Positions 1 through 64,000 of a DNA stretch of 64,000 nt are shown here, in pieces. Position numbers and translations under genes: made by a program. This stretch comes from Candidatus Magasanikbacteria bacterium RIFOXYC2_FULL_42_28 (GTDB lineage Bacteria; Patescibacteriota; Patescibacteriia; Magasanikbacterales; GWA2-37-8): the NCBI GenBank assembly GCA_001784435.1, contig MFQZ01000001.1, positions 16,032 to 80,031 on the forward strand. The letters run 5' to 3'. Positions within the stretch are counted from its first letter, which is position 1. Every line of letters starts with the position of its first letter. The notes under the pieces are model-generated. The model made no database searches and had not been told where the DNA came from. It saw only the letters and a program-made list of their open reading frames with translations.

Positions 1-96
1 TTTTACTATTATCTTCAACTCTAATCGCGTCGGTCTGCGGATGCCCAATTTTCTCCAACCACTCGGTCAAAGATATTTGTGTTTGGTATAATTTGG

Positions 97-813
97 TTAG
101 GTCCATATATTATGCTTCTTTAAAACAATCTCTCGCGCCACTTCGTATTCCTTCACATCTTTTATTTTAAACGGTAATTTAAAAAATATTTTTGGAAGCC
201 AGCCACTCATTCCCTTTCGGCCACGGACGATTTTAGAATATAGACACTCTGACAAATATATTCCGATTTTATTTTTTTCAAACATCGTGAGCCACAAATC
301 CCAGTCCTGGAATCTTTTGAGCGCGGGATCAAAACCGCAAAAATCTTTCATGCGAATAAGCGAGGTGGTATCAATGTAATTTTGTTTTTTTAACGCGCCA
401 GCATCAAACTCTTGGCTCGGCATTTTTTTCCAACCAAATTTATAATCGCAATACACATAACTATTTTCCGGATTTTTTTCTAAAACTTCCACCATTTTTG
501 CGAGCATTTCCGGCTGAGCAATGGTATCCGCATCCCAAAAAATTACATACTCACCATTTGCCTCTTTAAACCCACAATTACGCGCGACCGGAGCGCCTTG
601 GTTAGTTTGGTTAATAATTTTAATATTTAGACGTAAAAACTTTTCATCTGCCAAAATTTTTTTAATTTCCTCGCCAAAATTATCAGCACTGCCATCATTA
701 ACAATAATTACCTCCAAATTTTTATAGGTTTGGCAACGCAAAGAATCCAAACTTTTAATCAAAGTTTTGGCGTGATTATAAACAGGAATAATTACGGAAA
801 TTAGTTTAAACAT
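97..813 (-). CDS. Glycosyltransferase family 2
   Basis: N-terminal IIPVYN...DGSAD motif typical of GT-A fold family 2 glycosyltransferases; 238-aa ORF. Confidence 0.7.
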   Translation of the reverse strand: MFKLISVIIPVYNHAKTLIKSLDSLRCQTYKNLEVIIVNDGSADNFGEEIKKILADEKFLRLNIKIINQTNQGAPVARNCGFKEANGEYVIFWDADTIAQPEMLAKMVEVLEKNPENSYVYCDYKFGWKKMPSQEFDAGALKKQNYIDTTSLIRMKDFCGFDPALKRFQDWDLWLTMFEKNKIGIYLSECLYSKIVRGRKGMSGWLPKIFFKLPFKIKDVKEYEVAREIVLKKHNIWT

Positions 814-838
814 GATGAAAATATTGGATATTTGGTAT

Positions 839-866
839 TTGGATTTGATTTGACATTGGAAATTTG
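839..866. repeat. Solo copy of recurrent AT-rich motif TTGGATTTGATTTGACATTGGAAATTTG (contains TTGACA; TATAAT 16 nt downstream at 872-877 on plus strand)
   Basis: Same ~28-45 nt motif also at 31911-32025 (as inverted pair) and 60246-60288, each next to the start of a minus-strand gene. Confidence 0.5.
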
Positions 867-870
867 ATAT

Positions 871-1734
871 TTATAATATCACACTCTCCCGATCCTGCCC
901 CTTGGGTGGTAAAATATACAAATCGGTACGACCATACTCATCTAACCCAATCCCCTCACCTTGGCCAGATAGAACGGCCAGAAGGGGCTTGCAGTAACGA
1001 CAGGACTCGCCTTCCGGGCATTTAAAGCGATTTAACTGGCGGGCCAATTTCATTTGCATTGCCACATCCAAAACTCGCTTTTTGGACTCGGCTAAATCCG
1101 GCAAGGGCTTTTCAGTTAATTCATCATTAGTTTCCAAATACCAATAACTGGCCTTGGTCACTTGCCGTTTTTGGCAGTTGGTGACTAATAGATTATAAAT
1201 CGGCAATTGGAGCGACGCTTCGTCCTCTTCGCTTTTCCCGGTTTTAAAATCCACGATGTGAACGCTGTCGGTCTCGGGCAAATATTCCAGCCAGTCAATT
1301 TTCCCACACAAAATTATCCCCTCCTCTTCGGACAACCAATAATAAGGTAAGTCTTCTTTAATTTTTACCGCCGGTTTTTTTAAAATTCCCGGATGATTAT
1401 ACGCGCGTCGCAACATTTCTTCACCGCGCGCCCGATATTTATTTTCTGTCGTCTCATCCCAAAATCCACCGCGCTTACCGGAAAATTTTGGCCACAAGTC
1501 ATGAAATTTATCCAAAAGAGATAAATCAAAGCGCTTATCAGTCGGCAAGACCGAAATTGATTCTAACACTTCGTGTACTGCCGACCCCAAAGCCAGCGCC
1601 GGCGCCATTACTTTTATTTTATGATTTGTTTTGGGATCCTTGTAAACATTTTGATAATAATACAATTGCGGACATTTCAAAAAATCACTGGAAGACGAGT
1701 GTGAGACCCACACGGCGGAAAATTTATCAGGCAT
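871..1734 (-). CDS. PD-(D/E)XK nuclease family protein, Cas4/RecB-like with Cys cluster
   Basis: IVDFKTGK motif (D...E.K core), N-terminal Cys plus C-terminal CPEGESCRYC cluster resembling Cas4/AddB Fe-S nuclease domains; no CRISPR array nearby. Confidence 0.55.
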   Translation of the reverse strand: MPDKFSAVWVSHSSSSDFLKCPQLYYYQNVYKDPKTNHKIKVMAPALALGSAVHEVLESISVLPTDKRFDLSLLDKFHDLWPKFSGKRGGFWDETTENKYRARGEEMLRRAYNHPGILKKPAVKIKEDLPYYWLSEEEGIILCGKIDWLEYLPETDSVHIVDFKTGKSEEDEASLQLPIYNLLVTNCQKRQVTKASYWYLETNDELTEKPLPDLAESKKRVLDVAMQMKLARQLNRFKCPEGESCRYCKPLLAVLSGQGEGIGLDEYGRTDLYILPPKGQDRESVIL

Positions 1735-1869
1735 AATTTATAATTAAAGATTGAAGAATAAAGAATAAAGAATAAATAATTAACTAATTCACTAATTTCT
1801 AATTCGCTAATATAATGCCAAAGTAATTTAAGAATTTATAATTTTATTAGTTAATTAGTGAATTAGGAC

Positions 1870-3297
1870 TTAGCAAATTTTCGCAAACAATCGTTTTAAC
1901 AAATCTCTATCAACTGCGCCAAAAACAAATAATAAAATACCATATATAATCGCCACCAACGGAATAACAATCATAAAACTAATTTTGACGATTGATAAAT
2001 AGGCGATAACACCCATAATTACCGCCGGAATAAATGTCCGCCATAAATATTTCCACAATTCCGCGTAAGGTAAAATTATTTTTTTAGCGACGAGAATGGT
2101 ACCGGCGATTGCTAAAAACCCATTGCCGATAACGGCCGAAATCGCCGCGCCGACAATTCCCCAAATTGGAATCAAAATCAAATTTGAGATAACGCTCACA
2201 GTCAAAGCGGCTAATAACAAACCGGTTTGAGTTTTTTGTCTATCAGTGGCGTTTAAGGTGGCGCCGGTAACAAAACCCACATAGCCGAATATCAAACTTA
2301 GCAACAAAATTCTAAGCACCAGAACCGACGGTGCGTATTGCGCTCCGTAAATTGTGGTCAAGGTCGGGTAAGCCACGGCCGACAAGCCGAACGCCAAGGG
2401 AAAAACTACGGCGAATAAATAGCGCGTGGCTTTTACAAATAATTCGCCAACGCGGGCGCGATCAGTAATAAAAAATGAACTCATCGCCGGATAAACACTC
2501 GCCGTCAGGGCCGCCGGAATAAATTGGAACGCAAAAGTTATTTTAAAGGGCACGCTCCAATAACCCAACTCTGTCGGCGATAATAATTTTGACATTATAA
2601 TTGAATCAGAATAAGAATATAAACGCGTAATTAATCCCGCGATTGCAAACGGCCAAGCCATTACTAAAAATTTTTGTAATAATCCAAAATCAATTTTAGG
2701 AATAACTGGCGCGCCTAAAATTCTCCTTGCCATGAAGCCGGCATAAATTGCATTTACGCCAGCTGGTATTGTGTACGCCAAGATTAACCAATACAACGGA
2801 GCACCTAAATACAAGGCAACGCCGCCGATTATAGCGGTCAAAAATTGCGAACCGATTAAACCGGCGCCTTCAAACAACAAATTTTTCTTGGCGCGTAAAA
2901 TTCCATAAAAAGTGGCGTGAATATTATCAAAAAACATCGTGATGCCGGAAAGATAAATCATTGATTTTGTCAGCGCGTCGTAACCAAGCAAATTCGCGCA
3001 AATTATCAAAACTCCGTAAGAAATTACACCAAAAATTAATTTTGTGCCGAGAACGGTATTTAAATACGCGGAAGAATTAGTGTCAAAACGCGCGGCTTCG
3101 CGCGTCAAAACCGGACCCAAACCAAAATCGGCCACTACCGTAAAAATCGTGGTAAAAGCAATGGCAAAAAAATACACGCCGGTATTTTCCACACCAATCG
3201 CTCGCGCGATAAAAATAAAATAAACAAAAGAAATCGCCCGCTGTAAAACCGCGGCCACGGTTAAAAAGGTAGTATTTTGTGAAACTGAATAGGACAT
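1870..3297 (-). CDS. MOP-superfamily flippase (MurJ/Wzx-like polysaccharide or lipid II flippase)
   Basis: 475-aa polytopic membrane protein with the hydrophobic profile of the polysaccharide-biosynthesis/MurJ family; adjacent to two FemAB-family genes. Confidence 0.6.
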   Translation of the reverse strand: MSYSVSQNTTFLTVAAVLQRAISFVYFIFIARAIGVENTGVYFFAIAFTTIFTVVADFGLGPVLTREAARFDTNSSAYLNTVLGTKLIFGVISYGVLIICANLLGYDALTKSMIYLSGITMFFDNIHATFYGILRAKKNLLFEGAGLIGSQFLTAIIGGVALYLGAPLYWLILAYTIPAGVNAIYAGFMARRILGAPVIPKIDFGLLQKFLVMAWPFAIAGLITRLYSYSDSIIMSKLLSPTELGYWSVPFKITFAFQFIPAALTASVYPAMSSFFITDRARVGELFVKATRYLFAVVFPLAFGLSAVAYPTLTTIYGAQYAPSVLVLRILLLSLIFGYVGFVTGATLNATDRQKTQTGLLLAALTVSVISNLILIPIWGIVGAAISAVIGNGFLAIAGTILVAKKIILPYAELWKYLWRTFIPAVIMGVIAYLSIVKISFMIVIPLVAIIYGILLFVFGAVDRDLLKRLFAKIC

Positions 3298-3298
3298 A

Positions 3299-4312
3299 TT
3301 AACAACGCAAACGACGAATTAAACAATAAATTAAATAAATAGTCGAACGCAAAGGCAAATCAAAGGTACCAGGATCTTCGTGATAGGTGGCGTTAAAACC
3401 GACTTTAAATCGCGAAACGCCGGCGTAGCGATGCGTCGGATCATACTGATAGGCACCGCCGTTGGAAACATTGGGCGCGACGCCAAAAAAATCATAAAAT
3501 TTATACCCAGTCGATTTTGCAAATTTAATCGCTTCCCACTGCGCCAAATACGGCGCCATTAATTGGCGATATTCGTGGTCAGACGCGCCGTATAAATAAT
3601 AAATTGTTTCGCCAAATCCAAACAAACAAACTGATGCTAAAGCGACATCATTATCAAAAATAGTAATTTGTGTGACCGCCGGATGACTCACGGCGACGTG
3701 ATAGGTTGATTCGGGGTGCAAAATAAAATTGTCGCGCTCGCCGGTCTTTTTAAATAAATCCCAAAATACTTTAAAATTTTTCGCGCGCGAAACAATCAGA
3801 TTTTTTCGCTGCGCCAAATTTATATTATAACGTGTCTTGGGGTGAAATGATTTTAAAATTTCGTCTTCATTTTTTATTAAATCCAATATCATGGTTGCTG
3901 GTGGGTTGATATCGGTAATTAACTTCATCCTCTTCTTAATATTCGATGAAAAAAAATCCAATATTGTCGGCTCTAACCGAACAAACACACATCCTTTTTC
4001 ATGCAGATAATTAAATAATCCGTTAAGGGATTCCTCCGCTCCCTGCGACGGTCGGTCGGAATGACAGTGAAAAACCGGCCCCTTGTGAATTTGAGCGTAT
4101 TTAAATCCCAAGAATAAATTCTTATAAACTACCTGCGCTAGTAATTTTACCTCACCTTCTTCAACTAACAAACGTTCAACTTTTTGCCCGATTGATTCCA
4201 AAATTTCTCCCCATTCAAACGATTGCAAAAAATTAGCCGACGCTGAATTTGCCAACTTATTCCATTCATTTTTGTCGGTAATTATTTTAATCATATTAGC
4301 GATCGCAACCAC
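3299..4312 (-). CDS. FemAB-family peptidoglycan bridge-forming aminoacyltransferase (paralog 1)
   Basis: 337 aa; C-terminal FKxGFN/YDFFG-like region and overall architecture resembling FemX/FemAB family; tandem with a paralog. Confidence 0.55.
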   Translation of the reverse strand: MVAIANMIKIITDKNEWNKLANSASANFLQSFEWGEILESIGQKVERLLVEEGEVKLLAQVVYKNLFLGFKYAQIHKGPVFHCHSDRPSQGAEESLNGLFNYLHEKGCVFVRLEPTILDFFSSNIKKRMKLITDINPPATMILDLIKNEDEILKSFHPKTRYNINLAQRKNLIVSRAKNFKVFWDLFKKTGERDNFILHPESTYHVAVSHPAVTQITIFDNDVALASVCLFGFGETIYYLYGASDHEYRQLMAPYLAQWEAIKFAKSTGYKFYDFFGVAPNVSNGGAYQYDPTHRYAGVSRFKVGFNATYHEDPGTFDLPLRSTIYLIYCLIRRLRC

Positions 4313-5280
4313 CGTTGAAAATTATATAAACGATATCGCCACGGACAAGCTACTAAATCATGCGTCCCGGGACGTTCCACAATTTTTCCGCCAAAACCAA
4401 GTTTAAATTTAGTAAAACCGGCGTAACGATGAACGCGATTATAATCATAATCAGTTCCGACAGTGATAACGCGTGGGGCAATACCAAAAAAATCATAGTA
4501 TCGCAAACCCTCCGCGCGCGCTAAGGAGATTATTTTTTCTTGAATTAAATACGAAGCTGACAAATGCCCGTGCCGACGCGAAGCGGCCGCGAATAAATAA
4601 ACAAGCATATCTCCCCATTGCCAAAATATCGCAGACGCCACCGGCTCGTTACCATGATACGCGACTAATTGACGACTGGACGCGCTCGCTAAAATTTTTT
4701 CATAGTGAATCTGCGGATGAGTTAAAAAATCATCATGGCGTGAAACTTCCTTAAGCAACGACCAAAATATTCCCAGGTTTTTTCCGACCACCACGCTTAC
4801 GCCCCGCTTGTTCGCCTGGTTGATTTCGTAGCGAGTTTTTTTATCTAAATTTTCCAAATACTTTTCTTGACTGCCAATTAATTCCAAAACCAAAGTTGTG
4901 CTGGGATTAACATCTCTAACTTTTTTCATGGTAACCGCGCCCGGAACCAACTCCGGTTCAATACGTAAAAATATATAGCCGGCGTTTCGCGCCCAATTTT
5001 GCAATAACTCATAAATTCGCACCCGAATATCTTTGGCCAAACCGCGTTTTAACACCGGCCCATTCGGACAAAATCCATATTTTAATCCCAATGGCAAACG
5101 CGCTTCCATAATTTGCGCCATTGCTAAAATCTCTTCGCCTTCTACCAAAGCCAGACGCCTGACTTTTTTACCCTCGGATAACAAAACTTCACCCCAATCC
5201 CAAGATTGCGGAAAAGTGGCGCCGAGCGTTAACAAAAAACTATCCCAATCGTCTTTTTTGGTGACCTCTTTCATTTCCAT
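4291..5280 (-). CDS. FemAB-family peptidoglycan bridge-forming aminoacyltransferase (paralog 2)
   Basis: 329 aa; collinear similarity to upstream paralog (WGEVL, YDFFG, RYAGF motifs shared). Confidence 0.55.
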   Translation of the reverse strand: MEMKEVTKKDDWDSFLLTLGATFPQSWDWGEVLLSEGKKVRRLALVEGEEILAMAQIMEARLPLGLKYGFCPNGPVLKRGLAKDIRVRIYELLQNWARNAGYIFLRIEPELVPGAVTMKKVRDVNPSTTLVLELIGSQEKYLENLDKKTRYEINQANKRGVSVVVGKNLGIFWSLLKEVSRHDDFLTHPQIHYEKILASASSRQLVAYHGNEPVASAIFWQWGDMLVYLFAAASRRHGHLSASYLIQEKIISLARAEGLRYYDFFGIAPRVITVGTDYDYNRVHRYAGFTKFKLGFGGKIVERPGTHDLVACPWRYRLYNFQRWLRSLI

Positions 5281-5350
5281 AACAACTCTATTTTAACATA
5301 AAAAACAGACCTTGTAAAAGGCCTGCTTATTCGTGTAAATTCGTGGTTCA

Positions 5351-5746
5351 TTAACGTTTGGACCACTGCGGTGCGCGCCGAGCTTTTTTCAAACCAAATT
5401 TCTTTCTTTCTTTGATGCGCGGATCGCGTGTCAATAGTCCCACTGATTTTAAGGTCTTTTTTACGGTCTCATCTTCTTTAACTAGGGCGCGCGCGACACC
5501 CAAACAAATTGCTGTGGCCTGGCCTTTTTTCCCGCCACCGGCTACTTTCGTGGACAAATCATAGGCCTTTTCTTTACCAAGCAATTTAAGCGGTTGTAAA
5601 ACAATATCTTGTAATTCGGCATAAGTAAAATACTGCGCGAACTCCATGCCATTTACCGTTATTTTGCCGGTCCCCCGCTCCAAACGCACGCGCGCGGAAG
5701 CGCGTTTGCGCCGACCGATAGTACGATTCTTTATATCAGCAGTCAT
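5351..5746 (-). CDS. rpsI: 30S ribosomal protein S9
   Basis: C-terminal GGGKKGQAxAI...GLKKARRAPQWSKR signature of S9. Confidence 0.95.
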   Translation of the reverse strand: MTADIKNRTIGRRKRASARVRLERGTGKITVNGMEFAQYFTYAELQDIVLQPLKLLGKEKAYDLSTKVAGGGKKGQATAICLGVARALVKEDETVKKTLKSVGLLTRDPRIKERKKFGLKKARRAPQWSKR

Positions 5747-5748
5747 AA

Positions 5749-6105
5749 TTATTTTGTTTTAAATGTCAATCTATTCAAACGTCCAGCGCGCAATTTATTT
5801 TTTGGCAACATTTTTATCACCGCGTGGCGGACAACTTCTTCCGGGTTCTCTTTTAAAACTTTTTTCAACGGAATTTCTTTCAAACCGCCCGGATGCATGG
5901 AGTGATGTCGAAAAAGTTTCTGATCTATTTTTTTACCGGTCAAAACAATGCCGGCCGAGTTTTCTACTACCACTTTATCACCACCATCCACATGCGGTTC
6001 ATAGGTGGCTTTGTGCTTGCCCATAAGTACGGTCGCGATTTTGGTCGCGAGCCGTCCCGGTTTTTCACCAGTGGCGTCAAAAACTACTGTCTTTCTTTTG
6101 GACAT
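5749..6105 (-). CDS. rplM: 50S ribosomal protein L13
   Basis: MSKRKTVVFDATGEKPGRLAT...L13 N-terminal signature; immediately upstream of rpsI as in the conserved L13-S9 operon. Confidence 0.9.
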   Translation of the reverse strand: MSKRKTVVFDATGEKPGRLATKIATVLMGKHKATYEPHVDGGDKVVVENSAGIVLTGKKIDQKLFRHHSMHPGGLKEIPLKKVLKENPEEVVRHAVIKMLPKNKLRAGRLNRLTFKTK

Positions 6106-6116
6106 ATCTTGTACAA

Positions 6117-6467
6117 TTAAACTAATTCAATAACCGACTGCTCGCCGCCATCACCGCGACGCACGCCGATTTTAGTAATTCTGGTATAACCACCTTGACG
6201 GTCAGCATAACGCGGACCGATTACCTCCATCATTTTTTTAATCACCTTAGCGGTATATAAAAATGTCCCCAAATAACGGCGGGCGGCCAAATTATTCTGT
6301 TTGGCCTTAGTGATAAGGCGCTCCGCTAACGGACGCAAGGCCTTGGCTTTGCCGGTGGTGGTAGTAATCTTTTCGTACAACACCAAACTTTCCACCAAAT
6401 TGGCGAGAAGTGAACGGCGTGCCGCTGTTTTACGGCCTAATGTTATTTTTTTCTTTTGATGACGCAT
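6117..6467 (-). CDS. rplQ: 50S ribosomal protein L17
   Basis: MRHQKKKITLGRKTAARRSLLANLV N-terminus matches L17 family; follows rpoA as in alpha operon. Confidence 0.9.
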   Translation of the reverse strand: MRHQKKKITLGRKTAARRSLLANLVESLVLYEKITTTTGKAKALRPLAERLITKAKQNNLAARRYLGTFLYTAKVIKKMMEVIGPRYADRQGGYTRITKIGVRRGDGGEQSVIELV

Positions 6468-6478
6468 ATCTTACAAAA

Positions 6479-7303
6479 TTACTTTTTCTTAGCGGTTTTC
6501 TTTTTAACACTTTTTTCTTTTTTATCCACTTTTTCTTCGGTTTCAATTTTACCTTCGGCCACTTCGGGGTCAACATCAGGTTTTTCCATGGTCATTTCCG
6601 ATTGATTCATCCCATCTTTTAAACTACCGAGCACAGTGGAAAAATGATCAATCAATATCTGCGTTGCTTGGGCAGCAGCTGACTGTGGGGTGATAGTGCC
6701 GTCAGTTTCAATATTTAATACTAATTTCTCGTAGTTAGTAATATCCCCCAAACGAGTATATTCAACTTTATAGCCGACATCTTTAATCGGAGAATAAACC
6801 GAATCAATTAAAATCGTGCCTAATTCATTATTATCTTTATTTTTTTCTTCCACCGGTTTATAACCACGGCCCCGACCGACGGTAATTTCCATTTCCAAAC
6901 CCTTGGTACCGGTCAAATTGCAAATAACCAAATCTTTGTTAATCACTTCCACATCGGCATTTTTTTCAATATCAGCGCCCGTAACCGGACCTTTGCCTTT
7001 TTTAACCAAATTTAATTTCACCGGCTCATCGGAATAAACACGAACCGACAACTGTTTTAAATTTAAGATAATTTCCACGACGTCTTCTTTTACGCCTTCA
7101 ACCGCGGAAAATTCATGGGACACGCCCCGAATTTTGAATGACTCTACCGAAGAACCCGGCAAAGAAGAGAGCAACACCCGGCGAAGCGCGTTACCGAGAG
7201 TGGTGCCATAGCCATGGTAACACGGCATCACGGTAAGCGAACCGGAAAACTCATCAGCACCCGGCTGAAATTCTATTTTTGATGGCAATAAGAAATTTTC
7301 CAT
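6479..7303 (-). CDS. rpoA: DNA-directed RNA polymerase alpha subunit, NTD only with lysine-rich tail (no recognizable alpha-CTD)
   Basis: N-terminal dimerisation/assembly domain motifs (GYGTTLGNALRRVLLSS); protein is only 274 aa and ends in KKEKSVKKKTAKKK instead of the ~80-aa alpha-CTD. Confidence 0.85.
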   Translation of the reverse strand: MENFLLPSKIEFQPGADEFSGSLTVMPCYHGYGTTLGNALRRVLLSSLPGSSVESFKIRGVSHEFSAVEGVKEDVVEIILNLKQLSVRVYSDEPVKLNLVKKGKGPVTGADIEKNADVEVINKDLVICNLTGTKGLEMEITVGRGRGYKPVEEKNKDNNELGTILIDSVYSPIKDVGYKVEYTRLGDITNYEKLVLNIETDGTITPQSAAAQATQILIDHFSTVLGSLKDGMNQSEMTMEKPDVDPEVAEGKIETEEKVDKKEKSVKKKTAKKK

Positions 7304-7312
7304 ACAAAAAAA

Positions 7313-7921
7313 TTAACGAGAATAAAATTCAACAATTGATTTAGCGTTGAATGGCTGGCCGGACAGGGTTGGATTATTTAAAATTTTAGCCGACAAGGCC
7401 TTGACGTCCAAACCGATCCAGGCCGGGGGTTCAACTTTATTTAACCCCTCTTTTAAAATTTCAACGATTTTTTTGTTAACTGATTTTTCATAAATTGCCA
7501 CGGTATCGCCCACTTTAACACGGTAAGAAGGAATGTTAACTTTTTGACCGTTCACGCTTACGTGACCATGGCCGACGAGTTGTCGACCGGCCGCGCGTGA
7601 ACTGGCAAACCCGGCGCGATAAGCGACATTGTCCAAACGTGATTCCAAATATTGAATCACAAACACGCCGGTATCACCGGTTTTCTTTGACGCTTCCGCC
7701 ACATAATTAGAAAACTGACGTTCTAAAATTCCGTAAAGACGTTTAACTTTTTGTTTTTCCAACAACTGCTTACCGTAGCCGGAAACTTTGGGACGGCGCT
7801 TAGACACACCGTGCACACCGGGCGGATAACTGCGTTTCGTTACCGGACATTTCGGAGAATCACAAAGTTTCTCGCCATACTTGCGACACAATTTATGTTT
7901 TGGTCTTAAATCTCTACCCAT
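7313..7921 (-). CDS. rpsD: 30S ribosomal protein S4
   Basis: MGRDLRPKHKLCRKYGEKLC... zinc-ribbon-like N-terminus and S4 domain; alpha operon position. Confidence 0.9.
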   Translation of the reverse strand: MGRDLRPKHKLCRKYGEKLCDSPKCPVTKRSYPPGVHGVSKRRPKVSGYGKQLLEKQKVKRLYGILERQFSNYVAEASKKTGDTGVFVIQYLESRLDNVAYRAGFASSRAAGRQLVGHGHVSVNGQKVNIPSYRVKVGDTVAIYEKSVNKKIVEILKEGLNKVEPPAWIGLDVKALSAKILNNPTLSGQPFNAKSIVEFYSR

Positions 7922-7941
7922 AACAAAAAAATTAAAGTAAT

Positions 7942-8394
7942 TTAGACGCGACGGCGTTTAGGAGGCCGACAGCCGTTGTGAGGAATCGGGGTAACATCGT
8001 TAATCGCTACCACATTCAAACCGTGAGTATGTAAAGCGCGAATCGCGCCTTCGCGACCACCACCTACTCCTTTTATAAACACACTCACTTCTTTGATACC
8101 ATAATCAACCACTTTATCAATGCAATCTTTGGCCACTTGCGAGGCGGCGTACGGAGTGGCTTTTTTGGGGCCTTTAAAACCAACTTTACCGGCGGATGAC
8201 CAACTCAAAACATTGCCGGTCGGATCGGCCAAAGTAATAATGGTATTATTGTAAGATGCTTGAACATAAGCGTGCGCGCGCGGAACTTGACGCACGGCTT
8301 TTTTCTTTTTGGTCTTGACCACTTTAGTCGCCGGCGCAGCCGCGTCAGTAACCGCTGGTTTAGTGGTGTCAGTTTTAATTTTTTCTTCGGACAT
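7942..8394 (-). CDS. rpsK: 30S ribosomal protein S11 with Lys/Ala-rich N-terminal extension
   Basis: C-terminal GLNVVAINDVTPIPHNGCRPPKRRRV signature of S11. Confidence 0.9.
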   Translation of the reverse strand: MSEEKIKTDTTKPAVTDAAAPATKVVKTKKKKAVRQVPRAHAYVQASYNNTIITLADPTGNVLSWSSAGKVGFKGPKKATPYAASQVAKDCIDKVVDYGIKEVSVFIKGVGGGREGAIRALHTHGLNVVAINDVTPIPHNGCRPPKRRRV

Positions 8395-8421
8395 ATATCA
8401 ATATATCAAAGTTGGGATAAA

Positions 8422-8805
8422 TTAAGTTTTTGTCTCTTTCTTCTTACCGGAAACAGCAGTTTTGCGCACATTACCACGCACGGTGCGGGAGTTAGTTTTG
8501 GTACGTTGACCACGAACCGGCAAATGCTTCATGTGGCGCAATCCAATATAACTTTTGATGTCTTTCAGCCGTTTAATGTTAAACATCACTTCCCGACGCA
8601 AATTGCCTTCAGTGGTATATTCTTTTTCCACAATATCGCGCAATAAATCTTCTTGAGCCGGAGTTAAATCCTTAACGCGGATATTCCAATCAATCTTGGC
8701 TTTTTCCAAAATTTTATTGGTGAGGGTCTGACCGATGCCGTAAACATAGTTCAACGACACGCCGATTTTTTTCTCCTTAGGGATATTTGTTCCTGCAATT
8801 CTCAT
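8422..8805 (-). CDS. rpsM: 30S ribosomal protein S13
   Basis: MRIAGTNIPKEKKIGVSLNYVYGIG N-terminus of S13; the longer ORF to 8880 overlaps rpmJ and is an artefactual extension. Confidence 0.9.
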   Translation of the reverse strand: MRIAGTNIPKEKKIGVSLNYVYGIGQTLTNKILEKAKIDWNIRVKDLTPAQEDLLRDIVEKEYTTEGNLRREVMFNIKRLKDIKSYIGLRHMKHLPVRGQRTKTNSRTVRGNVRKTAVSGKKKETKT

Positions 8806-8845
8806 AAAAACTTTATAAACTTTATGAACTTTAAAAACTTTTATT

Positions 8846-8959
8846 TTAACCTTGTCTTTGTTTATGTTTGGGATTAGCACAAATTACGCGCACCCGACCT
8901 TTGCGGCGCACGGTTTTACACTTTAAACAGATTTTTTTTACTGAAGCTTGTACTCTCAT
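8846..8959 (-). CDS. rpmJ: 50S ribosomal protein L36
   Basis: Manual translation of minus strand: [37 protein letters not shown], classic L36 zinc-ribbon (C-x2-C...C...H); not in the supplied ORF track because <60 aa. Confidence 0.9.
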
Positions 8960-9101
8960 AATCGATTAAATAGAATTTTTTCATTTAAAAAACACCAACC
9001 ACTGCCGCGATATCAGCGCCGGATTCTTTTCTCCCGACTAAGTCGGGATACTGAATCCAACTACACCGCACTGGTTGATACTCCTTAATCTTAATTGAAT
9101 T

Positions 9102-9317
9102 TTAGAATCGAAATGTTATTCGTCCTTTGGTCAGATCGTAAGGCGTCATCTCTACTTTTACGCCATCGCCAATACTAAGACGAATTTTATTAAGGCGCAT
9201 TTTGCCCGACAAATGGGCGATTATTGTTTGGCCGCTTTCGAGGGTTACTCGAAAAGTACCAGCTGGCAATAATTCAGCAATCGTGCCTTTGATTTCAATT
9301 GTGTCTTGTTTTGACAT
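9102..9317 (-). CDS. infA: Translation initiation factor IF-1
   Basis: 71 aa S1-like OB fold, ...[34 protein letters not shown] matches IF-1. Confidence 0.9.
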
Positions 9318-9417
9318 TAATGAAATTTTCGTTCGGGGCTATTTTAAGCCAATTTTATTATTTTGTCAAGGGCGGGATGGCCTGTGGATAACATTTACTA
9401 CCGTTATTACAAACAAT

Positions 9418-9900
9418 TTACTCACTTTTTTGGCTAATTTCAGCTAAATTATCAGGCAAAATAACTACTCTATACACCCAAAATTTATACAAAAAGAAAT
9501 TCCAACTGACCGCAAAAATAACATTTAAAGTCCGCAATATTAAATAGGCAACATCTACTGTGTGGACACCAAACCCTAACGGCCATGATACACCCACCGC
9601 GTCTATCCACAACCACATCCACGCAATTGAAAAAAAATAATTGGCAATTAATAACATAATAAATCTTTTCATCTGACGCGTGGTGTTACCGCTGGATTTA
9701 AAAGACCAAAATTTATGCGCGTAAAACACATAAACAACCACAACAATTTGCCCCAGCGCCACCGCGATTGTCGGTTTTAATTTTAAAAATTCTTTAAAAA
9801 ATATCAAAACGAGAATATCCAAAACAAACGCGCTGCTACCGGCGAGAAAATAATTAATAAAACGATGAACGTAAAGATAGTTGTAAAGTTTTTTAAACAC
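9418..9900 (-). CDS. GtrA-family membrane protein (polysaccharide/glycolipid flippase accessory)
   Basis: 160 aa, four predicted TM helices, size and hydropathy typical of GtrA-like proteins. Confidence 0.5.
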   Translation of the reverse strand: MFKKLYNYLYVHRFINYFLAGSSAFVLDILVLIFFKEFLKLKPTIAVALGQIVVVVYVFYAHKFWSFKSSGNTTRQMKRFIMLLIANYFFSIAWMWLWIDAVGVSWPLGFGVHTVDVAYLILRTLNVIFAVSWNFFLYKFWVYRVVILPDNLAEISQKSE

Positions 9901-9902
9901 AA

Positions 9903-11753
9903 TTATTCTAAAATCGCTTTAATCCTACGCACCCCGGCCGAAACCGCTTCTTCTTTCGTAATTTTAAACTTGCCCAAAGTACCAGTGTGCTCCACATGCG
10001 GTCCGCCACAAATTTCACGGCTAAAAGTTAAAGAATTTTCATGGACATGCGCCGGTTCACCGGGATCGCCGATAGTGTACACTTTTACTTTGGCTTCATA
10101 TTTATCACCAAATAATCCAATCGCACCTTTTTTGCCCGCTTCCTCGACTGACATTTCGGCAAACGAGACATTATAATCGTGACTAATAGCGTAATTTAAC
10201 AATTCCTCCACGCGCTTTTTTTGTTCATCGGTTAATTTTTCCGGATGTGAAAAATCAAAACGCAGGCGTTCGGCGGTAATATTACTCCCCTTTTGTTCCA
10301 CATGCTTACCCAAAACTTCGCGCAAAACCGCGTGGAGTAAATGCGTGGCAGTATGGTATTTGGTGGACATCTCACTGTGATCGGCCAAGCCACCGGCAAA
10401 TTTTTGCTCAGCGCCAGCGCGCGATAATTCTTGATGTGCTTTGAAAGCGGTTTCAAATCCATTCACATCTACTTTCAAACCATTTTCGTTCGCCAACTCC
10501 AAAGTCATTTCTAACGGAAAACCGTAACTCTCAAATAAACGAAACGCTTGCTTGCCGGAAATTTCGCTTACCACTTTGCCGGTTTTTTCCAGCGCGATTC
10601 TAAAACCATCCAATAATTTTTCCAATTCTTTTAAACCACTCTCAATCGTATTTCTAAATTTACTTTCTTCTTGGGCGATTTCGTTTAAAACAAATTCGCG
10701 ATTACGATTAACTTCCGGATAAACATCGGTAAAAATTTTAATTACCACTTCGGCAATTTGCGAACAGAAATTTTCTTTTAACCCCAAATTTCGTCCATGG
10801 CGAACTGCGCGCCGAATTAACCGGCGTACAATATACCCCTGATCAACATTGCTTGGCGCAACGCCTCGGTCATCGCCCATGATCATCGTGGCCGTGCGAA
10901 TGTGGTCGGCGATAATACGCATTGATTTGGTAATTTCCGGTGATTCAATATATTCGCGTCCGGAAATTGATTCTATTTTTTGGATTATCGGCCAAAAAGT
11001 GTCGATTTGAAAAACATCAGAAAATCCATTTAATACTACGAGTGTGCGTTCCAAGCCCATACCGGTATCAACATTTTTTTGCGTGAGTGGAACATATTTG
11101 CCTTCGGCGTTTTTATTATACTGCATGAAGACATCATTCCAAATTTCCAACCAATTATCTTCGTCAGTCGCCGGGTTACTGGACTCCGGCGGAAATTCAC
11201 TCTTACCCATCCAAAAAAACATCTCCGTATCCGGACCGCACGGGCCGGTTTGTCCGGCCGGACCCCACCAGTTATTAACCCTTGACAAAAAGGCGATTTT
11301 GTGCATTGGCACACCCAAGTTTTCCCAAATTTTGGCTGATTGCTCATCTTTGGGCGCGTTCTCATCTCCCAAAAATACCGAAACGGCCAGTTTGCGCTTA
11401 TCCAAGCCCAGCCACATTTCGGATGTTAAAAATTCCCAACTCCATTCAATGGCTTCTTGTTTAAAATAATCACCCAGCGACCAATTTCCCATCATTTCAA
11501 AAAAAGTATCATGACGATTGTCCCCCACCTCGTCAATATCTTGCGTGCGAATACATTTTTGGACATTGGCCAAACGTTTACCCTCCGGATGTGTCTCCCC
11601 CATTAAATATGGTACCAGCGGATGCATACCGGCCGTGGTAAACAAAACCGTCGGATCATTTTCCGGAATCAAAGGCGCGGACGCGATAATGGCGTGATTT
11701 TTGCTTTTGAAAAAATCCAAATATTTTTGACGAAGTTCGTGGGATGTGATCAT
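9903..11753 (-). CDS. alaS: Alanine--tRNA ligase, short form lacking C-Ala domain
   Basis: Class II aaRS core (FTTAGMHP, GNWSLGDYFK), editing-domain HxxxH (HTATHLLHAVL) and CGGPHV motifs; 616 aa vs ~870 aa for canonical AlaRS. Confidence 0.9.
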   Translation of the reverse strand: MITSHELRQKYLDFFKSKNHAIIASAPLIPENDPTVLFTTAGMHPLVPYLMGETHPEGKRLANVQKCIRTQDIDEVGDNRHDTFFEMMGNWSLGDYFKQEAIEWSWEFLTSEMWLGLDKRKLAVSVFLGDENAPKDEQSAKIWENLGVPMHKIAFLSRVNNWWGPAGQTGPCGPDTEMFFWMGKSEFPPESSNPATDEDNWLEIWNDVFMQYNKNAEGKYVPLTQKNVDTGMGLERTLVVLNGFSDVFQIDTFWPIIQKIESISGREYIESPEITKSMRIIADHIRTATMIMGDDRGVAPSNVDQGYIVRRLIRRAVRHGRNLGLKENFCSQIAEVVIKIFTDVYPEVNRNREFVLNEIAQEESKFRNTIESGLKELEKLLDGFRIALEKTGKVVSEISGKQAFRLFESYGFPLEMTLELANENGLKVDVNGFETAFKAHQELSRAGAEQKFAGGLADHSEMSTKYHTATHLLHAVLREVLGKHVEQKGSNITAERLRFDFSHPEKLTDEQKKRVEELLNYAISHDYNVSFAEMSVEEAGKKGAIGLFGDKYEAKVKVYTIGDPGEPAHVHENSLTFSREICGGPHVEHTGTLGKFKITKEEAVSAGVRRIKAILE

Positions 11754-11812
11754 ATTTTAATTTCAGATTTTAGATTTATGATTTCAGATTTGTATCTAAA
11801 TTATGCAAGTAT

Positions 11813-13324
11813 TTAATTTATCTTTAACAATTTTTTCGCCTCTTCTCGACCAAAATTAAATTCCACCCAGCTGGCATCAGACGACAAAATTTTTAGCAGA
11901 TTATATTTATATTTAAACGCCGCTCCCGCAAAATCTTTGGGGAAGTCCTCGTCGTTTGTATAAAATTTTGAATAGGAAACCTGCTCTTTGGTAAACCCAC
12001 GGTCAAACGCCCGCTTGATTTCCGGCAAAGCATCCACGGAAAGCCCGCTAAGCAAATATGATAAATCCAAATTTTTCTGTTCACCGGCAATCATCCTGTC
12101 TACATTTTTACGCGCGATTATTTTATCAACATTTAAACTGGCCACCAAAGTAAAGGCCAATAACCCCAAAACCAAATACAAACCAAACAGCCGACGAAAT
12201 TCAACTTTAAAAATCACCGCAATAAAATAAATCGCTTGAACCAAAATTACCAAATATATAAACCATTCCACGTAAAGGCGCAAAACCGTAAAACCATACG
12301 CATCTTGATACAAATTCATGCGTTTTAAGGCGGACAACGCGACCAGACACACTTGCGCTGACAAAAATAACTGCAAAAATCCCATGAGCCGGGCGCCATT
12401 ATGCGCGCAATAGGACCGATACACGTAAAACAAAAGCGCGAAAGAAATAACCAAAACCCCAACCAACTGGAAAAAACCTTGCCGAGCGTATTTGGCGTAA
12501 GTCAATCCGTTTTGCAAAACAAATTCGCTTGAGCCGAAAAGATATTTGATTTGAATGATTACAAACAGTAAAAATAGCGCGTTAATAAGCCCAAGCACGA
12601 TGCTCGCGATAAAATTATCATGCGCCTTTACTTTATTTACATATTCAAGTAAGGAATGTTCGCGAGACAGTGTCGCGTAAAACAGTCCAGAAAGAAAAAC
12701 AAAAATCACGAACCCGCGCAAAACCCGCCCCACCGCCGCGGGCGTAATGTTAATTTTAAAAACATTATCCAACAAATCCGCGAATATCCGATCCGCACTG
12801 TAAAACAACACGCCGAATAATAATAAAATCGGAAAAGCGATAAGAAGCGCGGTAGCAATTTTTTTATAATTTTTACTGGGTACGGAATTAGATTGCGACA
12901 AATCTTTATACACCAACACCATCTTGCCGAACCACAAAGCAAAATTACGCAAAACCGGAATATTTAATAATTTGAATTTATATCCGGCCGGATTGTGTAA
13001 AGTCGCCAAAACAAACAATAAAACTGATAAAATAAACACCACCCACGGCACTGCCATTTTTACCAAAGCGTTATTGTATAAAACCACATCAAAACTCAAT
13101 ATCAAAATTGGCAAGGTTAGAAGCAAAGCCAATTTTTGACGTAATTGATTGGTGATAAACGCCAAGGCCAAAAACGCGTAAATAAAAACAAACACAAAAA
13201 CAAACCAACCTAAGCCGAGTTGGCGATTGTTGAAAAATACATCAAAAAATATCGCGGCCAAAAGCGCCAAGGCGATATAGGCCAAACGAGACCAACGTTT
13301 ATCGTGAATATTTTCGTGAAACAT
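11813..13324 (-). CDS. Polytopic integral membrane protein, unknown function
   Basis: 503 aa, >=10 hydrophobic segments; no recognisable catalytic motif. Confidence 0.4.
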   Translation of the reverse strand: MFHENIHDKRWSRLAYIALALLAAIFFDVFFNNRQLGLGWFVFVFVFIYAFLALAFITNQLRQKLALLLTLPILILSFDVVLYNNALVKMAVPWVVFILSVLLFVLATLHNPAGYKFKLLNIPVLRNFALWFGKMVLVYKDLSQSNSVPSKNYKKIATALLIAFPILLLFGVLFYSADRIFADLLDNVFKINITPAAVGRVLRGFVIFVFLSGLFYATLSREHSLLEYVNKVKAHDNFIASIVLGLINALFLLFVIIQIKYLFGSSEFVLQNGLTYAKYARQGFFQLVGVLVISFALLFYVYRSYCAHNGARLMGFLQLFLSAQVCLVALSALKRMNLYQDAYGFTVLRLYVEWFIYLVILVQAIYFIAVIFKVEFRRLFGLYLVLGLLAFTLVASLNVDKIIARKNVDRMIAGEQKNLDLSYLLSGLSVDALPEIKRAFDRGFTKEQVSYSKFYTNDEDFPKDFAGAAFKYKYNLLKILSSDASWVEFNFGREEAKKLLKIN

Positions 13325-13329
13325 ATAAA

Positions 13330-14697
13330 TTATTGAATACCTGGTTTGTAATTAAAAAAATCAACAAACACATTTGATATATTAAGTAGCGGAAAATTTT
13401 CCGATGGGTACGCCACCCAAACTTTGGGCTGATAGCTCATCACAATGCTAAAAGCATTACGATATGACTCCTCAAACGAAACCATGCCATTGAGCAAAGA
13501 TTTATCATCTTCTTGAGTCGGTGCGATATCACTATTCAACCTGGCACCAATTTTTAAATTGACAAAACTTCCATAATTAATCATTTGATCGTGCATACTC
13601 TGCAACCCCGCCGTCTCCGCATTAAGATTATTGAGACGCTTAATCTCACTTCTTATAACAGATAAATTTGATTGGTAATGGGAATCAAATTCACCCAAAT
13701 TATTCATGTAAGAAATTACATTTCCATGTGAGTTTACAATTTCTTTTCGTTTAAAAAAATCTGCGTCAATTTTATTCAATGCGTCTTCGGCTTTACCATT
13801 TTTATATAAAAGGTCAGAAGCATCACGCGCATCAACTAATTTTGACACCCCCGTTTGAAACAAATTGTATTGAGGCGATACGTCAAAATTTTTCACAGCC
13901 AAATCGTCAACTGTGGTTTTTAAAGTAACTAATCTCTTTTTATAATCGACTATACTTTCATCCGCACTCTTTAAAACTCGAGCCCATTTCACAGCATACT
14001 CTAACGCCGGCCGCGATATATTTATTTTTGCAACCAAATCCTTCAAATTATCGACATTAATAGTAAGCAGTTCATTGTCTTCTTTAATGCCTTGAATTTT
14101 GGAATAAACAACATCCAATGCCGCCAAATTTTCTTTTACACCGGCCGGTGCCGCTACGCCGCGTTTTTCTATAAGATTTTCCAATTGATGTTTATACCAA
14201 AGTAAATCGCGACGCATGAATGAAAGTCTTTTTTTCAATGCCGGAATAAAATTATAATAATCCAAATCAACTGATAATGAAGTTAATTTATCCTGTATTT
14301 CTGACGCGGTAAAGCACTGGATTCCTTTTATTTGTTTGTTGGGATTTTTTAATACTTCTACGCCATATCTTATCTTCGCTAAATCAAATATGATTGGATC
14401 ATAAATGACAGCGCCAAAACTCTCTATACTTAAACGTTTATCATTTAATTCTTTTAGTGCATCCTCCATTTCAACAATCGTCATTTGTTTTTTTTCAGGT
14501 TGCAGTTGAGTAGTAGAGACAATACTGGTGATTTCCGCTAGCGCAATTTGATTCGTATCGGAAAAATTAGCAACTAAATTTGCCTGCTTTGAGTATCTAA
14601 ATACCAAAACTAAAATTATTACAAATAAAACTAATATTGGCACAAAAAACGTAAATACCACCACCAATTTCTTGTTCATAAAATTTCGGATTAACAC
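13330..14697 (-). CDS. Hypothetical protein with N-terminal TM anchor and extended helical/coiled-coil region
   Basis: N-terminal hydrophobic segment (VVVFTFFVPILVLFVIILVLVF) followed by charged helical sequence. Confidence 0.35.
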   Translation of the reverse strand: MLIRNFMNKKLVVVFTFFVPILVLFVIILVLVFRYSKQANLVANFSDTNQIALAEITSIVSTTQLQPEKKQMTIVEMEDALKELNDKRLSIESFGAVIYDPIIFDLAKIRYGVEVLKNPNKQIKGIQCFTASEIQDKLTSLSVDLDYYNFIPALKKRLSFMRRDLLWYKHQLENLIEKRGVAAPAGVKENLAALDVVYSKIQGIKEDNELLTINVDNLKDLVAKINISRPALEYAVKWARVLKSADESIVDYKKRLVTLKTTVDDLAVKNFDVSPQYNLFQTGVSKLVDARDASDLLYKNGKAEDALNKIDADFFKRKEIVNSHGNVISYMNNLGEFDSHYQSNLSVIRSEIKRLNNLNAETAGLQSMHDQMINYGSFVNLKIGARLNSDIAPTQEDDKSLLNGMVSFEESYRNAFSIVMSYQPKVWVAYPSENFPLLNISNVFVDFFNYKPGIQ

Positions 14698-14706
14698 AGA
14701 ACTACG

Positions 14707-16020
14707 TCATTTACTCAAGATTTCTCCCCCACCCAAACATTCGCCTTTCAAGTAAAAAACAGCAAATTGCCCTGGAGTGACGGCGCGTTGGGGTTTGGTG
14801 AATTTGACGACGAGAGATTGCTCCCCGTATCGTGAGTACGGGGCAGGCTGTCGCTCGGAATGACAACTGGTTACGACACAATCTTGCAATTCTTGACGAT
14901 GACGGAGCCGTACTTTACATTTTAGCGGTAATTTTGGGGTTTGTCCAGCGAGCCAGTTTATGCCCGAGACAGTTATTTCTTTTTTAAATAAAAGTGGATC
15001 GTCGTTTGTGCCGACGATTATGGTGTTGTTTTTTGGGTTTTTTTCGATAACGAACAGTGGTTTTTGTTCCCGGGTGATTGCTCCCACCACCCCCTCGCCC
15101 CCTCCTCGGGCAGGAGGGGAGAAACGAACGCCGACGCGTTCGCCGATGGTGTAAAACGGCAGGCCATCATGTTCACCCAATAATTCGCCACTCGTGGAAA
15201 TAATTTTCCCCGGCTTGGCTTTTACTTTTCCTTTTAAAAATTCTCGCATTGGCATTTCGCCGACAAAACAAATTCCCATGCTTTCGGCTTTATCGGCCGT
15301 GGGTAAATTAAATTTTTTTGCGAGTGCGCGCACTTCAAGTTTAGTGTAACCGCCAATTGGAAAAAGTGTTTTACTTAATTGTTTTTGGGTGAGTTGGTTT
15401 AAGAAATAAGTTTGGTCTTTGTTGGTGTCGGCGGATTGTAATAATTTACAGGCGACTTTGGGACAGAGATCCCGACTTTCGTCGGGATGACAAGTGACGG
15501 GCTTGCCCGGCGTAACGCAGTGAAGCCGGGCGTAATGTCCCGTCGCGAGTTTATCAAAACCTAACTTTTGCGCTTTTTCTAACCAGGCGCCAAATTTTAC
15601 AAATTTATTACATAAAATATCCGGGTTGGGCGTACGGCCGGCAGAATATTGTTTGTAACAATAATCTAACACCATTTTTTTATATTCTTTGACAAAATCC
15701 AAACGGAGTAATGGTATTTTTAATTTCGCGGCCACACGGAGGGCGTCTTGATAATCGGCGTGCCAGCAGGGCTCCGTTCCGACTACGTCGGAACTACGCC
15801 CTGTAAACACACTACCAGAAAAACTTGCCGGGCGTAGTCCAGAGGACGAAGCCCAACTTGTGGGGCGTAGCCGTTCAGGCGAAGCCCCATAATTAACCAT
15901 AAAAGCACCGGTCACATCATAACCAGCTTTTACGAGCAAGGCCGCGGCAACGCTTGAATCCACTCCGCCGGACATTGCGACCAAAATTTTTTCTTTTCTT
16001 TTACTGGCCATACTGACCAT
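14707..16020 (-). CDS. mnmA: tRNA-specific 2-thiouridylase MnmA carrying in-frame GC-rich insertions
   Basis: PP-loop SGGVDSSV, GRTPNPDILCNKFVKF catalytic Cys region, C-terminal PQRAVTPGQFAVFY...CLGGGEI all match MnmA; three GC-rich palindromic segments add ~30, ~10 and ~10 residues relative to E. coli MnmA (from memory). Confidence 0.85.
   Translation of the reverse strand: MVSMASKRKEKILVAMSGGVDSSVAAALLVKAGYDVTGAFMVNYGASPERLRPTSWASSSGLRPASFSGSVFTGRSSDVVGTEPCWHADYQDALRVAAKLKIPLLRLDFVKEYKKMVLDYCYKQYSAGRTPNPDILCNKFVKFGAWLEKAQKLGFDKLATGHYARLHCVTPGKPVTCHPDESRDLCPKVACKLLQSADTNKDQTYFLNQLTQKQLSKTLFPIGGYTKLEVRALAKKFNLPTADKAESMGICFVGEMPMREFLKGKVKAKPGKIISTSGELLGEHDGLPFYTIGERVGVRFSPPARGGGEGVVGAITREQKPLFVIEKNPKNNTIIVGTNDDPLLFKKEITVSGINWLAGQTPKLPLKCKVRLRHRQELQDCVVTSCHSERQPAPYSRYGEQSLVVKFTKPQRAVTPGQFAVFYLKGECLGGGEILSK
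14805..14866. repeat. GC-rich palindromic element inside mnmA 3' region (family related to 17731-17835)
   Basis: tgacgacgagag...ccccgtatcgtgagtacgggg hairpin...gtcgctcggaatgacaa; right end nearly identical to cctcgctcgggatgacaa at 17810-17832. Confidence 0.5.
15099..15119. repeat. Perfect GC hairpin cccctcct-cgggc-aggagggg inside mnmA coding sequence
   Basis: 8-bp G/C stem in a gene that is otherwise AT-rich; encodes the extra PPARGGGEG segment. Confidence 0.5.
15771..15890. repeat. GC-rich palindromic insertion inside mnmA 5' region
   Basis: ccgactacgtcgg palindrome and ggactacgccc...gggcgtagtcc inverted repeat; motif tccgacTacgtcgga resembles attccgacGacgaagga of the 17731 element. Confidence 0.5.
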
Positions 16021-16055
16021 TATATTACATTTTCAGGCAAAAATCAAGATAAAAC

Positions 16056-16086
16056 AAAAAACCACGCCTTTTAAAACGTGGTTTTT
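16056..16086 (-). terminator. Rho-independent terminator downstream of DUF805 gene
   Basis: accacg-N12-cgtggt stem followed by T-run on minus strand. Confidence 0.55.
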
Positions 16087-16096
16087 AAGAACAAAA

Positions 16097-16483
16097 TTAC
16101 ATACTTGCCGGAGCCGATGGCGTGGCGCCAGCACCTTTTGGACTGGGACCGTATTGATTATCGCCCGGCTTACTATCTAGAACTGTTAAGACGAAAAACC
16201 AAATACCGCCGACGAGCGGAATCAAATTTATAAAAATCCACCAACCGCTTTTACCAACATCGTGTAAACGACGAACAGTCAAAGCCCAACTTGGCACGGC
16301 TATCGCCAAAGCATATGATACATACAAACCATATCCTACTGTATAGGAAACTGCGGTTGTGCCACCATAAAATAACACGGCTACGATCACGGTATTTATT
16401 AACGCGAACATCCAATACTCCGCCCGGCTAGCCCGCCCGCTAAACACTGCGTATTTTTTTAAAACGTCTATATACCAATGCAT
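16097..16483 (-). CDS. DUF805-family inner membrane protein
   Basis: FSGRASRAEYWMF signature and 3-4 TM helices typical of DUF805 (YhaH-like). Confidence 0.65.
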   Translation of the reverse strand: MHWYIDVLKKYAVFSGRASRAEYWMFALINTVIVAVLFYGGTTAVSYTVGYGLYVSYALAIAVPSWALTVRRLHDVGKSGWWIFINLIPLVGGIWFFVLTVLDSKPGDNQYGPSPKGAGATPSAPASM

Positions 16484-16501
16484 ATTGATATTGTTAAATT
16501 G

Positions 16502-16571
16502 ATTGATGCGATGGGCGCATCCTAATTTAAATATATATTTAAATATATATTCAAGTATATACTTGAATATA
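16502..16571. promoter_or_regulatory. Cluster of three palindromes upstream of DUF805 gene (gatgcg-N5-cgcatc; ATTTAAATATATATTTAAAT; TATATTCAAGTATATACTTGAATATA)
   Basis: Perfect 20-nt and 26-nt AT palindromes; the 28-nt string atcctaatttaaatatatatttaaata is repeated at 54616-54643 and the core at 47478-47503. Confidence 0.45.
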
Positions 16572-16637
16572 TACAGAAACTTGCCTACCGGTAAGCAAAT
16601 TATAATTGTAAACAGTTTAATTATACCACAAACTAAT

Positions 16638-17711
16638 CTAATTGGCTACTAATTCTTCAATAATCTTTATCACCTGTTCCGGTTTGGCAATCGGTAAAAC
16701 TTCATGTAACCTCTGTCCAAGCGAAGCGCGTTTGTCCGGGTTATTAATTAATTCCTTAACCATTTGGGTTAATTTAAGCCCGCTATCGTGGGTTTCGTCT
16801 AATGCCAATACCGCGTTTTGGGAGCTTAATTTTTTCACGTTTTCTTCTTGGTGCGTGCCGTTCATCGGAATTAAAATAGCCGCTTTTTTTAAAGCGGCGA
16901 GCTCGGTAATCGTAGCAAATCCGGCGCGCGCCACTACCACGTCAGCCGCCGCGTAGGCAGAAGACATCTCGCTTGTAAAAAATTTATAAACATGATAATT
17001 GGAAAAAACATTTACGGCGCGTTCGTTTAATTCCGCCGGACGCTCACGACCGATCAAATGAATAACCTCATAATCACGTGGCCAACCACCGACACTTTCC
17101 ATAATTAATTTATTAACCGTCATAGATCCGGTACCGCCACCTAACGCAAAAATAACCGGCCCCGTGGCTGATAGGCCAAATTGCTTACGCCCTTGCGCCA
17201 CATCACAAGTTAAATCCCGCGCCGGGTTGCCCAACCACTGCGTTTTATGAGCGGGAAATTTACTAACAGTTTCTTGTAAAGCGGTAGTAATTTTGTCCGC
17301 GGCTCTGGCCATCAAACGATTGGCAAGCCCGGGGACGACATCTTGCTGGTGAATCCAAGTTGGAATTCCGAGTAACCACCCGGCCCAATGCAACGGCACA
17401 CTCACAAATCCCCCACCGGAAATTAATAAATCCGGTTTTTCTTGCCACAAAAAAAACAAAGAATTAAAAAACGCTAAAATAATTTTAAAAATATCAATAA
17501 TATTCCATAACGAAAAATACCGGCGCCATTTGCCGGCAATAATCGTATAAAACGAAAGGCCGCTTTCTTTTACCAATTCTTTTTCCGGACCATTTTTCGT
17601 CCCCACCCAAATAAATTCCGCGCCCGAATTATGACGCTTATAAATTTCGGCAATGGCCAAAAGCGGTACGACCGGCCCCAGTGTTCCACCACCGGACAAA
17701 ATTATTTTCAT
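16638..17711 (-). CDS. murG: Undecaprenyldiphospho-muramoylpentapeptide beta-N-acetylglucosaminyltransferase MurG
   Basis: GT28 N-terminal ILSGGGTLGPVVPLLAIAE and C-terminal GGGTGS...donor-binding region. Confidence 0.8.
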   Translation of the reverse strand: MKIILSGGGTLGPVVPLLAIAEIYKRHNSGAEFIWVGTKNGPEKELVKESGLSFYTIIAGKWRRYFSLWNIIDIFKIILAFFNSLFFLWQEKPDLLISGGGFVSVPLHWAGWLLGIPTWIHQQDVVPGLANRLMARAADKITTALQETVSKFPAHKTQWLGNPARDLTCDVAQGRKQFGLSATGPVIFALGGGTGSMTVNKLIMESVGGWPRDYEVIHLIGRERPAELNERAVNVFSNYHVYKFFTSEMSSAYAAADVVVARAGFATITELAALKKAAILIPMNGTHQEENVKKLSSQNAVLALDETHDSGLKLTQMVKELINNPDKRASLGQRLHEVLPIAKPEQVIKIIEELVAN

Positions 17712-17730
17712 AATGAGTTACAAAGACCAC

Positions 17731-17835
17731 CTGTCATTCCGACGACGAAGGAGGAATCTCTATCCCGTTGGACAATTTTACGGAAAAATGGAGATCCCTC
17801 GTCGGCGCGAGCCTCGCTCGGGATGACAAATGACA
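17731..17835. repeat. GC-rich imperfect palindromic element in rpoD-murG spacer
   Basis: tgtcattccgacgacgaagg ... cctcgtcggcgcgagcctcgctcgggatgacaaatgacaa; arms pair with 1-2 mismatches; related copies embedded in mnmA. Confidence 0.5.
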
Positions 17836-17837
17836 AA

Positions 17838-19181
17838 TTATAAGTAATCTCTCAACTTAGAAATCAAATCCGTGCCTTGAATTTTTTCCAAGGCCTTGGC
17901 CTCAATTTGGCGAATACGTTCGCGCGTAACACCAAATTCATTGCCGACCTCTTCCAAAGTGTGGGTAACACCATCGCCTAAACCAAAGCGCATTTCCAAG
18001 ATTTTCTGCTCGCGTGGCGCTAATGTTTGCACCACCTGTTTCACGTAATCGCGCAAAATTTGCAAACCGGCCGCGCGTGATGGCGAAATATTTTTGACAT
18101 CTTCAATAAAATCAGCCAATTGTGTATCTTCGTCATCATCGCCCACCGCGGCTTCCAAAGAAACCGTTTCCTGCGAAATTTTCATGATGTGGGTAATTTT
18201 TTCCACCTCTTCACCCATTTCCGCGGCTAATTCTTCCGGAGTCGGATCGCGCCCTAAGTCCTGCGTCAAACGGCGCTGGACTTGCTGGAAGCGATTGATT
18301 GTTTCCACCATATGCACCGGAATCCTGATCGTGCGTGATTGATCGGCCAGCGCGCGAGTGATGGCTTGGCGAATCCACCAAGTGGCATAGGTGGAAAATT
18401 TATAACCCTTGCGATAGTCAAATTTTTTAACAGCGCGAAACAAACCGATGTTGCCCTCTTGAATTAAATCCAAAAGCGACAAACTTTTGCCCACAAATTT
18501 TTTGGCAATTGATACCACTAAACGTAAGTTGGCTTCAATTAATTTGCGCTCCGCCGCCTGTTCGCCTCTTTCTTTGCGTTTGGCCAATGATACTTCTTGC
18601 TCGCCGGTAAGCAAAGGAATTTTACCAATTTCCCGCAAATACATTTGAATTGAGTCCGAAGAAATTTCGCCTAAATCAAACGGCGTGTCCATATCCGGCT
18701 GGCTGCCTTGGAATTCTTTTAAAATCGCGCCGTGTTCTTTTTTCGCGCCCAAAATTCCGGTCGCCGCTTCAACAATGGCGACACCATTTTTTTCAAAAGC
18801 CGCGAGTAGTCCTTCGTATAAATCCAAATAGCACTCCGGCCGAGGCAAGAATGTTAACAATTCCACTTCGGTAACAAATCCCCGGCTCCGGCCTTTGGCC
18901 ACGAGCGTCCATAGTTGTTCCACGGTTGGCTCCACCACTATTTCCGGTTCAACTTTTTTAGCTTTTTGTAATTTAAAAAATTTTTTCTTTTTATTTTTCA
19001 ATAAAAAATGCGCCCGCGCGCGGGTGTGTTTGGCAGTTGATTTTTTGTCGACCGTGGGCTTGGCTTTTTTTTGAACAATTTTACGCTGTCCAATTTTTTT
19101 GGCTTTCGTGGCCGTCTTTTTAGACGGGCGAGCCGAAGTTTTGGATTTCTGATTTTTCAATTTTTTCCCCCGCTTGATCAT
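17838..19181 (-). CDS. rpoD: RNA polymerase sigma factor RpoD (sigma-70) with Lys-rich N-terminal extension
   Basis: Regions 1.2-4 conserved: [40 protein letters not shown]; C-terminal region 4 HTH. Confidence 0.9.
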
Positions 19182-19189
19182 AAAAAAAT

Positions 19190-21040
19190 TTACTTCAAAT
19201 TTTGAAATTCAATTAAAAGTTTATTTTGCTCATCGCGATTTCCAGATTTTTCCGCTTCTACCATTTGATGTTGCACTTCGGCTCGACGTCTTTTTAGCCA
19301 TTCATCTTTAATTTCTCGCACGAGCGCCAACACTTCCTCTTTCGCCCGCTCTTCATCATAATCCACAAACTCGAGTTCAGCCCGCATTTGCCAAGGGTTT
19401 ATATCAAAATCGGCCGTCAAAGTCAAATCAGACGCCTTCTTGATATTCGCGTTTATATTATACTGGTTTTTTAGCCATTCGTAAAGCGGTTCCGCACCAG
19501 AACCGGCATATGCCCCAACTGGCAAGATATCTGTTATACAAGAAAACAAGGCGGGATATTTCAAAACTGCTAACACACAACGTTCGCGACGACGTTCAAA
19601 ACTATCAGTAATAACTGGTTTAATAGTGGTTGTGACATCTTTTTTTGATTGAGGTAAGCGCGTTCTCTTTTGCAAATCTACAAGATTTTCTTTCATAACC
19701 ACAATATTAGTATCAAGCTTTTCAGCTATTAATTTTAACCAATGATCACGTATGATTGAATAAGGAATCAGACCAACGAATGATAAAAAATCATCAGCAA
19801 CTGTTTGCTTGTCTTTTGGTGATGATAAATTTTTTCCAACCAAAACCATATCAAAAAGCCATTCCATGATTTCACGCGCATTCTTTACTGCCATAAACCA
19901 AACATCTGGATTTTTTTTCAAACACTCATCTGCATCCTTTCCTGCGCCTTCAGGAATTTTTATAATACCAACATTTAAACCCTCTTTAATAGCCACCCCA
20001 ACAACTCTCTTCACCGCATTAACTCCGGCGCCATCAGCATCAAATGCCATTTTTATATTATTTGTATACCTCTTAATTAGTCCAAATTGATTACTTCTTT
20101 GTTGTTCCGATTCAGATAAAGTATCATCCGTTTCAAGCTTAAATGCCGTTCCCGAAGCCGCCACCACATTTTTCATTCCAGCCTGATGACAGGCAATCAC
20201 ATCCATTTGCCCTTCCACCATCACCACCAAATCTTTTGACTTAATTTCCGTTTTCGCTTTATTCAACCCATACAACACGCGCGATTTATCATATACCAAA
20301 GTTTGCGGAGTATTGACATATTTTCCACCCGCTTCCAAATTTTCATGCAATTGCCGTCCGGTAAAACCAACCACATCACCGTGCACATTCCAAATTGGAA
20401 ACATAATCCGATCACGAAAGCGGTCATAATATCTGGCTAAGTTATTTACCAAAACGGGCTTGCCCGGCGTAGCCGAAGGCGAAGACGGGTCTTTTTTAAT
20501 TGTGAGCCCAGCCGCCACCATATCATCAATTCCAATTCCTTTTTTTAATAAATATTGCGTTAACAAATCCCATTGATCAGGAATATATCCAACTTGCCAA
20601 TCCGCGATTGTTTCCGTTTTTAATTGCCGTCGCTCCAAATATTCGCGCGCTTCTTTTGACGCCGGCATGTCTAACAAAAATCGATGATAAAAATATGCGG
20701 CCTTGGCATTAACTTCCAAAATCCGATTTTTCTGACTTTTATTAACTTCACTTTGAAAATTATTATCTAATTTTACGCCCGCTCGATCCGCCAATAGTTT
20801 CAACGCCTCGGGAAAATCCAGCCCCTCCATTTCTTGCGCGAAAGAAAATATATCCCCTGATTTAGAGCACCCAAAACAATGCCAAAATTGCCGTTCAGCG
20901 TTTACCATAAACGACGGGGTTTTTTCCTTATGAAACGGACAGCACGCCTTCCAATATATACCCGCCTTTTTTAAAGGCAGATATTCGCCAATGAGCGTGA
21001 CAATGTCCAATTTATCTTTGATTGATTGCGTGTCGGTCAT
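19190..21040 (-). CDS. dnaG: DNA primase DnaG
   Basis: N-terminal zinc finger [12 protein letters not shown]...CFGC, TOPRIM region ([11 protein letters not shown]); immediately upstream of rpoD as in MMS operon. Confidence 0.9.
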
Positions 21041-21068
21041 AATAATTTTAATTGCGAAATCTCTTCAC

Positions 21069-22994
21069 TCATCCATTGTTCTCTGGGCCAAATTGTTCCA
21101 TTCGCATAAGTAATTTCGCTTCATCCATGTTATAAACATATTCACCTTTTCTAGTGCCTCGTTGCGTGCCAGTACAATTAACCTGCGTAAGTGAAAAAGA
21201 AAATGCATTGTTATTTTGCCATTTATTATCTCCTACATATTCCGCAGTATATCGCCCAGAATGATAACCGGAAATAGCCAAATTCGTCAACGATTGAATG
21301 TCGATAATATCATAATACACGCCACTATTGCAAACTCCGCCGTGCACCAACGCCACCAGCGCCAAATATCGCCCATCCGGACTAGGAAACAAATCCACCG
21401 CCGCGCCAAAAACATCATCCATAATTTTACGAATCTGACCGGACTTTGTATCTAATTGAAATAAAACACTATGACAGTTTTGCGCGCCACAATCAAAGGA
21501 AGTGTTCGCTAAAAAATATACCATTCCATCAACACTGGAGGTTGCGCTACTAATTCTTATAGATCGATCTGGCTCGAAATTTGATATTGCGTCAATAGTA
21601 ATATCGTTTTGTGCTGAAGCATAATTTAATTTAGTCACAAAACCATGCGCCGCTAAAAAAAACCCAATAACAAACAACAAAATCGGCCACCAAATATTCC
21701 CCCACTTTTTCTTCTGACTATTTTCCAAAACACAACTAACTAAATTCTGTGTTTGTTGCTCGTAATTTTTTAAATTCAACTTGCCGACCACAGGCACATT
21801 GCCTGTCCCGGCGTTATAAGCAACTACAGATTTTTTAAAACTCTCAGTGCTTTTTTTGTATTTCGTAGTATTTAACCATTTAAAATAACTTACGCCAGCG
21901 GCGACATTTTGGTTGGCATTAAACAGGTCAGATATGGGCGAGTAAAATGGTTTGCTATCGTCATTCAAATCAATCTTTAGCTGATTAGTTAGTTGAAATA
22001 TGCCACGACCCAAACGATCATCGGATGCCGGACCGCCGGTGGCATACACTTTATAGCGCGATTCGCAACCGGCCAAAGCCAAAACATACGAACTTTCAAT
22101 ATTTAATTTTTGCGCCCAAAATTTAATCAACTCAATTATTTTTTCTCTTTCTTGACCTTGGATTTCCACAAACGAAGACAAAACATAGCCAATTTTGCCG
22201 TGCGCCCCCACTTTATGCCAAACATAAGATTTGCCCGCGATAAATTTTCCAATGACCACCTCCTCTAAAATGTTAATCTGTTCACCATCTGCTAAACTTT
22301 CTAAAATTTTCGATTCATCATCTGGTTGCGAACGTAAATTGACTGATGAAGACAAAATAATATCCTGATATAATTTAATCCGACCAATTTTATAGTTCAT
22401 TTCAATGGTAGATTTAAATTGCACAATCACAGATTCCACCTTTTTATCTTGTGGCCGCTTTATCGTAATCATGATAGTGTCAGTGTCAGTTTTAGTTTCA
22501 ATTGATTTTTGACTGTGAGTATTATCGTTATATTTTACTTCTAAATTTTCAATTTCAATATTCTTATAAATAAAGTCAATCGCCGACGCGTCGTGTGACA
22601 ATGACAAAACTAATTTTTCTTTTATGTCAGGATTCATCTCCTCAACAGAAATATTCTCCAACATCGGCGCTTCATCTACCCAAAATCGCAATTTATGGGC
22701 GCCAGCCTTAAGCGGTAGTAAAATAATAACCGACTTGCTGGAATTTTTTAATTCATTGCCATTCCAAGTCCCTGGTCCTTTAAACTCGCGCTTTTTACCT
22801 GATAATTCCGTAAATAAATAATCGTCAACCTGCACAGCCAAATCATCATCGCTGAATAAACGTTTAAAATTCTGCCGCCAATTTTTCGCTTTAGCTTGAA
22901 TGGTAATCAAATAAATACCGTCGGCGAAAACGTTAAAATCCCAAACCTCTTGATCGCTAACAACACGATTGAATATTTGTGATTGATTTGGCAT
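21069..22994 (-). CDS. Lytic transglycosylase (SLT domain) with SH3b-like domain and central TM segment
   Basis: SLT motifs AGCESRY...GRGIFQLT...AYNAGTGNV; SH3b-like VNLRSQPDDESKILESLADGEQINILEE; hydrophobic WWPILLFVIGFFLAAHGFV at ~aa 435-455. Confidence 0.65.
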   Translation of the reverse strand: MPNQSQIFNRVVSDQEVWDFNVFADGIYLITIQAKAKNWRQNFKRLFSDDDLAVQVDDYLFTELSGKKREFKGPGTWNGNELKNSSKSVIILLPLKAGAHKLRFWVDEAPMLENISVEEMNPDIKEKLVLSLSHDASAIDFIYKNIEIENLEVKYNDNTHSQKSIETKTDTDTIMITIKRPQDKKVESVIVQFKSTIEMNYKIGRIKLYQDIILSSSVNLRSQPDDESKILESLADGEQINILEEVVIGKFIAGKSYVWHKVGAHGKIGYVLSSFVEIQGQEREKIIELIKFWAQKLNIESSYVLALAGCESRYKVYATGGPASDDRLGRGIFQLTNQLKIDLNDDSKPFYSPISDLFNANQNVAAGVSYFKWLNTTKYKKSTESFKKSVVAYNAGTGNVPVVGKLNLKNYEQQTQNLVSCVLENSQKKKWGNIWWPILLFVIGFFLAAHGFVTKLNYASAQNDITIDAISNFEPDRSIRISSATSSVDGMVYFLANTSFDCGAQNCHSVLFQLDTKSGQIRKIMDDVFGAAVDLFPSPDGRYLALVALVHGGVCNSGVYYDIIDIQSLTNLAISGYHSGRYTAEYVGDNKWQNNNAFSFSLTQVNCTGTQRGTRKGEYVYNMDEAKLLMRMEQFGPENNG

Positions 22995-23026
22995 AATTTA
23001 ATTTTAGATTTATATGAGAATTTTTT

Positions 23027-23150
23027 CCTTATGAAACGGACAGCACGCTTTCCAATAGATACCGGCCTTTTAAATCGGCAGATATTCGCCAATGAGCGTG
23101 ACTATGTCCAATTTATCTTTGATTGATTGCGTGTCGGTCATGGGAAATTT
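23027..23150 (-). pseudogene. Degenerate duplicate of dnaG 5' end (first ~41 codons; premature stop)
   Basis: ~90% identical over ~124 nt to 20917-21040; translates [23 protein letters not shown] ; direct repeat flanking the SLT gene insertion. Confidence 0.8.
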
Positions 23151-23154
23151 AAAA

Positions 23155-23949
23155 TTAACTATTTGTATCACCCTCACTACCGCTATTCAATTTTTTAATT
23201 TTTAAACAATATCGTGTACGAACTGATGAACGCGTTGCAATTCCCGATCCCATGAATGGACGAGGGACAAATGTATATTGAAAATTATAAACACTCTTTA
23301 ATTTTTCCAGTTCCTTACTCACATAAACACTGTGCTGTGTTGAAACAGGAAATATGCTAGCCAAACCACCCTGATGTAATTTGCTTATTATCATACCAAA
23401 AAATGAGTTCAGTTTGCGTTCAAGATTATCCGTGTTAAGAAGACCGGTACTACTATCCTCAAAAACATACGGAAATTCACCCCAAGTATTTACTATTAAA
23501 TCAAACTCTTCTGTCGGGTGGCCTTGCTCATCTTGGTGTTTTAATTCTAAAATTGATCGCCATTTAAGATCATCTTTTGATAAATTTTTTAAATTTCTAT
23601 TACGACGATAGTTTTTCGCTATTTTTTTACGTAAACCGGTGGTAAAAACTTTTATTCTGTCCCCAAACTCGGTTCTTAGTTGATCAGCATATAAGCCGGC
23701 ACCACCACCCATATCTAACACTCTGAATTTTCTATTCTGAAATTCTTTTTCTGATAAACGCTGTCTAATATATTCAATAAATGATTGTTCATGTAATGCC
23801 GCCACATCTAATCTACTGGTATGCTCGTCGCCCTCTGTTCGATCATATTGATAAGGTGGTTCTGATAACCCCTTTTCGCTGTGTTCTCCTGTAAAAACAG
23901 TATGCAATTCTTCATCGGAAATATCATGCGGCCAATGTCGTTCTGACAT
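23155..23949 (-). CDS. Class I SAM-dependent methyltransferase
   Basis: Motif I VLDMGGGAGLYA. Confidence 0.6.
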   Translation of the reverse strand: MSERHWPHDISDEELHTVFTGEHSEKGLSEPPYQYDRTEGDEHTSRLDVAALHEQSFIEYIRQRLSEKEFQNRKFRVLDMGGGAGLYADQLRTEFGDRIKVFTTGLRKKIAKNYRRNRNLKNLSKDDLKWRSILELKHQDEQGHPTEEFDLIVNTWGEFPYVFEDSSTGLLNTDNLERKLNSFFGMIISKLHQGGLASIFPVSTQHSVYVSKELEKLKSVYNFQYTFVPRPFMGSGIATRSSVRTRYCLKIKKLNSGSEGDTNS

Positions 23950-23964
23950 ATAAAAAATATTTAT

Positions 23965-25209
23965 TTATTCTTTTCTAAGCGCCGTCACCGGATCCAAACC
24001 GGCGGCTTTCTTTGCTGGGTAAAGGCCAAAAAATAATCCAATGACCGCCGAAAACCCAACGGCCAAAATTATTGATTGAATGGGGATAACATACGCCCAG
24101 ACGAAGTTATAATAGACCGCAATCAAATAAATTACAAGGGCAAAAATCGCGCCTAAAATTATTCCCACGAGTCCCCCGCCCAAAGTTAAAAGCACTGCCT
24201 CACTTAAAAATTGTCGCAAAATATCTGAGTTAGTCGCCCCTAAGGCCTTCCTCAAACCAATTTCAAAAGTCCGTTCGGTAACCGACACATACATTATATT
24301 CATAATCCCCACCCCACCAACCAGAAGCGACACGCACACGAGCGCCACGAGCAACATCGTAATTCCGTTCACGACCGAGCCCAAAATATCCGCCGCCTCT
24401 TTCATCGTGTTAACGGCAAAATCATCTTTATTCGGATCAGTAATATCGTGATTGTCGCGAATAATTTCTTCCAAATCCGTAACGGTCGCTGCCATGGCCG
24501 AGCGGTCTTTTACTTTGGCAATTATAGAGCGAAAATAATCCACGCCTAAAATTTTCTTTTGCAAAGTTGTTACCGGCACAATGGCCATATTGTCCATATC
24601 CATCCCAAAAGACGCGCCCCGCTTAACAGTAACGCCCAACACCCGAAACGCTTTTCCCTTCATATATATAGTTTGACCCACCGCATCGCTGTCGCCAAAT
24701 AATTCCTCTTTTAACACTGGGCCCAAAACAGCGACTTGCGCGAGCGACTCCTCTTCTTCTTTCGTAAACATTCTCCCGTCCGACAAATCCAATTTTTCCA
24801 CTTCTTGTAAATTATATCCTTCGCCCATGAGTAGTGAAATTTTGGTTTGGTCTTCGTATTTAATCGCCGCCTGCCCCATTGCCCAACCATACGCCGCAAC
24901 AATATTGTGGTGATTACGCACATCTTCCAAATCATGATTTTTTAAAGTGGTAATATTAATACCGGTGCTCTGACCAAAAGCATTATCACTGGAAGTTTTT
25001 TTCGTGGCCGGCACTTTTACTTCAATGCTAATCGTGTCCGGCGAAAAAGTTTCCAATTGCGACATTACCATTCGATCCAATCCCCGCCCGGCGGCCATAA
25101 TGGCGATGACGACCGCGATGCCGATGCTTAAACCCAAAACAGTCAAGACGGTTCTGGTCTTTTGAGATTTAAGGGCAGTGATAGCTAATTTGATGGGAGT
25201 AAAATTCAT
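23965..25209 (-). CDS. ABC transporter permease, MacB/FtsX-like (paralog 1)
   Basis: 414 aa; N-terminal TM, large periplasmic domain, C-terminal FtsX 3-TM bundle; tandem paralog at 25670-26914. Confidence 0.75.
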   Translation of the reverse strand: MNFTPIKLAITALKSQKTRTVLTVLGLSIGIAVVIAIMAAGRGLDRMVMSQLETFSPDTISIEVKVPATKKTSSDNAFGQSTGINITTLKNHDLEDVRNHHNIVAAYGWAMGQAAIKYEDQTKISLLMGEGYNLQEVEKLDLSDGRMFTKEEEESLAQVAVLGPVLKEELFGDSDAVGQTIYMKGKAFRVLGVTVKRGASFGMDMDNMAIVPVTTLQKKILGVDYFRSIIAKVKDRSAMAATVTDLEEIIRDNHDITDPNKDDFAVNTMKEAADILGSVVNGITMLLVALVCVSLLVGGVGIMNIMYVSVTERTFEIGLRKALGATNSDILRQFLSEAVLLTLGGGLVGIILGAIFALVIYLIAVYYNFVWAYVIPIQSIILAVGFSAVIGLFFGLYPAKKAAGLDPVTALRKE

Positions 25210-25212
25210 GTT

Positions 25213-25672
25213 TAAACTCTAAATACTAAACCCTAAATTCTAAACAAACCCAAAATACAAATAATAAATGTTCAAATTTTCGAAATAATTGCGCCAAATA
25301 TTTTCATAAGCTGTGTTGCTTCATCAATTAAAATTTTTCTTTCCGCTTCGTGTATTGTTAACGCGTCCACTAATCTCAACCACAAAACTGATTCTTTTGC
25401 TTCTTTGCGACAAATCTTAATTCTCATTACAAAATCCTTTTTACTTAACGACTCACTTGCTTCAATATAATTCGCAGCAACCGAACCTGACGAACGAATT
25501 AATTGCTTGGCATATTCTATATTTGATATATTTCTTGGTAATTTTTTTACAAATAATTTTGTATTATAAGCAAATTTAAATATTCTATCGTGTAAATCAA
25601 ACACCGGTTTTGGATTTTGTATTTCAGACATTTGAACTTGTTTAGAATTTAGGGTTTAGAGTTTAGTATTTA
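25213..25672. mobile_element. Miniature element: four-helix-bundle protein gene flanked by 35-bp imperfect inverted repeats built from TTTAG-type units
   Basis: Left taaactctaaatactaaaccctaaattctaaacaa (25213-25247) vs reverse complement of right (25638-25672) taaatactaaactctaaaccctaaattctaaacaa; sits exactly between stop of one permease paralog and start of the other. Confidence 0.5.
25272..25631 (-). CDS. Four-helix-bundle protein (23S rRNA intervening-sequence protein family)
   Basis: 119 aa all-helical protein, A..YIEA..S.S...F....I...EA.ES.YWL motif characteristic of this family. Confidence 0.65.
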   Translation of the reverse strand: MSEIQNPKPVFDLHDRIFKFAYNTKLFVKKLPRNISNIEYAKQLIRSSGSVAANYIEASESLSKKDFVMRIKICRKEAKESVLWLRLVDALTIHEAERKILIDEATQLMKIFGAIISKI

Positions 25673-26914
25673 TTCGTACCTAAGCGCTTCAATAGGATTT
25701 AATTTTGCCGCCTTCCGCGCCGGCACAATCCCAAACAACATTCCGATCCCAACCGATACCACACAACCCAAGACAATCGACGGGATACTAATAATAAAAT
25801 CCCAGTCATAGCCAAGCGAACGCACCACCAGTGAAATTATATAAGAAATAAAAATACCAGAAATAATTCCGATCACGCCACCAATAAAAGTTATCATCAC
25901 GGTCTCAACTAAAAATTGTTCAATAATATTACGATTGGTCGCCCCAACGGCTTTGCGCAAACCAATTTCACGCGTGCGTTCTTGCACCGCCGCGAGCATG
26001 ATATTCATAATCCCAACGCCACCCACGACAAGCGCAATCGCCGCCACGGCTGCTAAAAATAATTTTAAAGCGTTGGTAATTTGCGTAATTGCTTCCAAAC
26101 CCTGCGCCATTGATCGCACCGAAAAATCATCCTCTTCCGGCCGGTCAATTTTGTGGCGTTCGCGTAAAAATATCCGCGCGTCTTCCATCGCCGCGTCAAC
26201 ATTGTCCGGATTATCCACTTTTAAACGCGCGAAGCTAATATAATCAATGCCCAATAATAATTTTTGCGCGGTATTAAGTGGCACAAAAATTTGGTCATCT
26301 TGATTTTGAAAACCAGACACACCGCGTGTTTTCATCACACCAATAACATTAAACGAGGATTTTTTTATTTTAATTTGCGCGCCCACCGGATCTTCTTCGC
26401 CAAATAATTCTTTGGCCACCGTACTGCCTAACACGGCCACGCGCGCCATACTACGCTCTTCTTCTTCGGTAAAAAATCTCCCATTTTCAACTTTGGCATT
26501 TTCCACTTCCACAATAGACGCGTTAACGCCGGTAAAACTGGTGTCGGTTTGATTGTCACCCCAAACAATCGTATCAGTGCCTTTGACATAGCCGGTGCCG
26601 GCAACAACGTGCGCCGAACCGCTCCGAATTAATTCGCGGATATCACTGTCTTTCAAAGTCGTAACCACAATTCCCATCGCTGACGCCGGTGGGCCTTTTT
26701 CATCAGACGCGCCCGGAAGCACACCAATTAAATCCGAACCCAAACTTTTTACTTGATTTAAAATCATCCCCTGCGCGCCCGCACCGGCTGACAAAACAAT
26801 TATCACCGACATCACACCAATTATCACCCCAAGCATAGTTAAAAATGACCGAATTTTATTCCGGCCCAATACTCGCCAGATGGCGTGGATGTTGTCGAGG
26901 AGGTGCATAATCAC
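25670..26914 (-). CDS. ABC transporter permease, MacB/FtsX-like (paralog 2)
   Basis: 414 aa; same architecture as 23965-25209. Confidence 0.75.
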   Translation of the reverse strand: MIMHLLDNIHAIWRVLGRNKIRSFLTMLGVIIGVMSVIIVLSAGAGAQGMILNQVKSLGSDLIGVLPGASDEKGPPASAMGIVVTTLKDSDIRELIRSGSAHVVAGTGYVKGTDTIVWGDNQTDTSFTGVNASIVEVENAKVENGRFFTEEEERSMARVAVLGSTVAKELFGEEDPVGAQIKIKKSSFNVIGVMKTRGVSGFQNQDDQIFVPLNTAQKLLLGIDYISFARLKVDNPDNVDAAMEDARIFLRERHKIDRPEEDDFSVRSMAQGLEAITQITNALKLFLAAVAAIALVVGGVGIMNIMLAAVQERTREIGLRKAVGATNRNIIEQFLVETVMITFIGGVIGIISGIFISYIISLVVRSLGYDWDFIISIPSIVLGCVVSVGIGMLFGIVPARKAAKLNPIEALRYE

Positions 26915-27633
26915 TTTTTCAAATCCGTCGCGCCGGCCGCAATTTGGCGATTAGTTATCAGCGCGTCTTCCACAATTTCGCCATCTTTTAATTTAATCGC
27001 CCGCTTGGCGTGAGCGGCGGTGTATTGTTCGTGCGTGACCAAAATTATGGTGTTGCCTTTATCGTTTAAATCCTGCAAAATTTTCATCACTTGTAAACCG
27101 GATTTAGAATCCAAATTACCGGTCGGTTCATCGGCAAAAATTACGGATGGTTCGTTGACAAGCGCGCGCGCGATGGCCACGCGTTGTTTTTCACCGCCGG
27201 ATAATTGATTGGTAAAATATTCTAAACGATGTGCCAAACCAACCGACTCTAACGCCGCGGTCGCTTTTTGTTTGCGTTCACTTTCGGAATATTTAGCATA
27301 CACGAGCGGTAACATTACATTTTCCAATACGGTCGTGCGGGGCAATAAATTAAACGCTTGAAAAACAAAACCAACCGACTTACTTCGCATCTGCGCTAAT
27401 TCGTCATCGGTTAAACTACTAACATCACGCCCATCAAAAATATATTTTCCCGATGATAATTTATCCAAAAAACCCAAAATGTGCATCAGGGTGGATTTAC
27501 CCGAGCCCGACGGCCCCATAATCGCCACAAACTCCCCGCGCTCAATTTGAAAATTCAAACCGGCCAAAACAGGCGTTACCACGCCTTCGTTTTCGTATTG
27601 CTTTTTTAGGTTTTGGATTTGGATAAGTGACAT
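26911..27633 (-). CDS. ABC transporter ATP-binding protein (MacB/LolD type)
   Basis: Walker A GPSGSGKST, signature LSGGEKQRVAIARAL, Walker B IIFADEPTGNLD. Confidence 0.9.
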   Translation of the reverse strand: MSLIQIQNLKKQYENEGVVTPVLAGLNFQIERGEFVAIMGPSGSGKSTLMHILGFLDKLSSGKYIFDGRDVSSLTDDELAQMRSKSVGFVFQAFNLLPRTTVLENVMLPLVYAKYSESERKQKATAALESVGLAHRLEYFTNQLSGGEKQRVAIARALVNEPSVIFADEPTGNLDSKSGLQVMKILQDLNDKGNTIILVTHEQYTAAHAKRAIKLKDGEIVEDALITNRQIAAGATDLKK

Positions 27634-27639
27634 ATTTTT

Positions 27640-28596
27640 TTACATTATTTTTTTTCTTGTCACTTTGTATTTTACAGTGTTGTCTATGGATGGCAGCTTG
27701 ATATCTACGCCACTTTTATTTTCGCTTTTAACATGAACAACTTCTGATAATATTGGTAGATGTGCCTCTAAAAATTTAAATTTGCCTGGATGGATTCGTT
27801 TAAGTACCTCTGGATCCAAAAGGTAAACCGCCACACTGTCAGATAAATCTTCCGCTGGATCAAATGCTGCATAATCAGATACACAGGGTTGACTGGTAGT
27901 TTTTTGGATGGCGCGCCCACCAGGAGCAATTACTGCCTGCTCAACTTTTTTCCAACCAAATTCATTTTCCCAATCAGCCAAAAGTTTATCCCCAAAAACA
28001 TGTCCAATTTCGTGAGCAACCGTCGCCTCAAAACTTGAGGGAAGCCCGGTGCGGTGTTTATCTTGTCTCAAGCCATGTGGGTAAATTTGTATTGCTTGAT
28101 AATTATTCCTTAATGTTGCCTCACCACTTGTCAATTCCCCAGTGAGCTCATTTTGTTTGTCTGTTTTTCCTATAAATATGTATTTTACTTTTTTGATTAT
28201 TTCTCCATTATTTATTCTAGCGGCAGTCATGATAATATTTACTATTTGTGCTTTGTGCTGATCAGATAGGGACTCGCCAAAATTATATACATCAACTTCT
28301 ATGGTGTCGGCTTCTCCAATACGAGCTGTAATTGTTGTCTGTTCTTTAGGTAGACCTAGTTCATTTTTTATCTTATCACTTAACCACCAGCACTCCCCAG
28401 CCAGCTTAACCTTTAACGCTGTTATGATCGCCCTTTCCAACTCGTCATCTGATAAACTTGGTCTTATATTTATTACAACTGCATTAGGGTCATCATCATC
28501 ACAAACAAATCTTAAATCATCAAAATTTTGATATTCTTTCGGCCGGTATCCTTTTGCCTCACTTGTATTTATCATAGATAAAAAATAAATTGCCAA
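27640..28596 (-). CDS. Putative zinc metallopeptidase (HExxH)
   Basis: TVAHEIGHVFGDKL zincin motif; embedded in ABC exporter operon. Confidence 0.45.
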   Translation of the reverse strand: MAIYFLSMINTSEAKGYRPKEYQNFDDLRFVCDDDDPNAVVINIRPSLSDDELERAIITALKVKLAGECWWLSDKIKNELGLPKEQTTITARIGEADTIEVDVYNFGESLSDQHKAQIVNIIMTAARINNGEIIKKVKYIFIGKTDKQNELTGELTSGEATLRNNYQAIQIYPHGLRQDKHRTGLPSSFEATVAHEIGHVFGDKLLADWENEFGWKKVEQAVIAPGGRAIQKTTSQPCVSDYAAFDPAEDLSDSVAVYLLDPEVLKRIHPGKFKFLEAHLPILSEVVHVKSENKSGVDIKLPSIDNTVKYKVTRKKIM

Positions 28597-28602
28597 AAAA
28601 CC

Positions 28603-30366
28603 TCACGGCGCTTTCACACTCACCACCACATCTTGCCCATCACTTAACCCCAACAAAATTTCTGTTTTACCGCCATCGGCTTTTAACCCAATTTCAACAG
28701 TCACTTCGCTCACCTCGCCATTATTTAACACTTTTACTTTTTTCTCACCATTGGATTTAATCGCGCGGCTCGGTACAAACAAAACATTTTCTTTTTTGTC
28801 AGTAGTAATTTTTACATTCGCGGTCATTCCCGCCTTGACCGCCTTAGTTCCGACAAACGGAACGGCGGCGGTCCCCATTATATTATCGCTCGCATCCAAC
28901 GTTACCGTCACTTTGTAATAAACCACATCTTGAATAACCGTTGATGCTGGCTCCAGATTGATAATCTTTCCGGAAAATTTAACATCGTTTCCAAACGCAT
29001 CCAAAGTAATTTCCGCGTTGTCATTTAATTGTAATTTGGAAATATCGGTCTCCGGAATATCCACTTCAATTTGGTAATTAGGCGCGAGCAGTTGAATCAT
29101 CGTATCCGCGCCGGTAATAAATTCACCTTTTTTCTTATTAATTTTCGTCACGATGCCAGCAATCGGCGCGCGAATAATTGCTTTATCGCGACTGGCGACA
29201 GCGGACGAAAGCGCGGCTCGAAGCGCGGCCACATCCACTTCGCGTGGTGGATTTATTTTGCTGTCATAATTCGCTTGCGCTTGATCATACGCCGCTTGTT
29301 TATATGCCACCGAATTTATCGCATTGGCTTTAGCAGTTGCCAAATCTTTCACCGCTTTATCATAAGCAACCAAATAAGTGGAATAACTATTTTTTGCGTC
29401 CAACAATGCCTGCTTTTTGGCAATAGTGTTAGTATATTGAGTGTTAACGGCCGTGCGCGTCGCGTCAATGGTGGTTTTGTGGCCATCTAAAATTGTTTGA
29501 GTAAGCGCGCCCAAAGGTGGCGTAAAATTCAAAACATCGCCAACGAGTGCCAACAAAGAAATGTCCTTGGCCAAAGCATCTTCGGCTAAAAGTAACGCCG
29601 CGTCAATATCAGCATGAGCCGACACGGTTGTTAAAACCAAAATTTTATTTTTCACATTATCACGGCCTTGACGAGCAACAGCGTAAGCGGTTTTGGCAAA
29701 TGATAATTTTGAACTATCCAAGACCGACAAATAACTTTCAAAACTATCATTACCCAAAGTATTGTCAATACCCAAAATATTATCGGATTGCGTTAAACCA
29801 TTTTCAATGTTAGACAGCGCGGTTTGAAGCGACGCCACCGCTCCAGCATAAGCGCTATCCACAATTTGATTATTGTCACCACCCTCGACTAATTTCAAAT
29901 TATTCTGCGCGGTATCTACCACTGCTTGTGCCGCCGTAACGCTCGCCTCGGCATCGGTTTTACTTTGCTCATAAGCCGACCGCGCGCTATCCACCGCCGC
30001 TTGATAATATTTTTTATCCGCGTCCGACAAACCCACTAATTTTTGATTTAAATTCGCGCTCGCCTGCGCCACGCCGGCGTTTAATTCGGCCAAACGCAAA
30101 TTAGCGAGCATTGTTCCCACTTTCACAATATCACCCTCTTGAACATTCGCCGCATCCACAATTCCGCCAATTTCAAATTTCAAAGCCAAATCCGTAGCCG
30201 ATTCCACTTTACCGGTGGCTTCCACGGTTTGCTCCAAATTACCGCGTTCTACTTTGACGGTTTCGTATTGAGGCACGGCGGATTGCTTGGAACGATATAT
30301 AAAAAATCCTACAACCAAAACTAAAGTTATCGCACCAATAATTATATATTTACTTTTTTTAGTCAT
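28603..30366 (-). CDS. HlyD/MacA-family periplasmic adaptor with very long Ala/Gln-rich coiled coil
   Basis: N-terminal TM anchor, biotinyl/lipoyl-like half-motifs (GKVESATDLALKFEIGGIV...GDIVKVGTMLANL), extended coiled coil, C-terminal beta-barrel. Confidence 0.7.
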   Translation of the reverse strand: MTKKSKYIIIGAITLVLVVGFFIYRSKQSAVPQYETVKVERGNLEQTVEATGKVESATDLALKFEIGGIVDAANVQEGDIVKVGTMLANLRLAELNAGVAQASANLNQKLVGLSDADKKYYQAAVDSARSAYEQSKTDAEASVTAAQAVVDTAQNNLKLVEGGDNNQIVDSAYAGAVASLQTALSNIENGLTQSDNILGIDNTLGNDSFESYLSVLDSSKLSFAKTAYAVARQGRDNVKNKILVLTTVSAHADIDAALLLAEDALAKDISLLALVGDVLNFTPPLGALTQTILDGHKTTIDATRTAVNTQYTNTIAKKQALLDAKNSYSTYLVAYDKAVKDLATAKANAINSVAYKQAAYDQAQANYDSKINPPREVDVAALRAALSSAVASRDKAIIRAPIAGIVTKINKKKGEFITGADTMIQLLAPNYQIEVDIPETDISKLQLNDNAEITLDAFGNDVKFSGKIINLEPASTVIQDVVYYKVTVTLDASDNIMGTAAVPFVGTKAVKAGMTANVKITTDKKENVLFVPSRAIKSNGEKKVKVLNNGEVSEVTVEIGLKADGGKTEILLGLSDGQDVVVSVKAP

Positions 30367-30415
30367 AAAATTTTACATTTTAATTTGTCATTTTGATTTT
30401 TGATATTTACATTTT

Positions 30416-31909
30416 TCATTTTAACATCTCCCACTCCTGCGCATTTTTTAAATATTCACTTTTAATCTTCTCGAAATATTCAGCGACAGCATCGTGCTCA
30501 TTCGGCACTTTTCCATCCAAAATTGCCTCTTCCAGCGCGTCTTTAATTCTGCCAACGGTCGGTCCGGGTTTTAATTTACACGCAATCATAATTTCATCAC
30601 CACGAAACGGCGACTGGAACGCGCGCAATTTATCTTTTTCAGATAACTCGTCAATTTTTGCGCGCAGATGAATATAATTGCCTTGACGCTTGGTTAATTT
30701 ATGGGGATTACCAGTCGTAATATCCGACACCCCTAAAATCAATAAATCTTCTAGTTCTTCATCCAAATTTACCACAAGGCGCCGCACAGCCGAGTCGGAA
30801 ATACCATCATCCATCAGCGCGATGGGCTGTAAATGCCAACGCACCAATTTGGCAAGATATTTTGTCAAATCAGTAGAAAAACGCAAACGCCGCGCCAAAC
30901 CATGGACTAATTTTTTACCAAAATGATCATGCTGATAAAAAGTCCAACCAATGCCTTTGACAAATTTTTTCGTACCCGGTTTACCAATGTCGTGCAAAAG
31001 CCCGGCCAAACGCAAATTAACTTTTTCCGAACGCTCGGCAATATTGTCCACTACTTTAAAAGTATGAGTTAAAATATTTTTGTGTAGATGGCCAAAAACT
31101 TCTTCCACGCCGTCAAGCACGGCCACTTCAGGCAAAACCAAATCCAACAGACGAGTTTGAAACATTAACGCCAAACACACCGACGGCTGGCGCACGGCTA
31201 ACATTTTTAATAATTCTTCTTGGACGCGTTCAGCCGAAATTATTTTTAGTCGCGCGCGATTTTCAAAAATTGATTTCAAAGTTTTACTTTCAATCCCAAA
31301 TTCCAATTGTCCGGCAAACCTGATAGCGCGCATCATACGCAGTGGGTCATCAGAAAATGTCTCATCCGGCGCGAGCGGTGTGCGTAAAATTTTGTCTGCC
31401 AAATCTTTTTGGCCGTTGAATGGGTCAATTATATTTTTCTTAATGGTAGCGACGGTAGGCGCTTTGGCCACCGCAAAAACTTTCACCGGCACGGCCATGG
31501 CATTCACCGTAAAATCACGCCGTTTTAAATCCTCTGCCAACGTGGCTGTCTCCACTTTTGGTTTACGCGAAGTAGCATGATAACTTTCACTGCGCGCGCC
31601 GGCAAATTCCAAAACAATTTGATTTTCGCCATCGCCCAAACAATAACGCGCCGTATCAAAATCCGGAAATTCCACCAAGCTTCCACCGGCGTCGCCTTCG
31701 GCTATGCCAGTCAAGCTCTCCTGCTTAAATTCTTCATCAAATTTTTTCGCAAATTCCAAACCACTGCCTTCTACCACAAAATCAATGTCTTTTTTTTGCT
31801 CTCGGCCTAATAAAAAATCGCGCACAAAACCGCCCACCACATAAATCTGGGTTTTGTTTTGTTTGGCAACTTTATCAATTATTTTAAAGATTTTTGTGAT
31901 ATCAGACAT
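30416..31909 (-). CDS. cca: CCA tRNA nucleotidyltransferase / polyA polymerase family with HD domain
   Basis: Pol-beta NT motif YVVGGFVRDFLLG...DIDFVV; HD domain HLHKN...H...D; supplied ORF extends to 31942 (MEIGNLDFEIN) but those codons are repeat-motif sequence, likely start is MSDITKIF at 31909. Confidence 0.8.
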   Translation of the reverse strand: MSDITKIFKIIDKVAKQNKTQIYVVGGFVRDFLLGREQKKDIDFVVEGSGLEFAKKFDEEFKQESLTGIAEGDAGGSLVEFPDFDTARYCLGDGENQIVLEFAGARSESYHATSRKPKVETATLAEDLKRRDFTVNAMAVPVKVFAVAKAPTVATIKKNIIDPFNGQKDLADKILRTPLAPDETFSDDPLRMMRAIRFAGQLEFGIESKTLKSIFENRARLKIISAERVQEELLKMLAVRQPSVCLALMFQTRLLDLVLPEVAVLDGVEEVFGHLHKNILTHTFKVVDNIAERSEKVNLRLAGLLHDIGKPGTKKFVKGIGWTFYQHDHFGKKLVHGLARRLRFSTDLTKYLAKLVRWHLQPIALMDDGISDSAVRRLVVNLDEELEDLLILGVSDITTGNPHKLTKRQGNYIHLRAKIDELSEKDKLRAFQSPFRGDEIMIACKLKPGPTVGRIKDALEEAILDGKVPNEHDAVAEYFEKIKSEYLKNAQEWEMLK

Positions 31910-31910
31910 A

Positions 31911-32025
31911 TTAATTTCAAAATCCAAATTTCCAATTTCCAAAATAATGTCAAAGCCAAAATGTCAAATTTGATATTTTGATTTTGGATTTGATTTGACA
32001 TTGGAAATTGGAAATTTGACATTAC
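31911..32025. repeat. ~115-bp AT-rich foldback (inverted pair of the TTTGACATTGGAAATTTGGATTTTGAAATTAA motif) between pilT and cca
   Basis: Left arm ttaatttcaaaatccaaatttccaa...aatgtcaaagcc is reverse complement of right arm ...tttgacattggaaattggaaatttgacatt; solo copies at 839-866 and 60246-60288. Confidence 0.55.
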
Positions 32026-33053
32026 ACCCGCCTCGCTCTCCCGCTCCTTTTCTCCGCCGTCTCACTCGTAATCCACCCTTCTTTTACCAACTGCTTCAAC
32101 GAATTTTCCATCGTGATCATCCCTTCTTTACCGCCGGTCTGAATCGCGGATTTAATTTGACTCACATTATTTTCTTTAATCATATTAGCCACGGCCGGGG
32201 TATTTATCAAAATTTCGCGCGCCGGTACCCGCCCACCGTCTTTGGCCGGCAATAATTCTTGTGCCACAATCATGCGCAACACGCTCCCCAACTGAATTAA
32301 CACCTGCTTCTGGCGCGAACCATCAAACACATCCACAATACGCTCCACGGCCTCGGCCGCGCTACTCGTGTGCAAAGTTGACAAAACCAAATGCCCGGTC
32401 TCGGCCGCGGTCAAAACCGTCGCGATGGTCTCGGGGTCGCGCATTTCGCCCACCAAAATCACATTCGGGTCTTGCCGTAAAACATGTTTTAATGCCTCGG
32501 CAAATGATTTAGTATCCGTACCCACCTCGCGTTGTTCAATCAAACATTTTTTATCTTTAAACACAAATTCAATCGGATCTTCAATGGTCATAATATGCGC
32601 TTTGCGATTTTTATTTATTTCTTCCACAATGGACGCGAGGGTCGTGGATTTACCACAACCGGTCGGTCCGGTTACCAGAACCAAACCATCTAAAAATTCC
32701 GGCACTTGCGCCAAGGCCGGTTCAAAATGTAAATCTTTCGGCGTGGGAATTTCTTCCGGAATCAAACGCGCGGACAAACCAATCTTTTCTTCCTGCTGAT
32801 GCAAATTAACGCGAAACCGCGTGCCATCCTGTTCATACCCAAAATCCAATTCCAAATCATTCTCATAACGCGTCCATTGCTCTTTGGACAACATGGCCTT
32901 AATCGCCGTTGTCAATTCCGTATTATTCAATGGCTTTTCATCCAAAGCCGACAATTCACCTTCCAAACGCAACATCGGCAATTCGCCACCAATCAAATGT
33001 AAATCCGAAGCGTCTTTTTTGATTGCGTCCTTAAAAAAACTTTTGATATTCAT
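32022..33053 (-). CDS. pilT: Type IV pilus retraction ATPase PilT
   Basis: Walker A GPTGCGKSTTLA, Asp box, His box and VLVGEMRD motifs of PilT/PilU family. Confidence 0.85.
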   Translation of the reverse strand: MNIKSFFKDAIKKDASDLHLIGGELPMLRLEGELSALDEKPLNNTELTTAIKAMLSKEQWTRYENDLELDFGYEQDGTRFRVNLHQQEEKIGLSARLIPEEIPTPKDLHFEPALAQVPEFLDGLVLVTGPTGCGKSTTLASIVEEINKNRKAHIMTIEDPIEFVFKDKKCLIEQREVGTDTKSFAEALKHVLRQDPNVILVGEMRDPETIATVLTAAETGHLVLSTLHTSSAAEAVERIVDVFDGSRQKQVLIQLGSVLRMIVAQELLPAKDGGRVPAREILINTPAVANMIKENNVSQIKSAIQTGGKEGMITMENSLKQLVKEGWITSETAEKRSGRARRV

Positions 33054-33096
33054 ATAATAAATTGCTTATATTTAATTCGTGAATAAAATTCGTGGT

Positions 33097-33741
33097 TTAT
33101 ATACCTTTATGTTCTAAAATTACTTTTATAGTGCGGGCGATAATTTTACAGTCATTCCAAACGATTTTTAGACCGCTACCGGTTCGACATAATTCGTAAT
33201 ATTCGCCGTCCATTTCTTTATCGCCAATTCCAGCTGGCCAATGCCCTTTATAACTTTGAAAAATTCCGGTCAAGCCGGCGGTTAAATATTTTTTTGTTAA
33301 ATTACCAGCGCGCAAACATTCTTCATATTCAACCGGTGGCTTGGGACGCGGACCAACCAAACTCATATCGCCGATCAATACATTAAAAAGTTGCGGTGCT
33401 TCGTCCAAGTAAACCCGTTTTAAAATTCTGCCAACCCGAGTAAAATTTTTATCATTTTCTACAAAAGCGGTATGGATGCTACCAAACTCCCGACGACATT
33501 GCTCATAAGCCGATAAGTGACAGGTGCGAATTTTGTAAAAATCAAATGGTTTGCCGGCGGAAATTCTTTTCTCGCAGTATAACCAAGGACCGCGCGCTGC
33601 GCCATCAAAGATTTTTTCAATGACTGACAAAATATAAGCCACCATTAGAAAAGGCGCGAGTAAGATCAGAAAAAAGATAGAAAAAATAACATCAAATAAC
33701 CGTTTAAAGAGCGGTATTTGAACGGGCGCGTCAATGTTCAT
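33097..33741 (-). CDS. Bacterial sugar transferase (polyprenyl-phosphate glycosyl-1-phosphate transferase, WbaP C-terminal type)
   Basis: N-terminal TM, DMSLVGPRP motif characteristic of PF02397. Confidence 0.75.
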   Translation of the reverse strand: MNIDAPVQIPLFKRLFDVIFSIFFLILLAPFLMVAYILSVIEKIFDGAARGPWLYCEKRISAGKPFDFYKIRTCHLSAYEQCRREFGSIHTAFVENDKNFTRVGRILKRVYLDEAPQLFNVLIGDMSLVGPRPKPPVEYEECLRAGNLTKKYLTAGLTGIFQSYKGHWPAGIGDKEMDGEYYELCRTGSGLKIVWNDCKIIARTIKVILEHKGI

Positions 33742-33835
33742 AACAGAGTTATTTTAACATAAAAACAATAAAAAGCCAATGGCCTGAGGCGCACTTGATT
33801 TTAGAGGTAAAATATGGTATTTTATAAAGCACAGA

Positions 33836-33912
33836 CGGGCTGTAGCGTAGTTTGGTAGCGCGCATGCATGGGGTGCATGAGGTCGCGGGTTCAAATCCCG
33901 CCAGCCCGACCA
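33836..33912 (+). tRNA. tRNA-Pro (anticodon GGG), CCA encoded
   Basis: Manual cloverleaf: acceptor CGGGCUG/CAGCCCG, anticodon stem CAUGC/GCAUG, loop AUGGGGU, T-loop GCGGGUUCAAAUCCCGC, 3' ACCA. Confidence 0.8.
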
Positions 33913-33937
33913 AAATTAAACTTCTGGGTAATTTTTT

Positions 33938-35104
33938 ATGCCTCGCGTCAAACTTTACGAACATTCAGCCAAAACCATAATATCAAAAGCGCTACCTCTC
34001 CCCTATCGCGGTATTAGAATTGATGAAAATACGGATTTAAAAAAATTAGTCGCGTCATTGCCTAAAAATAAAACTTACGTGGTGAAAGTTGACCAAGGAG
34101 TTAAAAAACGGATGAAAAATGGGTTGGTAGTTTTAAATATCAGTCCGGCCGAAATTCCAGCGGCGTTGAAAAAATTAAAATTAAAAAAATTTGATAATTT
34201 TTTGGTAGAAGAATTTTTACCACATAAGCCCAACGAGGAAAAATATTTTTCTTTGGAGCGCCAGCGCGATGGTATTGTCGCCAGTGTGTCAGATAAAGGC
34301 GGGATTGATATTGAAGACAATCCGGACTCAATCAAAACATTTATTTTAGAACCCAAAAATTATTCGGCTTTGGAAAAATTAACCGGATTATCGCCGGACA
34401 TGCTCCAAAAAATCCGCCAAACATTTGACGAACTTTGTTTTTCTTTTTTAGAAATAAATCCGCTCGTGGTAAAAAATGAAACTCCATATTTTTTGGATTT
34501 AGCTGCGACTGTGGATAGTGCCGGAGAATTTTTTGTAAGTGGCACTTGGGGCGAAAAAGACATCGTCGCCATGGCGCTTAAAACTACCGAAGAAAAAACC
34601 GTTAAAATTTTGAAAGATAACAGCCCGGCGGCTTTGTCGCTTGCAGTTATCAACCCCAATGGCTCAATCTTTTTGCTTTTATCCGGAGGCGGTGCCAGTT
34701 TAGTGGTGGCGGACGAGGTAGCCAATTTAGGCGCGGCAAATGAGCTCGCCAATTACGGCGAATACAGTGGCAACCCGAGCGAAGAAGAGACATATTTATA
34801 CACTCTGGAAATTATTTCTTTACTCAAAAAATCCCGCGCTAAACGAAAAATTTTAATTATCGGCGGTGGCGTGGCGAATTTTACTGATGTGCGTGCCACT
34901 TTTCGCGGTATTATTCGCGCGCTTGAAAAAAATAAAATTACTTTACAAAAAATGTCCACGAAAATTTTTGTGCGCCGGGGCGGACCGGGGCAGACCGAGG
35001 GTCTGGCCAGTATGCAAAAATTTTTAAATGACAATAATTTTGACGGCGGTGTTTACGGACCGGAATTGCCTTTACAAAAAATCGTGGAACTGGCCTTATG
35101 CTAA
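33938..35104 (+). CDS. aclB: ATP-citrate lyase subunit B-like (ATP-grasp; ACLY N-terminal homolog)
   Basis: Collinear matches to ACLY N-terminus: FLVEEFLPH, YLEINPLVV, FLDLAATVD, GGGASLVV, ANELANYGEYSGNPSE, ILIIGGGVANFTDVRATFRGIIRAL, IFVRRGGPGQTEGL. Confidence 0.8.
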   Translation: MPRVKLYEHSAKTIISKALPLPYRGIRIDENTDLKKLVASLPKNKTYVVKVDQGVKKRMKNGLVVLNISPAEIPAALKKLKLKKFDNFLVEEFLPHKPNEEKYFSLERQRDGIVASVSDKGGIDIEDNPDSIKTFILEPKNYSALEKLTGLSPDMLQKIRQTFDELCFSFLEINPLVVKNETPYFLDLAATVDSAGEFFVSGTWGEKDIVAMALKTTEEKTVKILKDNSPAALSLAVINPNGSIFLLLSGGGASLVVADEVANLGAANELANYGEYSGNPSEEETYLYTLEIISLLKKSRAKRKILIIGGGVANFTDVRATFRGIIRALEKNKITLQKMSTKIFVRRGGPGQTEGLASMQKFLNDNNFDGGVYGPELPLQKIVELALC

Positions 35105-36870
35105 ATATTCAACAACTGCGAAAATTAGAACCGCAAATAATCGCGCTTGGTAATCACCGGCCGATTTTGCAGTCAATGTTGGATTTTGATTTTTATTGTG
35201 GCCGAACCGAGCCGACACTTAAAGCAATTATCGGCACCGGTAAAAAATTTGAGAAATTTTTCTTTGGGAAACGTGAAATCTTAATTCCGGTATATCATGA
35301 TTTAAGTCATGATATAAAAATTAACGCCACTATCAACGGCTTAATCAACGTCAATTCCGGTAGACGCACGCTCGCCTCTATGCGCGCGGCCATATCAGCT
35401 TATCCCAATTTAAAAACAGCCGTACTATTTGCCGAAAATGTGCCGGAAAAACATTCTTTGGAAATGGACAAATTAGCCAAAACCAAAAACATCACCATCA
35501 CCGGTCCGGCCAGTGTGGGCATTTTAATCCCCAATCATTTAAAAATCGGCCCGATCGGGGGCGTAGACCATCGCCAGTTATTATCGGCGAAATTATTTGA
35601 CACGGGCGCGACCGCGGTGTTGTGTTCGTCCGGCGGTATGAGCAACGAAATTATCAACTTACTCGCCCACGCCAACATTCCCCTCTCGTTTGCCGTGGCG
35701 TTTGGTGGTGATCGCTTTCCGGTGCTTACTCCCAAAGAAGCATTTTTGGCCGCGGAAAATGACCCCAACACTAAACAAATTGTTTACTTCGGCGAATTAG
35801 GCGGATATGATGAATACGAACTAGCCGAATTATTAAAAAAGAAAATCATTACTAAGCCCGTTATCGCCTACATCGCCGGCAGTGTGTCCGCGGTCTTTAA
35901 AGAACCACCCCAATTTGGCCATGCCAAAGCGTTGGCGCAACGCGGGGCCGAAACCGCCGTGGCCAAAGCCGAAGCCCTTACTGATGCCGGCGCGCTCGTA
36001 GGAAAATCATTTGCTCAATTTTTAAATTTAATTACTAAAAATATTATGACTCAAAAATCTCCACCCCAAACCCAAATTGATTTATCAGACCGCCGCGCTT
36101 CGCTATTTACCTGTCGCATTTCCGGTGATAAAAACGGTAGTCCGACAATTTTAGGACAAGAATTGGTCGCGGCTGTAAAAACCATGAGTTATTCCGAAAT
36201 GGTCATCGCCTTACTACTTGGTAAAAAACCTAAATCAAAAGAATTGGCGCAATTTACCGATTTGGCACTAAAACTTTTAATTGACCACGGGCCGTATGTG
36301 TCTGGCGCGGTCAACACGATGATTACCGCGCGCGCGGGCAAGGATTTGGTATCGGCCTTGTGCGCCGGACTACTCACCATTGGCGACCGTTTTGGCGGAG
36401 CGATTAACGAAGCGGCCTTGAATTGGTTCACAGCGGTAAATCAAAAAATAGCCGCCGCAAATTTCGTAGAAAATTTTGCCAGCGCCAAAAAAATTATCGC
36501 CGGCATCGGCCATAAAAAATACAGTTCGCACCAGCCGGATGAACGGGTAAAATTAATTTTGGAATTTGCGAAAAAATTAAAATTCCACCCGCATTTGGAT
36601 TTTGCGTTAGGAGTAGCCAAAATAACTTTGGCCAAAAAAGCTAATTTGATTTTAAATGTGGACGGCGCTTTGGCAGCGGTGCTGTTGGATTTGTTACAAG
36701 AAAAAGAAAATTACCAAAAAGAAGAATTGTCCGAACTAATCGCTTCCGGATTTTTTAATTCACTATTCATCCTCGCCCGCAGTGTCGGGTTCGCGGCGCA
36801 TTTCTTGGAACAACGCCGGCTGGATGAAGGGCTGTTCCGCTTGCCGGAGGATAGTGTGAATAATGGTTAA
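35098..36870 (+). CDS. aclA: ATP-citrate lyase subunit A-like (CoA-binding, phosphohistidine, citrate-synthase-like lyase domain)
   Basis: Phosphohistidine loop QFGHAKA; C-terminal HGPYVSGAVNTMITARAGKDLVSALCAGLLTIGDRFGGAINEAA nearly identical in pattern to ACLY citryl-CoA lyase domain. Confidence 0.8.
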   Translation: MLNIQQLRKLEPQIIALGNHRPILQSMLDFDFYCGRTEPTLKAIIGTGKKFEKFFFGKREILIPVYHDLSHDIKINATINGLINVNSGRRTLASMRAAISAYPNLKTAVLFAENVPEKHSLEMDKLAKTKNITITGPASVGILIPNHLKIGPIGGVDHRQLLSAKLFDTGATAVLCSSGGMSNEIINLLAHANIPLSFAVAFGGDRFPVLTPKEAFLAAENDPNTKQIVYFGELGGYDEYELAELLKKKIITKPVIAYIAGSVSAVFKEPPQFGHAKALAQRGAETAVAKAEALTDAGALVGKSFAQFLNLITKNIMTQKSPPQTQIDLSDRRASLFTCRISGDKNGSPTILGQELVAAVKTMSYSEMVIALLLGKKPKSKELAQFTDLALKLLIDHGPYVSGAVNTMITARAGKDLVSALCAGLLTIGDRFGGAINEAALNWFTAVNQKIAAANFVENFASAKKIIAGIGHKKYSSHQPDERVKLILEFAKKLKFHPHLDFALGVAKITLAKKANLILNVDGALAAVLLDLLQEKENYQKEELSELIASGFFNSLFILARSVGFAAHFLEQRRLDEGLFRLPEDSVNNG

Positions 36871-36893
36871 AAAACCAACAATGCAACTTAAAC

Positions 36894-36925
36894 AAAAACA
36901 CCTCTGCCAACAGAGGTGTTTTTGT
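36894..36925 (+). terminator. Rho-independent terminator after aclA
   Basis: acacctctg-ccaa-cagaggtgt stem-loop followed by TTTTGT. Confidence 0.6.
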
Positions 36926-36933
36926 GGTATAAT
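36925..36933 (+). promoter_or_regulatory. Extended -10 (TGgTATAAT) ~30 nt upstream of corA
   Basis: tgg tataat at 36925-36933; corA ATG at 36963. Confidence 0.4.
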
Positions 36934-36962
36934 ATAATTGTTTACAAATCTAATCGCTAAAT

Positions 36963-37973
36963 ATGCCAACCGCCAAAAACAACGCGCCAAAAAATAACAT
37001 CGACCTGTTTGACTACGACGCTAAGAATTTCATAGAAAAACGCGTCAAGTCCATTGATGATTGTATCCCCTACAAAAATACTCCGAGCGTTACCTGGATT
37101 AACATTGACCGCACGCCACCTTTGGCATTTTTAGAAAAATTGCAACTGGGATTTGATTTACATCCGGTTATCGTAGAAGACATTACCGGTCCCAACCAAC
37201 GCCCCAAAGTGGAAATTTTAGATGACTACATCTATGTGGTTTTTCGTATGCTTACCATTGACGAAGAACACAAAAAAGTTATGAGCGAACAGGTAAGTTT
37301 GGTATTGTCGCATAAATTTCTAATCACTTTTCAACAAAACGTCGTGGGCGATACTTTTGAACCGGTGCGCGCGTTAATCCGTAAACCCACTACGCGTATT
37401 CGACATTTGGACACCGACTATCTTGCTTACGAACTAATTAATTCAGTCGTGGAAAATTATTTTAAAATTTTAGAATATTTCTCGGAAAAAATTGAGAAAC
37501 TGGAGCAAGAAATTATTACCAATCCGACGAGTCGCAATTTAAACCATATCCACTCTTTAAAACGAGGGCTACTGTCTTTTCGTAAATCCATTTGGCCGCT
37601 ACGCGAAGTTATCGGCATTTTGGAACGAGGCGAATCAACTTTAATTAAAAAATCCACCCGTATTTATTTGCGCGATTCTTACGAACGATTAATTCAAGTG
37701 ATCGATTCGGTGGAAACTTACCGCGATATTTTATCGGGGCTATTAGATGTATATTTATCCAGTGTGTCTAACCGCACCAATTCGGTCATGCGCGTGCTGA
37801 CGGTCATTACCACTATTTTCATGCCCTTGTCGTTTTTGGCCGGCTTTTATGGCATGAATTTCACCAATTTACCGGGGATGCATACCTCCTACGGCCCAGC
37901 TGTAGTCACCGCCATAATGCTCGTCATAATGGTGATAATGTTATCCTACTTCCGCAAAAAAGAATGGCTATAA
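36963..37973 (+). CDS. corA: Magnesium/cobalt transporter CorA
   Basis: C-terminal two TM helices with YGMNF (GMN) motif. Confidence 0.85.
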   Translation: MPTAKNNAPKNNIDLFDYDAKNFIEKRVKSIDDCIPYKNTPSVTWINIDRTPPLAFLEKLQLGFDLHPVIVEDITGPNQRPKVEILDDYIYVVFRMLTIDEEHKKVMSEQVSLVLSHKFLITFQQNVVGDTFEPVRALIRKPTTRIRHLDTDYLAYELINSVVENYFKILEYFSEKIEKLEQEIITNPTSRNLNHIHSLKRGLLSFRKSIWPLREVIGILERGESTLIKKSTRIYLRDSYERLIQVIDSVETYRDILSGLLDVYLSSVSNRTNSVMRVLTVITTIFMPLSFLAGFYGMNFTNLPGMHTSYGPAVVTAIMLVIMVIMLSYFRKKEWL

Positions 37974-38713
37974 ATATGTGGCGTAAATCCATATTAATTA
38001 TTCTGATTGTCGTCATTGCCATTGGTGTTTATCTCAATCGCTCTTACGCGCATTTTTTTAATTATATCACTGATCACTTTCAAACTAACCCCACTATTAA
38101 TTACAACTACGAAATTGGAATTGGACCACCGATAAAATATGTGGCTCTGGGTGACAGCTTGACTGCCGGCACCGGCACCAATGAACCGACCGACAGTTTT
38201 CCTTATCAACTATCACAAAAAATAGCAGCTGACGGACACAGAGTTGAATTAATGAATTTGGGGATACCGGGCGGAAAGGCCGACAACATAATCAGTGGGC
38301 AAATTGAAAAAACCATCGCGTTTAAGCCAAATTTAATTACTATCCTAATTGGGGTTAATGATCTGCAGGACAAAATAAAAAAGACGATGTTTGCGCAGAA
38401 TTTAGACAAAATTATCGTAGAGCTAAAAGCCAAAACAACCGCCCGCATCATCGTCGCGAGTATACCTCATTTAGGCGCCTACCCGGCCTTACTTTGGCCA
38501 CATTACCAATATTTTAATTACCAAACACAAAAATTTAACACGGTAATTCAAAATATTGCCACTGCCAATTCCGTGGAATTTATTGATTTATATTCTTACA
38601 ATAAAAATTTAGAAAAAACCGGCGACAATTTTTATTCACCGGATTATTTTCATCCTAATAAAAACGGCTACCGCGCCTGGGCCGAATTTTTCTATGCAAA
38701 TTACCGTAAATAA
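37964..38713 (+). CDS. SGNH/GDSL-family hydrolase (putative O-acetyl esterase/transferase partner)
   Basis: Block I VALGDSLTAGTG with catalytic Ser; N-terminal TM anchor; overlaps downstream acyltransferase-3 gene. Confidence 0.7.
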   Translation: MAINMWRKSILIILIVVIAIGVYLNRSYAHFFNYITDHFQTNPTINYNYEIGIGPPIKYVALGDSLTAGTGTNEPTDSFPYQLSQKIAADGHRVELMNLGIPGGKADNIISGQIEKTIAFKPNLITILIGVNDLQDKIKKTMFAQNLDKIIVELKAKTTARIIVASIPHLGAYPALLWPHYQYFNYQTQKFNTVIQNIATANSVEFIDLYSYNKNLEKTGDNFYSPDYFHPNKNGYRAWAEFFYANYRK

Positions 38714-39815
38714 CCCCGAACAACAAACGTTAATTTTTGGAATTATTTTTTTAGTGGCGCTAATAGCATTTTTACGATTTCGAAAAAATAATGGCGATTT
38801 ATTCCCCACCACAACGACGAACGAATTAAAAGGAGTGGCGATTATCGCGATCGTCTTGGCGCATATCGGCTATTTTTTATCGACCAATACGAAATTTCTA
38901 TTCCCCTATTCAATTTTCGCCGGCGCCGGGGTTGATTTATTTTTATTTTTGTCCGGCTTTGGCTTGGCGGCTTCGGCACTAAAAAAAGAAATCTCCACAA
39001 TTGAATTTTATAAAAAACGACTGAAAAAAATATTAGTACCGATGTGGGTGACAATGGTGATATTATTAATCGCTGATTGGCTGATTTTGGGGATCAAATA
39101 TCCGACTAACGCGATTGTCAAAAATTTTCTCGGTTTTTTCCAAACAGCCGATTTATTTAACGACATCAATTCCCCGCTTTGGTTTATCACTTTAATTTTC
39201 GCTTATTATTTATTATTTCCATTAGTGTTCAACAGGCGCGCGCCCTGGATTTCGGCATTAATTTTATTTTTTTTAGGATATTATTTTGTCCAAGCGCCCC
39301 ACGAAAAATTGCAAGATATTTTGCATCTGTGGAAATGGCATATTTTGGCTTTCCCGGTGGGCGTGGCGTTTGCCGATTTGCTTAATACCAAACTACTAAA
39401 CAACACGGTTGCTAAATCAAAAAAATATTTTTCGCGCTTTGCTAAAACTACGTTTATCGCCCGGTTACTTTTGGCGAGCGCACTTTTAATAACTGGCTGG
39501 TATGTGGCGGTTGATTTGCGTATCGGCTCGGGCTGGTGGTATGAAGAAAAAATTTGTGTTTTAGTGGCGTTACTGGTACTATTGGCTTTTATGATATTAC
39601 CGTTGCGTTTTACAATTTTAGAAATTTTGGGATCATGCTCCTACGAAATTTACTTAATACACTGGCCACTTTTGTATCGTTATGATTTATTTTATAAATA
39701 CCTGCCGGCCGGATTAGCGACCATATTATATTTTGCTCTTTTTATCGGCTTGGGATTATTACTGCAAAAAGGAACGGAATTAATCGCAAAAAAAACCCGA
39801 CTGGGGAGGGCTTGA
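38694..39815 (+). CDS. Acyltransferase family 3 membrane protein (OatA/OafA-like)
   Basis: 373 aa, ~10 TM helices, conserved IIAIVLAHIGYF-type N-terminal helix with His. Confidence 0.65.
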   Translation: MQITVNNPEQQTLIFGIIFLVALIAFLRFRKNNGDLFPTTTTNELKGVAIIAIVLAHIGYFLSTNTKFLFPYSIFAGAGVDLFLFLSGFGLAASALKKEISTIEFYKKRLKKILVPMWVTMVILLIADWLILGIKYPTNAIVKNFLGFFQTADLFNDINSPLWFITLIFAYYLLFPLVFNRRAPWISALILFFLGYYFVQAPHEKLQDILHLWKWHILAFPVGVAFADLLNTKLLNNTVAKSKKYFSRFAKTTFIARLLLASALLITGWYVAVDLRIGSGWWYEEKICVLVALLVLLAFMILPLRFTILEILGSCSYEIYLIHWPLLYRYDLFYKYLPAGLATILYFALFIGLGLLLQKGTELIAKKTRLGRA

Positions 39816-39950
39816 TTTTATCTACTAGTCGTGCTAAAATTGGAAACGTTTAAATCGTCCGCCAAAGGCGCTGCGCCTGCCTCTGGCACGGGACACCCGC
39901 CTGTGGCGGGGGCTTGATTACGCAAAAAAATAACATACAAAATAAACAAA

Positions 39951-40023
39951 CGGGCTATAGCGCAGTTGGTAGCGCGCGTGGTTCGGGACCACGAGGCCGT
40001 GGGTTCAAATCCCACTAGCCCGA
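39951..40023 (+). tRNA. tRNA-Pro (anticodon CGG)
   Basis: Manual cloverleaf: acceptor CGGGCUA/UAGCCCG, D-arm GCGC-AGUUGGUA-GCGC, anticodon stem CGUGG/CCACG loop UUCGGGA, T-arm GUGGGUUCAAAUCCCAC. Confidence 0.8.
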
Positions 40024-40028
40024 CACAT

Positions 40029-40370
40029 TAAAAAAGAAAGCAAATGCTTTCTTTTTTAATGTGTCGCAGTCACTGAACGACGTGCGAACCTTTTTTGAAA
40101 AAAATATTATTGGCCAATAATCGAGTTTCCGCGCCCCGTCCGGCGGACGGGGCAACAAACAAGTTTGTTTTTTTCTGAAAGAAAAAGCGGAAACCGTGAA
40201 CCCGTTTGCCCCGACCAAGTCGTGGCAAAATTGTTCGCGACAAGCCCCCCCCCTGTCCGTTTGTGTTGAAAATTACTTTTTGCCTACCACCGCCAGAGGC
40301 GGGCAGGCGTATCGGGCGGGCGTGTCTGAGTGGCTGGTGGGTGGATATTAGTATTTAAATACTAATACGC
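40029..40370. repeat. Left copy of ~340-bp inverted repeat (IR-L) bounding accessory island; begins with hairpin aaaaaagaaagcaaatgctttctttttt
   Basis: ~88% identical to reverse complement of 54624-54968; contains conserved hairpins (ccccgtcc-ggcg-ggacgggg; ccgcc-aga-ggcgg) and ends inward with palindrome tattagtatttaaatactaata. Confidence 0.85.
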
Positions 40371-40376
40371 ATTTTT

Positions 40377-40781
40377 TTAAAACTTATACCACTTTTTACG
40401 ATTACACTTCTGACACGCTAATTGTAGATTTTTTATATGGTTTGATCCGTAACTTTCTGACGGTACTTTTTTCAGCTTTCCATTTTGCATCATTGGTCTC
40501 ATCTTCCGCAAACTCTTACTTAATTGATTGCTCGCCACCGGAATAATATGATCTATCTGCTGACCTTTGGTAATTTTACAAATCTCGCAAATACCCCCTG
40601 AACGCTTTAAAAGTATTTGCAATAATTTTGGTTTTAACAAATTATATTCTTGTCTTTTAATCGCCGAACTGCGAAAATCAAAATAATCACAGTACTTGCT
40701 CCCCAATAATTTTTCGTCACCGCCGGTCAATTTATCGGCAAAATATTTTTTATCTGCCTTATATTTAAAATGTAAAGGCAT
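40377..40781 (-). CDS. HNH endonuclease
   Basis: CEIC...DHIIP...N...N...CQKCNRKK HNH zinc-finger nuclease motif. Confidence 0.75.
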   Translation of the reverse strand: MPLHFKYKADKKYFADKLTGGDEKLLGSKYCDYFDFRSSAIKRQEYNLLKPKLLQILLKRSGGICEICKITKGQQIDHIIPVASNQLSKSLRKMRPMMQNGKLKKVPSESYGSNHIKNLQLACQKCNRKKWYKF

Positions 40782-40791
40782 AATTTATAAT

Positions 40792-40965
40792 TTATTTTTT
40801 CCAATCCCTAACCACAAACCCACCACGCGTCTTTTTCACCGTCACTTTTTGTTTTTCTTTCCACCCCAACACGCGCAAAATTTCAATTGGAATAGTGACG
40901 GAAAAACTATCCCCTATTTTGATTATTTTTCTGATTTCTTGTTTGTTTAATTTTTGGAGTGGCAT
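40792..40965 (-). CDS. AbrB/MazE/SpoVT-type swapped-hairpin DNA-binding protein (57 aa)
   Basis: Manual translation MPLQKLNKQEIRKIIKIGDSFSVTIPIEILRVLGWKEKQKVTVKKTRGGFVVRDWKK; IGDSxxVTIP motif typical of AbrB/MazE fold; 10 nt upstream of HNH gene. Confidence 0.55.
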   Translation of the reverse strand: MPLQKLNKQEIRKIIKIGDSFSVTIPIEILRVLGWKEKQKVTVKKTRGGFVVRDWKK

Positions 40966-40999
40966 ATATATTTAAATAATGATTAAAAAAATTATCCTA

Positions 41000-41365
41000 T
41001 CAAAATTTTGACGCCTTTGCGAATTTTTTGGTTATAACCCAGTTTAAGCCAGCACCTAACCCCCAACCGACAAGGCCAATTAAAATAGGGAAATAAATAT
41101 GTAATCGTTCAAAATAAATTTCAAATAACGCCGCCGGCAAAAGTCCGAACAAAATCCAAAGATATTTATTTTTATCACCAAAAATGGTAAAAATAAAAAT
41201 TAGAAAAAAAATGTAGGCAAGTGGTAGACCAATTAGAACAGTCATATCAACATACCCGCCAATATGAAAAAAACTATCATAAAATTCCCCGACACTATAC
41301 GAACTAAAATAAGCCAAAACCAACACCGCCGTCAACAATAAAATATTTTTAACTACTTTATTCAT
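41000..41365 (-). CDS. Small membrane protein (4 TM), unknown function
   Basis: 121 aa, four hydrophobic helices. Confidence 0.4.
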   Translation of the reverse strand: MNKVVKNILLLTAVLVLAYFSSYSVGEFYDSFFHIGGYVDMTVLIGLPLAYIFFLIFIFTIFGDKNKYLWILFGLLPAALFEIYFERLHIYFPILIGLVGWGLGAGLNWVITKKFAKASKF

Positions 41366-41374
41366 AAATTTAAA

Positions 41375-43789
41375 TTAATTATTTAATAACCAGTTAAGAT
41401 CTTCTAATAGCACGGCATAGGCCGGAGCGGTAATGGCTTTGTCGCGTTTGTTCGTTAATTCTCTTAAAAAGTTTAGCCCTAAAATTTTGTCAATCCTTTG
41501 GGTCAACCTTTCAATTCTTTCCGCTCGTCTAGGGGCGGGAAATTTTGGTGGTTTGGCTTTGATGGTTTCAATTATCATTTCCAAACGAATGGCGTTTTTT
41601 AATTTGTTTATTAAACTATTTTTGGTGGACAAATTTTTTATCCAGCCCAAAATAAACATTTTTTCAATGTCGGCAATAGTACTGGACGGGGTGGCGATTA
41701 GTTGATAAATGATCGTAGCCGTGGCGGTATTGCCGGCGAAATCAGTGGCGGTAGCGAAAAAAATATGGTTGCCTAATTTTTGGGTGAACAAATCAATTGG
41801 CTCGCCCACGACTACTATTTTACCATCTAACGACCAAACCTGCGACTGGATGCCAGAGTCGGCGTCGGTGCTGGAAACGGAAACTGCCAAACTGTCCACG
41901 CGAGTATAATTCTGTGCCAAAGGCGAATTAATAGTTACTATTGGCGAAATAGTATCTCCAGCTGGTTTTACTTCTAAAACAGACGGCTCGGCATTGTCTA
42001 CTATAAACTCCAAATCGGCAATTTCGTCTGACAAAATTGTGCTTTGGTAATTACTACTTACGGATTGGCTATCGCTGACATAACTAGCGACAATCGTGTA
42101 TTCTCCGCCATCACCGGTACCTTGGGCTTGAATTTTATATTCGCCATCCAGTGGGTTTGGAACGGTAATGTATTCGTTGTCTGTAGCAAAACCAGAATAA
42201 AAAGCACCTTCAATTTCGTTGAATTCTTCGCCGGTATTAAAGTCCTTACCTACGCGCTTACCGTCCGGGGCGATGACGACAATGTCGGCTGGGGAGAGGA
42301 TTTTGATGAGGAGAATTTTGACATTGGGAAAATAAGAATGATTAACTTCAACCGGATCGTTAATATCTGATAGCTGACCTATGATTATTTTTTCCGCCTC
42401 GGTTGGTAAATTTCTATGCCCAGAATTATAAACAACCGTGCGTAAATCATTATTGTAGGCACTAACATATCTACTACTGCGCAGAGGAACCGTATCATCT
42501 CCATCGCCTAATTCCAACCCCAAATCAGCGGTTGTACCATCATATCCATCAGGGAATCCATCTTCCCACACTGGCTTAATAGGTGAATCAACTACCCGAA
42601 TCGTGTTTATGGTGTTACTTGTGTCTAAATTACCAACGATATTAAAAATTGAAACGCCGGAATTAAATAATCGATCAATATTAGCGTTTAACTCTTCTAA
42701 AAACGGATTAACCGGATAATTATTGGGATATGCACGCATTTGGCCGGTGCTTTTGTCTTTTAAATAATCATAAATCGGTAACAATTCTTGGGCTGATGCT
42801 ATTGGTTCACGATGAACATAATCAAAAATATCCATATAGCCGGATTTTTTAGCTTCTCTTGAAAAAAATGATTCTTTTAGGTTGTCTTCTATATTAACTC
42901 CAAACTCCTCCGCCTCCCAAGTTAAATACGATGCTGGTGCCCCCAAATGCGGCGTCCCTAAAAATATCAATTGGTCGACATCTTGAATATAATCATCAGA
43001 TTGGATATATTGCCGCGCGACTAATCCACCCATAGAGTGTCCGACCAAATCCACTTTATCGCACTGGCAATTTTCTTTTACCTCATCAATTTTTTCTTTT
43101 AATTGAAAAGCCGTGTCCACATTGGACTGGCGCCACTCATATGGGAAAGTAAATAAATCATAGCCGAGGCGATAACCATTAGCCACGAAAGTATCCACCA
43201 AATTATCATAGGTATGAAAAATAGGATCAATCACCCACTCACCATTTTTTTGTTCGCTTCCCATAACGCCGGGAATAATAATAACCGGATCGCTTTTTAC
43301 ATTTACTTCGTATTCGCCACTCGCGGGCAAGCGCGCGCTATTGCCAAAACTGTCGGTGGTTTCAAAATGAAACGAATAATGTCCGCGTACGAGAGTGGGA
43401 GATGATGTAAAAATATATTCTATGCCACCATAATAACCACAATTTAAATAATTTTCTTCGCCATTGGGACCAAAACCTAACCAACACTGATCCGCACTGG
43501 CGTTTCTGATCATTGGATAAGAGGCACCATCAATAACGACATTGATATCCAGCGGCGCGTCGTTGTCTTGGTCGGTATAAATCATTTTAAAATCCGGCAC
43601 GGAAGAAATATACCAAGAATATGGCTGCTCATCGATATAAAGATTGGCTTGGTCGTAGGTATGCGACAGGGTTGGTGGTTGATTGTCGGGGATTATAATG
43701 GCCGCCTGTATGACCAATGGCGCGAATAAAAACGCAACAAAAAAAGCCACGGAAATCATGACCTTTTTTGACCAAAAATTATGGTTCAT
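41375..43789 (-). CDS. Secreted alpha/beta-hydrolase lipase (GxSxG) with C-terminal Ig-like/Big-type domains
   Basis: Signal peptide MISVAFFVAFLFAPLVIQA; PGVMGS and VGHSMGGLVARQY lipase-class-2/PGAP1-like motifs; C-terminal beta-rich repeats (SVSSTDADSG...). Confidence 0.6.
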   Translation of the reverse strand: MNHNFWSKKVMISVAFFVAFLFAPLVIQAAIIIPDNQPPTLSHTYDQANLYIDEQPYSWYISSVPDFKMIYTDQDNDAPLDINVVIDGASYPMIRNASADQCWLGFGPNGEENYLNCGYYGGIEYIFTSSPTLVRGHYSFHFETTDSFGNSARLPASGEYEVNVKSDPVIIIPGVMGSEQKNGEWVIDPIFHTYDNLVDTFVANGYRLGYDLFTFPYEWRQSNVDTAFQLKEKIDEVKENCQCDKVDLVGHSMGGLVARQYIQSDDYIQDVDQLIFLGTPHLGAPASYLTWEAEEFGVNIEDNLKESFFSREAKKSGYMDIFDYVHREPIASAQELLPIYDYLKDKSTGQMRAYPNNYPVNPFLEELNANIDRLFNSGVSIFNIVGNLDTSNTINTIRVVDSPIKPVWEDGFPDGYDGTTADLGLELGDGDDTVPLRSSRYVSAYNNDLRTVVYNSGHRNLPTEAEKIIIGQLSDINDPVEVNHSYFPNVKILLIKILSPADIVVIAPDGKRVGKDFNTGEEFNEIEGAFYSGFATDNEYITVPNPLDGEYKIQAQGTGDGGEYTIVASYVSDSQSVSSNYQSTILSDEIADLEFIVDNAEPSVLEVKPAGDTISPIVTINSPLAQNYTRVDSLAVSVSSTDADSGIQSQVWSLDGKIVVVGEPIDLFTQKLGNHIFFATATDFAGNTATATIIYQLIATPSSTIADIEKMFILGWIKNLSTKNSLINKLKNAIRLEMIIETIKAKPPKFPAPRRAERIERLTQRIDKILGLNFLRELTNKRDKAITAPAYAVLLEDLNWLLNN

Positions 43790-43835
43790 ATTTTTTCCCT
43801 CCTTTAAAAATAAAATTCAAATATAGTTTTGACGA

Positions 43836-44222
43836 TCACATACTCCCCAATTTCGCCTTAACAATTTTCACCACCGCGTCCGGCCGCACATCCACTTTGG
43901 AAATAAAATCAATCGCTCCCATCGCTACGCCCTTTTCTTTATTGCCGGCCACCCGTACATTGGACAATAGATACACGGGTATATTTTTTGTGGCCGGATT
44001 ACTTTTCATCTCCGCTAAAATATCAAAGCCACTTTTATTATCATCCAATTGCAAATCCAACAATAATAAATCCGGTTTTATTTCCGCAACCATTTTACGG
44101 CCACTGTCAAAAGTATCGGCCGTTATTAAATCCAATCCTTCCACTTTAAATTTCAGCACATACATATTGGTAATTATCGGCTCATCTTCAATTAACAATA
44201 TTTTTACTTTTTTATTGTTCAT
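43836..44222 (-). CDS. Single-domain response regulator (CheY-like receiver)
   Basis: KILLIEDEP...DLLLLDLQL...K receiver motifs with phospho-acceptor Asp. Confidence 0.75.
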   Translation of the reverse strand: MNNKKVKILLIEDEPIITNMYVLKFKVEGLDLITADTFDSGRKMVAEIKPDLLLLDLQLDDNKSGFDILAEMKSNPATKNIPVYLLSNVRVAGNKEKGVAMGAIDFISKVDVRPDAVVKIVKAKLGSM

Positions 44223-44252
44223 ATTTTTTTAAAATAAAAATTAAACGCTTTT

Positions 44253-46058
44253 TTATTTTTTGGCCAAAATTTCCAAGGCCTTGGTCTCGGGTATAACCGG
44301 AATAGCCGGGATAGTAACGGTAAAAGTAGTACCCTTATCCACCCCCGCACTTTCAAGTGTAATCGCGCCATTATGCGCTTTCACAATTTTTCGCGCGATA
44401 AACAACCCCAAACCAGAACCATCCGGATGCACTAACATCGCCCGTTTGGCGCGTTGGAATTTTTGGAATAAATTGCGTTCCTCTTCTTCGCTTACGCCAA
44501 TACCGGTGTCTTTTATTTCAAATACAACATTCTCGCCACTACCATAAACACGCACGGTCGCCCCGCCTTTTTCCGTGTATTGGCAAGCATCATCAATTAA
44601 ATTCATAAATACTTGCAAAAGTAAAGTTGGATCAGCGGGGAAATACGGCGTGAGTTTCTCAGGCGCAATATATTTTAAATATAATTCTTTTTTGTCATAA
44701 TTCGGTTTAAGAGTGTTAATGGCTTCGGCGACTAACTTTTCCACATTAACCGGTACCAATTTTAACGATAACCCCATTTCTGCTTCCATCGCGTCCATTA
44801 AATCGGCGACGATATTCTTCAGACGGTCGGCCGAAATTAACATATTATTCTGCTGTTCTTTTTGTTCTTTGTCCGATAATTTCTCAAAATCGCCGTCGGC
44901 TTGCATTGACAATAAACCAATCATCGCGGACAATGGCGTGCGTAATTGATGCGAGGCAATATCCAAAAATTCGCTTTTTTGTTTGTCTAATTCTTTTAAA
45001 CTGACATTGGCCGTGTCCAATTGATTATTGCTCACTTCCAAAGATTCGGCCAGTCCTTTGAGCGCGGAATTTTTTTCTTTTAAATTTAAATTGGCGTCGT
45101 CTAATTTAAGGTTGGTGCGTTTCAGATCATTGGCAAGTTTGGCCATTTCTTCGCGAGCTTGAATTTCTTTTTTGACAGAACGAACAAGGAAATAGCCGAG
45201 CGTTGTCACTAAAATAAAAGTAAACACAACAACCACACGGACATTTTCTATCCGTCTGATAAATAAAATTGACAGCACTAAAAAGCCAAGTGCGGAAACT
45301 AACGCCTGAGTGCCAAACATTTTAACATTAAATGCGTTAAATTTAACGATAATATAGGCAAGGAAAGCAACAAATACCGGAGCACCGAAGAGGCCATATT
45401 GACCCAGTGTCCAATCTGCGGTAATACTTTGAACCAAATTGCCCCAAGAAAAAGCCAAAAGAAATAAAGAAATCCCCGAAACAATAAGCAATATCTGTTT
45501 CCTAAATTCTTTATCCGCCTTTATATATTTGGCCACAGAAAATATTAACATCCAAATTATAAAAATAAATTCTATAATATAGCCATACTGAACAAGTGCG
45601 CCCTCAATCGCTGCCCTATCGCAGTTAGTGTGGTCAAAGGCGGATACGCCCAAACTGGTCGGGGCGAGTAATACCATCGGCAAAAGCATTAAAGCAATTA
45701 TAATTTTATTTTTAAAATTTATATCTTTTTTATTTATAAATACATAAACAAAATAAAGACAGCCAGCGTAAATTAACGGCTCTATTAGTACTTCCAAAGC
45801 CCAAAATACCATTATCAATTCCGGCTTTTCGCTCGCCCACAAAACTAGGTCGGCATATACCCAAAAAGAAAAAACTGCCAAGATAAAAAATAGTGCTTGA
45901 TTAATTAGTGATTTTTTATCTTTAAGTAAAATAAAAAAACCGATAATCACAGAAAAGATTAGTGGCAGAAGGTGGGAATAGTAAACAAAGCTTCCAAAAA
46001 CATTCGCGGAAATAATTAAAAACTTTGCATTGTCCCAATTGCAAGATAAATAATCCAT
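44253..46058 (-). CDS. Sensor histidine kinase with N-terminal ~7-TM sensing domain
   Basis: H-box HQLRTPLSAM, N/G1/G2 HATPase boxes (DTGIGV, GSGLGL); long polytopic N-terminus. Confidence 0.8.
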   Translation of the reverse strand: MDYLSCNWDNAKFLIISANVFGSFVYYSHLLPLIFSVIIGFFILLKDKKSLINQALFFILAVFSFWVYADLVLWASEKPELIMVFWALEVLIEPLIYAGCLYFVYVFINKKDINFKNKIIIALMLLPMVLLAPTSLGVSAFDHTNCDRAAIEGALVQYGYIIEFIFIIWMLIFSVAKYIKADKEFRKQILLIVSGISLFLLAFSWGNLVQSITADWTLGQYGLFGAPVFVAFLAYIIVKFNAFNVKMFGTQALVSALGFLVLSILFIRRIENVRVVVVFTFILVTTLGYFLVRSVKKEIQAREEMAKLANDLKRTNLKLDDANLNLKEKNSALKGLAESLEVSNNQLDTANVSLKELDKQKSEFLDIASHQLRTPLSAMIGLLSMQADGDFEKLSDKEQKEQQNNMLISADRLKNIVADLMDAMEAEMGLSLKLVPVNVEKLVAEAINTLKPNYDKKELYLKYIAPEKLTPYFPADPTLLLQVFMNLIDDACQYTEKGGATVRVYGSGENVVFEIKDTGIGVSEEEERNLFQKFQRAKRAMLVHPDGSGLGLFIARKIVKAHNGAITLESAGVDKGTTFTVTIPAIPVIPETKALEILAKK

Positions 46059-46088
46059 AAAATAATTGCTTAAATAAATAGTGCTAAT

Positions 46089-46634
46089 TTATTTAGTGGG
46101 TTGTGCACGCTTGTTGGCATGATGCCTATGATAAGCAGTTTGAAAAAATTTTGGAATGTGTGGCAAATAATTGTCAAAAAAAGATTTCGGTAAAAATTGA
46201 ACCGATCTAACTACTTTTCTGCACCTATCGCTTTTGCAAAGACAACGCATATACCATAACTTCTCACTTTCAATGGTAGAATAATCAAGCGTAATTTCCT
46301 CACCCTGTTTGATGTGCTTTAGAGCCACCACAGTAACTGTGCCCTTAATAGCAGAATTGGGGTGGCAAGAATGGTTTAAATATTTAAATGGCACTGCCGG
46401 ATCTATCCACAAATTCTTTTTTATACCTATCCAGTCTTCACCATACATTGCCGTCTTCATGTCTTTAACCACCCAATGAACAAGTTCGCCTTTAATTATT
46501 GCCACTGTCTCACCCTTTTTAATATCTTTAGAGGCAAAAAGGCCAAACCCGTCAATACGGCTCTTAGATATATAAATTTTTTTATGTTTAAAATTTGTTC
46601 TATCCATACACGATTTATAAAATATGACATCCAA
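46089..46634 (-). CDS. SET-domain protein-lysine methyltransferase with post-SET Cys cluster
   Basis: NHSCHPN, EEITLDY, post-SET CLCKSDRC motifs. Confidence 0.7.
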   Translation of the reverse strand: MDVIFYKSCMDRTNFKHKKIYISKSRIDGFGLFASKDIKKGETVAIIKGELVHWVVKDMKTAMYGEDWIGIKKNLWIDPAVPFKYLNHSCHPNSAIKGTVTVVALKHIKQGEEITLDYSTIESEKLWYMRCLCKSDRCRKVVRSVQFLPKSFFDNYLPHIPKFFQTAYHRHHANKRAQPTK

Positions 46635-46654
46635 ATGAATAATAATTCAACCAA

Positions 46655-47032
46655 TTATCCAAATCTATAAAGCAAAGCCAGCGAAAATAATCCGGCGACT
46701 ATTCCAGCAATCTCGTAAGCATTTAAGCGTTCATTAAAAAATAATACGCCAACTATAACCAGTGCCAAAATCGTCGTAACTCCGTAGATAACACCGAGCG
46801 TGCCTAACTTAATATTTTTCATTACAAAAAACCACCCTACTGCAGTTAAAGAATATACCACAAAACCAATTATAAATAATTTATAATCAATATACTTGGT
46901 TTTATCATCGCCCGATAATTTGATAAAATAATCACCCAAAACGCCAACCAAACTTAAAGCGATAACTAATAAAAACGCATAAAAATAACTCATAAAATCA
47001 TCTAAAAAAATAATGACTACGGGGATGCGCAC
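46655..47032 (-). CDS. Small multidrug-resistance/DMT-like 4-TM transporter
   Basis: 125 aa, four TM helices, size/topology of SMR/EamA half-transporters. Confidence 0.45.
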   Translation of the reverse strand: MRIPVVIIFLDDFMSYFYAFLLVIALSLVGVLGDYFIKLSGDDKTKYIDYKLFIIGFVVYSLTAVGWFFVMKNIKLGTLGVIYGVTTILALVIVGVLFFNERLNAYEIAGIVAGLFSLALLYRFG

Positions 47033-47385
47033 TGGTCGGTGCCTTCATCTCCTGAATTCTCGCATAAAAACTCTAAGCAAGAGGCGTCGCCTGTGCAGGA
47101 AGGAATTGGGCAATCGCTAACTTCGCCAGCGCAATTTGGCAAATTATAGGCCTTCTTTTCTATTATTTTGTAATAACTTGTGCGCTCTTCTGGGTCAGCC
47201 GGACATTCGCTGTCTTCGGATGGATCGCACTCAGACACAAAACACCGTTCAGCCAATTGATCGCACGGCACTTGTAAACGAACGTAATAATCACGTTTAT
47301 TTACATAGCGATAATAAACTACCGCAATTGACGCGACTATGGCTGTAAAAAATATTATAAAAAATATTTTAGATTTTTTGTCCAT
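47017..47385 (-). CDS. Cys-rich secreted/membrane-anchored small protein
   Basis: N-terminal TM anchor, 12 Cys in 122 aa (CDQLAERCFVSECD...CAGEVSDCPIPSCTGDASCLEFLC). Confidence 0.35.
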   Translation of the reverse strand: MDKKSKIFFIIFFTAIVASIAVVYYRYVNKRDYYVRLQVPCDQLAERCFVSECDPSEDSECPADPEERTSYYKIIEKKAYNLPNCAGEVSDCPIPSCTGDASCLEFLCENSGDEGTDQCASP

Positions 47386-47477
47386 AATGTTAAAAATGCC
47401 TTAAATTAAGGGTACTTTTACTATATCACATTTTTCAAATATTTACCACCAACATTAACCCATGGATACTAGACGCT

Positions 47478-47503
47478 ATGATTTAAATATATATTTAAAT
47501 CAT
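47478..47503. promoter_or_regulatory. Perfect 26-nt palindrome ATGATTTAAATATATATTTAAATCAT
   Basis: Core ATTTAAATATATATTTAAAT identical to sites at 16525-16544 and 54624-54643; lies between two island genes upstream of the Cys-rich gene. Confidence 0.45.
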
Positions 47504-47506
47504 GAT

Positions 47507-47983
47507 TTAATTTTTGCCTTCAAAATCAATTAATATCTGTAAATAACGCTTTTGTAGTTCAATATTGGCATACTCTGCTGGAAACATTGAAATTTTACCA
47601 CCGTTGTTAATAATATCGTCAATGCCGTCAAAATAAAACCCGTCCAATGTGGCAATAAACAAATAAGACGGATTCCACGATTTACTCATTCGCACGGCGT
47701 CTTCTAAAACATATTTTAAATTTAAATTACGCATATATTTTACCTCAACCAGCTGAACTTTTTTTGTTTTCTGATTGATAACTGCGAAATCTGGTGCTGT
47801 TCGTAGCGTCTCAATAATGTCGTTATTTTTCTTATCGTGTCCTTGTTGGACTAATTCAGGAATTATTTTTTCATAACCAAATTCCAAAACCGTAAAATCT
47901 TTGGTTTCGCGCAACATTTGCGCGAAGATTGTCTCGGCAATTTTACCTTTGACTAAATTTCTGGCAAAAGTTATGTTGCTCAT
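47507..47983 (-). CDS. Small putative PD-(D/E)XK-fold nuclease-like protein
   Basis: Pattern GKIAE...PDFAV...VQLVEVKY resembling the D...(E/Q)xK core of Hjc/Mrr-like nucleases; inference only. Confidence 0.3.
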   Translation of the reverse strand: MSNITFARNLVKGKIAETIFAQMLRETKDFTVLEFGYEKIIPELVQQGHDKKNNDIIETLRTAPDFAVINQKTKKVQLVEVKYMRNLNLKYVLEDAVRMSKSWNPSYLFIATLDGFYFDGIDDIINNGGKISMFPAEYANIELQKRYLQILIDFEGKN

Positions 47984-47986
47984 AAG

Positions 47987-50900
47987 TTATTCAATTACTT
48001 TTTTTAATTCCCAAAAACGATTGCTGCCTTTTACTAACAACTCATTAATTAAATTAACAACACCGTCTTTAGTTTGTGAATTTTTATACAATGTTTTTAA
48101 TGCCGTTGTGATACTATCGCCATAAAGAGAATAAGCAAAATAACCAGGCCCAGCGACCACTTGTTGCATCAAATAAAGCTCCAAAATTATTAAAGTGTCT
48201 TCCGGCGCGGCATTGGCAAAATCCGGCAATCTATTGATGACGCCATGTTCCCATTCAATGTCGCCGTTACTTTTTTCCAACGATTGTTTAAAGTGCAAAA
48301 CCAACCATTTTAAATCTGTAAACAATCTTTGTTTTTCTCCAACCCAAAAACCAAAATAAGCAAAAATTTCATTTTCGCCGTCAATGGGGTTTGCCAAAAT
48401 CCAATCCCACAGGTTACTTAATTTCCCCCTAATAACATCCGCGTTAATTTTATTAACCAACATAAATTCAGCCGGATCATCACGGGATATGAAATGTCGC
48501 CCAATATACGATACGAACTCGCCGTGGCGTTTTTGTCCGGCTGTGTCCCAAAACAATTTAAATATTGGTGAATTAAAATCAAAATTACCATAATGAACAT
48601 AAGCCAAAGCCAAATGAATAGCCAGCCCTTCATCTAATTCTTTGGAATAATGACGCTTGGTATATTCGTTACTTGGCATTTCAATCAAGCGTTTATAAAT
48701 ATTACTCAAATCATCAAATAATTCTTCATACAAATCAGCAGTTAAATAACCCTCAACCGCGGCCAAAAATAAATCCTTTTTTGCTAGCGCAGACGAAAAT
48801 ATTTTGGGAATCATCTTTTTCATCCATTCTTTATCACGATAATAAAAAGTCGGAAGATAACGACCAAATAAAAACATTACCGCGCGAGTATTTTCTATTT
48901 CTAAAATTTGCTCATAAATCTTTTTAACATCTTCGCTAATCTTGGCTATATCTTCTTTGGTAAAATTATTTTTCCCGTCCAAATACACAAATAATGCCAA
49001 CGATTCAAACGCGCGGCCACGGACAGAATTAATAGCGTGAGTGAACGGATCACTGCCGTTTTCAACATTCTCACTTTCTGGATCAGGGTCAGAATGGCGG
49101 AGTAAATATGAAATTATAGCAAGGATCCGTTTCCTATTCTTTTTGAAATCAATCAATTGACCGCTATGTTTACCTGATAAGATAATTTTTAATAACTCGG
49201 AAATTTCACCATGCACGCCCGCCCAATCGACCAACCATGTGCTACCAAGCTCTGCCCTGCCTTTACGCACGCTTAAAAATTGTGTTAGCGCAGAAGAACT
49301 TTTGATAACATCAAACAAATCTAATAGTTTTTCCAAATCGAGGCCGCCACTATACTCGTCTTGACGAATAACTGCTTCAATGCCGTGTAAAAATGAATAG
49401 GTATAATGCTGATCTAAAATATCTCTCTGAAAAAATAAATTAGCATTATCAAGATATGCCCCCGGTCTTTTGGCAATATCCTGCACGAGCATATTGCCCA
49501 TACCGTCGGCACTTAGTGGATTTAAAAAATTCCGTTCTCCATCTTTTTTATATAAACTCTCCGGCGACCATTCCGATAATAATTTATCCACCATCGTTGA
49601 TATTTCCATTTTATTCAACTCCGGCAAATCTATCGGAGCACGCGGTCTGACCATTCCGCCAGTAACAGGTCCGTATCCTGCAATAGGTTCAAATTTTTGA
49701 TCTAATTCTTTGTCAAAAATTTGTTTCGCCATATTTTTTTTCACATCTGTCAAATTATCAAATATACTAGACAGGATTTCCCAGCCATCACTTTTATACA
49801 TTGTTTCATCTTTTTTATCTGTCCGCTCTTTACCGAAATAATTAAAAACCTGCTTAACGTATTCTTCTTTGTCTGTTTTGTCTAAATCAAAAAAGCATTT
49901 ATTTAAGGCATGACAATATTCTGGACTATACAACTCATAATATTTTTCTTCATCAGCGAATATATCAAAAAAAGCTTTTTTCAATTCATCTTTAAACACT
50001 TCCGGACACAAGCTCCATATAAAAAGACGGAAACGATAAAACGATTGAGTATTTGGCAAATTTTTTATATACAAACCATGCAATCTTTGGGCATCGTCGC
50101 ATTTTCCATTGAATAAGGACTTCGCTAATTTGGTAATTGTCGCTGCTAAATCGTGTACATTATCACGCAATGAAAGATGGGCTTTGATATTTAAATCAAG
50201 CACAAAAAAATCAACATCAAACAGATAATAATTTTCTTTGGCATCAAAATATTTACTATCTGATCTGCCGGAAGAAACTGCAATATCTTTTAAAATATTC
50301 AAAAGTAATTTAAATGTCCGCTCTACATAATCGTCGTCTATCAAACTAAGATAATTAAATACTTTTGTATGCTCTAAATCGTTAATATAAAAAGGATTAT
50401 CAGAAAAATTATTGGTTTTATCTCGTTCGGCTTGGCTACGAATTGTTAGCACCGCCTCGGCCAATTCTAACAATCCGCTGTATTCTTTTGCTACAGACAA
50501 TTCTTTGAGTATTTCTTCATATTCAAATCCCCACCGACTAAACGGTGCCAACAGTTTCACCCATTCATTATTCTTTATCATTCCTGTTAATTTTACAATT
50601 TGCGCAGCTGGTAATTTGGAACAAATATGCAAAAAAATATCAACTACTTCCGGATTAAAATTTTTGACCGACATGCTGACAGTCAAAATTATATCCGCGA
50701 CTTTTTCTGGATTATTTTCTGCCATTCGCTCTAAATATCCTAACTCTGGTAAGGAATATGAATATCTAGTTGGATCTGCAGATTTTTGTTTTATAGCGTT
50801 TAAAAAACCGCCATTCCACAACCAGTCAAGCCAACGTTCGTCGGCTTTTGTAAAAAAATATCTATATGCGTCCGAATTAAAAGATAAAATTAAAAAAACT

Positions 50901-51532
50901 CTATCAGCATCAACAAAAAGCGGATCGCAGACAAGAATCCTATCAATTATATTATGAATTGAAATTTGTTGAGGCAGCAATACACACCAAACATTTGTCA
51001 AAATAACAACCAATTTTTTAAAATGAGTGTAGCCAAATTTTGACACATCATAAAGTTCAACTTGTAAATTGTTAATTTTCTTAATAAAATCACTATGTTT
51101 CGACGAATCTCTAAAGTGGTGCGCAATTTGTGTAAAAATAAAATATAAGTCATTCAGAGTAGTAGCAATCTCATCTATCTGCTCCTCGTTGCTATCGATT
51201 TTATTTTCGGCAATTATTTTTTTCAAAAAATCTTTTCTATGCATCTCTCGACTTTCTTTTGGCAGATTGATAATATCATTTTTATACTGATAGAGAATTT
51301 CTCTTAATGAGTGGGCAGCTTGTGATAGATAATCTGGGTTCTTGGAACGATTATTATCGTTTAGTAAAAAAATAGCACCTCTATACAAAATAGATGGTGC
51401 GATAGCAGGACAAAAAATACTGACCCTATTCAGTTTATCCAAATATGATACCAACCACTCGATTTTTTCTTTAGGAATAAAATCTCCACGATCAGAAATA
51501 GCGTCCTTTAATTCGCTGTTCATAATTACCAC
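47987..51532 (-). CDS. Large uncharacterised protein (1181 aa), no recognisable motifs
   Basis: Long uninterrupted ORF tightly packed (3-nt gap) with downstream nuclease-like gene and 63 nt after putative REase; no Walker A/helicase/DDE motifs seen. Confidence 0.5.
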   Translation of the reverse strand: MVIMNSELKDAISDRGDFIPKEKIEWLVSYLDKLNRVSIFCPAIAPSILYRGAIFLLNDNNRSKNPDYLSQAAHSLREILYQYKNDIINLPKESREMHRKDFLKKIIAENKIDSNEEQIDEIATTLNDLYFIFTQIAHHFRDSSKHSDFIKKINNLQVELYDVSKFGYTHFKKLVVILTNVWCVLLPQQISIHNIIDRILVCDPLFVDADRVFLILSFNSDAYRYFFTKADERWLDWLWNGGFLNAIKQKSADPTRYSYSLPELGYLERMAENNPEKVADIILTVSMSVKNFNPEVVDIFLHICSKLPAAQIVKLTGMIKNNEWVKLLAPFSRWGFEYEEILKELSVAKEYSGLLELAEAVLTIRSQAERDKTNNFSDNPFYINDLEHTKVFNYLSLIDDDYVERTFKLLLNILKDIAVSSGRSDSKYFDAKENYYLFDVDFFVLDLNIKAHLSLRDNVHDLAATITKLAKSLFNGKCDDAQRLHGLYIKNLPNTQSFYRFRLFIWSLCPEVFKDELKKAFFDIFADEEKYYELYSPEYCHALNKCFFDLDKTDKEEYVKQVFNYFGKERTDKKDETMYKSDGWEILSSIFDNLTDVKKNMAKQIFDKELDQKFEPIAGYGPVTGGMVRPRAPIDLPELNKMEISTMVDKLLSEWSPESLYKKDGERNFLNPLSADGMGNMLVQDIAKRPGAYLDNANLFFQRDILDQHYTYSFLHGIEAVIRQDEYSGGLDLEKLLDLFDVIKSSSALTQFLSVRKGRAELGSTWLVDWAGVHGEISELLKIILSGKHSGQLIDFKKNRKRILAIISYLLRHSDPDPESENVENGSDPFTHAINSVRGRAFESLALFVYLDGKNNFTKEDIAKISEDVKKIYEQILEIENTRAVMFLFGRYLPTFYYRDKEWMKKMIPKIFSSALAKKDLFLAAVEGYLTADLYEELFDDLSNIYKRLIEMPSNEYTKRHYSKELDEGLAIHLALAYVHYGNFDFNSPIFKLFWDTAGQKRHGEFVSYIGRHFISRDDPAEFMLVNKINADVIRGKLSNLWDWILANPIDGENEIFAYFGFWVGEKQRLFTDLKWLVLHFKQSLEKSNGDIEWEHGVINRLPDFANAAPEDTLIILELYLMQQVVAGPGYFAYSLYGDSITTALKTLYKNSQTKDGVVNLINELLVKGSNRFWELKKVIE

Positions 51533-51595
51533 GTTGTTTTATTTATTTTAGCCATTATTGTGTTCCAACATTTTTTGGTAACAATATCTATATTT

Positions 51596-52654
51596 TTACC
51601 AACTGCCAGCTGTCTTAAGTTTAAAATAGCCCCGCTCTTTAATAAAAGGCAATAGCTCAGAATTAGACGGGAACTCTAAATTAAATTCTCTCTCAACGTC
51701 TCTTAGTAAAAACTTACCGAGATTATTCCTGTATTTATCACTTAAACAAATTTTATACCACTGATCCAGATCGTTCATGGTAATAATGCCTTGAATTTTT
51801 TCGCCCCAGCCCACTTGGGATAATAAGTTTTCTATCGCGGTTTTTTCAGAATCAACACAAACTACCACTATCCTATCGGCGGCAATTCCAGTGGCCACAT
51901 CTTCTATAATTTCAGGTGTCAACGTCAAATGTTTTACCTGGACAGCCAAACCAAAATTAGCCCACATATCCAAACCCCTGTCAGCAGCATTGGCCACGCC
52001 AGCCCTATATAAAGCCGCCGGCAATGTTATTTTGGTATTTTTAGCATCAATTCCCAAAACCATTTTAATAAAAGGCTCAAAATCTTGAAGAAGCTGCTTA
52101 TTGTCATTTAAAATTTCCAAAGTTATTTGCGCGCGCAATGCCCTAACAATTGTAGAAAATAGGGCATAAACTAAAATCTCATAAATTTTATCCGTGCTTC
52201 TTTTTAATCCAGGATCTAAAACAAAAAAATTGACTAACTTTTTTAAATCAAAAGTTGAAGCCGTTGACTTGCTAACATATAAATTCACATCGTGCACAGA
52301 AGACAATCTGGTGTTAAGGGCGTTGTAAATATAGGCCTCCACCAATCCACTTTCCCGTTTATTAAAATTCCCTAAATCACGCAATAAACTTGGCGGTATT
52401 GCGTTAATCTCAAAAATGTTATCCTGAAATTTTTGGCTTGACGTGCAAACTCTGCCGACCAAACGACCAGAAACCTCATCTCGCCATTTTTTTGAAACAT
52501 TGCGATAAGATTCCAAATCAAGAAGAACCCAACGTCTTTTGTCCGTTCTATGGTGAAATAAAATTTCAGCAATTTGAATTGGTTTGTACAAATGAACGCG
52601 TGATTTGCGTATTATTGTATCAAGCGCATTTTTTGCGATATTAATTTTAGGCAT
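51596..52654 (-). CDS. Putative type II restriction endonuclease (context-based)
   Basis: 352-aa ORF overlapping the 3' end of the C5-methyltransferase gene by 8 nt, typical R-M operon arrangement; possible D...QVK catalytic core (DMWANFGLAVQVKH). Confidence 0.35.
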   Translation of the reverse strand: MPKINIAKNALDTIIRKSRVHLYKPIQIAEILFHHRTDKRRWVLLDLESYRNVSKKWRDEVSGRLVGRVCTSSQKFQDNIFEINAIPPSLLRDLGNFNKRESGLVEAYIYNALNTRLSSVHDVNLYVSKSTASTFDLKKLVNFFVLDPGLKRSTDKIYEILVYALFSTIVRALRAQITLEILNDNKQLLQDFEPFIKMVLGIDAKNTKITLPAALYRAGVANAADRGLDMWANFGLAVQVKHLTLTPEIIEDVATGIAADRIVVVCVDSEKTAIENLLSQVGWGEKIQGIITMNDLDQWYKICLSDKYRNNLGKFLLRDVEREFNLEFPSNSELLPFIKERGYFKLKTAGSW

Positions 52655-54422
52655 ACACTCTTTCTTTTTTTATAATTAATGAGTCAATTTTAGAAGATTC
52701 TCTTACTGGCATTTTTTTCATTGCTTCTACCATCGCGCGAGCAACCGCTTGAATTTTTGGAACGACAACGCTATTACCGGCCTGCTTCCGCGCTTGTGTA
52801 TCAGGAACAACAATACGAAAAGTATCTGGAAAACCTTGGAGACGCAACAGCTCTCTTGGTGTCAAACGTCTTTCCCCATTAACTGTCAGATAATTATAAG
52901 AACCGTTGGCTCTTAAGGCACACGAGTATGGGTGCATTCCGATATTACCACCCTTATTTTCATGCCAGACAGACGGCTTTGGTGCCGGCACTTTCCCCTG
53001 CTCTACCAACCTCTTCTGCAATTTTTGTTTAAAACTTTCACTCAAATAATGTTTTTTATCTATCTGACTTTTTGGTTCCAAAATATCAGATAGCGTTTTC
53101 GTCTCTGAAACACCCGTGGGAAACTCAAAAGGATAATTTTCCTTGAAACCAACTATGATTATACGCTCTCTTTTCTGCGGGACACCAAAGTCAAGACCGT
53201 TGAGAACATTAAAGTGAACAAAGTATCCCAAACTTTTCAAAGATTCTATAATTATTTTAAATGTGCGCCCATCATCATGCGAAGTTAATTGTTTAACATT
53301 CTCCAACAAAAAAGCTTTCGGCTGTTTGGCTTTTAATATTCTTTCAACATCAAAAAATAAAGTGCCGCGAGTATCAGCGAACCCTCGTTTTTTGCCAATT
53401 ATACTAAACGCTTGGCAGGGAAAACCGCCGGTGAGGATATCGTGATCAGGTATTTCGTCCGCAGAAATTTTTGTTATATCTCCGTGTGGTTTATCCCCAA
53501 AATTTGCTTCATACATAACTTGACACGGCTCATCAAATTCGGATGTAAATACACACTTGCCGCCATTGCGTTCAAAAGCAATTCTGACACCGCCGATGCC
53601 AGCGAATAAATCTATAAAACGAAATGAGTTATTGTCGGTTGAAAAATCATCATTCAAATTACTTTTATAAAAATATGCTCGTCTTGTGTCTGTAAGTAGA
53701 CTAAACAAAGAAACTTGCAAACCTTCCGCGACATACTCGGCATTAACAAATTCTGTATTATTTATTTCAGCTAATACGCTATGTGCGTGGTCTTTTGACA
53801 CTATAATAAAATCATCAACATTAACACCCATTAATTGTCCGGCCTCGGCAATTCTTTTAACTACCTGCTTGTCTTCATCACTTGGACTCACATCACCGGA
53901 AGGGTGATTATGAATAACAATCACGCTCGCGGCTCGAAGTTCTATCGCCAGTGCAAAAATTTCGCGAGGGTGAACAATATTTTTATCAAGCGTCCCAATA
54001 AAAATTGTTTCTTTCTTTATCAATGCTTTGCGCGCATTTAAATACAAACAAACAAGATGTTCTTGTTTTTTATCTTTCAAATCGGCGACTAATTTAACCG
54101 CATCTTTTGCAGATAGAACCAAATCATCGGGAGCATTTTGTCTGTCATTAAGTCTTTTTGCAAGTGCCACCATGGAAAGAATCTGTAAGGCCTTTGCCTG
54201 TCCGATTCCGTGAATCTTCATTAAATCTTCAACCGAGACATTTATCAAATTATCACCAAACTTTTTAAGAATTTTTTGCGCCAAAACTTTAACGTTAACA
54301 TTTTTGGTGCCGCTTCCAAGTTGAATAGCTAAAAGTTCACCATCGGTTAAGGCATCTGGTCCTTTTTCTAAAAATTTTTCTCTGGGGCGGTCAAATTTTG
54401 GTGTATCTTTTAATTTTGTCAT
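52647..54422 (-). CDS. Fusion protein: RadC-like JAB/MPN domain (N-term) + DNA (cytosine-5)-methyltransferase (C-term)
   Basis: RadC HhH + JAMM motif VIVIHNHPSGDVSPSDED; C5-MTase motifs I FIDLFAGIGG, IV GFPCQAFS, VI ENV, VIII QKRERIIIVG, X GNSVVVP; single uninterrupted 591-aa ORF. Confidence 0.8.
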   Translation of the reverse strand: MTKLKDTPKFDRPREKFLEKGPDALTDGELLAIQLGSGTKNVNVKVLAQKILKKFGDNLINVSVEDLMKIHGIGQAKALQILSMVALAKRLNDRQNAPDDLVLSAKDAVKLVADLKDKKQEHLVCLYLNARKALIKKETIFIGTLDKNIVHPREIFALAIELRAASVIVIHNHPSGDVSPSDEDKQVVKRIAEAGQLMGVNVDDFIIVSKDHAHSVLAEINNTEFVNAEYVAEGLQVSLFSLLTDTRRAYFYKSNLNDDFSTDNNSFRFIDLFAGIGGVRIAFERNGGKCVFTSEFDEPCQVMYEANFGDKPHGDITKISADEIPDHDILTGGFPCQAFSIIGKKRGFADTRGTLFFDVERILKAKQPKAFLLENVKQLTSHDDGRTFKIIIESLKSLGYFVHFNVLNGLDFGVPQKRERIIIVGFKENYPFEFPTGVSETKTLSDILEPKSQIDKKHYLSESFKQKLQKRLVEQGKVPAPKPSVWHENKGGNIGMHPYSCALRANGSYNYLTVNGERRLTPRELLRLQGFPDTFRIVVPDTQARKQAGNSVVVPKIQAVARAMVEAMKKMPVRESSKIDSLIIKKERVYA

Positions 54423-54623
54423 AATTTAAAAAACCTGCCAATGCTTATAAAAATCTACAATGCATATGCCGACCGTTTGTGGCCATTTAGTCGGTGAGTG
54501 TAATTTGGTACCCAGACGATAATATTCTACCACAATTCGCCAAACCAATCAACAACGAAGGGATGATTGCTTTTGACCAATTAGTTGCGTTAATTGAGAT
54601 AATAAACCGCAATAATTTATCCT

Positions 54624-54968
54624 AATTTAAATATATATTTAAATACTAATACGCCCCACACACCGCCCACCCAAACAAGCCCGCCCAATACACCCACCCG
54701 CCTCTGGCGGGGACAAGCAAAAAGTAATTTTCAATACAAACGGACAGGGGGGGCTGGTCGCGGACAATTTGCCACGACTTGGTCGGGGCAAACGGGTTCG
54801 CGGTTTCCGCTTTTTCTTTCAGAAAAAAACAAACTTGTTTGTTCGCCAGTCCGCTGGACTGGCAGGCGGAAACTCGATTGCTGGCCAATAATATTTTTTT
54901 CAAAAAAGGTTCGCACGTCGTTCAGTGACTGCGACAAAACAAAAAAGAAAGTGGGTGCTTTCTTTTTT
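54624..54968. repeat. Right copy of ~340-bp inverted repeat (IR-R); inner end is the 28-nt AT palindrome string, outer end hairpin aaaaaagaaagtgggtgctttctttttt
   Basis: Reverse complement aligns with 40029-40370; hairpin maintained by compensatory pairs (gccagtcc-agcg-ggactggc vs ccccgtcc-ggcg-ggacgggg). Confidence 0.85.
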
Positions 54969-54992
54969 GTTTGTTTTAAATTTTAATTTTAT

Positions 54993-56003
54993 CTACCCGC
55001 AAATCGTCTCAATCAGCTTAGCACAAACCTGATACGGATCCATATTGGCGGCCGGACGCCGATCTTCCAAATACCCCATCCCGCTATTGGCTGTGGCCAT
55101 TGGGATGCGAATAGACGCGCCCCGATCAGAAACGCCATAACGAAAATCCGTCATACTGGAAGTTTCGTGTTTGCCGGTTAGCCGTTCTTCGTTGTGAGCG
55201 CCGTAAACCGCGATGTGCTCGCTATGCTTTAATTTTAATTTCTCGCAAGCGGCTTTGACAACTTCAATTCCGCCCGGAGCACGCATCGCATTAGTAGAAA
55301 AATTAGTGTGCGCTCCCGCTCCGTTCCAATCCCCTTTTACCGGTTTGGGGTCAAGCGTGGCTGACACTTTAAAATCTTCGGCAACGCGATACAATAACCA
55401 CCGACAAAGCCACAGCTGGTCGGCGGCCGCGAGCGGTCCAAGTGGTCCCACTTGAAATTCCCACTGCCCGGGCATAACTTCGGAATTGATACCAGAAAGC
55501 GTGATACCGGCTTTTAAACACAGCTCCATGTGTTTCTCTACAATCGGCCGGCCAAACACTTCATCCGCGCCCACACCGCAATAATATCCGCCCTGCGGGG
55601 CCGGGAAACCATTGCTGGGCCAACCCAGAGGTTTGACGCCCTCAAAAAAAGTATATTCTTGTTCAATACCAAACCAACTGTCATGACTTTTAAATTCTTC
55701 GGCTACGCCACGCAAATGCGCGCGGGTATTGCTCACGTGCACTGAACCATCAGCATTTAACACTTCACATAATACCAAAATATTTTCCCCGCCGCGAATG
55801 GGATCAGGAATATAAGTAGCGGGCTTTAATTGGCAGTCACTAAAATGACCTTCGGCCTGATAGGTACTGGAACCATCAAATCCCCAATCCGGTAAATCAG
55901 CCAAAGAACGAACCGGCCCATCCACGATTTTCGTTTTTGAGCGTAATTTGGCGCTGGGCTTTTGCCCGTCCACCCAAATGTACTCGGCCATGATTTTGGA
56001 CAT
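54993..56003 (-). CDS. glnII: Glutamine synthetase type II (eukaryote-like GSII)
   Basis: 336 aa; MAEYIWVDG N-terminus and overall collinearity with GSII rather than dodecameric GSI. Confidence 0.75.
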   Translation of the reverse strand: MSKIMAEYIWVDGQKPSAKLRSKTKIVDGPVRSLADLPDWGFDGSSTYQAEGHFSDCQLKPATYIPDPIRGGENILVLCEVLNADGSVHVSNTRAHLRGVAEEFKSHDSWFGIEQEYTFFEGVKPLGWPSNGFPAPQGGYYCGVGADEVFGRPIVEKHMELCLKAGITLSGINSEVMPGQWEFQVGPLGPLAAADQLWLCRWLLYRVAEDFKVSATLDPKPVKGDWNGAGAHTNFSTNAMRAPGGIEVVKAACEKLKLKHSEHIAVYGAHNEERLTGKHETSSMTDFRYGVSDRGASIRIPMATANSGMGYLEDRRPAANMDPYQVCAKLIETICG

Positions 56004-56153
56004 ATTTTTTATATATTAAAAATTAATTTAAAAAGCGATTATGGAACAGTAGCATAGGTAGTGGCCTTTGCCAATAAAAGTTATCCACAGCCCAATATCT
56101 TGAATTAAAAAAAACAAAAAAGAGCATTAGCGGCTCTTTCTTCGCACAATATT

Positions 56154-56681
56154 TTATATTACCAACCGCATCGGCGACGGACGAGATGGCCTAGTTGTGG
56201 GCATAGGATTTCTTCCGCCAATACCGGATAGATTATTGGATTGCCGACCAAGCGGACTGGCGCTAACACGATGAGGGGGAGAAATAGTATCGGCTAACTG
56301 TGGTCGCGCCAAATGTAAGGCCGATGGTGTCTCTGCCGGTTTAACATCTGCCGACTTCTTGTAACGATCAACCACTTGCTTGGCCACTTTTAATTTATAA
56401 GCAGAAAAATTATGCGGGTCTTTCAGATGGTCGCTGGTTAATTTGTGCTTAATGGCCTTGGCTTGATAATCCGACAATCCACCCTGATATTTGACCGCTC
56501 TTTTAATTAGCGGGTTATCAAATTTATCGGTAATTTTACTAATAGAACCCTCGTCCAACACATTTAAAGTGCCACCCTGATGAGAAGCGTGCACCAATTT
56601 GGTATGCAAACTCATGTGCCCGCCGATATTGGTTCTGGCGCTAAAATTTTGTCCAATTTGGGGTAAATCTTTTAAACTCAT
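56154..56681 (-). CDS. Hypothetical protein with Pro/Ser-rich disordered C-terminus
   Basis: 175-aa ORF, no recognisable domain. Confidence 0.3.
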   Translation of the reverse strand: MSLKDLPQIGQNFSARTNIGGHMSLHTKLVHASHQGGTLNVLDEGSISKITDKFDNPLIKRAVKYQGGLSDYQAKAIKHKLTSDHLKDPHNFSAYKLKVAKQVVDRYKKSADVKPAETPSALHLARPQLADTISPPHRVSASPLGRQSNNLSGIGGRNPMPTTRPSRPSPMRLVI

Positions 56682-56717
56682 AAACTTTAACTATTTTATT
56701 TAATATATTATAACAAA

Positions 56718-57614
56718 CTAAGCCAACGATGACAAATACGCCACCAGCGCTTCTTGCCAGGACCGCATTGGCTCGGTTTTGGTATTTAATAACACGGAAT
56801 ACAACGGACGTTTAGCGGCCCGCGGGAATTCACTTGCTAAAACCGGAATCAATTTTGGCTGTTTATTTAAAATTTTAAAAATCTCGCCGGCCCAGCCATA
56901 CCAATTACAGCTGCCGCTATTTACTCCATGATAAATACCATACGGCTTTTTTTGCTCTACTAAAAGACGAGTAAAATATGCCAAATCCAGAGAGTAAGTC
57001 GGGCAACCCTCTTCTTCGTTAACAACTTTGATCTTGCCATCATTTTTCTTTTCTACCATGATGTCCACAAAACTTTTTTTAGCATTGGCGGTTTTATCGC
57101 TCGGACCAAACAAACGCGACGGACGAATAACATAATATTTACCGCCCACGACTGCGACGAATTTTTCTCCTTCCCATTTGGATTGACCATACACGCTAAT
57201 GGGATCGGGCCTATCATTTTCAGCATACCCTTCTATTTTGTCACCCCGAAAAACATAATCCGAGGAATAATTAACAAATATCGCGCCGATTTCTTTGGAC
57301 GCCTTGGCCAATTTACCGGGCGTAAAAGAATTTAATTGAAAACACTTGGCCTTTTCTGCCTCATCGGTCTCGGCCTTATCAACGGCATTATAACCGGTAG
57401 CATTAATTATTATATCCGGTTTTTGCGCGATTACCCGTCGGCCAATTTGCGCGCTCGTAACATCGGCTTCGTTTCTATCCCAGCCGACCACAATATATTC
57501 CGGTAAATTAAACTCGGCCACAAGCGCTTGGCCTAAGGTACCCTGGCACCCTAAAATTAAAACTTTTTTTAGGGGCGTTTCAGCCGGCTTGGACAATTTT
57601 TTGGTATTCATCAT
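56718..57614 (-). CDS. rfbD: dTDP-4-dehydrorhamnose reductase
   Basis: Rossmann KVLILGCQGTLGQAL; RmlD-like length and motifs; adjacent to rfbB. Confidence 0.7.
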   Translation of the reverse strand: MMNTKKLSKPAETPLKKVLILGCQGTLGQALVAEFNLPEYIVVGWDRNEADVTSAQIGRRVIAQKPDIIINATGYNAVDKAETDEAEKAKCFQLNSFTPGKLAKASKEIGAIFVNYSSDYVFRGDKIEGYAENDRPDPISVYGQSKWEGEKFVAVVGGKYYVIRPSRLFGPSDKTANAKKSFVDIMVEKKNDGKIKVVNEEEGCPTYSLDLAYFTRLLVEQKKPYGIYHGVNSGSCNWYGWAGEIFKILNKQPKLIPVLASEFPRAAKRPLYSVLLNTKTEPMRSWQEALVAYLSSLA

Positions 57615-57987
57615 AATCTTCTATATAATCGCTCCGATCCGGACTATAATTGGTAGACGATAACGCAAGCAAAATTGCGTCCGCAGAAAAATCTTTAAAC
57701 CCATGCCAGACATAATTGCCGATATAAACCGCATCACCGGGCGCGAGTAAAATATCTTCTTTGCCCTTGCCCTGATCAATAATCGCCACACAACTTCCGA
57801 TTTGCATCACAAACAATTCTTTTTCAATTTTATGGCAATGCTCACCGGTATTGACCTGGCAATTATTAATATAATACATCCGCTTTACTTCAAAATCAAG
57901 ATAATCTTTCAGTTCAAAAAAGGCGTAATCTGCTTTGGCGTTTTTCAATGTTTTGGCCCCTAATTTTTTAAATACTAAATTCATCAT
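57580..57987 (-). CDS. Cupin-fold sugar 3,4-ketoisomerase/epimerase (WxcM/FdtA-like)
   Basis: 135-aa cupin with His-containing motifs (GEHCH, VWHGF) typical of FdtA/WxcM C-terminal domain. Confidence 0.5.
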   Translation of the reverse strand: MMNLVFKKLGAKTLKNAKADYAFFELKDYLDFEVKRMYYINNCQVNTGEHCHKIEKELFVMQIGSCVAIIDQGKGKEDILLAPGDAVYIGNYVWHGFKDFSADAILLALSSTNYSPDRSDYIEDYDEYQKIVQAG

Positions 57988-59072
57988 ATAATTTCCTCTT
58001 TAAGAATTTGTTGTTTGTGCGCGAGCGCGGCTTTGGCGCGGGTGGGCGCGTGATTAATTTGGTAGGCGTCCTCGTGTTTAGACCATAATTTTTCCACCCA
58101 ATCAGTGTTGGTTAAATACCAATTAATCGTCTGTGACAAACCAACTTCAAATGAATCATACCCATACTCCGGTTTCCAACCCAGCGCCAATAATTTTTTG
58201 GCGTCAATCGCATAACGCAAATCATTGCCCGGACGATCTTCAACAAACTGAATCATATCATCGGGCTTATTCATCAAACGCAAAAGCATTTTGGCAATAT
58301 CCAAATTATTACGCTCGTTATCCACGCCCACATTATAAATTTCACCCGGCACGCCGGTTTGCAACATCAAATCCAAGGCCGCGCAATGGTCAGTAACATA
58401 AATCCAGTCGCGCACATTATTGCCAGCGCCATGAATTAAAATCGGTTTATTTTTTAACAAACGAAAAATAGACGACGGAATTAATTTTTCCGGATATTGA
58501 TAGGGGCCATAATTATTAGAGCAGTGCGTTACCACCACCGGAATTTTGTGCGTGGCAAAAAACGCCCGGCAAAGCAGATCCCCACCGGCCTTGGCCGCGG
58601 CATAAGGCACGTTGGGGGTCATGGGCGTGTCTTCCGTAAATTTGTTGGGGTCGTCTAGAGCCAGCGAACCATAAACCTCGTCCGTGGAAACATTCACAAA
58701 TTTTTGAATCGGGAAATTGCGACAAATATTTAAAAGTGAAAGCACGCCGAAAGTGTTAGTCATCACAAACTCGGACGCGTCGCCAAAAATTGATCGGTCC
58801 ACATGGGTCTCGGCCGCGAAATTGATAATATGATCAATCTGATATTTTTTTACCACTTCGGCCAATAAATCATAGTTGCAGATATTACCTTTGATAAAAG
58901 TATAACGAGTGGATAATTGTAAATTGATTTCAATGGCGCGCAAATTATCTTCGTTGCCGGCATAAGTGAGTTTATCAAAATTCACCACCTCAACGTGCGG
59001 ATATTTCGTCAAAATATAATGAATGAAATTGGAGCCGATAAAGCCGGCGCCGCCAGTTACTAATATTTTCAT
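57984..59072 (-). CDS. rfbB: dTDP-glucose 4,6-dehydratase
   Basis: MKILVTGGAGFIGSNF Rossmann, SDR-extended YxxxK region, RmlB-like length (362 aa). Confidence 0.85.
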   Translation of the reverse strand: MKILVTGGAGFIGSNFIHYILTKYPHVEVVNFDKLTYAGNEDNLRAIEINLQLSTRYTFIKGNICNYDLLAEVVKKYQIDHIINFAAETHVDRSIFGDASEFVMTNTFGVLSLLNICRNFPIQKFVNVSTDEVYGSLALDDPNKFTEDTPMTPNVPYAAAKAGGDLLCRAFFATHKIPVVVTHCSNNYGPYQYPEKLIPSSIFRLLKNKPILIHGAGNNVRDWIYVTDHCAALDLMLQTGVPGEIYNVGVDNERNNLDIAKMLLRLMNKPDDMIQFVEDRPGNDLRYAIDAKKLLALGWKPEYGYDSFEVGLSQTINWYLTNTDWVEKLWSKHEDAYQINHAPTRAKAALAHKQQILKEEII

Positions 59073-59148
59073 AATTGAAATGAGTGAGAGAAATGACTTA
59101 ATTTATTAAGACATTTCCGAGCGAATGAAGATTATATCCTTAGATATA

Positions 59149-60264
59149 CTACCACCAAACAATTAATCTTAAAAAATAATAATATAATTTAAATATCGCG
59201 TTAACAAAAAATTTTAGTGGCGCCGAAATAACCAATTCCGCCGAACCAATTGTGGCCACAACTTGAGCCAACAATTGCCGATCACTCATTTTTCGTGTCC
59301 GTAAATTATTTCGTCGCAGTTCACGCCAAATTTGCCAATTTTTGGAACTAAGCCAATACCTATAAACCCGTAATAATTCCGATAGCCAACCGCCCCCACC
59401 GGCCACAATCATTAGGCCTAAATTATACACTATTTCCAGTGGCCAAGTCAAAATTAGCGTGGGCCATTTATAAAATAGATATTTCAGTGCGTGACGGTTG
59501 CGTTCTAACCAATAAAACTTTTCCAAATTTTTGCTAAAGGTATATTCGTGAAAAAATTCCGCCTGACTGGCCAACACCACTCTAAACCCATTGATTTTCA
59601 AACGAAGTGAATATTCCGTGTCCTCATGATACAAATAAAACTCCTCGTGCCACTTACCAAATTTTTTTAACAAATCAACGCGCAACATCGTCGCGGCGCC
59701 AGAAGCATAGCCAATATCTTTGATTGTCGGCAAAATCACTTTATCAACTCGCTCGCGATAATTCGCGCAATAACCAATTCCTAAATAATGAAAATTATTA
59801 CCAGCGCTATTTATCAAATTTGTTTCCGGATAAAGACGAATTAAACTTTGCACCTGCCCGATATTTTTATCACTCGCAAACGCGCTGGCCATCTCGTTAA
59901 TCGCGTCGGGTGCTAAAAATCCATCGGCATTATGCAAAAAAACATAATCGCAATCATTGTCTATCGCCCATTGCAGGCCGACATTATTTCCGGCCGGAAA
60001 TCCTAAATTTTTTGCTTGCGCTAAAACAACAGTTTCCGGTAGGATGTTTTTATTTTTTAATACTTCACTTTCAATAAAAGATAACTGTGACACCTCGTCC
60101 GGCTTATACGAATTATAAACAACCACCAAACGCAAATTCTCACGCGCGTAATTTTGCTTTACTATCGCCTCCAAAGCCCGCGCCAAAAATTTACTCGGCT
60201 CATCCGACCACACCAGATACACAATCGCCACTTTGGCATTCAAATTTTGGATTTGGTTTGACAT
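59149..60264 (-). CDS. Glycosyltransferase family 2 with C-terminal membrane segment
   Basis: GT2 DxD region (VFLHNADGF), N-terminal codons MSNQIQN lie inside the recurrent repeat motif. Confidence 0.6.
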   Translation of the reverse strand: MSNQIQNLNAKVAIVYLVWSDEPSKFLARALEAIVKQNYARENLRLVVVYNSYKPDEVSQLSFIESEVLKNKNILPETVVLAQAKNLGFPAGNNVGLQWAIDNDCDYVFLHNADGFLAPDAINEMASAFASDKNIGQVQSLIRLYPETNLINSAGNNFHYLGIGYCANYRERVDKVILPTIKDIGYASGAATMLRVDLLKKFGKWHEEFYLYHEDTEYSLRLKINGFRVVLASQAEFFHEYTFSKNLEKFYWLERNRHALKYLFYKWPTLILTWPLEIVYNLGLMIVAGGGGWLSELLRVYRYWLSSKNWQIWRELRRNNLRTRKMSDRQLLAQVVATIGSAELVISAPLKFFVNAIFKLYYYFLRLIVWW

Positions 60265-60288
60265 TGGAAATTTGGATTTTGAAATTAA
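60246..60288. repeat. Solo copy of motif TTTTGGATTTGGTTTGACATTGGAAATTTGGATTTTGAAATTAA overlapping GT2 start codon
   Basis: Shares 30+ nt with the arms of the 31911-32025 foldback. Confidence 0.5.
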
Positions 60289-61106
60289 CGATAGAACTTA
60301 TACTCTCCCCGCCACTTCCAAAAATATTTCAACCAACTGACAAAATGCGTGCGCGCGTATTTATTTTTTATAAGTGCCATAATTACTCCTGGCACCTTGG
60401 CCGAGGCGCGACCATGAACATGACGCAAAACCACCGCGTGAAAATAATACACCGCCCAGCCCTTTTGCCACATCCGCCAACACCAGTCCATATCCTCAAA
60501 ATACATCCAAAACCGATCGTCAAAACCACCCACTTCAGCTAACGCCAATTGGCGCGCGAACATCGCCGAACCCATCACGCAGTCCACCGGCATCGTTTGA
60601 TTGTGTTCAAAATCTTTCATTAAATAATGATCAGCCACTTTTTTGCCCCGCCCCTTTTGCCCCCATTTGGTGCGCGAAAATATTGGTTGTAAAAAAGTGG
60701 GGAAGCGCCAGCAAGAGTGTTGGAGCGAACCGTCCGGATAAATAATTTTAGGCCCAGCCATGCCAATTTTAGGATTTTTTTCCATAAAATCGTACAGCTG
60801 GCGCAAAAAATTTTGACCGACGCTAAATTCCGTGTCCGGATTCAAAACAAAATAATATTTCGCGTCGACGGTCGCGAAGGCGCGATTATGAGATTTACCA
60901 AAACCAAAATTTTTGGCCTGCTTAACAACAGTCAAATTGGAAAATTTTTGCGTTAAATCATCCACTGAATCAGTGGAAGCGTTGTCTACAATTACGGTAG
61001 CAATATTCAAACCGGAATTTTTTGAATCCAAAAACAAAGAGGTCAGGGCTCGCTCAATTTCTGATTTTTCATTCGTATTGACAATGGTAACGCAAATATC
61101 AAACAT
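60285..61106 (-). CDS. Glycosyltransferase family 2
   Basis: TVIVDNASTD...NFGFG GT2 signature. Confidence 0.7.
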   Translation of the reverse strand: MFDICVTIVNTNEKSEIERALTSLFLDSKNSGLNIATVIVDNASTDSVDDLTQKFSNLTVVKQAKNFGFGKSHNRAFATVDAKYYFVLNPDTEFSVGQNFLRQLYDFMEKNPKIGMAGPKIIYPDGSLQHSCWRFPTFLQPIFSRTKWGQKGRGKKVADHYLMKDFEHNQTMPVDCVMGSAMFARQLALAEVGGFDDRFWMYFEDMDWCWRMWQKGWAVYYFHAVVLRHVHGRASAKVPGVIMALIKNKYARTHFVSWLKYFWKWRGEYKFYR

Positions 61107-61107
61107 A

Positions 61108-62202
61108 CTACAAAAACCATCTTCTAATCCCTTGCCAATGCAAATGCCGACTACTCACTACCGCATGGCGCGCTTCTTTGGTATATTTCCAATTACGAAT
61201 AATGTCGCCCCAGCCATTTATTACTACTTTGGGGTTAGTAAATAAAAGATAAATAAATTTCTTAAATTCATACCAAAAAATAAACGGGAAGTCGCGTAAA
61301 ATATTTTCCCAATATTCATTTTTATACAGGGTGCGTAAATGATTTTTGTAAGAATGATATGATACAAAATACGGCTGATTGGTTTTATTTTTTAACGCCG
61401 CATAATCCCCCATTTCTTTTGGCCCGGCGCCAGTGCGATCATGATACGCCACCGCGTCAAGCAACACATACGAAACAAAACCGGCATTGCGCAAACGATA
61501 CGCTAAATCCAAATCTTCTTTATACGAATGATAAGTGGGATCAAATAAATTATTCCCGGGTAAAAGTATCTTGTCAATTAACGACTTGCGAAGCATTGCT
61601 AATGCTCCCGACACGCCAAAAACTTCTAAAATCGGTAAACCATACATCTCCCGCACTGCCTTACTTTCGCTGTCCGTCGCCCACGTTTGACGCGTTTGCC
61701 ATTCCACCGCCCGCCGATTACGAAATAAACGCACGCCAATGGCGTCAATTTGCGAGGTAAAGCCGGTTTGGGCAACCTCAAAATTATTTAGCAAATTACC
61801 ATTAAACGCTAAACGCGCTCGTTCAAAATCCCAACGCATGAGTCGCGGCGCCACCGCGCCGGCATCTTGATGCATGTCCATAAATGCTGTCATCCTTTCT
61901 AAAACATCAGGCATTAAATACATGTCGGCGTTCAAAAGTAAAAAATAGGGCGTCTTCACTTCGGCAAACGCTTGATTATGACCAACAGCAAAACCAAAAT
62001 TTTCTGAATTGCGGATGATGCGATAGGTAATACCGCTGTCTTTTAATCCCAATTCTAATAATTCCACGGTCTGATCGGTAGAAGCATTATCAATAATAAT
62101 CAACTCCCAATCTTTAAAAGTTTGGAGTTTGAGCGACGAGATTATAAATTGAATATAATTTTCGCCGTTGTGTACGACTAAACTAATCGTTAATTTTGGC
62201 AT
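61108..62202 (-). CDS. Glycosyltransferase family 2
   Basis: IIIDNASTD, ENFGFAVGHN, DxD LNADM motifs. Confidence 0.7.
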   Translation of the reverse strand: MPKLTISLVVHNGENYIQFIISSLKLQTFKDWELIIIDNASTDQTVELLELGLKDSGITYRIIRNSENFGFAVGHNQAFAEVKTPYFLLLNADMYLMPDVLERMTAFMDMHQDAGAVAPRLMRWDFERARLAFNGNLLNNFEVAQTGFTSQIDAIGVRLFRNRRAVEWQTRQTWATDSESKAVREMYGLPILEVFGVSGALAMLRKSLIDKILLPGNNLFDPTYHSYKEDLDLAYRLRNAGFVSYVLLDAVAYHDRTGAGPKEMGDYAALKNKTNQPYFVSYHSYKNHLRTLYKNEYWENILRDFPFIFWYEFKKFIYLLFTNPKVVINGWGDIIRNWKYTKEARHAVVSSRHLHWQGIRRWFL

Positions 62203-63055
62203 AGTGTTTATTTAATTTGCTTGCTATCAATACTAATAAAATCCCCAACGGTTTGATAGTTAAAATTACCATCCATTTATACCACGGCTCCCACTTCTGA
62301 AAATATTTTACCATACTGGCCGTAAACCATTTTTGTTTTTGTAAACTTGGTAATTTTTTAAATGATTGACCGACGTAATCAACACAACTAATTATCGGCG
62401 TATAAATCACCTCATATCCCAACCGCTTCGCTTCACGACAAGTATCCACATCTTCAAACCAGATAAAATAGCGGGGGTCAAACGCGAAGCCCAATTTATC
62501 AAATAACTCGCGTCGCATTAACATAAACGACCCGCGCACACTATCTACCGCTTGCTCACTATCATGATTTAAATCATGATATAAATACTTATTTAACAAA
62601 CTTGGGAATAAATGAGACAATTTTAATAAAATAATAATTTGATCAAACAATTTTGGAAAACGACGTGGCGAGGTATCAGGATTAAACTCGCCGGTTTCTT
62701 TCACTAATTTACAACTGGCAATACCCAACCGCGGATGTTTATCGGCCCAAGTAATTAAAGTTTTTAAACTATCGGGCGCGACGCGCATGTCCGGATTTAA
62801 AAATAACAAATAACGCCCACTGGAAATTTTTGCCGCCACGTTATTCGCCCCGCCAAATCCGATATTTTTATTATTTAAAATTATTTTAACTTCGGAAAAT
62901 TTTGATTTAATTTCTGCCACTGAACCATCGCTAGAGCCATTATCAGAAATAATCTGTTCAAAATTTAAACCAACCGCGCCATTTTTCACAGACGCAATTT
63001 GAGCAATAATCCTTTCTTTGTCATTGGTATTCACTGTAATTACCGAGATATCCAT
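62183..63055 (-). CDS. Glycosyltransferase family 2
   Basis: ISDNGSSDGS, NIGFGGANN, DxD NPDM motifs. Confidence 0.7.
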   Translation of the reverse strand: MDISVITVNTNDKERIIAQIASVKNGAVGLNFEQIISDNGSSDGSVAEIKSKFSEVKIILNNKNIGFGGANNVAAKISSGRYLLFLNPDMRVAPDSLKTLITWADKHPRLGIASCKLVKETGEFNPDTSPRRFPKLFDQIIILLKLSHLFPSLLNKYLYHDLNHDSEQAVDSVRGSFMLMRRELFDKLGFAFDPRYFIWFEDVDTCREAKRLGYEVIYTPIISCVDYVGQSFKKLPSLQKQKWFTASMVKYFQKWEPWYKWMVILTIKPLGILLVLIASKLNKHYAKIND

Positions 63056-63113
63056 ACCACAAAAATATACAAAACATCATTGGCTTTGCCGACAAATTAA
63101 CCTAAAAACAAAA

Positions 63114-63392
63114 TCAAACTTTATAAATGCGCGCGCCATCCTTGGTAGCCCGAGATAATAAAATTGCCACCTCGTCGCCCTTACCGCCATTCTCAACATT
63201 GACGTGATTTACCTGTATCGAAGTAACCACATCGGTAAATTCGTCTTCACCGCGCTTCACTTTGATTTTGTCGCCGACCGCGAGCGTGCCGGATAAGCGC
63301 ACGACCGCCACATTTAGGCGATCAAAAAAATGCACAACTTTTCCGACTGCTTGCTCGACTTTAGATTTTCTTTTAAAAAAATCCCAAAACAT
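63114..63392 (-). CDS. Small hypothetical protein (beta-barrel-like)
   Basis: 92-aa ORF; no confident family assignment. Confidence 0.3.
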   Translation of the reverse strand: MFWDFFKRKSKVEQAVGKVVHFFDRLNVAVVRLSGTLAVGDKIKVKRGEDEFTDVVTSIQVNHVNVENGGKGDEVAILLSRATKDGARIYKV

Positions 63393-63414
63393 ATTCGACC
63401 TTTTAATTAATAAA

Positions 63415-63993
63415 CTAATTTTTACTGATATTTACTATCATGCCGGCGGCAGTCAAAGCCGTGAGCAAAGCCGAACCACCATGACTCACAAATGGCAACG
63501 GCACACCGGTCAAAGGTAGCACCCCCACCATCGCCCCAATATTCAAAAATGATTGCCACACGAGCCAGCTGATAATCCCAATGGCCAGTAATTTCCCGAA
63601 ATTATCACGAGCGGACTTGGCAATTTTTAAACCCCGCCAACCGATTGCCACAATAAAAATTACCAAGCCGGCGGCAAAAATGAATCCCAATTCTTCACTC
63701 AAAACAGCATAAATTGAATCCGCGCTCACTTCGGGTAAATACTGAAATTTCTGACGTGATTGCCCCAATCCCAACCCCCAAAAACCGCCCGAGCCAATCG
63801 CCAAAAACGCTTGGTTGATGTGATAGCCGATGCCTTGCGGATCAAGTTCGGGATGTAAAAAAATAGACAGACGTTGCAAACGATAAGGAGCCGCGAAAAC
63901 CAACGAGGTAAAAACCAGCACCCCGAGCGCGCCGAGCACGGCCAAATACTTAACCGGCACTTTAGCGACAAACAACATACAAAACAATATCAC
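63415..63993 (-). CDS. SEDS-family peptidoglycan glycosyltransferase (RodA/FtsW), C-terminal part; 5' end beyond window
   Basis: GIGYHINQAFLAIGSGGFWGLGLGQS ... PFVSHGGSALL motifs of FtsW/RodA. Confidence 0.75.
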   Translation of the reverse strand: MILFCMLFVAKVPVKYLAVLGALGVLVFTSLVFAAPYRLQRLSIFLHPELDPQGIGYHINQAFLAIGSGGFWGLGLGQSRQKFQYLPEVSADSIYAVLSEELGFIFAAGLVIFIVAIGWRGLKIAKSARDNFGKLLAIGIISWLVWQSFLNIGAMVGVLPLTGVPLPFVSHGGSALLTALTAAGMIVNISKN

Positions 63994-64000
63994 TACGAGT

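Follow-up and report, generated by a model that had tools for sequence, protein, structure and literature searches.

A probable mosaic defence island in a Magasanikbacteria genome joins a HaeII-type restriction-modification pair, a candidate R-M-linked HEAT-repeat protein and a predicted minimal nuclease

The HaeII system (R.HaeII/M.HaeII) recognizes RGCGC^Y, and HaeII-type pairs are self-sufficient Type II restriction-modification (R-M) systems that do not need a third subunit. In PrrC, RloC and the R-M-linked HEPN proteins, an extra predicted nucleic-acid-targeting helical gene sits in or after R-M operons of several types, and the HEPN genes have been proposed to provide a back-up, suicidal defence once restriction has been neutralised (Anantharaman et al. 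2013, PMC3710099). DISARM, BREX and Hma combine a DNA methyltransferase (MTase) with large accessory proteins. The locus described here shares features with each of these.

We analysed a 64,000-nt stretch of the genome of Candidatus Magasanikbacteria bacterium RIFOXYC2_FULL_42_28 (hereafter the window). Re-checking of the ORF positions in the sequence confirmed four minus-strand ORFs at 47507-54422: g1 (52647-54422, 591 aa), g2 (51596-52654, 352 aa), g3 (47987-51532, 1181 aa, GTG start) and g4 (47507-47983, 158 aa). In the public record, g3 starts three codons later and has 1178 aa. g1 and g2 overlap by 8 nt, while gaps of 63 nt and 3 nt separate g2 from g3 and g3 from g4, respectively. The block is probably a mosaic defence island in which three modules, each mobile by itself, are transcribed together, and g3 would act as an R-M-linked second line of defence.

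A strong terminator-like hairpin with a 16-bp stem and a T-run (54937-54972, no strand assigned) lies 3′ of the upstream gene at 54993-56003, so the block begins its own transcription unit. The non-coding leader and promoter region (54423-54936, minus strand) contains promoter-like sites at 54552-54524 and 54441-54413. It also has a G+C-rich stretch of ~250 nt at about 54650-54900, and an Rfam search of the 570-nt leader returned no family match. A terminator scan, which performed no better than on shuffled sequence (8 found versus 7.4 expected), gave no convincing terminator between the four genes. The original prediction that they form one operon holds in the sense that they are probably co-transcribed.

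Judged by sequence, the first two genes make up an ordinary Type II R-M pair of the HaeII type. The RadC::Dcm fusion predicted for g1 was borne out by Pfam RadC domains and PF00145. Its N-terminal half (53733-54422, minus strand) is a RadC module that matches UPF0758_N (PF20582, E 1.3e-22), helix-hairpin-helix (PF00633, E 2.4e-5) and RadC-type JAB (PF04002, E 7.7e-36) models and scores 219 bits against the NCBIfam RadC model NF000642 (cut-off 180). The JAB metal site HxHPSG...S..D, as read from the translation, is intact (HNHPSG...PSDED; HNHPSGDVSPSDED); the half thus carries everything that defines the RadC family, namely UPF0758_N, HhH and a JAB domain with its metal site. The C-terminal half (52647-53654, minus strand) is an M.HaeII-like C5 cytosine DNA MTase that covers positions 1-323 of the 324 in PF00145 (E 9.5e-97), matches TIGR00675 (332 bits) and PADLOC MTase_II (E 2e-123), and is 75-78% identical to unfused Dcm proteins. 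RadC::Dcm fusions are common in CPR bacteria, with hundreds of clusters. They were not found in the deaminase/JAB survey PMC3239186, and they offer a second handle on RadC function.

The second gene had been taken for a restriction endonuclease without a recognisable family. This proved incorrect: residues 7-343 of g2 (51596-52654, minus strand) cover positions 1-338 of the 338 in PF09554 RE_HaeII (E 3.2e-124), and g2 matches PADLOC REase_II (E 5.9e-118), the only PADLOC model type it hits. The closest relatives of g1-g2 are cassettes with the order C-protein/RadC::Dcm/R.HaeII/Vsr, which contain neither g3 nor g4. g2 is 84% identical at the amino-acid level to the endonuclease of one of them, L172, and the pairing of the endonuclease with an adjoining C5 MTase gene recurs in both L172 and L173. 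Nucleotide similarity to these cassettes runs from the g1 start codon to ~40 nt past the g2 stop (54423-51553). Unlike them, the window block lacks C-protein and Vsr genes; for the former, tblastn found no HTH C-protein homolog in the leader.

The pair thus resembles HaeII in having an end-to-end RE_HaeII endonuclease and a complete, overlapping C5 MTase upstream, and also in the avoidance of RGCGCY by the surrounding island. Across 43135-55196 (12 kb), no RGCGCY site was observed against about 7 expected, and none of the 32 GCGC cores has the RGCGCY context; this avoidance is not seen in the remainder of the window. It differs from HaeII in that its MTase has a complete RadC module as fusion partner and that the recognition site is a predicted one. 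The MTase of g1 would protect RGCGCY-type sites of the host, and g2 would cut unmodified incoming DNA.

Although DISARM, BREX and Hma likewise pair an MTase with large proteins, only g1 among the four proteins matches their models (DrmMII/DruM), which is expected of a C5 MTase; g4 has no PADLOC match. The lack of a BREX or DISARM signature noted in the original prediction was upheld, as DrmA/B/C/E, PglZ, BrxC and HmaC are all absent from the window. A search of the window for island landmarks found no tRNA, recombinase or C-protein gene at the borders.

The useful lead in this block is g3, whose family is the novel element of the island and a candidate R-M-appended sensor-effector. Most of the protein (aa ~201-1181; 47987-50932, minus strand) is a core of ~1000 aa, modelled as helical repeats throughout: a HEAT/karyopherin-like alpha-solenoid with no enzymatic fold, and a predicted sensor or scaffold. 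Its structural matches are long HEAT solenoids, including the DNA-associated Pds5 and FANCD2/FANCI. The earlier impression that g3 has no ATPase, helicase or other known domain agrees with negative results from Pfam, PADLOC and NCBIfam. As a known defence protein g3 can be set aside, with no match in Pfam, NCBIfam, PADLOC or PHROGs (the sole PADLOC signal is PbeC, E 0.01), and profile searches against PDB sequences with full-length g3 or its N-module found nothing. Unlike the Avs/STAND repeat sensors, g3 has HEAT/karyopherin-like repeats, no sequence similarity to them, and, by Pfam, NCBIfam and PADLOC, no central P-loop NTPase (STAND) domain of the kind that separates effector and repeat sensor in those proteins.

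The first ~200 residues (50933-51532, minus strand) form a helical bundle, the N-module, predicted to be an effector or enzymatic module. In two alignments of this region of about 190-200 aa (A4 and A5), R77 and H138 are invariant and S75, E78 and A53 nearly so, within the motifs AAHSLREILY, AHH and RQxDxHxxID. Two assignments were rejected on the same alignments. For HEPN, neither contains a conserved Rx4-6H motif, because R77 and H138 are 60 residues apart, and no HEPN-clan Pfam family is matched; for HD, the H..HD..D pattern is not seen. The sole family matched repeatedly is PF18165 (pP_pnuc_1, predicted pPIWI-associating nuclease), which is itself a computational prediction. It is hit by 14 of 47 N-modules at E ≤0.1, each time over the same segment, the AAHSLRE helix and the helix before it. 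All of these scores lie under the gathering cut-off of 26.3 bits, the best being 24.7 bits (E 1.7e-4) for the relative P0066 and that of the window copy 15.4 bits (E 0.015). The N-module shares with PF18165 a small, all-helical build and a conflict-system context; unlike in that family, no PIWI gene was found among the 25 commonest families each of upstream and downstream neighbours of g3.

A profile search of 1.84 billion representatives, with the window and P-series sequences as queries, returned 353 matches to the N-module, every one either ~170-250 aa or ~1100-1300 aa long. The module is, as far as its sequence relatives tell, dedicated to the g3 core. It is present at 74 of 78 g3 loci, as a fusion to the core at 19 (the window copy is fused) and as a separate, coupled ORF at 55. 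At ~20% of g3 loci it is swapped for an unrelated module, often with a membrane-anchor-like segment; these replacements are non-homologous to it (hhalign below 1%), and 8 of 10 C12-like ones have a TM-like N-terminus. The unit consists of a constant solenoid preceded by a small N-module, fused or translationally coupled. In such a unit, the solenoid may bind protein or nucleic acid as a sensor or scaffold, and the exchangeable N-module may be the effector, here a putative, distantly pP_pnuc_1-like helical domain with an invariant Arg/His/Glu/Ser cluster.

By its relatives, g3 belongs to a sporadically distributed, uncharacterised family of ~350 sequence clusters (50% identity), absent from Pfam, NCBIfam, PADLOC and PHROGs; a non-exhaustive literature search found no description of it. 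Among 185,579 species genomes, 135 relatives are scattered over CPR, Caldilineaceae, Nitrospirales, Aminicenantes, Omnitrophota and others. The proposed co-occurrence of g3 homologs with MTases is indeed seen: 25 of 64 loci carry a DNA MTase gene on the same strand no more than 4.5 kb upstream. MTases account for 26 of 98 near ORFs versus 9 of 383 elsewhere (odds ratio 15, p 9e-13), as counted with a motif regex and BLAST detector that is imperfect and probably undercounts, over loci of related genomes that are not independent. g3 homologs are not routinely found in non-defence contexts, since they are strongly enriched beside R-M genes.

The position of g3 right after varied R-M genes is highly non-random. 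Its upstream partners comprise HKD-SNF2 with an Eco57I-type MTase, Type III Mod and Res, DpnII and Dam, NgoPII, HpaII, EcoRI MTase, Type ISP/IIG-like, NmeDI and Dcm-REase-Vsr genes; at least ten kinds are represented, and the phyla involved range from CPR to Chloroflexi and Nitrospirae. The g3 start codon often overlaps the gene before, and in the window g3 lies 63 nt downstream of R.HaeII and co-directional with it. The commonest context, at 15 of 78 loci, is directly after an Eco57I-type MTase gene with overlaps of 4-29 nt; an HKD-SNF2 gene is visible at 7 of these 15, and g3 is the last gene of the string at every such locus. The HKD-SNF2 and Eco57I-type genes match the DrmD, BrxH, HmaA and DrmMI models.

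Such strings, always closed by g3, would suit a g3 that is no independent defence gene but serves restriction enzymes as an accessory subunit or a regulator, for instance a DNA-embracing HEAT scaffold that works with the HKD-SNF2 nuclease-helicase and Eco57I-type MTase system and spread from there to other R-M cassettes, and the DNA-associated solenoids among the structural matches point the same way. We consider this unlikely. The linked systems (at least six Type II families, Type III, Type IIG/ISP and HKD-SNF2) share no subunit, a HaeII-like Type II pair works without a further one, many g3 loci have no R-M genes nearby, and the swappable N-modules resemble effectors more than adaptors.

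At about 60% of g3 loci there is no MTase within 4.5 kb upstream. Metabolic genes border one side of ~20 Caldilineaceae loci, and some copies are cargo of serine-recombinase or integrase elements, adjoined by TA modules, KAP NTPase or AbiEi/HsdM. With neither an enzymatic domain nor a defence-model match, g3 could have no defence role and merely travel as mobile-element cargo (for element maintenance, anti-defence or generic scaffolding) in variable islands that accumulate R-M genes. This seems improbable, however, as it follows R-M genes directly, on the same strand and often with an overlap, a link with position and direction that goes beyond co-residence in islands, and the MTase enrichment is that of near-upstream ORFs over the rest of the same loci. 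Three g3 matches are on contigs classed as viral, which might also speak for cargo; yet these are recombinase-bounded, R-M-carrying integrative islands rather than obvious phages, so a phage origin was rejected, in line with the lack of a PHROG match.

We therefore return to g3 as a second-line, R-M-linked defence gene, appended 3′ of R-M operons of any type. In logic, though not in sequence, it appears to resemble PrrC and the R-M-attached HEPN proteins. Unlike PrrC, RloC and HEPN proteins, it has no ABC ATPase, Rx4-6H motif or Pfam HEPN match, and its bulk is a HEAT solenoid. The domain identities, folds, neighbourhood statistics and module borders reported here are observations; the defensive role, which rests on gene association, and the division into sensor and effector are inferred. 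More tentatively, and with a good deal of speculation, the family may be a phylum-spanning anti-phage module, an NTPase-free sensor-effector that guards R-M systems of any type. Its karyopherin-like solenoid would sense a phage factor, such as an anti-restriction protein or an effect of restriction having failed, and thereby release the exchangeable N-terminal effector, be it the Arg/His helical predicted nuclease or a membrane-anchored protein. If g3 guards or backs up restriction, an NTPase-free HEAT-repeat sensor architecture would be added to bacterial immunity; guarding would also help explain the layered defences of the CRISPR-poor CPR bacteria.

The original prediction of a candidate novel defence system thus stands in part: the block is defence-related, g3 is unmatched by defence models and g4 is a predicted nuclease, but co-occurrence does not support a single four-gene system. 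Had the four genes formed one integrated system, in which the MTase marks self DNA, the endonuclease is a further part, g3 senses and g4 is the effector nuclease, they would be expected to recur together. At 80 loci of g3 relatives, g4 and HaeII were each found at 0 and Dcm at 2, and at 84 loci of g4 relatives g3 was found at 0. Different neighbours surround the three relatives most similar to g3 (52-58% identity), and the downstream survey revealed no conserved partner of g3. Moreover, the nucleotide similarity shared with other contigs ends precisely where one module meets the next, from which we conclude that the block is a mosaic of the R-M pair, g3 and g4. The tight spacing without terminators, and one 99%-identical copy in which g3 and g4 travel together with the same 3-nt spacing and a different downstream flank, do favour an integrated system, as do the roughly 3-5 g3 loci that are closely followed by Mrr or another PD-(D/E)xK gene. 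Against the reciprocal co-occurrence, the gene contexts of the closest relatives, the closest R-M cassettes without g3 and g4, and the self-sufficiency of HaeII-type pairs, we regard such a system as very improbable, and a single conserved operon was rejected. In view of the co-transfer and the downstream nucleases, g3 may locally work with a small nuclease, although g4 would not be a dedicated partner of g3. The ordinary identity of most of the block guards against a false claim of a new four-gene system.

The guess that g4 (47507-47983, minus strand) has a PD-(D/E)XK core was well founded. The signature E...(P)D...(D/E)xK, with invariant E17, P64-D65 and E80-x-K82, is present on an alpha-beta-beta-beta-alpha-beta core, and g4 is predicted to be a stand-alone, strongly conserved minimal PD-(D/E)xK endonuclease of 158 aa. 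For a minimal nuclease found in CPR islands, conservation within its family is unusually high: 59 of 158 columns are invariant, with about 70% identity over hundreds of clusters. It is an accessory rather than universal gene, given ~800 clusters in total, and a phage origin was rejected because IMG/VR contains no copy.

Hjc is the best structural match of g4, but identity to archaeal Hjc and I-Ssp6803I-type minimal PD-(D/E)xK nucleases is only 14-20%. Unlike these, g4 has extra helices at 37-61 and 141-155 and no Pfam Hjc or Vsr match, and it occurs in CPR R-M, defence and repair islands instead of recombination operons or introns. Membership in Vsr was rejected (no PF03852 match, no sequence relation). 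It is nonetheless possible, if doubtful, that g4 is a DNA-repair or recombination enzyme in place of a defence nuclease, either a functional analogue of Vsr that repairs methylation lesions or an Hjc-like junction resolvase, and that such a role accounts for its place beside MTases. Besides the structural match, its conservation is extreme for an island gene, it takes the slot held by Vsr in the sister R-M cassettes, and it recurs in a UDG/LexA-like S24 string and with DUF2779 and DUF4011-helicase nucleases. Its contexts are, however, very variable and include TA and Abi genes, and its accessory nature, the lack of a sequence relation to Vsr and the missing Pfam Hjc match also argue against repair. 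Dcm is upstream at only 3 of 45 g4 loci, with N6-type MTases equally frequent. MTases as a whole are enriched upstream of g4 (10 of 91 versus 1 of 120). Finally, g4 tends to come last (3′) in strings of MTase, defence or DNA-repair genes, and one relative at 88% identity begins 6 nt after the end of an Eco57I/TaqI_C-type gene.

Four minus-strand ORFs are present exactly where the original prediction placed them: g1 (52647-54422, 591 aa), a RadC::Dcm fusion; g2 (51596-52654, 352 aa), a restriction endonuclease (REase); g3 (47987-51532, 1181 aa), a large protein with a solenoid core; and g4 (47507-47983, 158 aa), a predicted nuclease. g1 and g2 overlap by 8 nt, while gaps of 63 nt and 3 nt separate g2 from g3 and g3 from g4, respectively. 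A strong hairpin-plus-T site was detected at 54937-54972, at the 3′ end of the upstream gene (54993-56003), and no convincing terminator was detected between g1 and g4 in the same scan, the performance of which was no better than on shuffled sequence; hence, co-transcription of the four genes is plausible. Between the upstream gene's terminator and the g1 promoter region sits a non-coding, G+C-rich stretch of about 250 nt (54650-54900, minus strand) with local hairpins such as CCCGCCAGAGGCGGG; no Rfam family matches it, and its ORFs appear spurious.

The original prediction took these genes for a candidate novel four-gene defence system. This does not hold, since the restriction-modification (R-M) pair, the g3 unit and g4 each occur elsewhere with other partners; the block is a mosaic that combines an R-M pair of the HaeII type with a g3 unit and the g4 nuclease. 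The N-terminal part of g1 is a complete RadC module (UPF0758_N, HhH and JAB; NCBIfam RadC, 219 bits), and its C-terminal part is a complete C5 methyltransferase (MTase; PF00145, E 9.5e-97). g2, previously said to lack a confidently recognizable family, matches the profile of HaeII-family restriction endonucleases over its whole length (PF09554, E 3.2e-124; PADLOC REase_II, E 5.9e-118). Judged by these domain matches, g1 and g2 are an ordinary Type II R-M pair of an already known kind. The fusion is a common CPR variant that is not unique to this locus: both domains are found in about 85 of the best 120 clusters, nearly all from CPR, and unfused Dcm proteins with 75-78% identity to the MTase half of g1 also occur.

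The closest cassettes are those of two other loci, L172 (transposase, HTH C-protein, RadC::Dcm, R.HaeII and Vsr, in that order, with R.HaeII 84% identical to g2 in amino acid sequence) and L173 (C-protein, RadC::Dcm, R.HaeII). Their nucleotide similarity to the window runs from the g1 start codon to about 40 nt past the g2 stop codon (54423-51553), and neither a C-protein nor a Vsr gene was found in the window. At a third locus, L174 (7001-11702), a more distant RadC::Dcm is paired with R.HpaII and Vsr, followed directly by a CBASS module (CD-NTase and a Cap15-like effector), another CPR case of a RadC::Dcm cassette with defence modules stacked behind it. RadC occurs repeatedly in CPR defence-island settings; at L172 8410-9690, a few kb away from the cassette, a second, stand-alone RadC gene precedes an NYN-domain RNase gene and, after that, a Type I HsdR.

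Window-wide, RGCGCY sites are not avoided (60 versus 52 expected). Within the 12 kb of 43135-55196, their count is 0 versus about 7 expected from local composition, a value reached by none of 500 simulations in a post hoc test; this stretch holds 32 GCGC cores, none in an RGCGCY context, and has a G+C content of 0.34-0.39 versus about 0.41. Viewed post hoc, the absence fits a putative HaeII-like specificity together with a foreign, lower-G+C island. The site-free stretch reaches about 4 kb past the island border set by L176, a 99%-identical copy with the only other g3-g4 junction. Similarity between L176 and the window stops at 47510, directly past g4, where tRNA-synthetase genes come next, which indicates that g3 and g4 moved together recently and that the island ends with g4. 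The 99%-identical g4 copy in L176 (599-1071) has a frameshift near codon 141, with a called product of 150 aa, and may reflect either gene decay or a misassembly. A 181-aa ORF (46089-46634, minus strand) immediately downstream of the island carries a SET-domain-like signature (NHSCHPN ... EEITLDYS) and adjoins a histidine kinase/response regulator pair (43836-46058).

A protein identical to g3 is on public record from Candidatus Magasanikbacteria (CPR), and g3 has no match in Pfam, PADLOC, NCBIfam, PHROGs or PDB sequences. Its AlphaFold model is all-helical and confident (pLDDT 86), with karyopherins, CRM1 and CAND1 returned by Foldseek, all at low TM. Family members fall into two length classes, since the ~190 N-terminal residues are a module of their own (N-module), which is fused to the core in 19 of 78 g3-related loci and encoded just upstream in 55, often by an ORF overlapping that of the core by 4 nt. 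In the main type (clusters C0, C10 and C13), R77 and H138 are invariant, S75, E78 and A53 are near-invariant, and the motifs are PS-MFRGA, NPDW--QAAHSLREILYP, AHH and RQxDxHxxID. Among 47 N-modules, 14 match Pfam pP_pnuc_1 ('predicted pPIWI-associating nuclease') over the same segment each time, every score being below threshold, and no other Pfam family recurs. When 1.84 billion representatives were searched exhaustively with a profile of the module, 353 proteins were returned; the best 150 are mostly small stand-alone proteins or ~1100-1300 aa long, with the module N-terminal in nearly all, so that the module is dedicated to the g3 core and not architecture-shuffled. In roughly one-fifth of g3 loci a different upstream ORF takes its place, with no detectable homology to it (hhalign <1%). 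A TM-like hydrophobic N-terminal segment is present in 8 of 10 substitutes resembling cluster C12. Such segments in the small substitute proteins of L031 (9279-9995), L004, L007, L044, L054, L062 and L077 (Kyte-Doolittle 19-residue mean 1.8-2.6) suggest that the solenoid may have an alternative partner that is membrane-anchored.

Relatives of g3 number 135 among 185,579 species genomes, with a patchy spread across CPR lineages, Caldilineaceae, Nitrospirales, Aminicenantes, Omnitrophota, Poribacteria and others. Within 10 kb of them, no g4 or HaeII homolog was found in 80 loci, Dcm was found in 2 and RadC in 1. Upstream of them on the same strand, R-M genes of diverse types recur: an HKD-SNF2 nuclease-helicase with an Eco57I-type MTase/TRD (the MTase in 15 loci, both genes visible in 7), Type III Mod and Res, DpnII with Dam, NgoPII, HpaII, EcoRI MTase, Type ISP/IIG-like enzymes, an NmeDI-type REase, and complete Dcm-REase-Vsr cassettes (L003, L011, L022). 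Using a motif-plus-BLAST detector, we found a same-strand DNA MTase within 4.5 kb upstream of g3 in 25 of the 64 loci for which 3 kb or more of upstream sequence was available. MTases make up 26/98 near-upstream ORFs versus 9/383 in the remainder of these loci (odds ratio 15, p 9e-13, which is optimistic since the loci are not phylogenetically independent). No conserved gene was found downstream. A three-gene string of the HKD(PLD)-SNF2 helicase, the Eco57I-type N6A MTase with TaqI_C, and g3 recurs with overlapping stop and start codons (L056 3048-13500; L060, L061, L070, L009, L038, L051). Matches of its first two genes to the DrmD, BrxH, HmaA and DrmMI models are only partial, and the string may represent a separate R-M-like system with g3 as its third component.

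Also found around g3 are serine recombinases, an integrase, PemK/SocA and AbiEi modules, a KAP NTPase and HsdM. Three IMG/VR matches are recombinase-bounded elements carrying R-M and g3, and the Caldilineaceae copies occupy a border position, with mobile/defence-type genes on one side and metabolic genes on the other. Homologs of g3 are thus not routinely found in non-defence contexts, the outcome named in the original prediction as counting against it. It is unlikely that g3 is non-defence cargo. Module swapping is typical of defence effectors. Given this swapping, the directional linkage to unrelated R-M types and the sporadic, mobile distribution, we infer that g3 is an R-M-appended, second-line defence gene, in which the solenoid would serve for sensing or as a scaffold and the exchangeable N-module would be the effector. 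That g3 is a restriction accessory subunit, a role its upstream R-M linkage might also suggest, is unlikely. The partner systems have no common subunit, so physical masking of g3 by the R-M enzyme, as for PrrC-EcoprrI, is unlikely as a general rule; that g3 senses a phage factor would be the likelier mechanism. PrrC/RloC and many HEPN proteins attached to R-M systems provide a published precedent for this logic of attachment (PMC3710099). Unlike them, g3 has neither the Rx4-6H motif nor an ATPase, and thus falls outside these families. It constitutes an undescribed family, whose context points to a novel variant on the theme of R-M-linked accessories; as a lead it is solid and open to testing without being surprising.

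With g4, the known PD-(D/E)xK superfamily gains a new member. None of 84 loci with g4 relatives has a g3 homolog, and the genes around g4 relatives differ from locus to locus: Type I R-M with YgjP, a DUF4011-SF1 helicase-REase with DUF2779, a UDG/LexA-like string, Eco57I-type MTases, Dcm, and AAA_5 with VWA. The gene usually closes a run of same-strand genes, there is an enrichment of MTases directly upstream of it (10/91 versus 1/120), and an 88% relative begins 6 nt past the end of an Eco57I/TaqI_C-type gene. It is absent from viral contigs in IMG/VR. It is possible, if doubtful, that g4 is a repair or resolvase enzyme. Relatives of g4 often come after a giant DUF4011/SF1-helicase (AAA_11/AAA_12)/MTES_1575 REase and a DUF2779 nuclease (L087 2180-7096; L105, L122, L142, L144, L149), another recurrent, uncharacterised nuclease-helicase neighbourhood. 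At L177 607-1613, downstream of a g4 relative, there is a 58-aa ORF for a MazE-like antitoxin, together with a protein of 273 aa that has no precomputed Pfam or PHROG match and carries an RDNANH motif (Rx4H, HEPN-like).

Follow-up and report, generated by a model that had tools for sequence, protein, structure and literature searches.

Few bacterial proteins without a known activity are, to our knowledge, as widespread as RadC, and the paper 'RadC, a misleading name?' reportedly disputes the original assignment of the protein to DNA repair. The long form (UPF0758; E. coli YicR type; PRK00024; JAB structure PDB 2qlc) has ~220 residues when it stands alone and consists of a UPF0758_N/helix-hairpin-helix (HhH) region and a JAB domain with a complete JAMM motif. 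Fusions of RadC to ArdC, to a DnaG-like primase and to a DinG/RAD3 helicase have been described (Iyer et al. 2011, PMC3239186), and RadC is also included in the polyvalent proteins of conjugative elements (PMC5512222). In these cases RadC shares one polypeptide with a DNA-acting enzyme in a conflict-system context. However, they are located on mobile elements and prophages, and no DNA-methyltransferase partner is reported for them. On the methyltransferase (MTase) side, the closest described systems are Type II restriction-modification (R-M) systems of the HaeII/HhaI type (M.HhaI, PDB 1fjx and 10mh; R.HaeII family, PF09554). Characterised M.HhaI and M.HaeII-type enzymes start ~10 residues before motif I, as do the stand-alone MTases that are 75–82% identical to the MTase half described below.

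The window, a 64,000-nucleotide stretch of a Candidatus Magasanikbacteria chromosome, holds a gene that joins the two types of protein (Table 1). The gene almost certainly encodes a long-form RadC with intact catalytic residues, a linker of ~50 residues that is predicted to be flexible and an M.HhaI-like C5-MTase. Its product would be the modification component of a Type II R-M system of the HaeII type, probably specific for RGCGCY, and is one of a large family of MTases that carry a RadC head. This family is widespread and is without a description in the literature that we found.

Layout and setting of the fusion gene

The RadC part consists of residues 1–222 of the 591-residue protein, compared with ~210–235 residues for stand-alone RadC. 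Pfam places UPF0758_N at residues 5–78 (PF20582, E 1e-22) and the HhH motif at residues 57–83 (PF00633, E 2e-5). In NCBIfam the whole protein scores 219.2 bits with the RadC equivalog PRK00024 (cutoff 180) and 208.8 bits with TIGR00608 (cutoff 133.85). The JAMM glutamate is E121, and E121, H171, H173, S181 and D184 are identical in all 89 fusion homologues. The metal ligands that separate a RadC module from a generic HhH domain are therefore present, and the original prediction of a complete RadC module fused in frame to a full C5-MTase is borne out by the domain matches, the intact motifs and the uninterrupted reading frame. The MTase half matches M.HhaI (1fjx) at E 7e-75 over residues 11–317 of 327 and scores 332 bits with TIGR00675 (dcm). 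Motifs I (FAGIGG, 273–278), IV (PCQ, 335–337), VI (ENV, 374–376), VIII (QKRER, 416–420) and X (GNS, 549–551) are invariant among the fusion homologues. Divergence is concentrated at residues 451–525, and the target-recognition region is expected between motifs VIII and IX. The core with all its catalytic motifs is shared with the HaeII/HhaI-type systems, and a full-length HaeII-family endonuclease likewise lies immediately downstream, but the MTase of the window carries a 266-residue head of RadC plus linker. The invariance of the JAMM residues and of the MTase motifs in 89/89 fusions suggests that both halves are functional and under selection. For the JAB domain, such invariance would be a sign only of selection on its activity; the originally suggested link of MTase activity to JAB-mediated processing or a nuclease function is thus a hypothesis.

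The identical 591-residue protein is found on at least four contigs, which come from JGI, ENA and Logan assemblies. Of the best 120 homologues, 89 share the in-frame architecture, which is also present in ~57 species-representative genomes. The 89 fusion clusters are 50–81% identical and have a conserved linker. Because the protein recurs on contigs of different assemblies, and the architecture in homologues and genomes, an assembly or sequencing indel that merged separate radC and methylase genes is excluded for practical purposes. The linker (residues 217–266, nt 53625–53774) lies slightly downstream of the junction at ~53770–53790 that had been estimated originally. The fusion had also been called unusual, which is accurate with respect to characterised enzymes and the literature but not with respect to metagenomes and metagenome-assembled genomes, where it is common.

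The start of the endonuclease gene overlaps the stop codon of the co-oriented MTase gene by 8 nt, which suggests that the endonuclease is translationally coupled to the fusion gene. With this full-length RE_HaeII gene, the MTase can be confirmed as the modifying partner in an R-M pair. Its core is most similar to M.HhaI, an enzyme with the recognition sequence GCGC; together with membership of the HaeII family this points to RGCGCY as the probable recognition sequence. A 12-kb block of lower GC content that holds the pair is free of this sequence, which supports the assignment indirectly, and 60 sites are found elsewhere in the window. Genome-wide avoidance of RGCGCY was looked for and not seen; only the 12-kb block is site-free. 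The block is possibly an acquired island. The surroundings of the fusion gene are those of a CPR chromosome (AlaRS, RpoD, DnaG, GS), and no integrase, conjugation or anti-restriction genes are found in its neighbourhood. This setting differs from that of the mobile-element RadC-like and polyvalent anti-restriction proteins, which are short and JAB-only or multidomain and are carried on prophages, ICEs and plasmids beside anti-restriction or TA genes. The connection drawn originally to mobile-element RadC-like JAB proteins near anti-restriction genes does not hold, as this RadC is long, of the housekeeping type (PRK00024) and chromosomal. No second radC is present in the window. The downstream 1181-residue open reading frame was considered as a component of the system and rejected; it has no Pfam, NCBIfam or PADLOC match and is missing at a related locus (L008).

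Upstream of the fusion gene is a 570-bp gap (54423–54992) that contains the weak candidate promoter. No RNA gene or tRNA integration site is found in this gap at the gathering threshold (Rfam matches all at E ≥ 0.2; fold z-score –1.7). A C-protein gene is also missing there, with no helix-turn-helix (HTH) reading frame found. N-terminal extensions of M.SsoII- and M.EcoRII-type C5-MTases autoregulate expression of both MTase and endonuclease, and the lack of a controller together with the DNA-binding HhH region would fit a RadC head that binds the promoter of its own operon. This explanation is very improbable. HhH motifs contact DNA without sequence specificity, the same head is present on operons with unrelated promoters, and an HTH controller gene already lies upstream at several related loci; moreover, a repressor would not need invariant JAMM residues.

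Table 1. Features of the R-M locus, in window coordinates
Feature	Position (nt)	Strand	Basis
RadC-linker-C5-MTase fusion gene, R-M modification subunit, 591 aa	52647..54422	-	uninterrupted ORF; Pfam and NCBIfam domains; at least 4 contigs with the identical protein
RadC UPF0758_N/HhH head, residues 5-83	54174..54410	-	PF20582, PF00633; helical in AF2 model
RadC JAB/MPN domain, residues 104-216	53775..54113	-	PF04002 E 8e-36; PDB 2qlc match E 3e-24
JAMM motif HNHPSGDVSPSDED, H171-N-H173-P-S-G-D-V-S-P-S181-D-E-D184, residues 171-184	53871..53912	-	E121, H171, H173, S181 and D184 invariant in 89/89 fusion homologues
Inter-domain linker, residues 217-266, predicted flexible	53625..53774	-	AF2; identity step
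Conserved linker peptide E229-Y-V-A-E-G-L-Q-V-S-L-F-S-L-L243, with clamp-binding-like Q236-V-S-L-F240	53694..53738	-	conservation across fusions
C5 cytosine DNA methyltransferase domain, M.HhaI-like, residues 267-565	52728..53624	-	PF00145 E 1e-96; PADLOC MTase_II E 2e-123
Motif IV P335-C336-Q337, catalytic cysteine	53412..53420	-	sequence reading; 89/89 conserved
HaeII-family Type II restriction endonuclease, 352 aa	51596..52654	-	PF09554 (RE_HaeII) E 3e-124 over 1-338/338; PADLOC REase_II E 6e-118
12-kb block, lower GC, RGCGCY-free, holding the R-M pair	43135..55196	.	0 sites vs 7.1 expected despite 32 GCGC; P(0) = 0.0015
Weak sigma-70-like promoter candidate of the M-R operon, TTGATT, 17 nt, TG-TAGAAT	54524..54552	-	consensus scan, not enriched over shuffles

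The RadC-headed family and its cassettes

The database search for the same architecture that the original prediction had called for shows that the fusion is neither C5-specific nor HaeII-specific. RadC heads are fused to C5, D12 N6-adenine and N4/N6 MTases in ~57–60 species genomes, mostly of Patescibacteria, with additional examples in lineages outside the CPR. These MTases are tightly tied to R-M genes at every locus examined and lead at least eight kinds of R-M system (HaeII, HpaII, HinP1I, NgoFVII-like, EcoRII, MvaI/BcnI, AlwI and PLD-type). Compared with the known RadC fusions, they are located in chromosomal R-M operons, the RadC is always N-terminal, and the same linker peptide always comes next. 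A search of the openly accessible literature gave no published account of fusions between RadC and an MTase, of a connection between RadC and the clamp, or of R-M methylases with a clamp-binding motif.

Several of the C5 cassettes, including those of the HpaII loci, are followed by vsr. C5-MTases pass through covalent intermediates, and the JAB domain, acting as a protease or nuclease, could in principle resolve covalent Cys-cytosine MTase-DNA adducts or lesions arising from m5C deamination. Such a role is highly improbable, however, since the most common partner of the head is a D12 N6-adenine MTase (~33/57 loci), with N4/N6 enzymes as further partners, and these enzymes give neither covalent adducts nor T:G mismatches. 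The C5-specific role prompted by the Vsr neighbours is thus largely refuted.

Relative to the window, the RadC halves of the fusion homologues are 63–77% identical and the MTase halves 33–85%, with the step in identity from head to cassette at about residues 240–260. The homologue with the closest RadC (P0073, 77% identical) has an MTase that is just 33% identical and a HinP1I endonuclease. At two syntenic SUP05 loci (L059 and L060) the flanks are 78% and the RadC module 90% identical, and from ~codon 239 the cassettes are unrelated. This pattern indicates that the RadC head and linker peptide form a constant module, and that the MTase and endonuclease form an exchangeable cassette, with the break apparently directly after the linker. 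Conserved-head, variable-cassette arrangements are also present in the cassette exchange at DpnI/DpnII loci. Polymorphic toxin systems share the constant 5' module, the exchangeable 3' cassettes and the break at a domain boundary (PMC3482391), but in the RadC-headed loci MTase and endonuclease are swapped together as a complete pair, and a RadC with intact catalytic residues takes the place of a trafficking domain as the constant part. The fused heads are a clade of their own, with at most 46% identity to stand-alone RadCs and with the linker peptide as an additional C-terminal element. Since the genes flanking the RadC-headed MTases differ between phyla, the heads seem to travel with the cassettes.

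The linker peptide and possible roles of the RadC head

The linker peptide is the most informative feature of the gene and was missed by the original prediction. Across the family the near-invariant consensus is Y-V-A-[DE]-G-x-Q-x-[ST]-L-F-D-L-L. Y230, A232, G234, L239 and F240 are present in 89/89 fusions, Q236 in 88 and S238 in 87. Over the 57 genomes the tyrosine is found in all 57, the glutamine in 55, leucine and phenylalanine in 54 each and [ST] in 51; position 2 of the clamp-like motif is variable. The peptide is kept with C5, D12 and N4/N6 MTase partners alike, whereas none of 138 stand-alone RadC representatives has it. One fusion (P0066) keeps the motif though its RadC is degenerate and retains neither the HxH site nor the HhH region. 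In the AF2 model (pTM 0.54) residues 234–264 have a pLDDT below 50 and the segment is packed on neither domain, and the segment with the motif is predicted to be flexible and exposed. Low pLDDT does not by itself prove disorder.

All synonymous codons are used for the peptide in the 57 genomes, and selection therefore acts at the level of the protein rather than the DNA. This bears on a model in which the 3' end of a resident radC and the linker provide upstream homology when M-R cassettes are exchanged, the fusion being a tolerated by-product that provides transcription and translational coupling and involves no cooperation between RadC and MTase. The exchange of cassettes behind a constant RadC module at the syntenic SUP05 loci and the incongruent identities of RadC and MTase both favour this model, as does the existence of stand-alone MTases 75–82% identical to the MTase half of the window, which indicates that the MTase works without a head. 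However, a DNA crossover site would not be conserved as a protein, and the codon analysis rejects a DNA-level recombination site as the sole explanation of the linker. The in-frame fusion has also been kept in ~57 genomes and with three MTase families, the fused heads group apart from stand-alone RadCs and have varied flanking genes, and the motif outlasts the decay of RadC in P0066. As a full account the model is rather unlikely; it probably holds alongside a targeting role of the head, which it would complement and not replace.

The residues Q236-V-S-L-F240 agree with the consensus of β-sliding-clamp-binding motifs (QL[SD]LF, or Q-L-x-L-F) at positions 1, 3, 4 and 5. Q1 and F5 are critical in such motifs, and binding works across phyla. 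The consensus has been given as QL(D/S)LF, with the motifs being variable and located in flexible regions (PMC6511837). Clamp binders of this type (polymerases, MutL, Hda and IS transposases) resemble the RadC heads in having a short motif similar to Q-x-[ST]-L-F in a predicted flexible segment, conserved amid variable surroundings in proteins that move between phyla. They differ in that position 2 of the RadC-headed motif is not Leu, and in that the motif is internal between domains rather than terminal and lies in a conserved block of ~20 residues, which extends beyond Q-x-S-L-F by ~6 residues on the upstream side and ~8 on the downstream side.

The reading that we prefer, although only tentatively, is that the RadC head serves in targeting and processing and may bring R-M methylases to a conserved platform of DNA replication, for which the β clamp is the best candidate because Q-x-S-L-F fits the QL[SD]LF consensus. 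The HhH region would provide DNA contact independent of sequence, and the exposed linker peptide would dock on the universally conserved host platform, most plausibly in the hydrophobic cleft of the clamp. A methylase of any specificity could thereby be gathered on clamp-marked, newly synthesised DNA, and host DNA would be modified before the co-expressed endonuclease cuts, a protection that would be most important for a freshly acquired or swapped cassette. The still-active JAB centre would work at the same sites on some nucleic-acid or nucleoprotein substrate. With a partner that is identical in all bacteria, one head could serve unrelated MTases across many phyla.

Several observations speak against the clamp as the partner, or against parts of this scheme. 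The residue at position 2 departs from the consensus, and the conserved stretch is longer than a minimal motif needs; the peptide may have a different partner, or may contact RadC in a second subunit. Stand-alone RadCs are without the motif, and clamp binding by RadC itself would be conjecture. Tethering alone leaves the invariant JAB centre unexplained. Hemimethylated post-replication DNA already resists most Type II enzymes, and the benefit of coupling to the clamp is an argument rather than an observation.

In eukaryotes, DNMT1 is tethered to the sliding clamp PCNA by a short motif in its N-terminal region, and methylation follows synthesis. The RadC-headed MTases would be a bacterial counterpart if their motif binds the clamp, although the origins are independent and the RadC-headed enzymes belong to an R-M context, include several MTase classes and carry an added RadC enzyme. 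Extended in this direction, RadC, or at least the fused clade, would be a sliding-clamp-associated DNA-processing enzyme. Its portable RadC-plus-QxSLF head would tether R-M MTases of any chemistry to the replication clamp and couple methylation to DNA synthesis, and would also mark the point where whole M-R cassettes dock and replace one another, with a change of restriction specificity. In this extended form the proposal is doubtful.

The position of a conserved, exposed peptide directly after a JAB domain with an invariant JAMM site could instead indicate self-processing, in which the JAB metallopeptidase cuts at the peptide, in cis or in trans, and frees RadC and MTase at 1:1, as proposed for polyvalent proteins that contain proteases. 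Characterised JAB domains are peptidases, and embedded peptidases are thought to process polyvalent proteins. However, Iyer et al. argue that RadC-type JABs are without the groove for a ubiquitin-like tail and that nucleic acids are their more likely substrates. Gly-Gly is missing from the motif, the linker lies outside the JAB site in the AF2 model, and P0066 keeps the motif though its JAB has lost the metal ligands. Self-processing is therefore considered improbable.

A further possibility is that the head steers the MTase to newly entered single-stranded DNA, or to its conversion to duplex, for a DpnA-like protection of transforming DNA in the DNA-scavenging Patescibacteria. In favour of this are the fusions of RadC to the ssDNA-binding ArdC, to DnaG primase and to DinG helicase, the relatives on conjugative elements and the enrichment of RadC-headed fusions in Patescibacteria; the idea is also compatible with clamp loading in complementary-strand synthesis. 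RadC is said, in work attributed to Attaiech 2008, to belong to the competence regulons of several bacteria. Competence genes, however, are linked at none of the loci examined, M.HhaI-type enzymes work on duplex DNA, and fusions also occur outside the CPR. Steering to incoming DNA thus has little probability.

Implications for RadC and for restriction-modification

The family represents a strict, repeated and selected coupling of RadC with intact catalytic residues to DNA methylation in R-M systems. It offers a concrete way into RadC function, in which the linker peptide is discrete, mutable and usable as bait. If the peptide does bind the β clamp, this would locate RadC where DNA is synthesised, and these enzymes would be, as far as the literature found shows, the first reported clamp-tethered bacterial R-M methylases. 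The family also bears on annotation. The proteins are currently named for one half ('DNA repair protein RadC' or 'DNA (cytosine-5)-methyltransferase 1'), and the PADLOC models detect the MTase half only, remaining blind to RadC. Whatever the mechanism, a constant head with an exchangeable cassette would provide Patescibacteria and small-genome symbionts with a simple route to new restriction specificities.

The fusion gene and its endonuclease partner

The fusion gene consists of a single reading frame in which a RadC head runs in frame into a C5 methyltransferase, as the original prediction had stated. With 219 bits against a curated cutoff of 180, the N-terminal 216 residues qualify as the RadC equivalog PRK00024 (NCBIfam), and the C-terminal part scores as dcm (332 bits). 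By all sequence tests the head is a long-form RadC, its sole departure being that it does not stand alone. The predicted JAMM string, HNHPSGDVSPSDED, is located at residues 171–184, and the methylase half carries all of the motifs originally named: I, IV (PCQ), VI (ENV), VIII and X. The methylase core is M.HhaI-like (GCGC; E = 7e-75). The start of the endonuclease gene overlaps the stop of the fusion gene by 8 nt, and PADLOC calls the two genes as a Type II methyltransferase and restriction enzyme, which agrees with the earlier assignment of the methylase to an R-M pair. The two enzymes are unremarkable representatives of the M.HhaI and R.HaeII families. The RadC part is matched by no defence model in PADLOC.

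Features of the fusion protein, its surroundings and the compared symbiont loci
Feature	Position	Strand	Details
Fusion ORF	52647–54422	−	591 codons, uninterrupted reading frame
UPF0758_N	residues 5–78 of fusion protein		Pfam
HhH motif	residues 57–83 of fusion protein		Pfam
RadC JAB domain	residues 104–216 of fusion protein		Pfam, E 8e-36
Linker peptide	residues 229–243, nt 53694–53738	−	E-Y-V-A-E-G-L-Q-V-S-L-F-S-L-L
C5 DNA_methylase domain	residues 267–565 of fusion protein		Pfam, E 1e-96
HaeII-family endonuclease, full length	51596–52654	−	PF09554, 1–338/338, E 3e-124
1181-aa ORF	47987–51532	−	same strand, 63 nt downstream of endonuclease gene
Glutamine-synthetase-like gene, 336 aa	54993–56003	−	directly upstream of fusion gene
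Same-locus RadC-headed units	L059 5001–9300; L060 5001–8800		SUP05-type symbiont genomes

The same 591-aa protein, residue for residue, occurs in JGI, ENA and Logan assemblies, on no fewer than four contigs. Of the 120 best-scoring homologues in the databases, 89 are fusions of full length that share all three Pfam domains, at 50–81% identity. Their alignment shows no variation (89/89) at the JAMM residues E121, H171, H173, S181 and D184 or at the methylase catalytic residues F273/G275/G277, P335-C336-Q337, E374-N375-V376, Q416/R418/R420 and G549-N550. Purifying selection therefore acts on both enzymes within the fusion. A frameshift joining two genes is excluded for practical purposes by the multi-assembly identity, the homologous fusions and the invariant catalytic residues, and the chance that an assembly artefact made the fusion is negligible. 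We regard the identity and architecture of this RadC-headed R-M methylase as nearly certain. At the level of sequence, these comparisons establish an R-M operon in which the residues of both enzymatic centres are conserved.

Constant heads and variable cassettes

The two halves of the fusion were compared separately. Identity to the window protein is 63–77% in the RadC half of all fusions, whereas in the methylase half it is ~83% in the nearest group, 70% in homologue P0007, ~43% in the largest group and 33% in homologue P0073. Because these identities differ, the two halves must have different histories. Stand-alone methylases of 330–340 aa are 75–82% identical to the methylase half. The neighbouring endonuclease genes explain the split in methylase identity between groups: HaeII-family enzymes lie behind P0007 and the homologue P0066, an HpaII-family endonuclease and then Vsr behind the ~43% group, and a HinP1I-family endonuclease behind P0073, which also has an HTH controller gene upstream.

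Residues 1–255 were searched against 1.84 billion cluster representatives. Every representative matching through the linker is a long protein, and the long RadC-headed proteins carry C5, D12-class N6-adenine or N6_N4 methyltransferase domains. Ordinary RadCs of ~220 aa are at most 46% identical to the fused head, and their match ends at approximately residue 215. Scanning species-representative genomes with the RadC-plus-linker alignment located ~60 loci, mostly in Patescibacteria lineages, with others in MAGs or genomes labelled SUP05-type gammaproteobacterial symbionts, Cloacimonadota, Omnitrophota, Atribacteria, Planctomycetia, Nautiliales and others. Complete genomes with a RadC-headed methyltransferase include OY821614.1 and OZ244052.1. 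At 57 of these the frame continues into a methyltransferase (~17 C5, ~33 DPPY/D12 and a few SPPY or NPPF). An AlwI-family endonuclease lies tight behind the methyltransferase at ~30 loci, with a second D12 methyltransferase between them in 18; HpaII, NgoFVII-like, PLD-type, EcoRII and MvaI/BcnI families occur in the same position elsewhere. The fusion had been called unusual, which holds in that the literature found does not describe it, but not in view of the number of loci.

Some loci, L025 (contig DUGB01000073.1) among them, are in MAGs labelled Woesearchaeota (archaeal), Bdellovibrionales or Eubacteriales, and represent either genuine transfers across domains or phyla or Patescibacteria contigs that were binned wrongly. 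At three AlwI-type loci (L040, L042 and L065) a conserved 282-aa DUF4357 protein with a weak match to RAMA ('restriction enzyme adenine methylase associated', E = 4e-4) directly precedes the RadC-D12 fusion, while at L007, L022 and L025 a small HTH_3 controller-like gene is upstream instead. P0066 (L009 6001–7539) has a HaeII-type methylase followed by R.HaeII and Vsr in a fatty-acid-synthesis neighbourhood of a non-CPR genome. In Candidatus Moraniibacteriota (JAPLXG010000013.1; L001 8001–12702) a CD-NTase and a Cap15-like effector (CBASS) come immediately after a RadC-headed HpaII-type R-M system with Vsr, and together these genes make a compact defence island.

The head of P0073 is the closest to that of the window (77%), and its cassette of methylase and endonuclease is unrelated. 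Between homologue P0002 and P0073, identity is 75–90% up to approximately residue 240–260 and then falls to 30–40%. Two related SUP05-type symbionts carry the loci L059 and L060, with synteny on either side and flanks of 78% nucleotide identity. Between the two RadC modules identity is 90%, and homology stops at approximately codon 239, beyond which one has a C5 methyltransferase with an NgoFVII-like nuclease and the other a D12 methyltransferase with an AlwI-like nuclease. Conservation is higher in the head than in the flanks, suggesting a recent exchange in which the head took part. Thus the P0073 and L059/L060 comparisons show that the head is constant and the M-R pair exchangeable, and they demonstrate a portable head-plus-peptide module with cassette exchange behind it.

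The linker peptide and a possible clamp tether

The linker peptide, which includes Q236, L239 and F240, sits past the normal RadC C-terminus and ahead of methylase motif I, and was missing from the original prediction. None of the 89 C5 fusions varies at Y230, A232, G234, L239 or F240, and Q236 is conserved in 88 of them and S238 in 87. Over 57 genomes with all methyltransferase classes the consensus is Y-V-A-[DE]-G-x-Q-x-[ST]-L-F-D-L-L-E (Y in 57, G in 53, Q in 55, [ST] in 51, L in 54 and F in 54). All four codons for Gly, Ala and Val and all six for Leu are used in these genomes, so it is the peptide that is conserved rather than a site in the DNA. The motif was found in none of 138 stand-alone RadC representatives. 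In an AlphaFold2 model built with a 67-sequence alignment both domains are modelled (methylase core pLDDT 85–96, whole-model pTM 0.54), and residues 234–264 have pLDDT <50 and pack on neither domain. P0066 has a decayed RadC N-terminus without HxH site or HhH region, yet keeps GYIAEGRQATLFDLL. Being strongly conserved whatever its fused neighbours, in a segment predicted to be flexible, the linker peptide has the hallmarks of a partner-binding short linear motif. Since methyltransferases and nucleases vary by locus and the hosts span phyla, the partner to expect is the head itself or else a host protein with universal conservation. Cleavage of the fusion at the linker by its own JAB peptidase seems quite improbable: P0066 retains the peptide without the HxH site, the AlphaFold2 model tells against it, and RadC-type JABs have been argued to lack the ubiquitin-tail groove (Iyer et al.).

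About a dozen of the 138 stand-alone RadCs (including P0144, P0148, P0171, P0179, P0180, P0231, P0239, P0244 and P0256) end in a short ...[LI]-F-[DNS] tail, such as QKELFN, PALFD or SEIFNE. Such tails could serve to bind a partner from the C-terminus, as a simpler relative of the linker motif in the fused clade.

The Q-x-[ST]-L-F portion of the linker agrees at four of five positions with the bacterial clamp-binding consensus QL(D/S)LF, which is variable and found in flexible regions (PMC6511837). Q1 and F5 of that motif are critical, and binding works across phyla (PMC4549789). We tentatively propose a clamp-tether mechanism, a reading of the sequences that is quite possible but short of probable. 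The RadC head would target the methylase, with the HhH region supplying non-specific DNA contact and the linker peptide docking on the beta clamp, and modification would closely follow DNA synthesis. The benefit would be greatest right after a cassette is gained or exchanged, while the chromosome still lacks protection. The JAB centre must have some further role, given that its ligands are invariant. The original observation is confirmed; its interpretation is partly supported and considerably extended.

Alternatively, the RadC head could be a landing pad for swapping M-R cassettes, the fusion itself having no function. As a sole explanation this is rather unlikely and is contradicted on three counts: the linker is conserved at the protein level, the in-frame fusion is kept across three methyltransferase families, and the fused heads make up a clade of their own that has spread horizontally. 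As a complement to the clamp tether it is probably true. RadC is under competence regulation in several bacteria, and with this and the ssDNA-related RadC fusions a DpnA-like role on incoming DNA would be compatible, though we give it little chance. Autoregulation of the operon promoter by the head is very unlikely, and C5-specific damage control by the head still more so.

Genomic surroundings and relation to known systems

The window is chromosomal, with genes for AlaRS, MnmA, RpoD, DnaG, CCA-adding enzyme, a CorA transporter, and rhamnose and glycosyltransferase functions. Its AlaRS shares ~100% identity with that of Candidatus Magasanikbacteria bacterium RIFOXYC2_FULL_42_28, which places the host in the Patescibacteria/CPR. 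No integrase, conjugation or anti-restriction genes occur near the fusion gene, and neither a tRNA nor an Rfam RNA was found in the 570-bp gap upstream of it. Over the window as a whole the HaeII site, RGCGCY, shows no avoidance (60 observed versus ~52 expected). However, the 12-kb block containing the R-M pair (43135–55196) has none versus ~7.1 expected (P(0) = 0.0015), all 60 sites being outside it, despite holding 32 GCGC tetranucleotides. Its GC content is 0.37 versus 0.41 elsewhere. The block has the look of an acquired island from which the target of its own R-M system has been purged and, together with the M.HhaI-like core, indirectly supports RGCGCY as the recognition site.

The block also contains the 1181-aa ORF, small ORFs, a SET-domain gene and a histidine kinase/response regulator pair. 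The 1181-aa ORF has no match in Pfam, NCBIfam or PADLOC, is present in the near-identical contig L006 and missing at the related HaeII-type locus L008, and may be an unrecognised defence or island gene. At the block's edge, the glutamine-synthetase-like gene has a GC content of 0.47–0.50, clearly above its neighbours, and is followed by a terminator-like hairpin with a 16-bp stem (54937–54972). Within the otherwise AT-rich upstream gap, ~300 bp (54645–54940) are unusually GC-rich with several G/C hairpins; this stretch is unique within the window, with no Rfam match (best E = 0.2) and a fold z-score of only −1.7. Elsewhere, two adjoining genes at 33938–36870 (+), of 388 and 590 aa, are flanked by tRNA-Pro genes at 33836 and 39951. 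In the larger product, CoA-ligase and citrate-synthase C-terminal domains form an ATP-citrate-lyase-like organisation, a surprise in a Patescibacteria genome with reduced metabolism.

[quoted passage not shown] In the openly searchable full-text literature we found no paper on RadC-methyltransferase fusions, RadC with the clamp, or clamp motifs in R-M methylases. Source annotations read 'DNA repair protein RadC' or 'DNA (cytosine-5)-methyltransferase 1', and the architecture has very likely been visible in databases without having been interpreted (REBASE and InterPro architecture tables lay outside the search). The family amounts to Type II R-M systems whose modification subunit bears a RadC head. 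The window gene is one of many, and the family offers a concrete, testable way into the long-standing question of RadC function and hints at a possible bacterial analogue of clamp-coupled DNA methylation.
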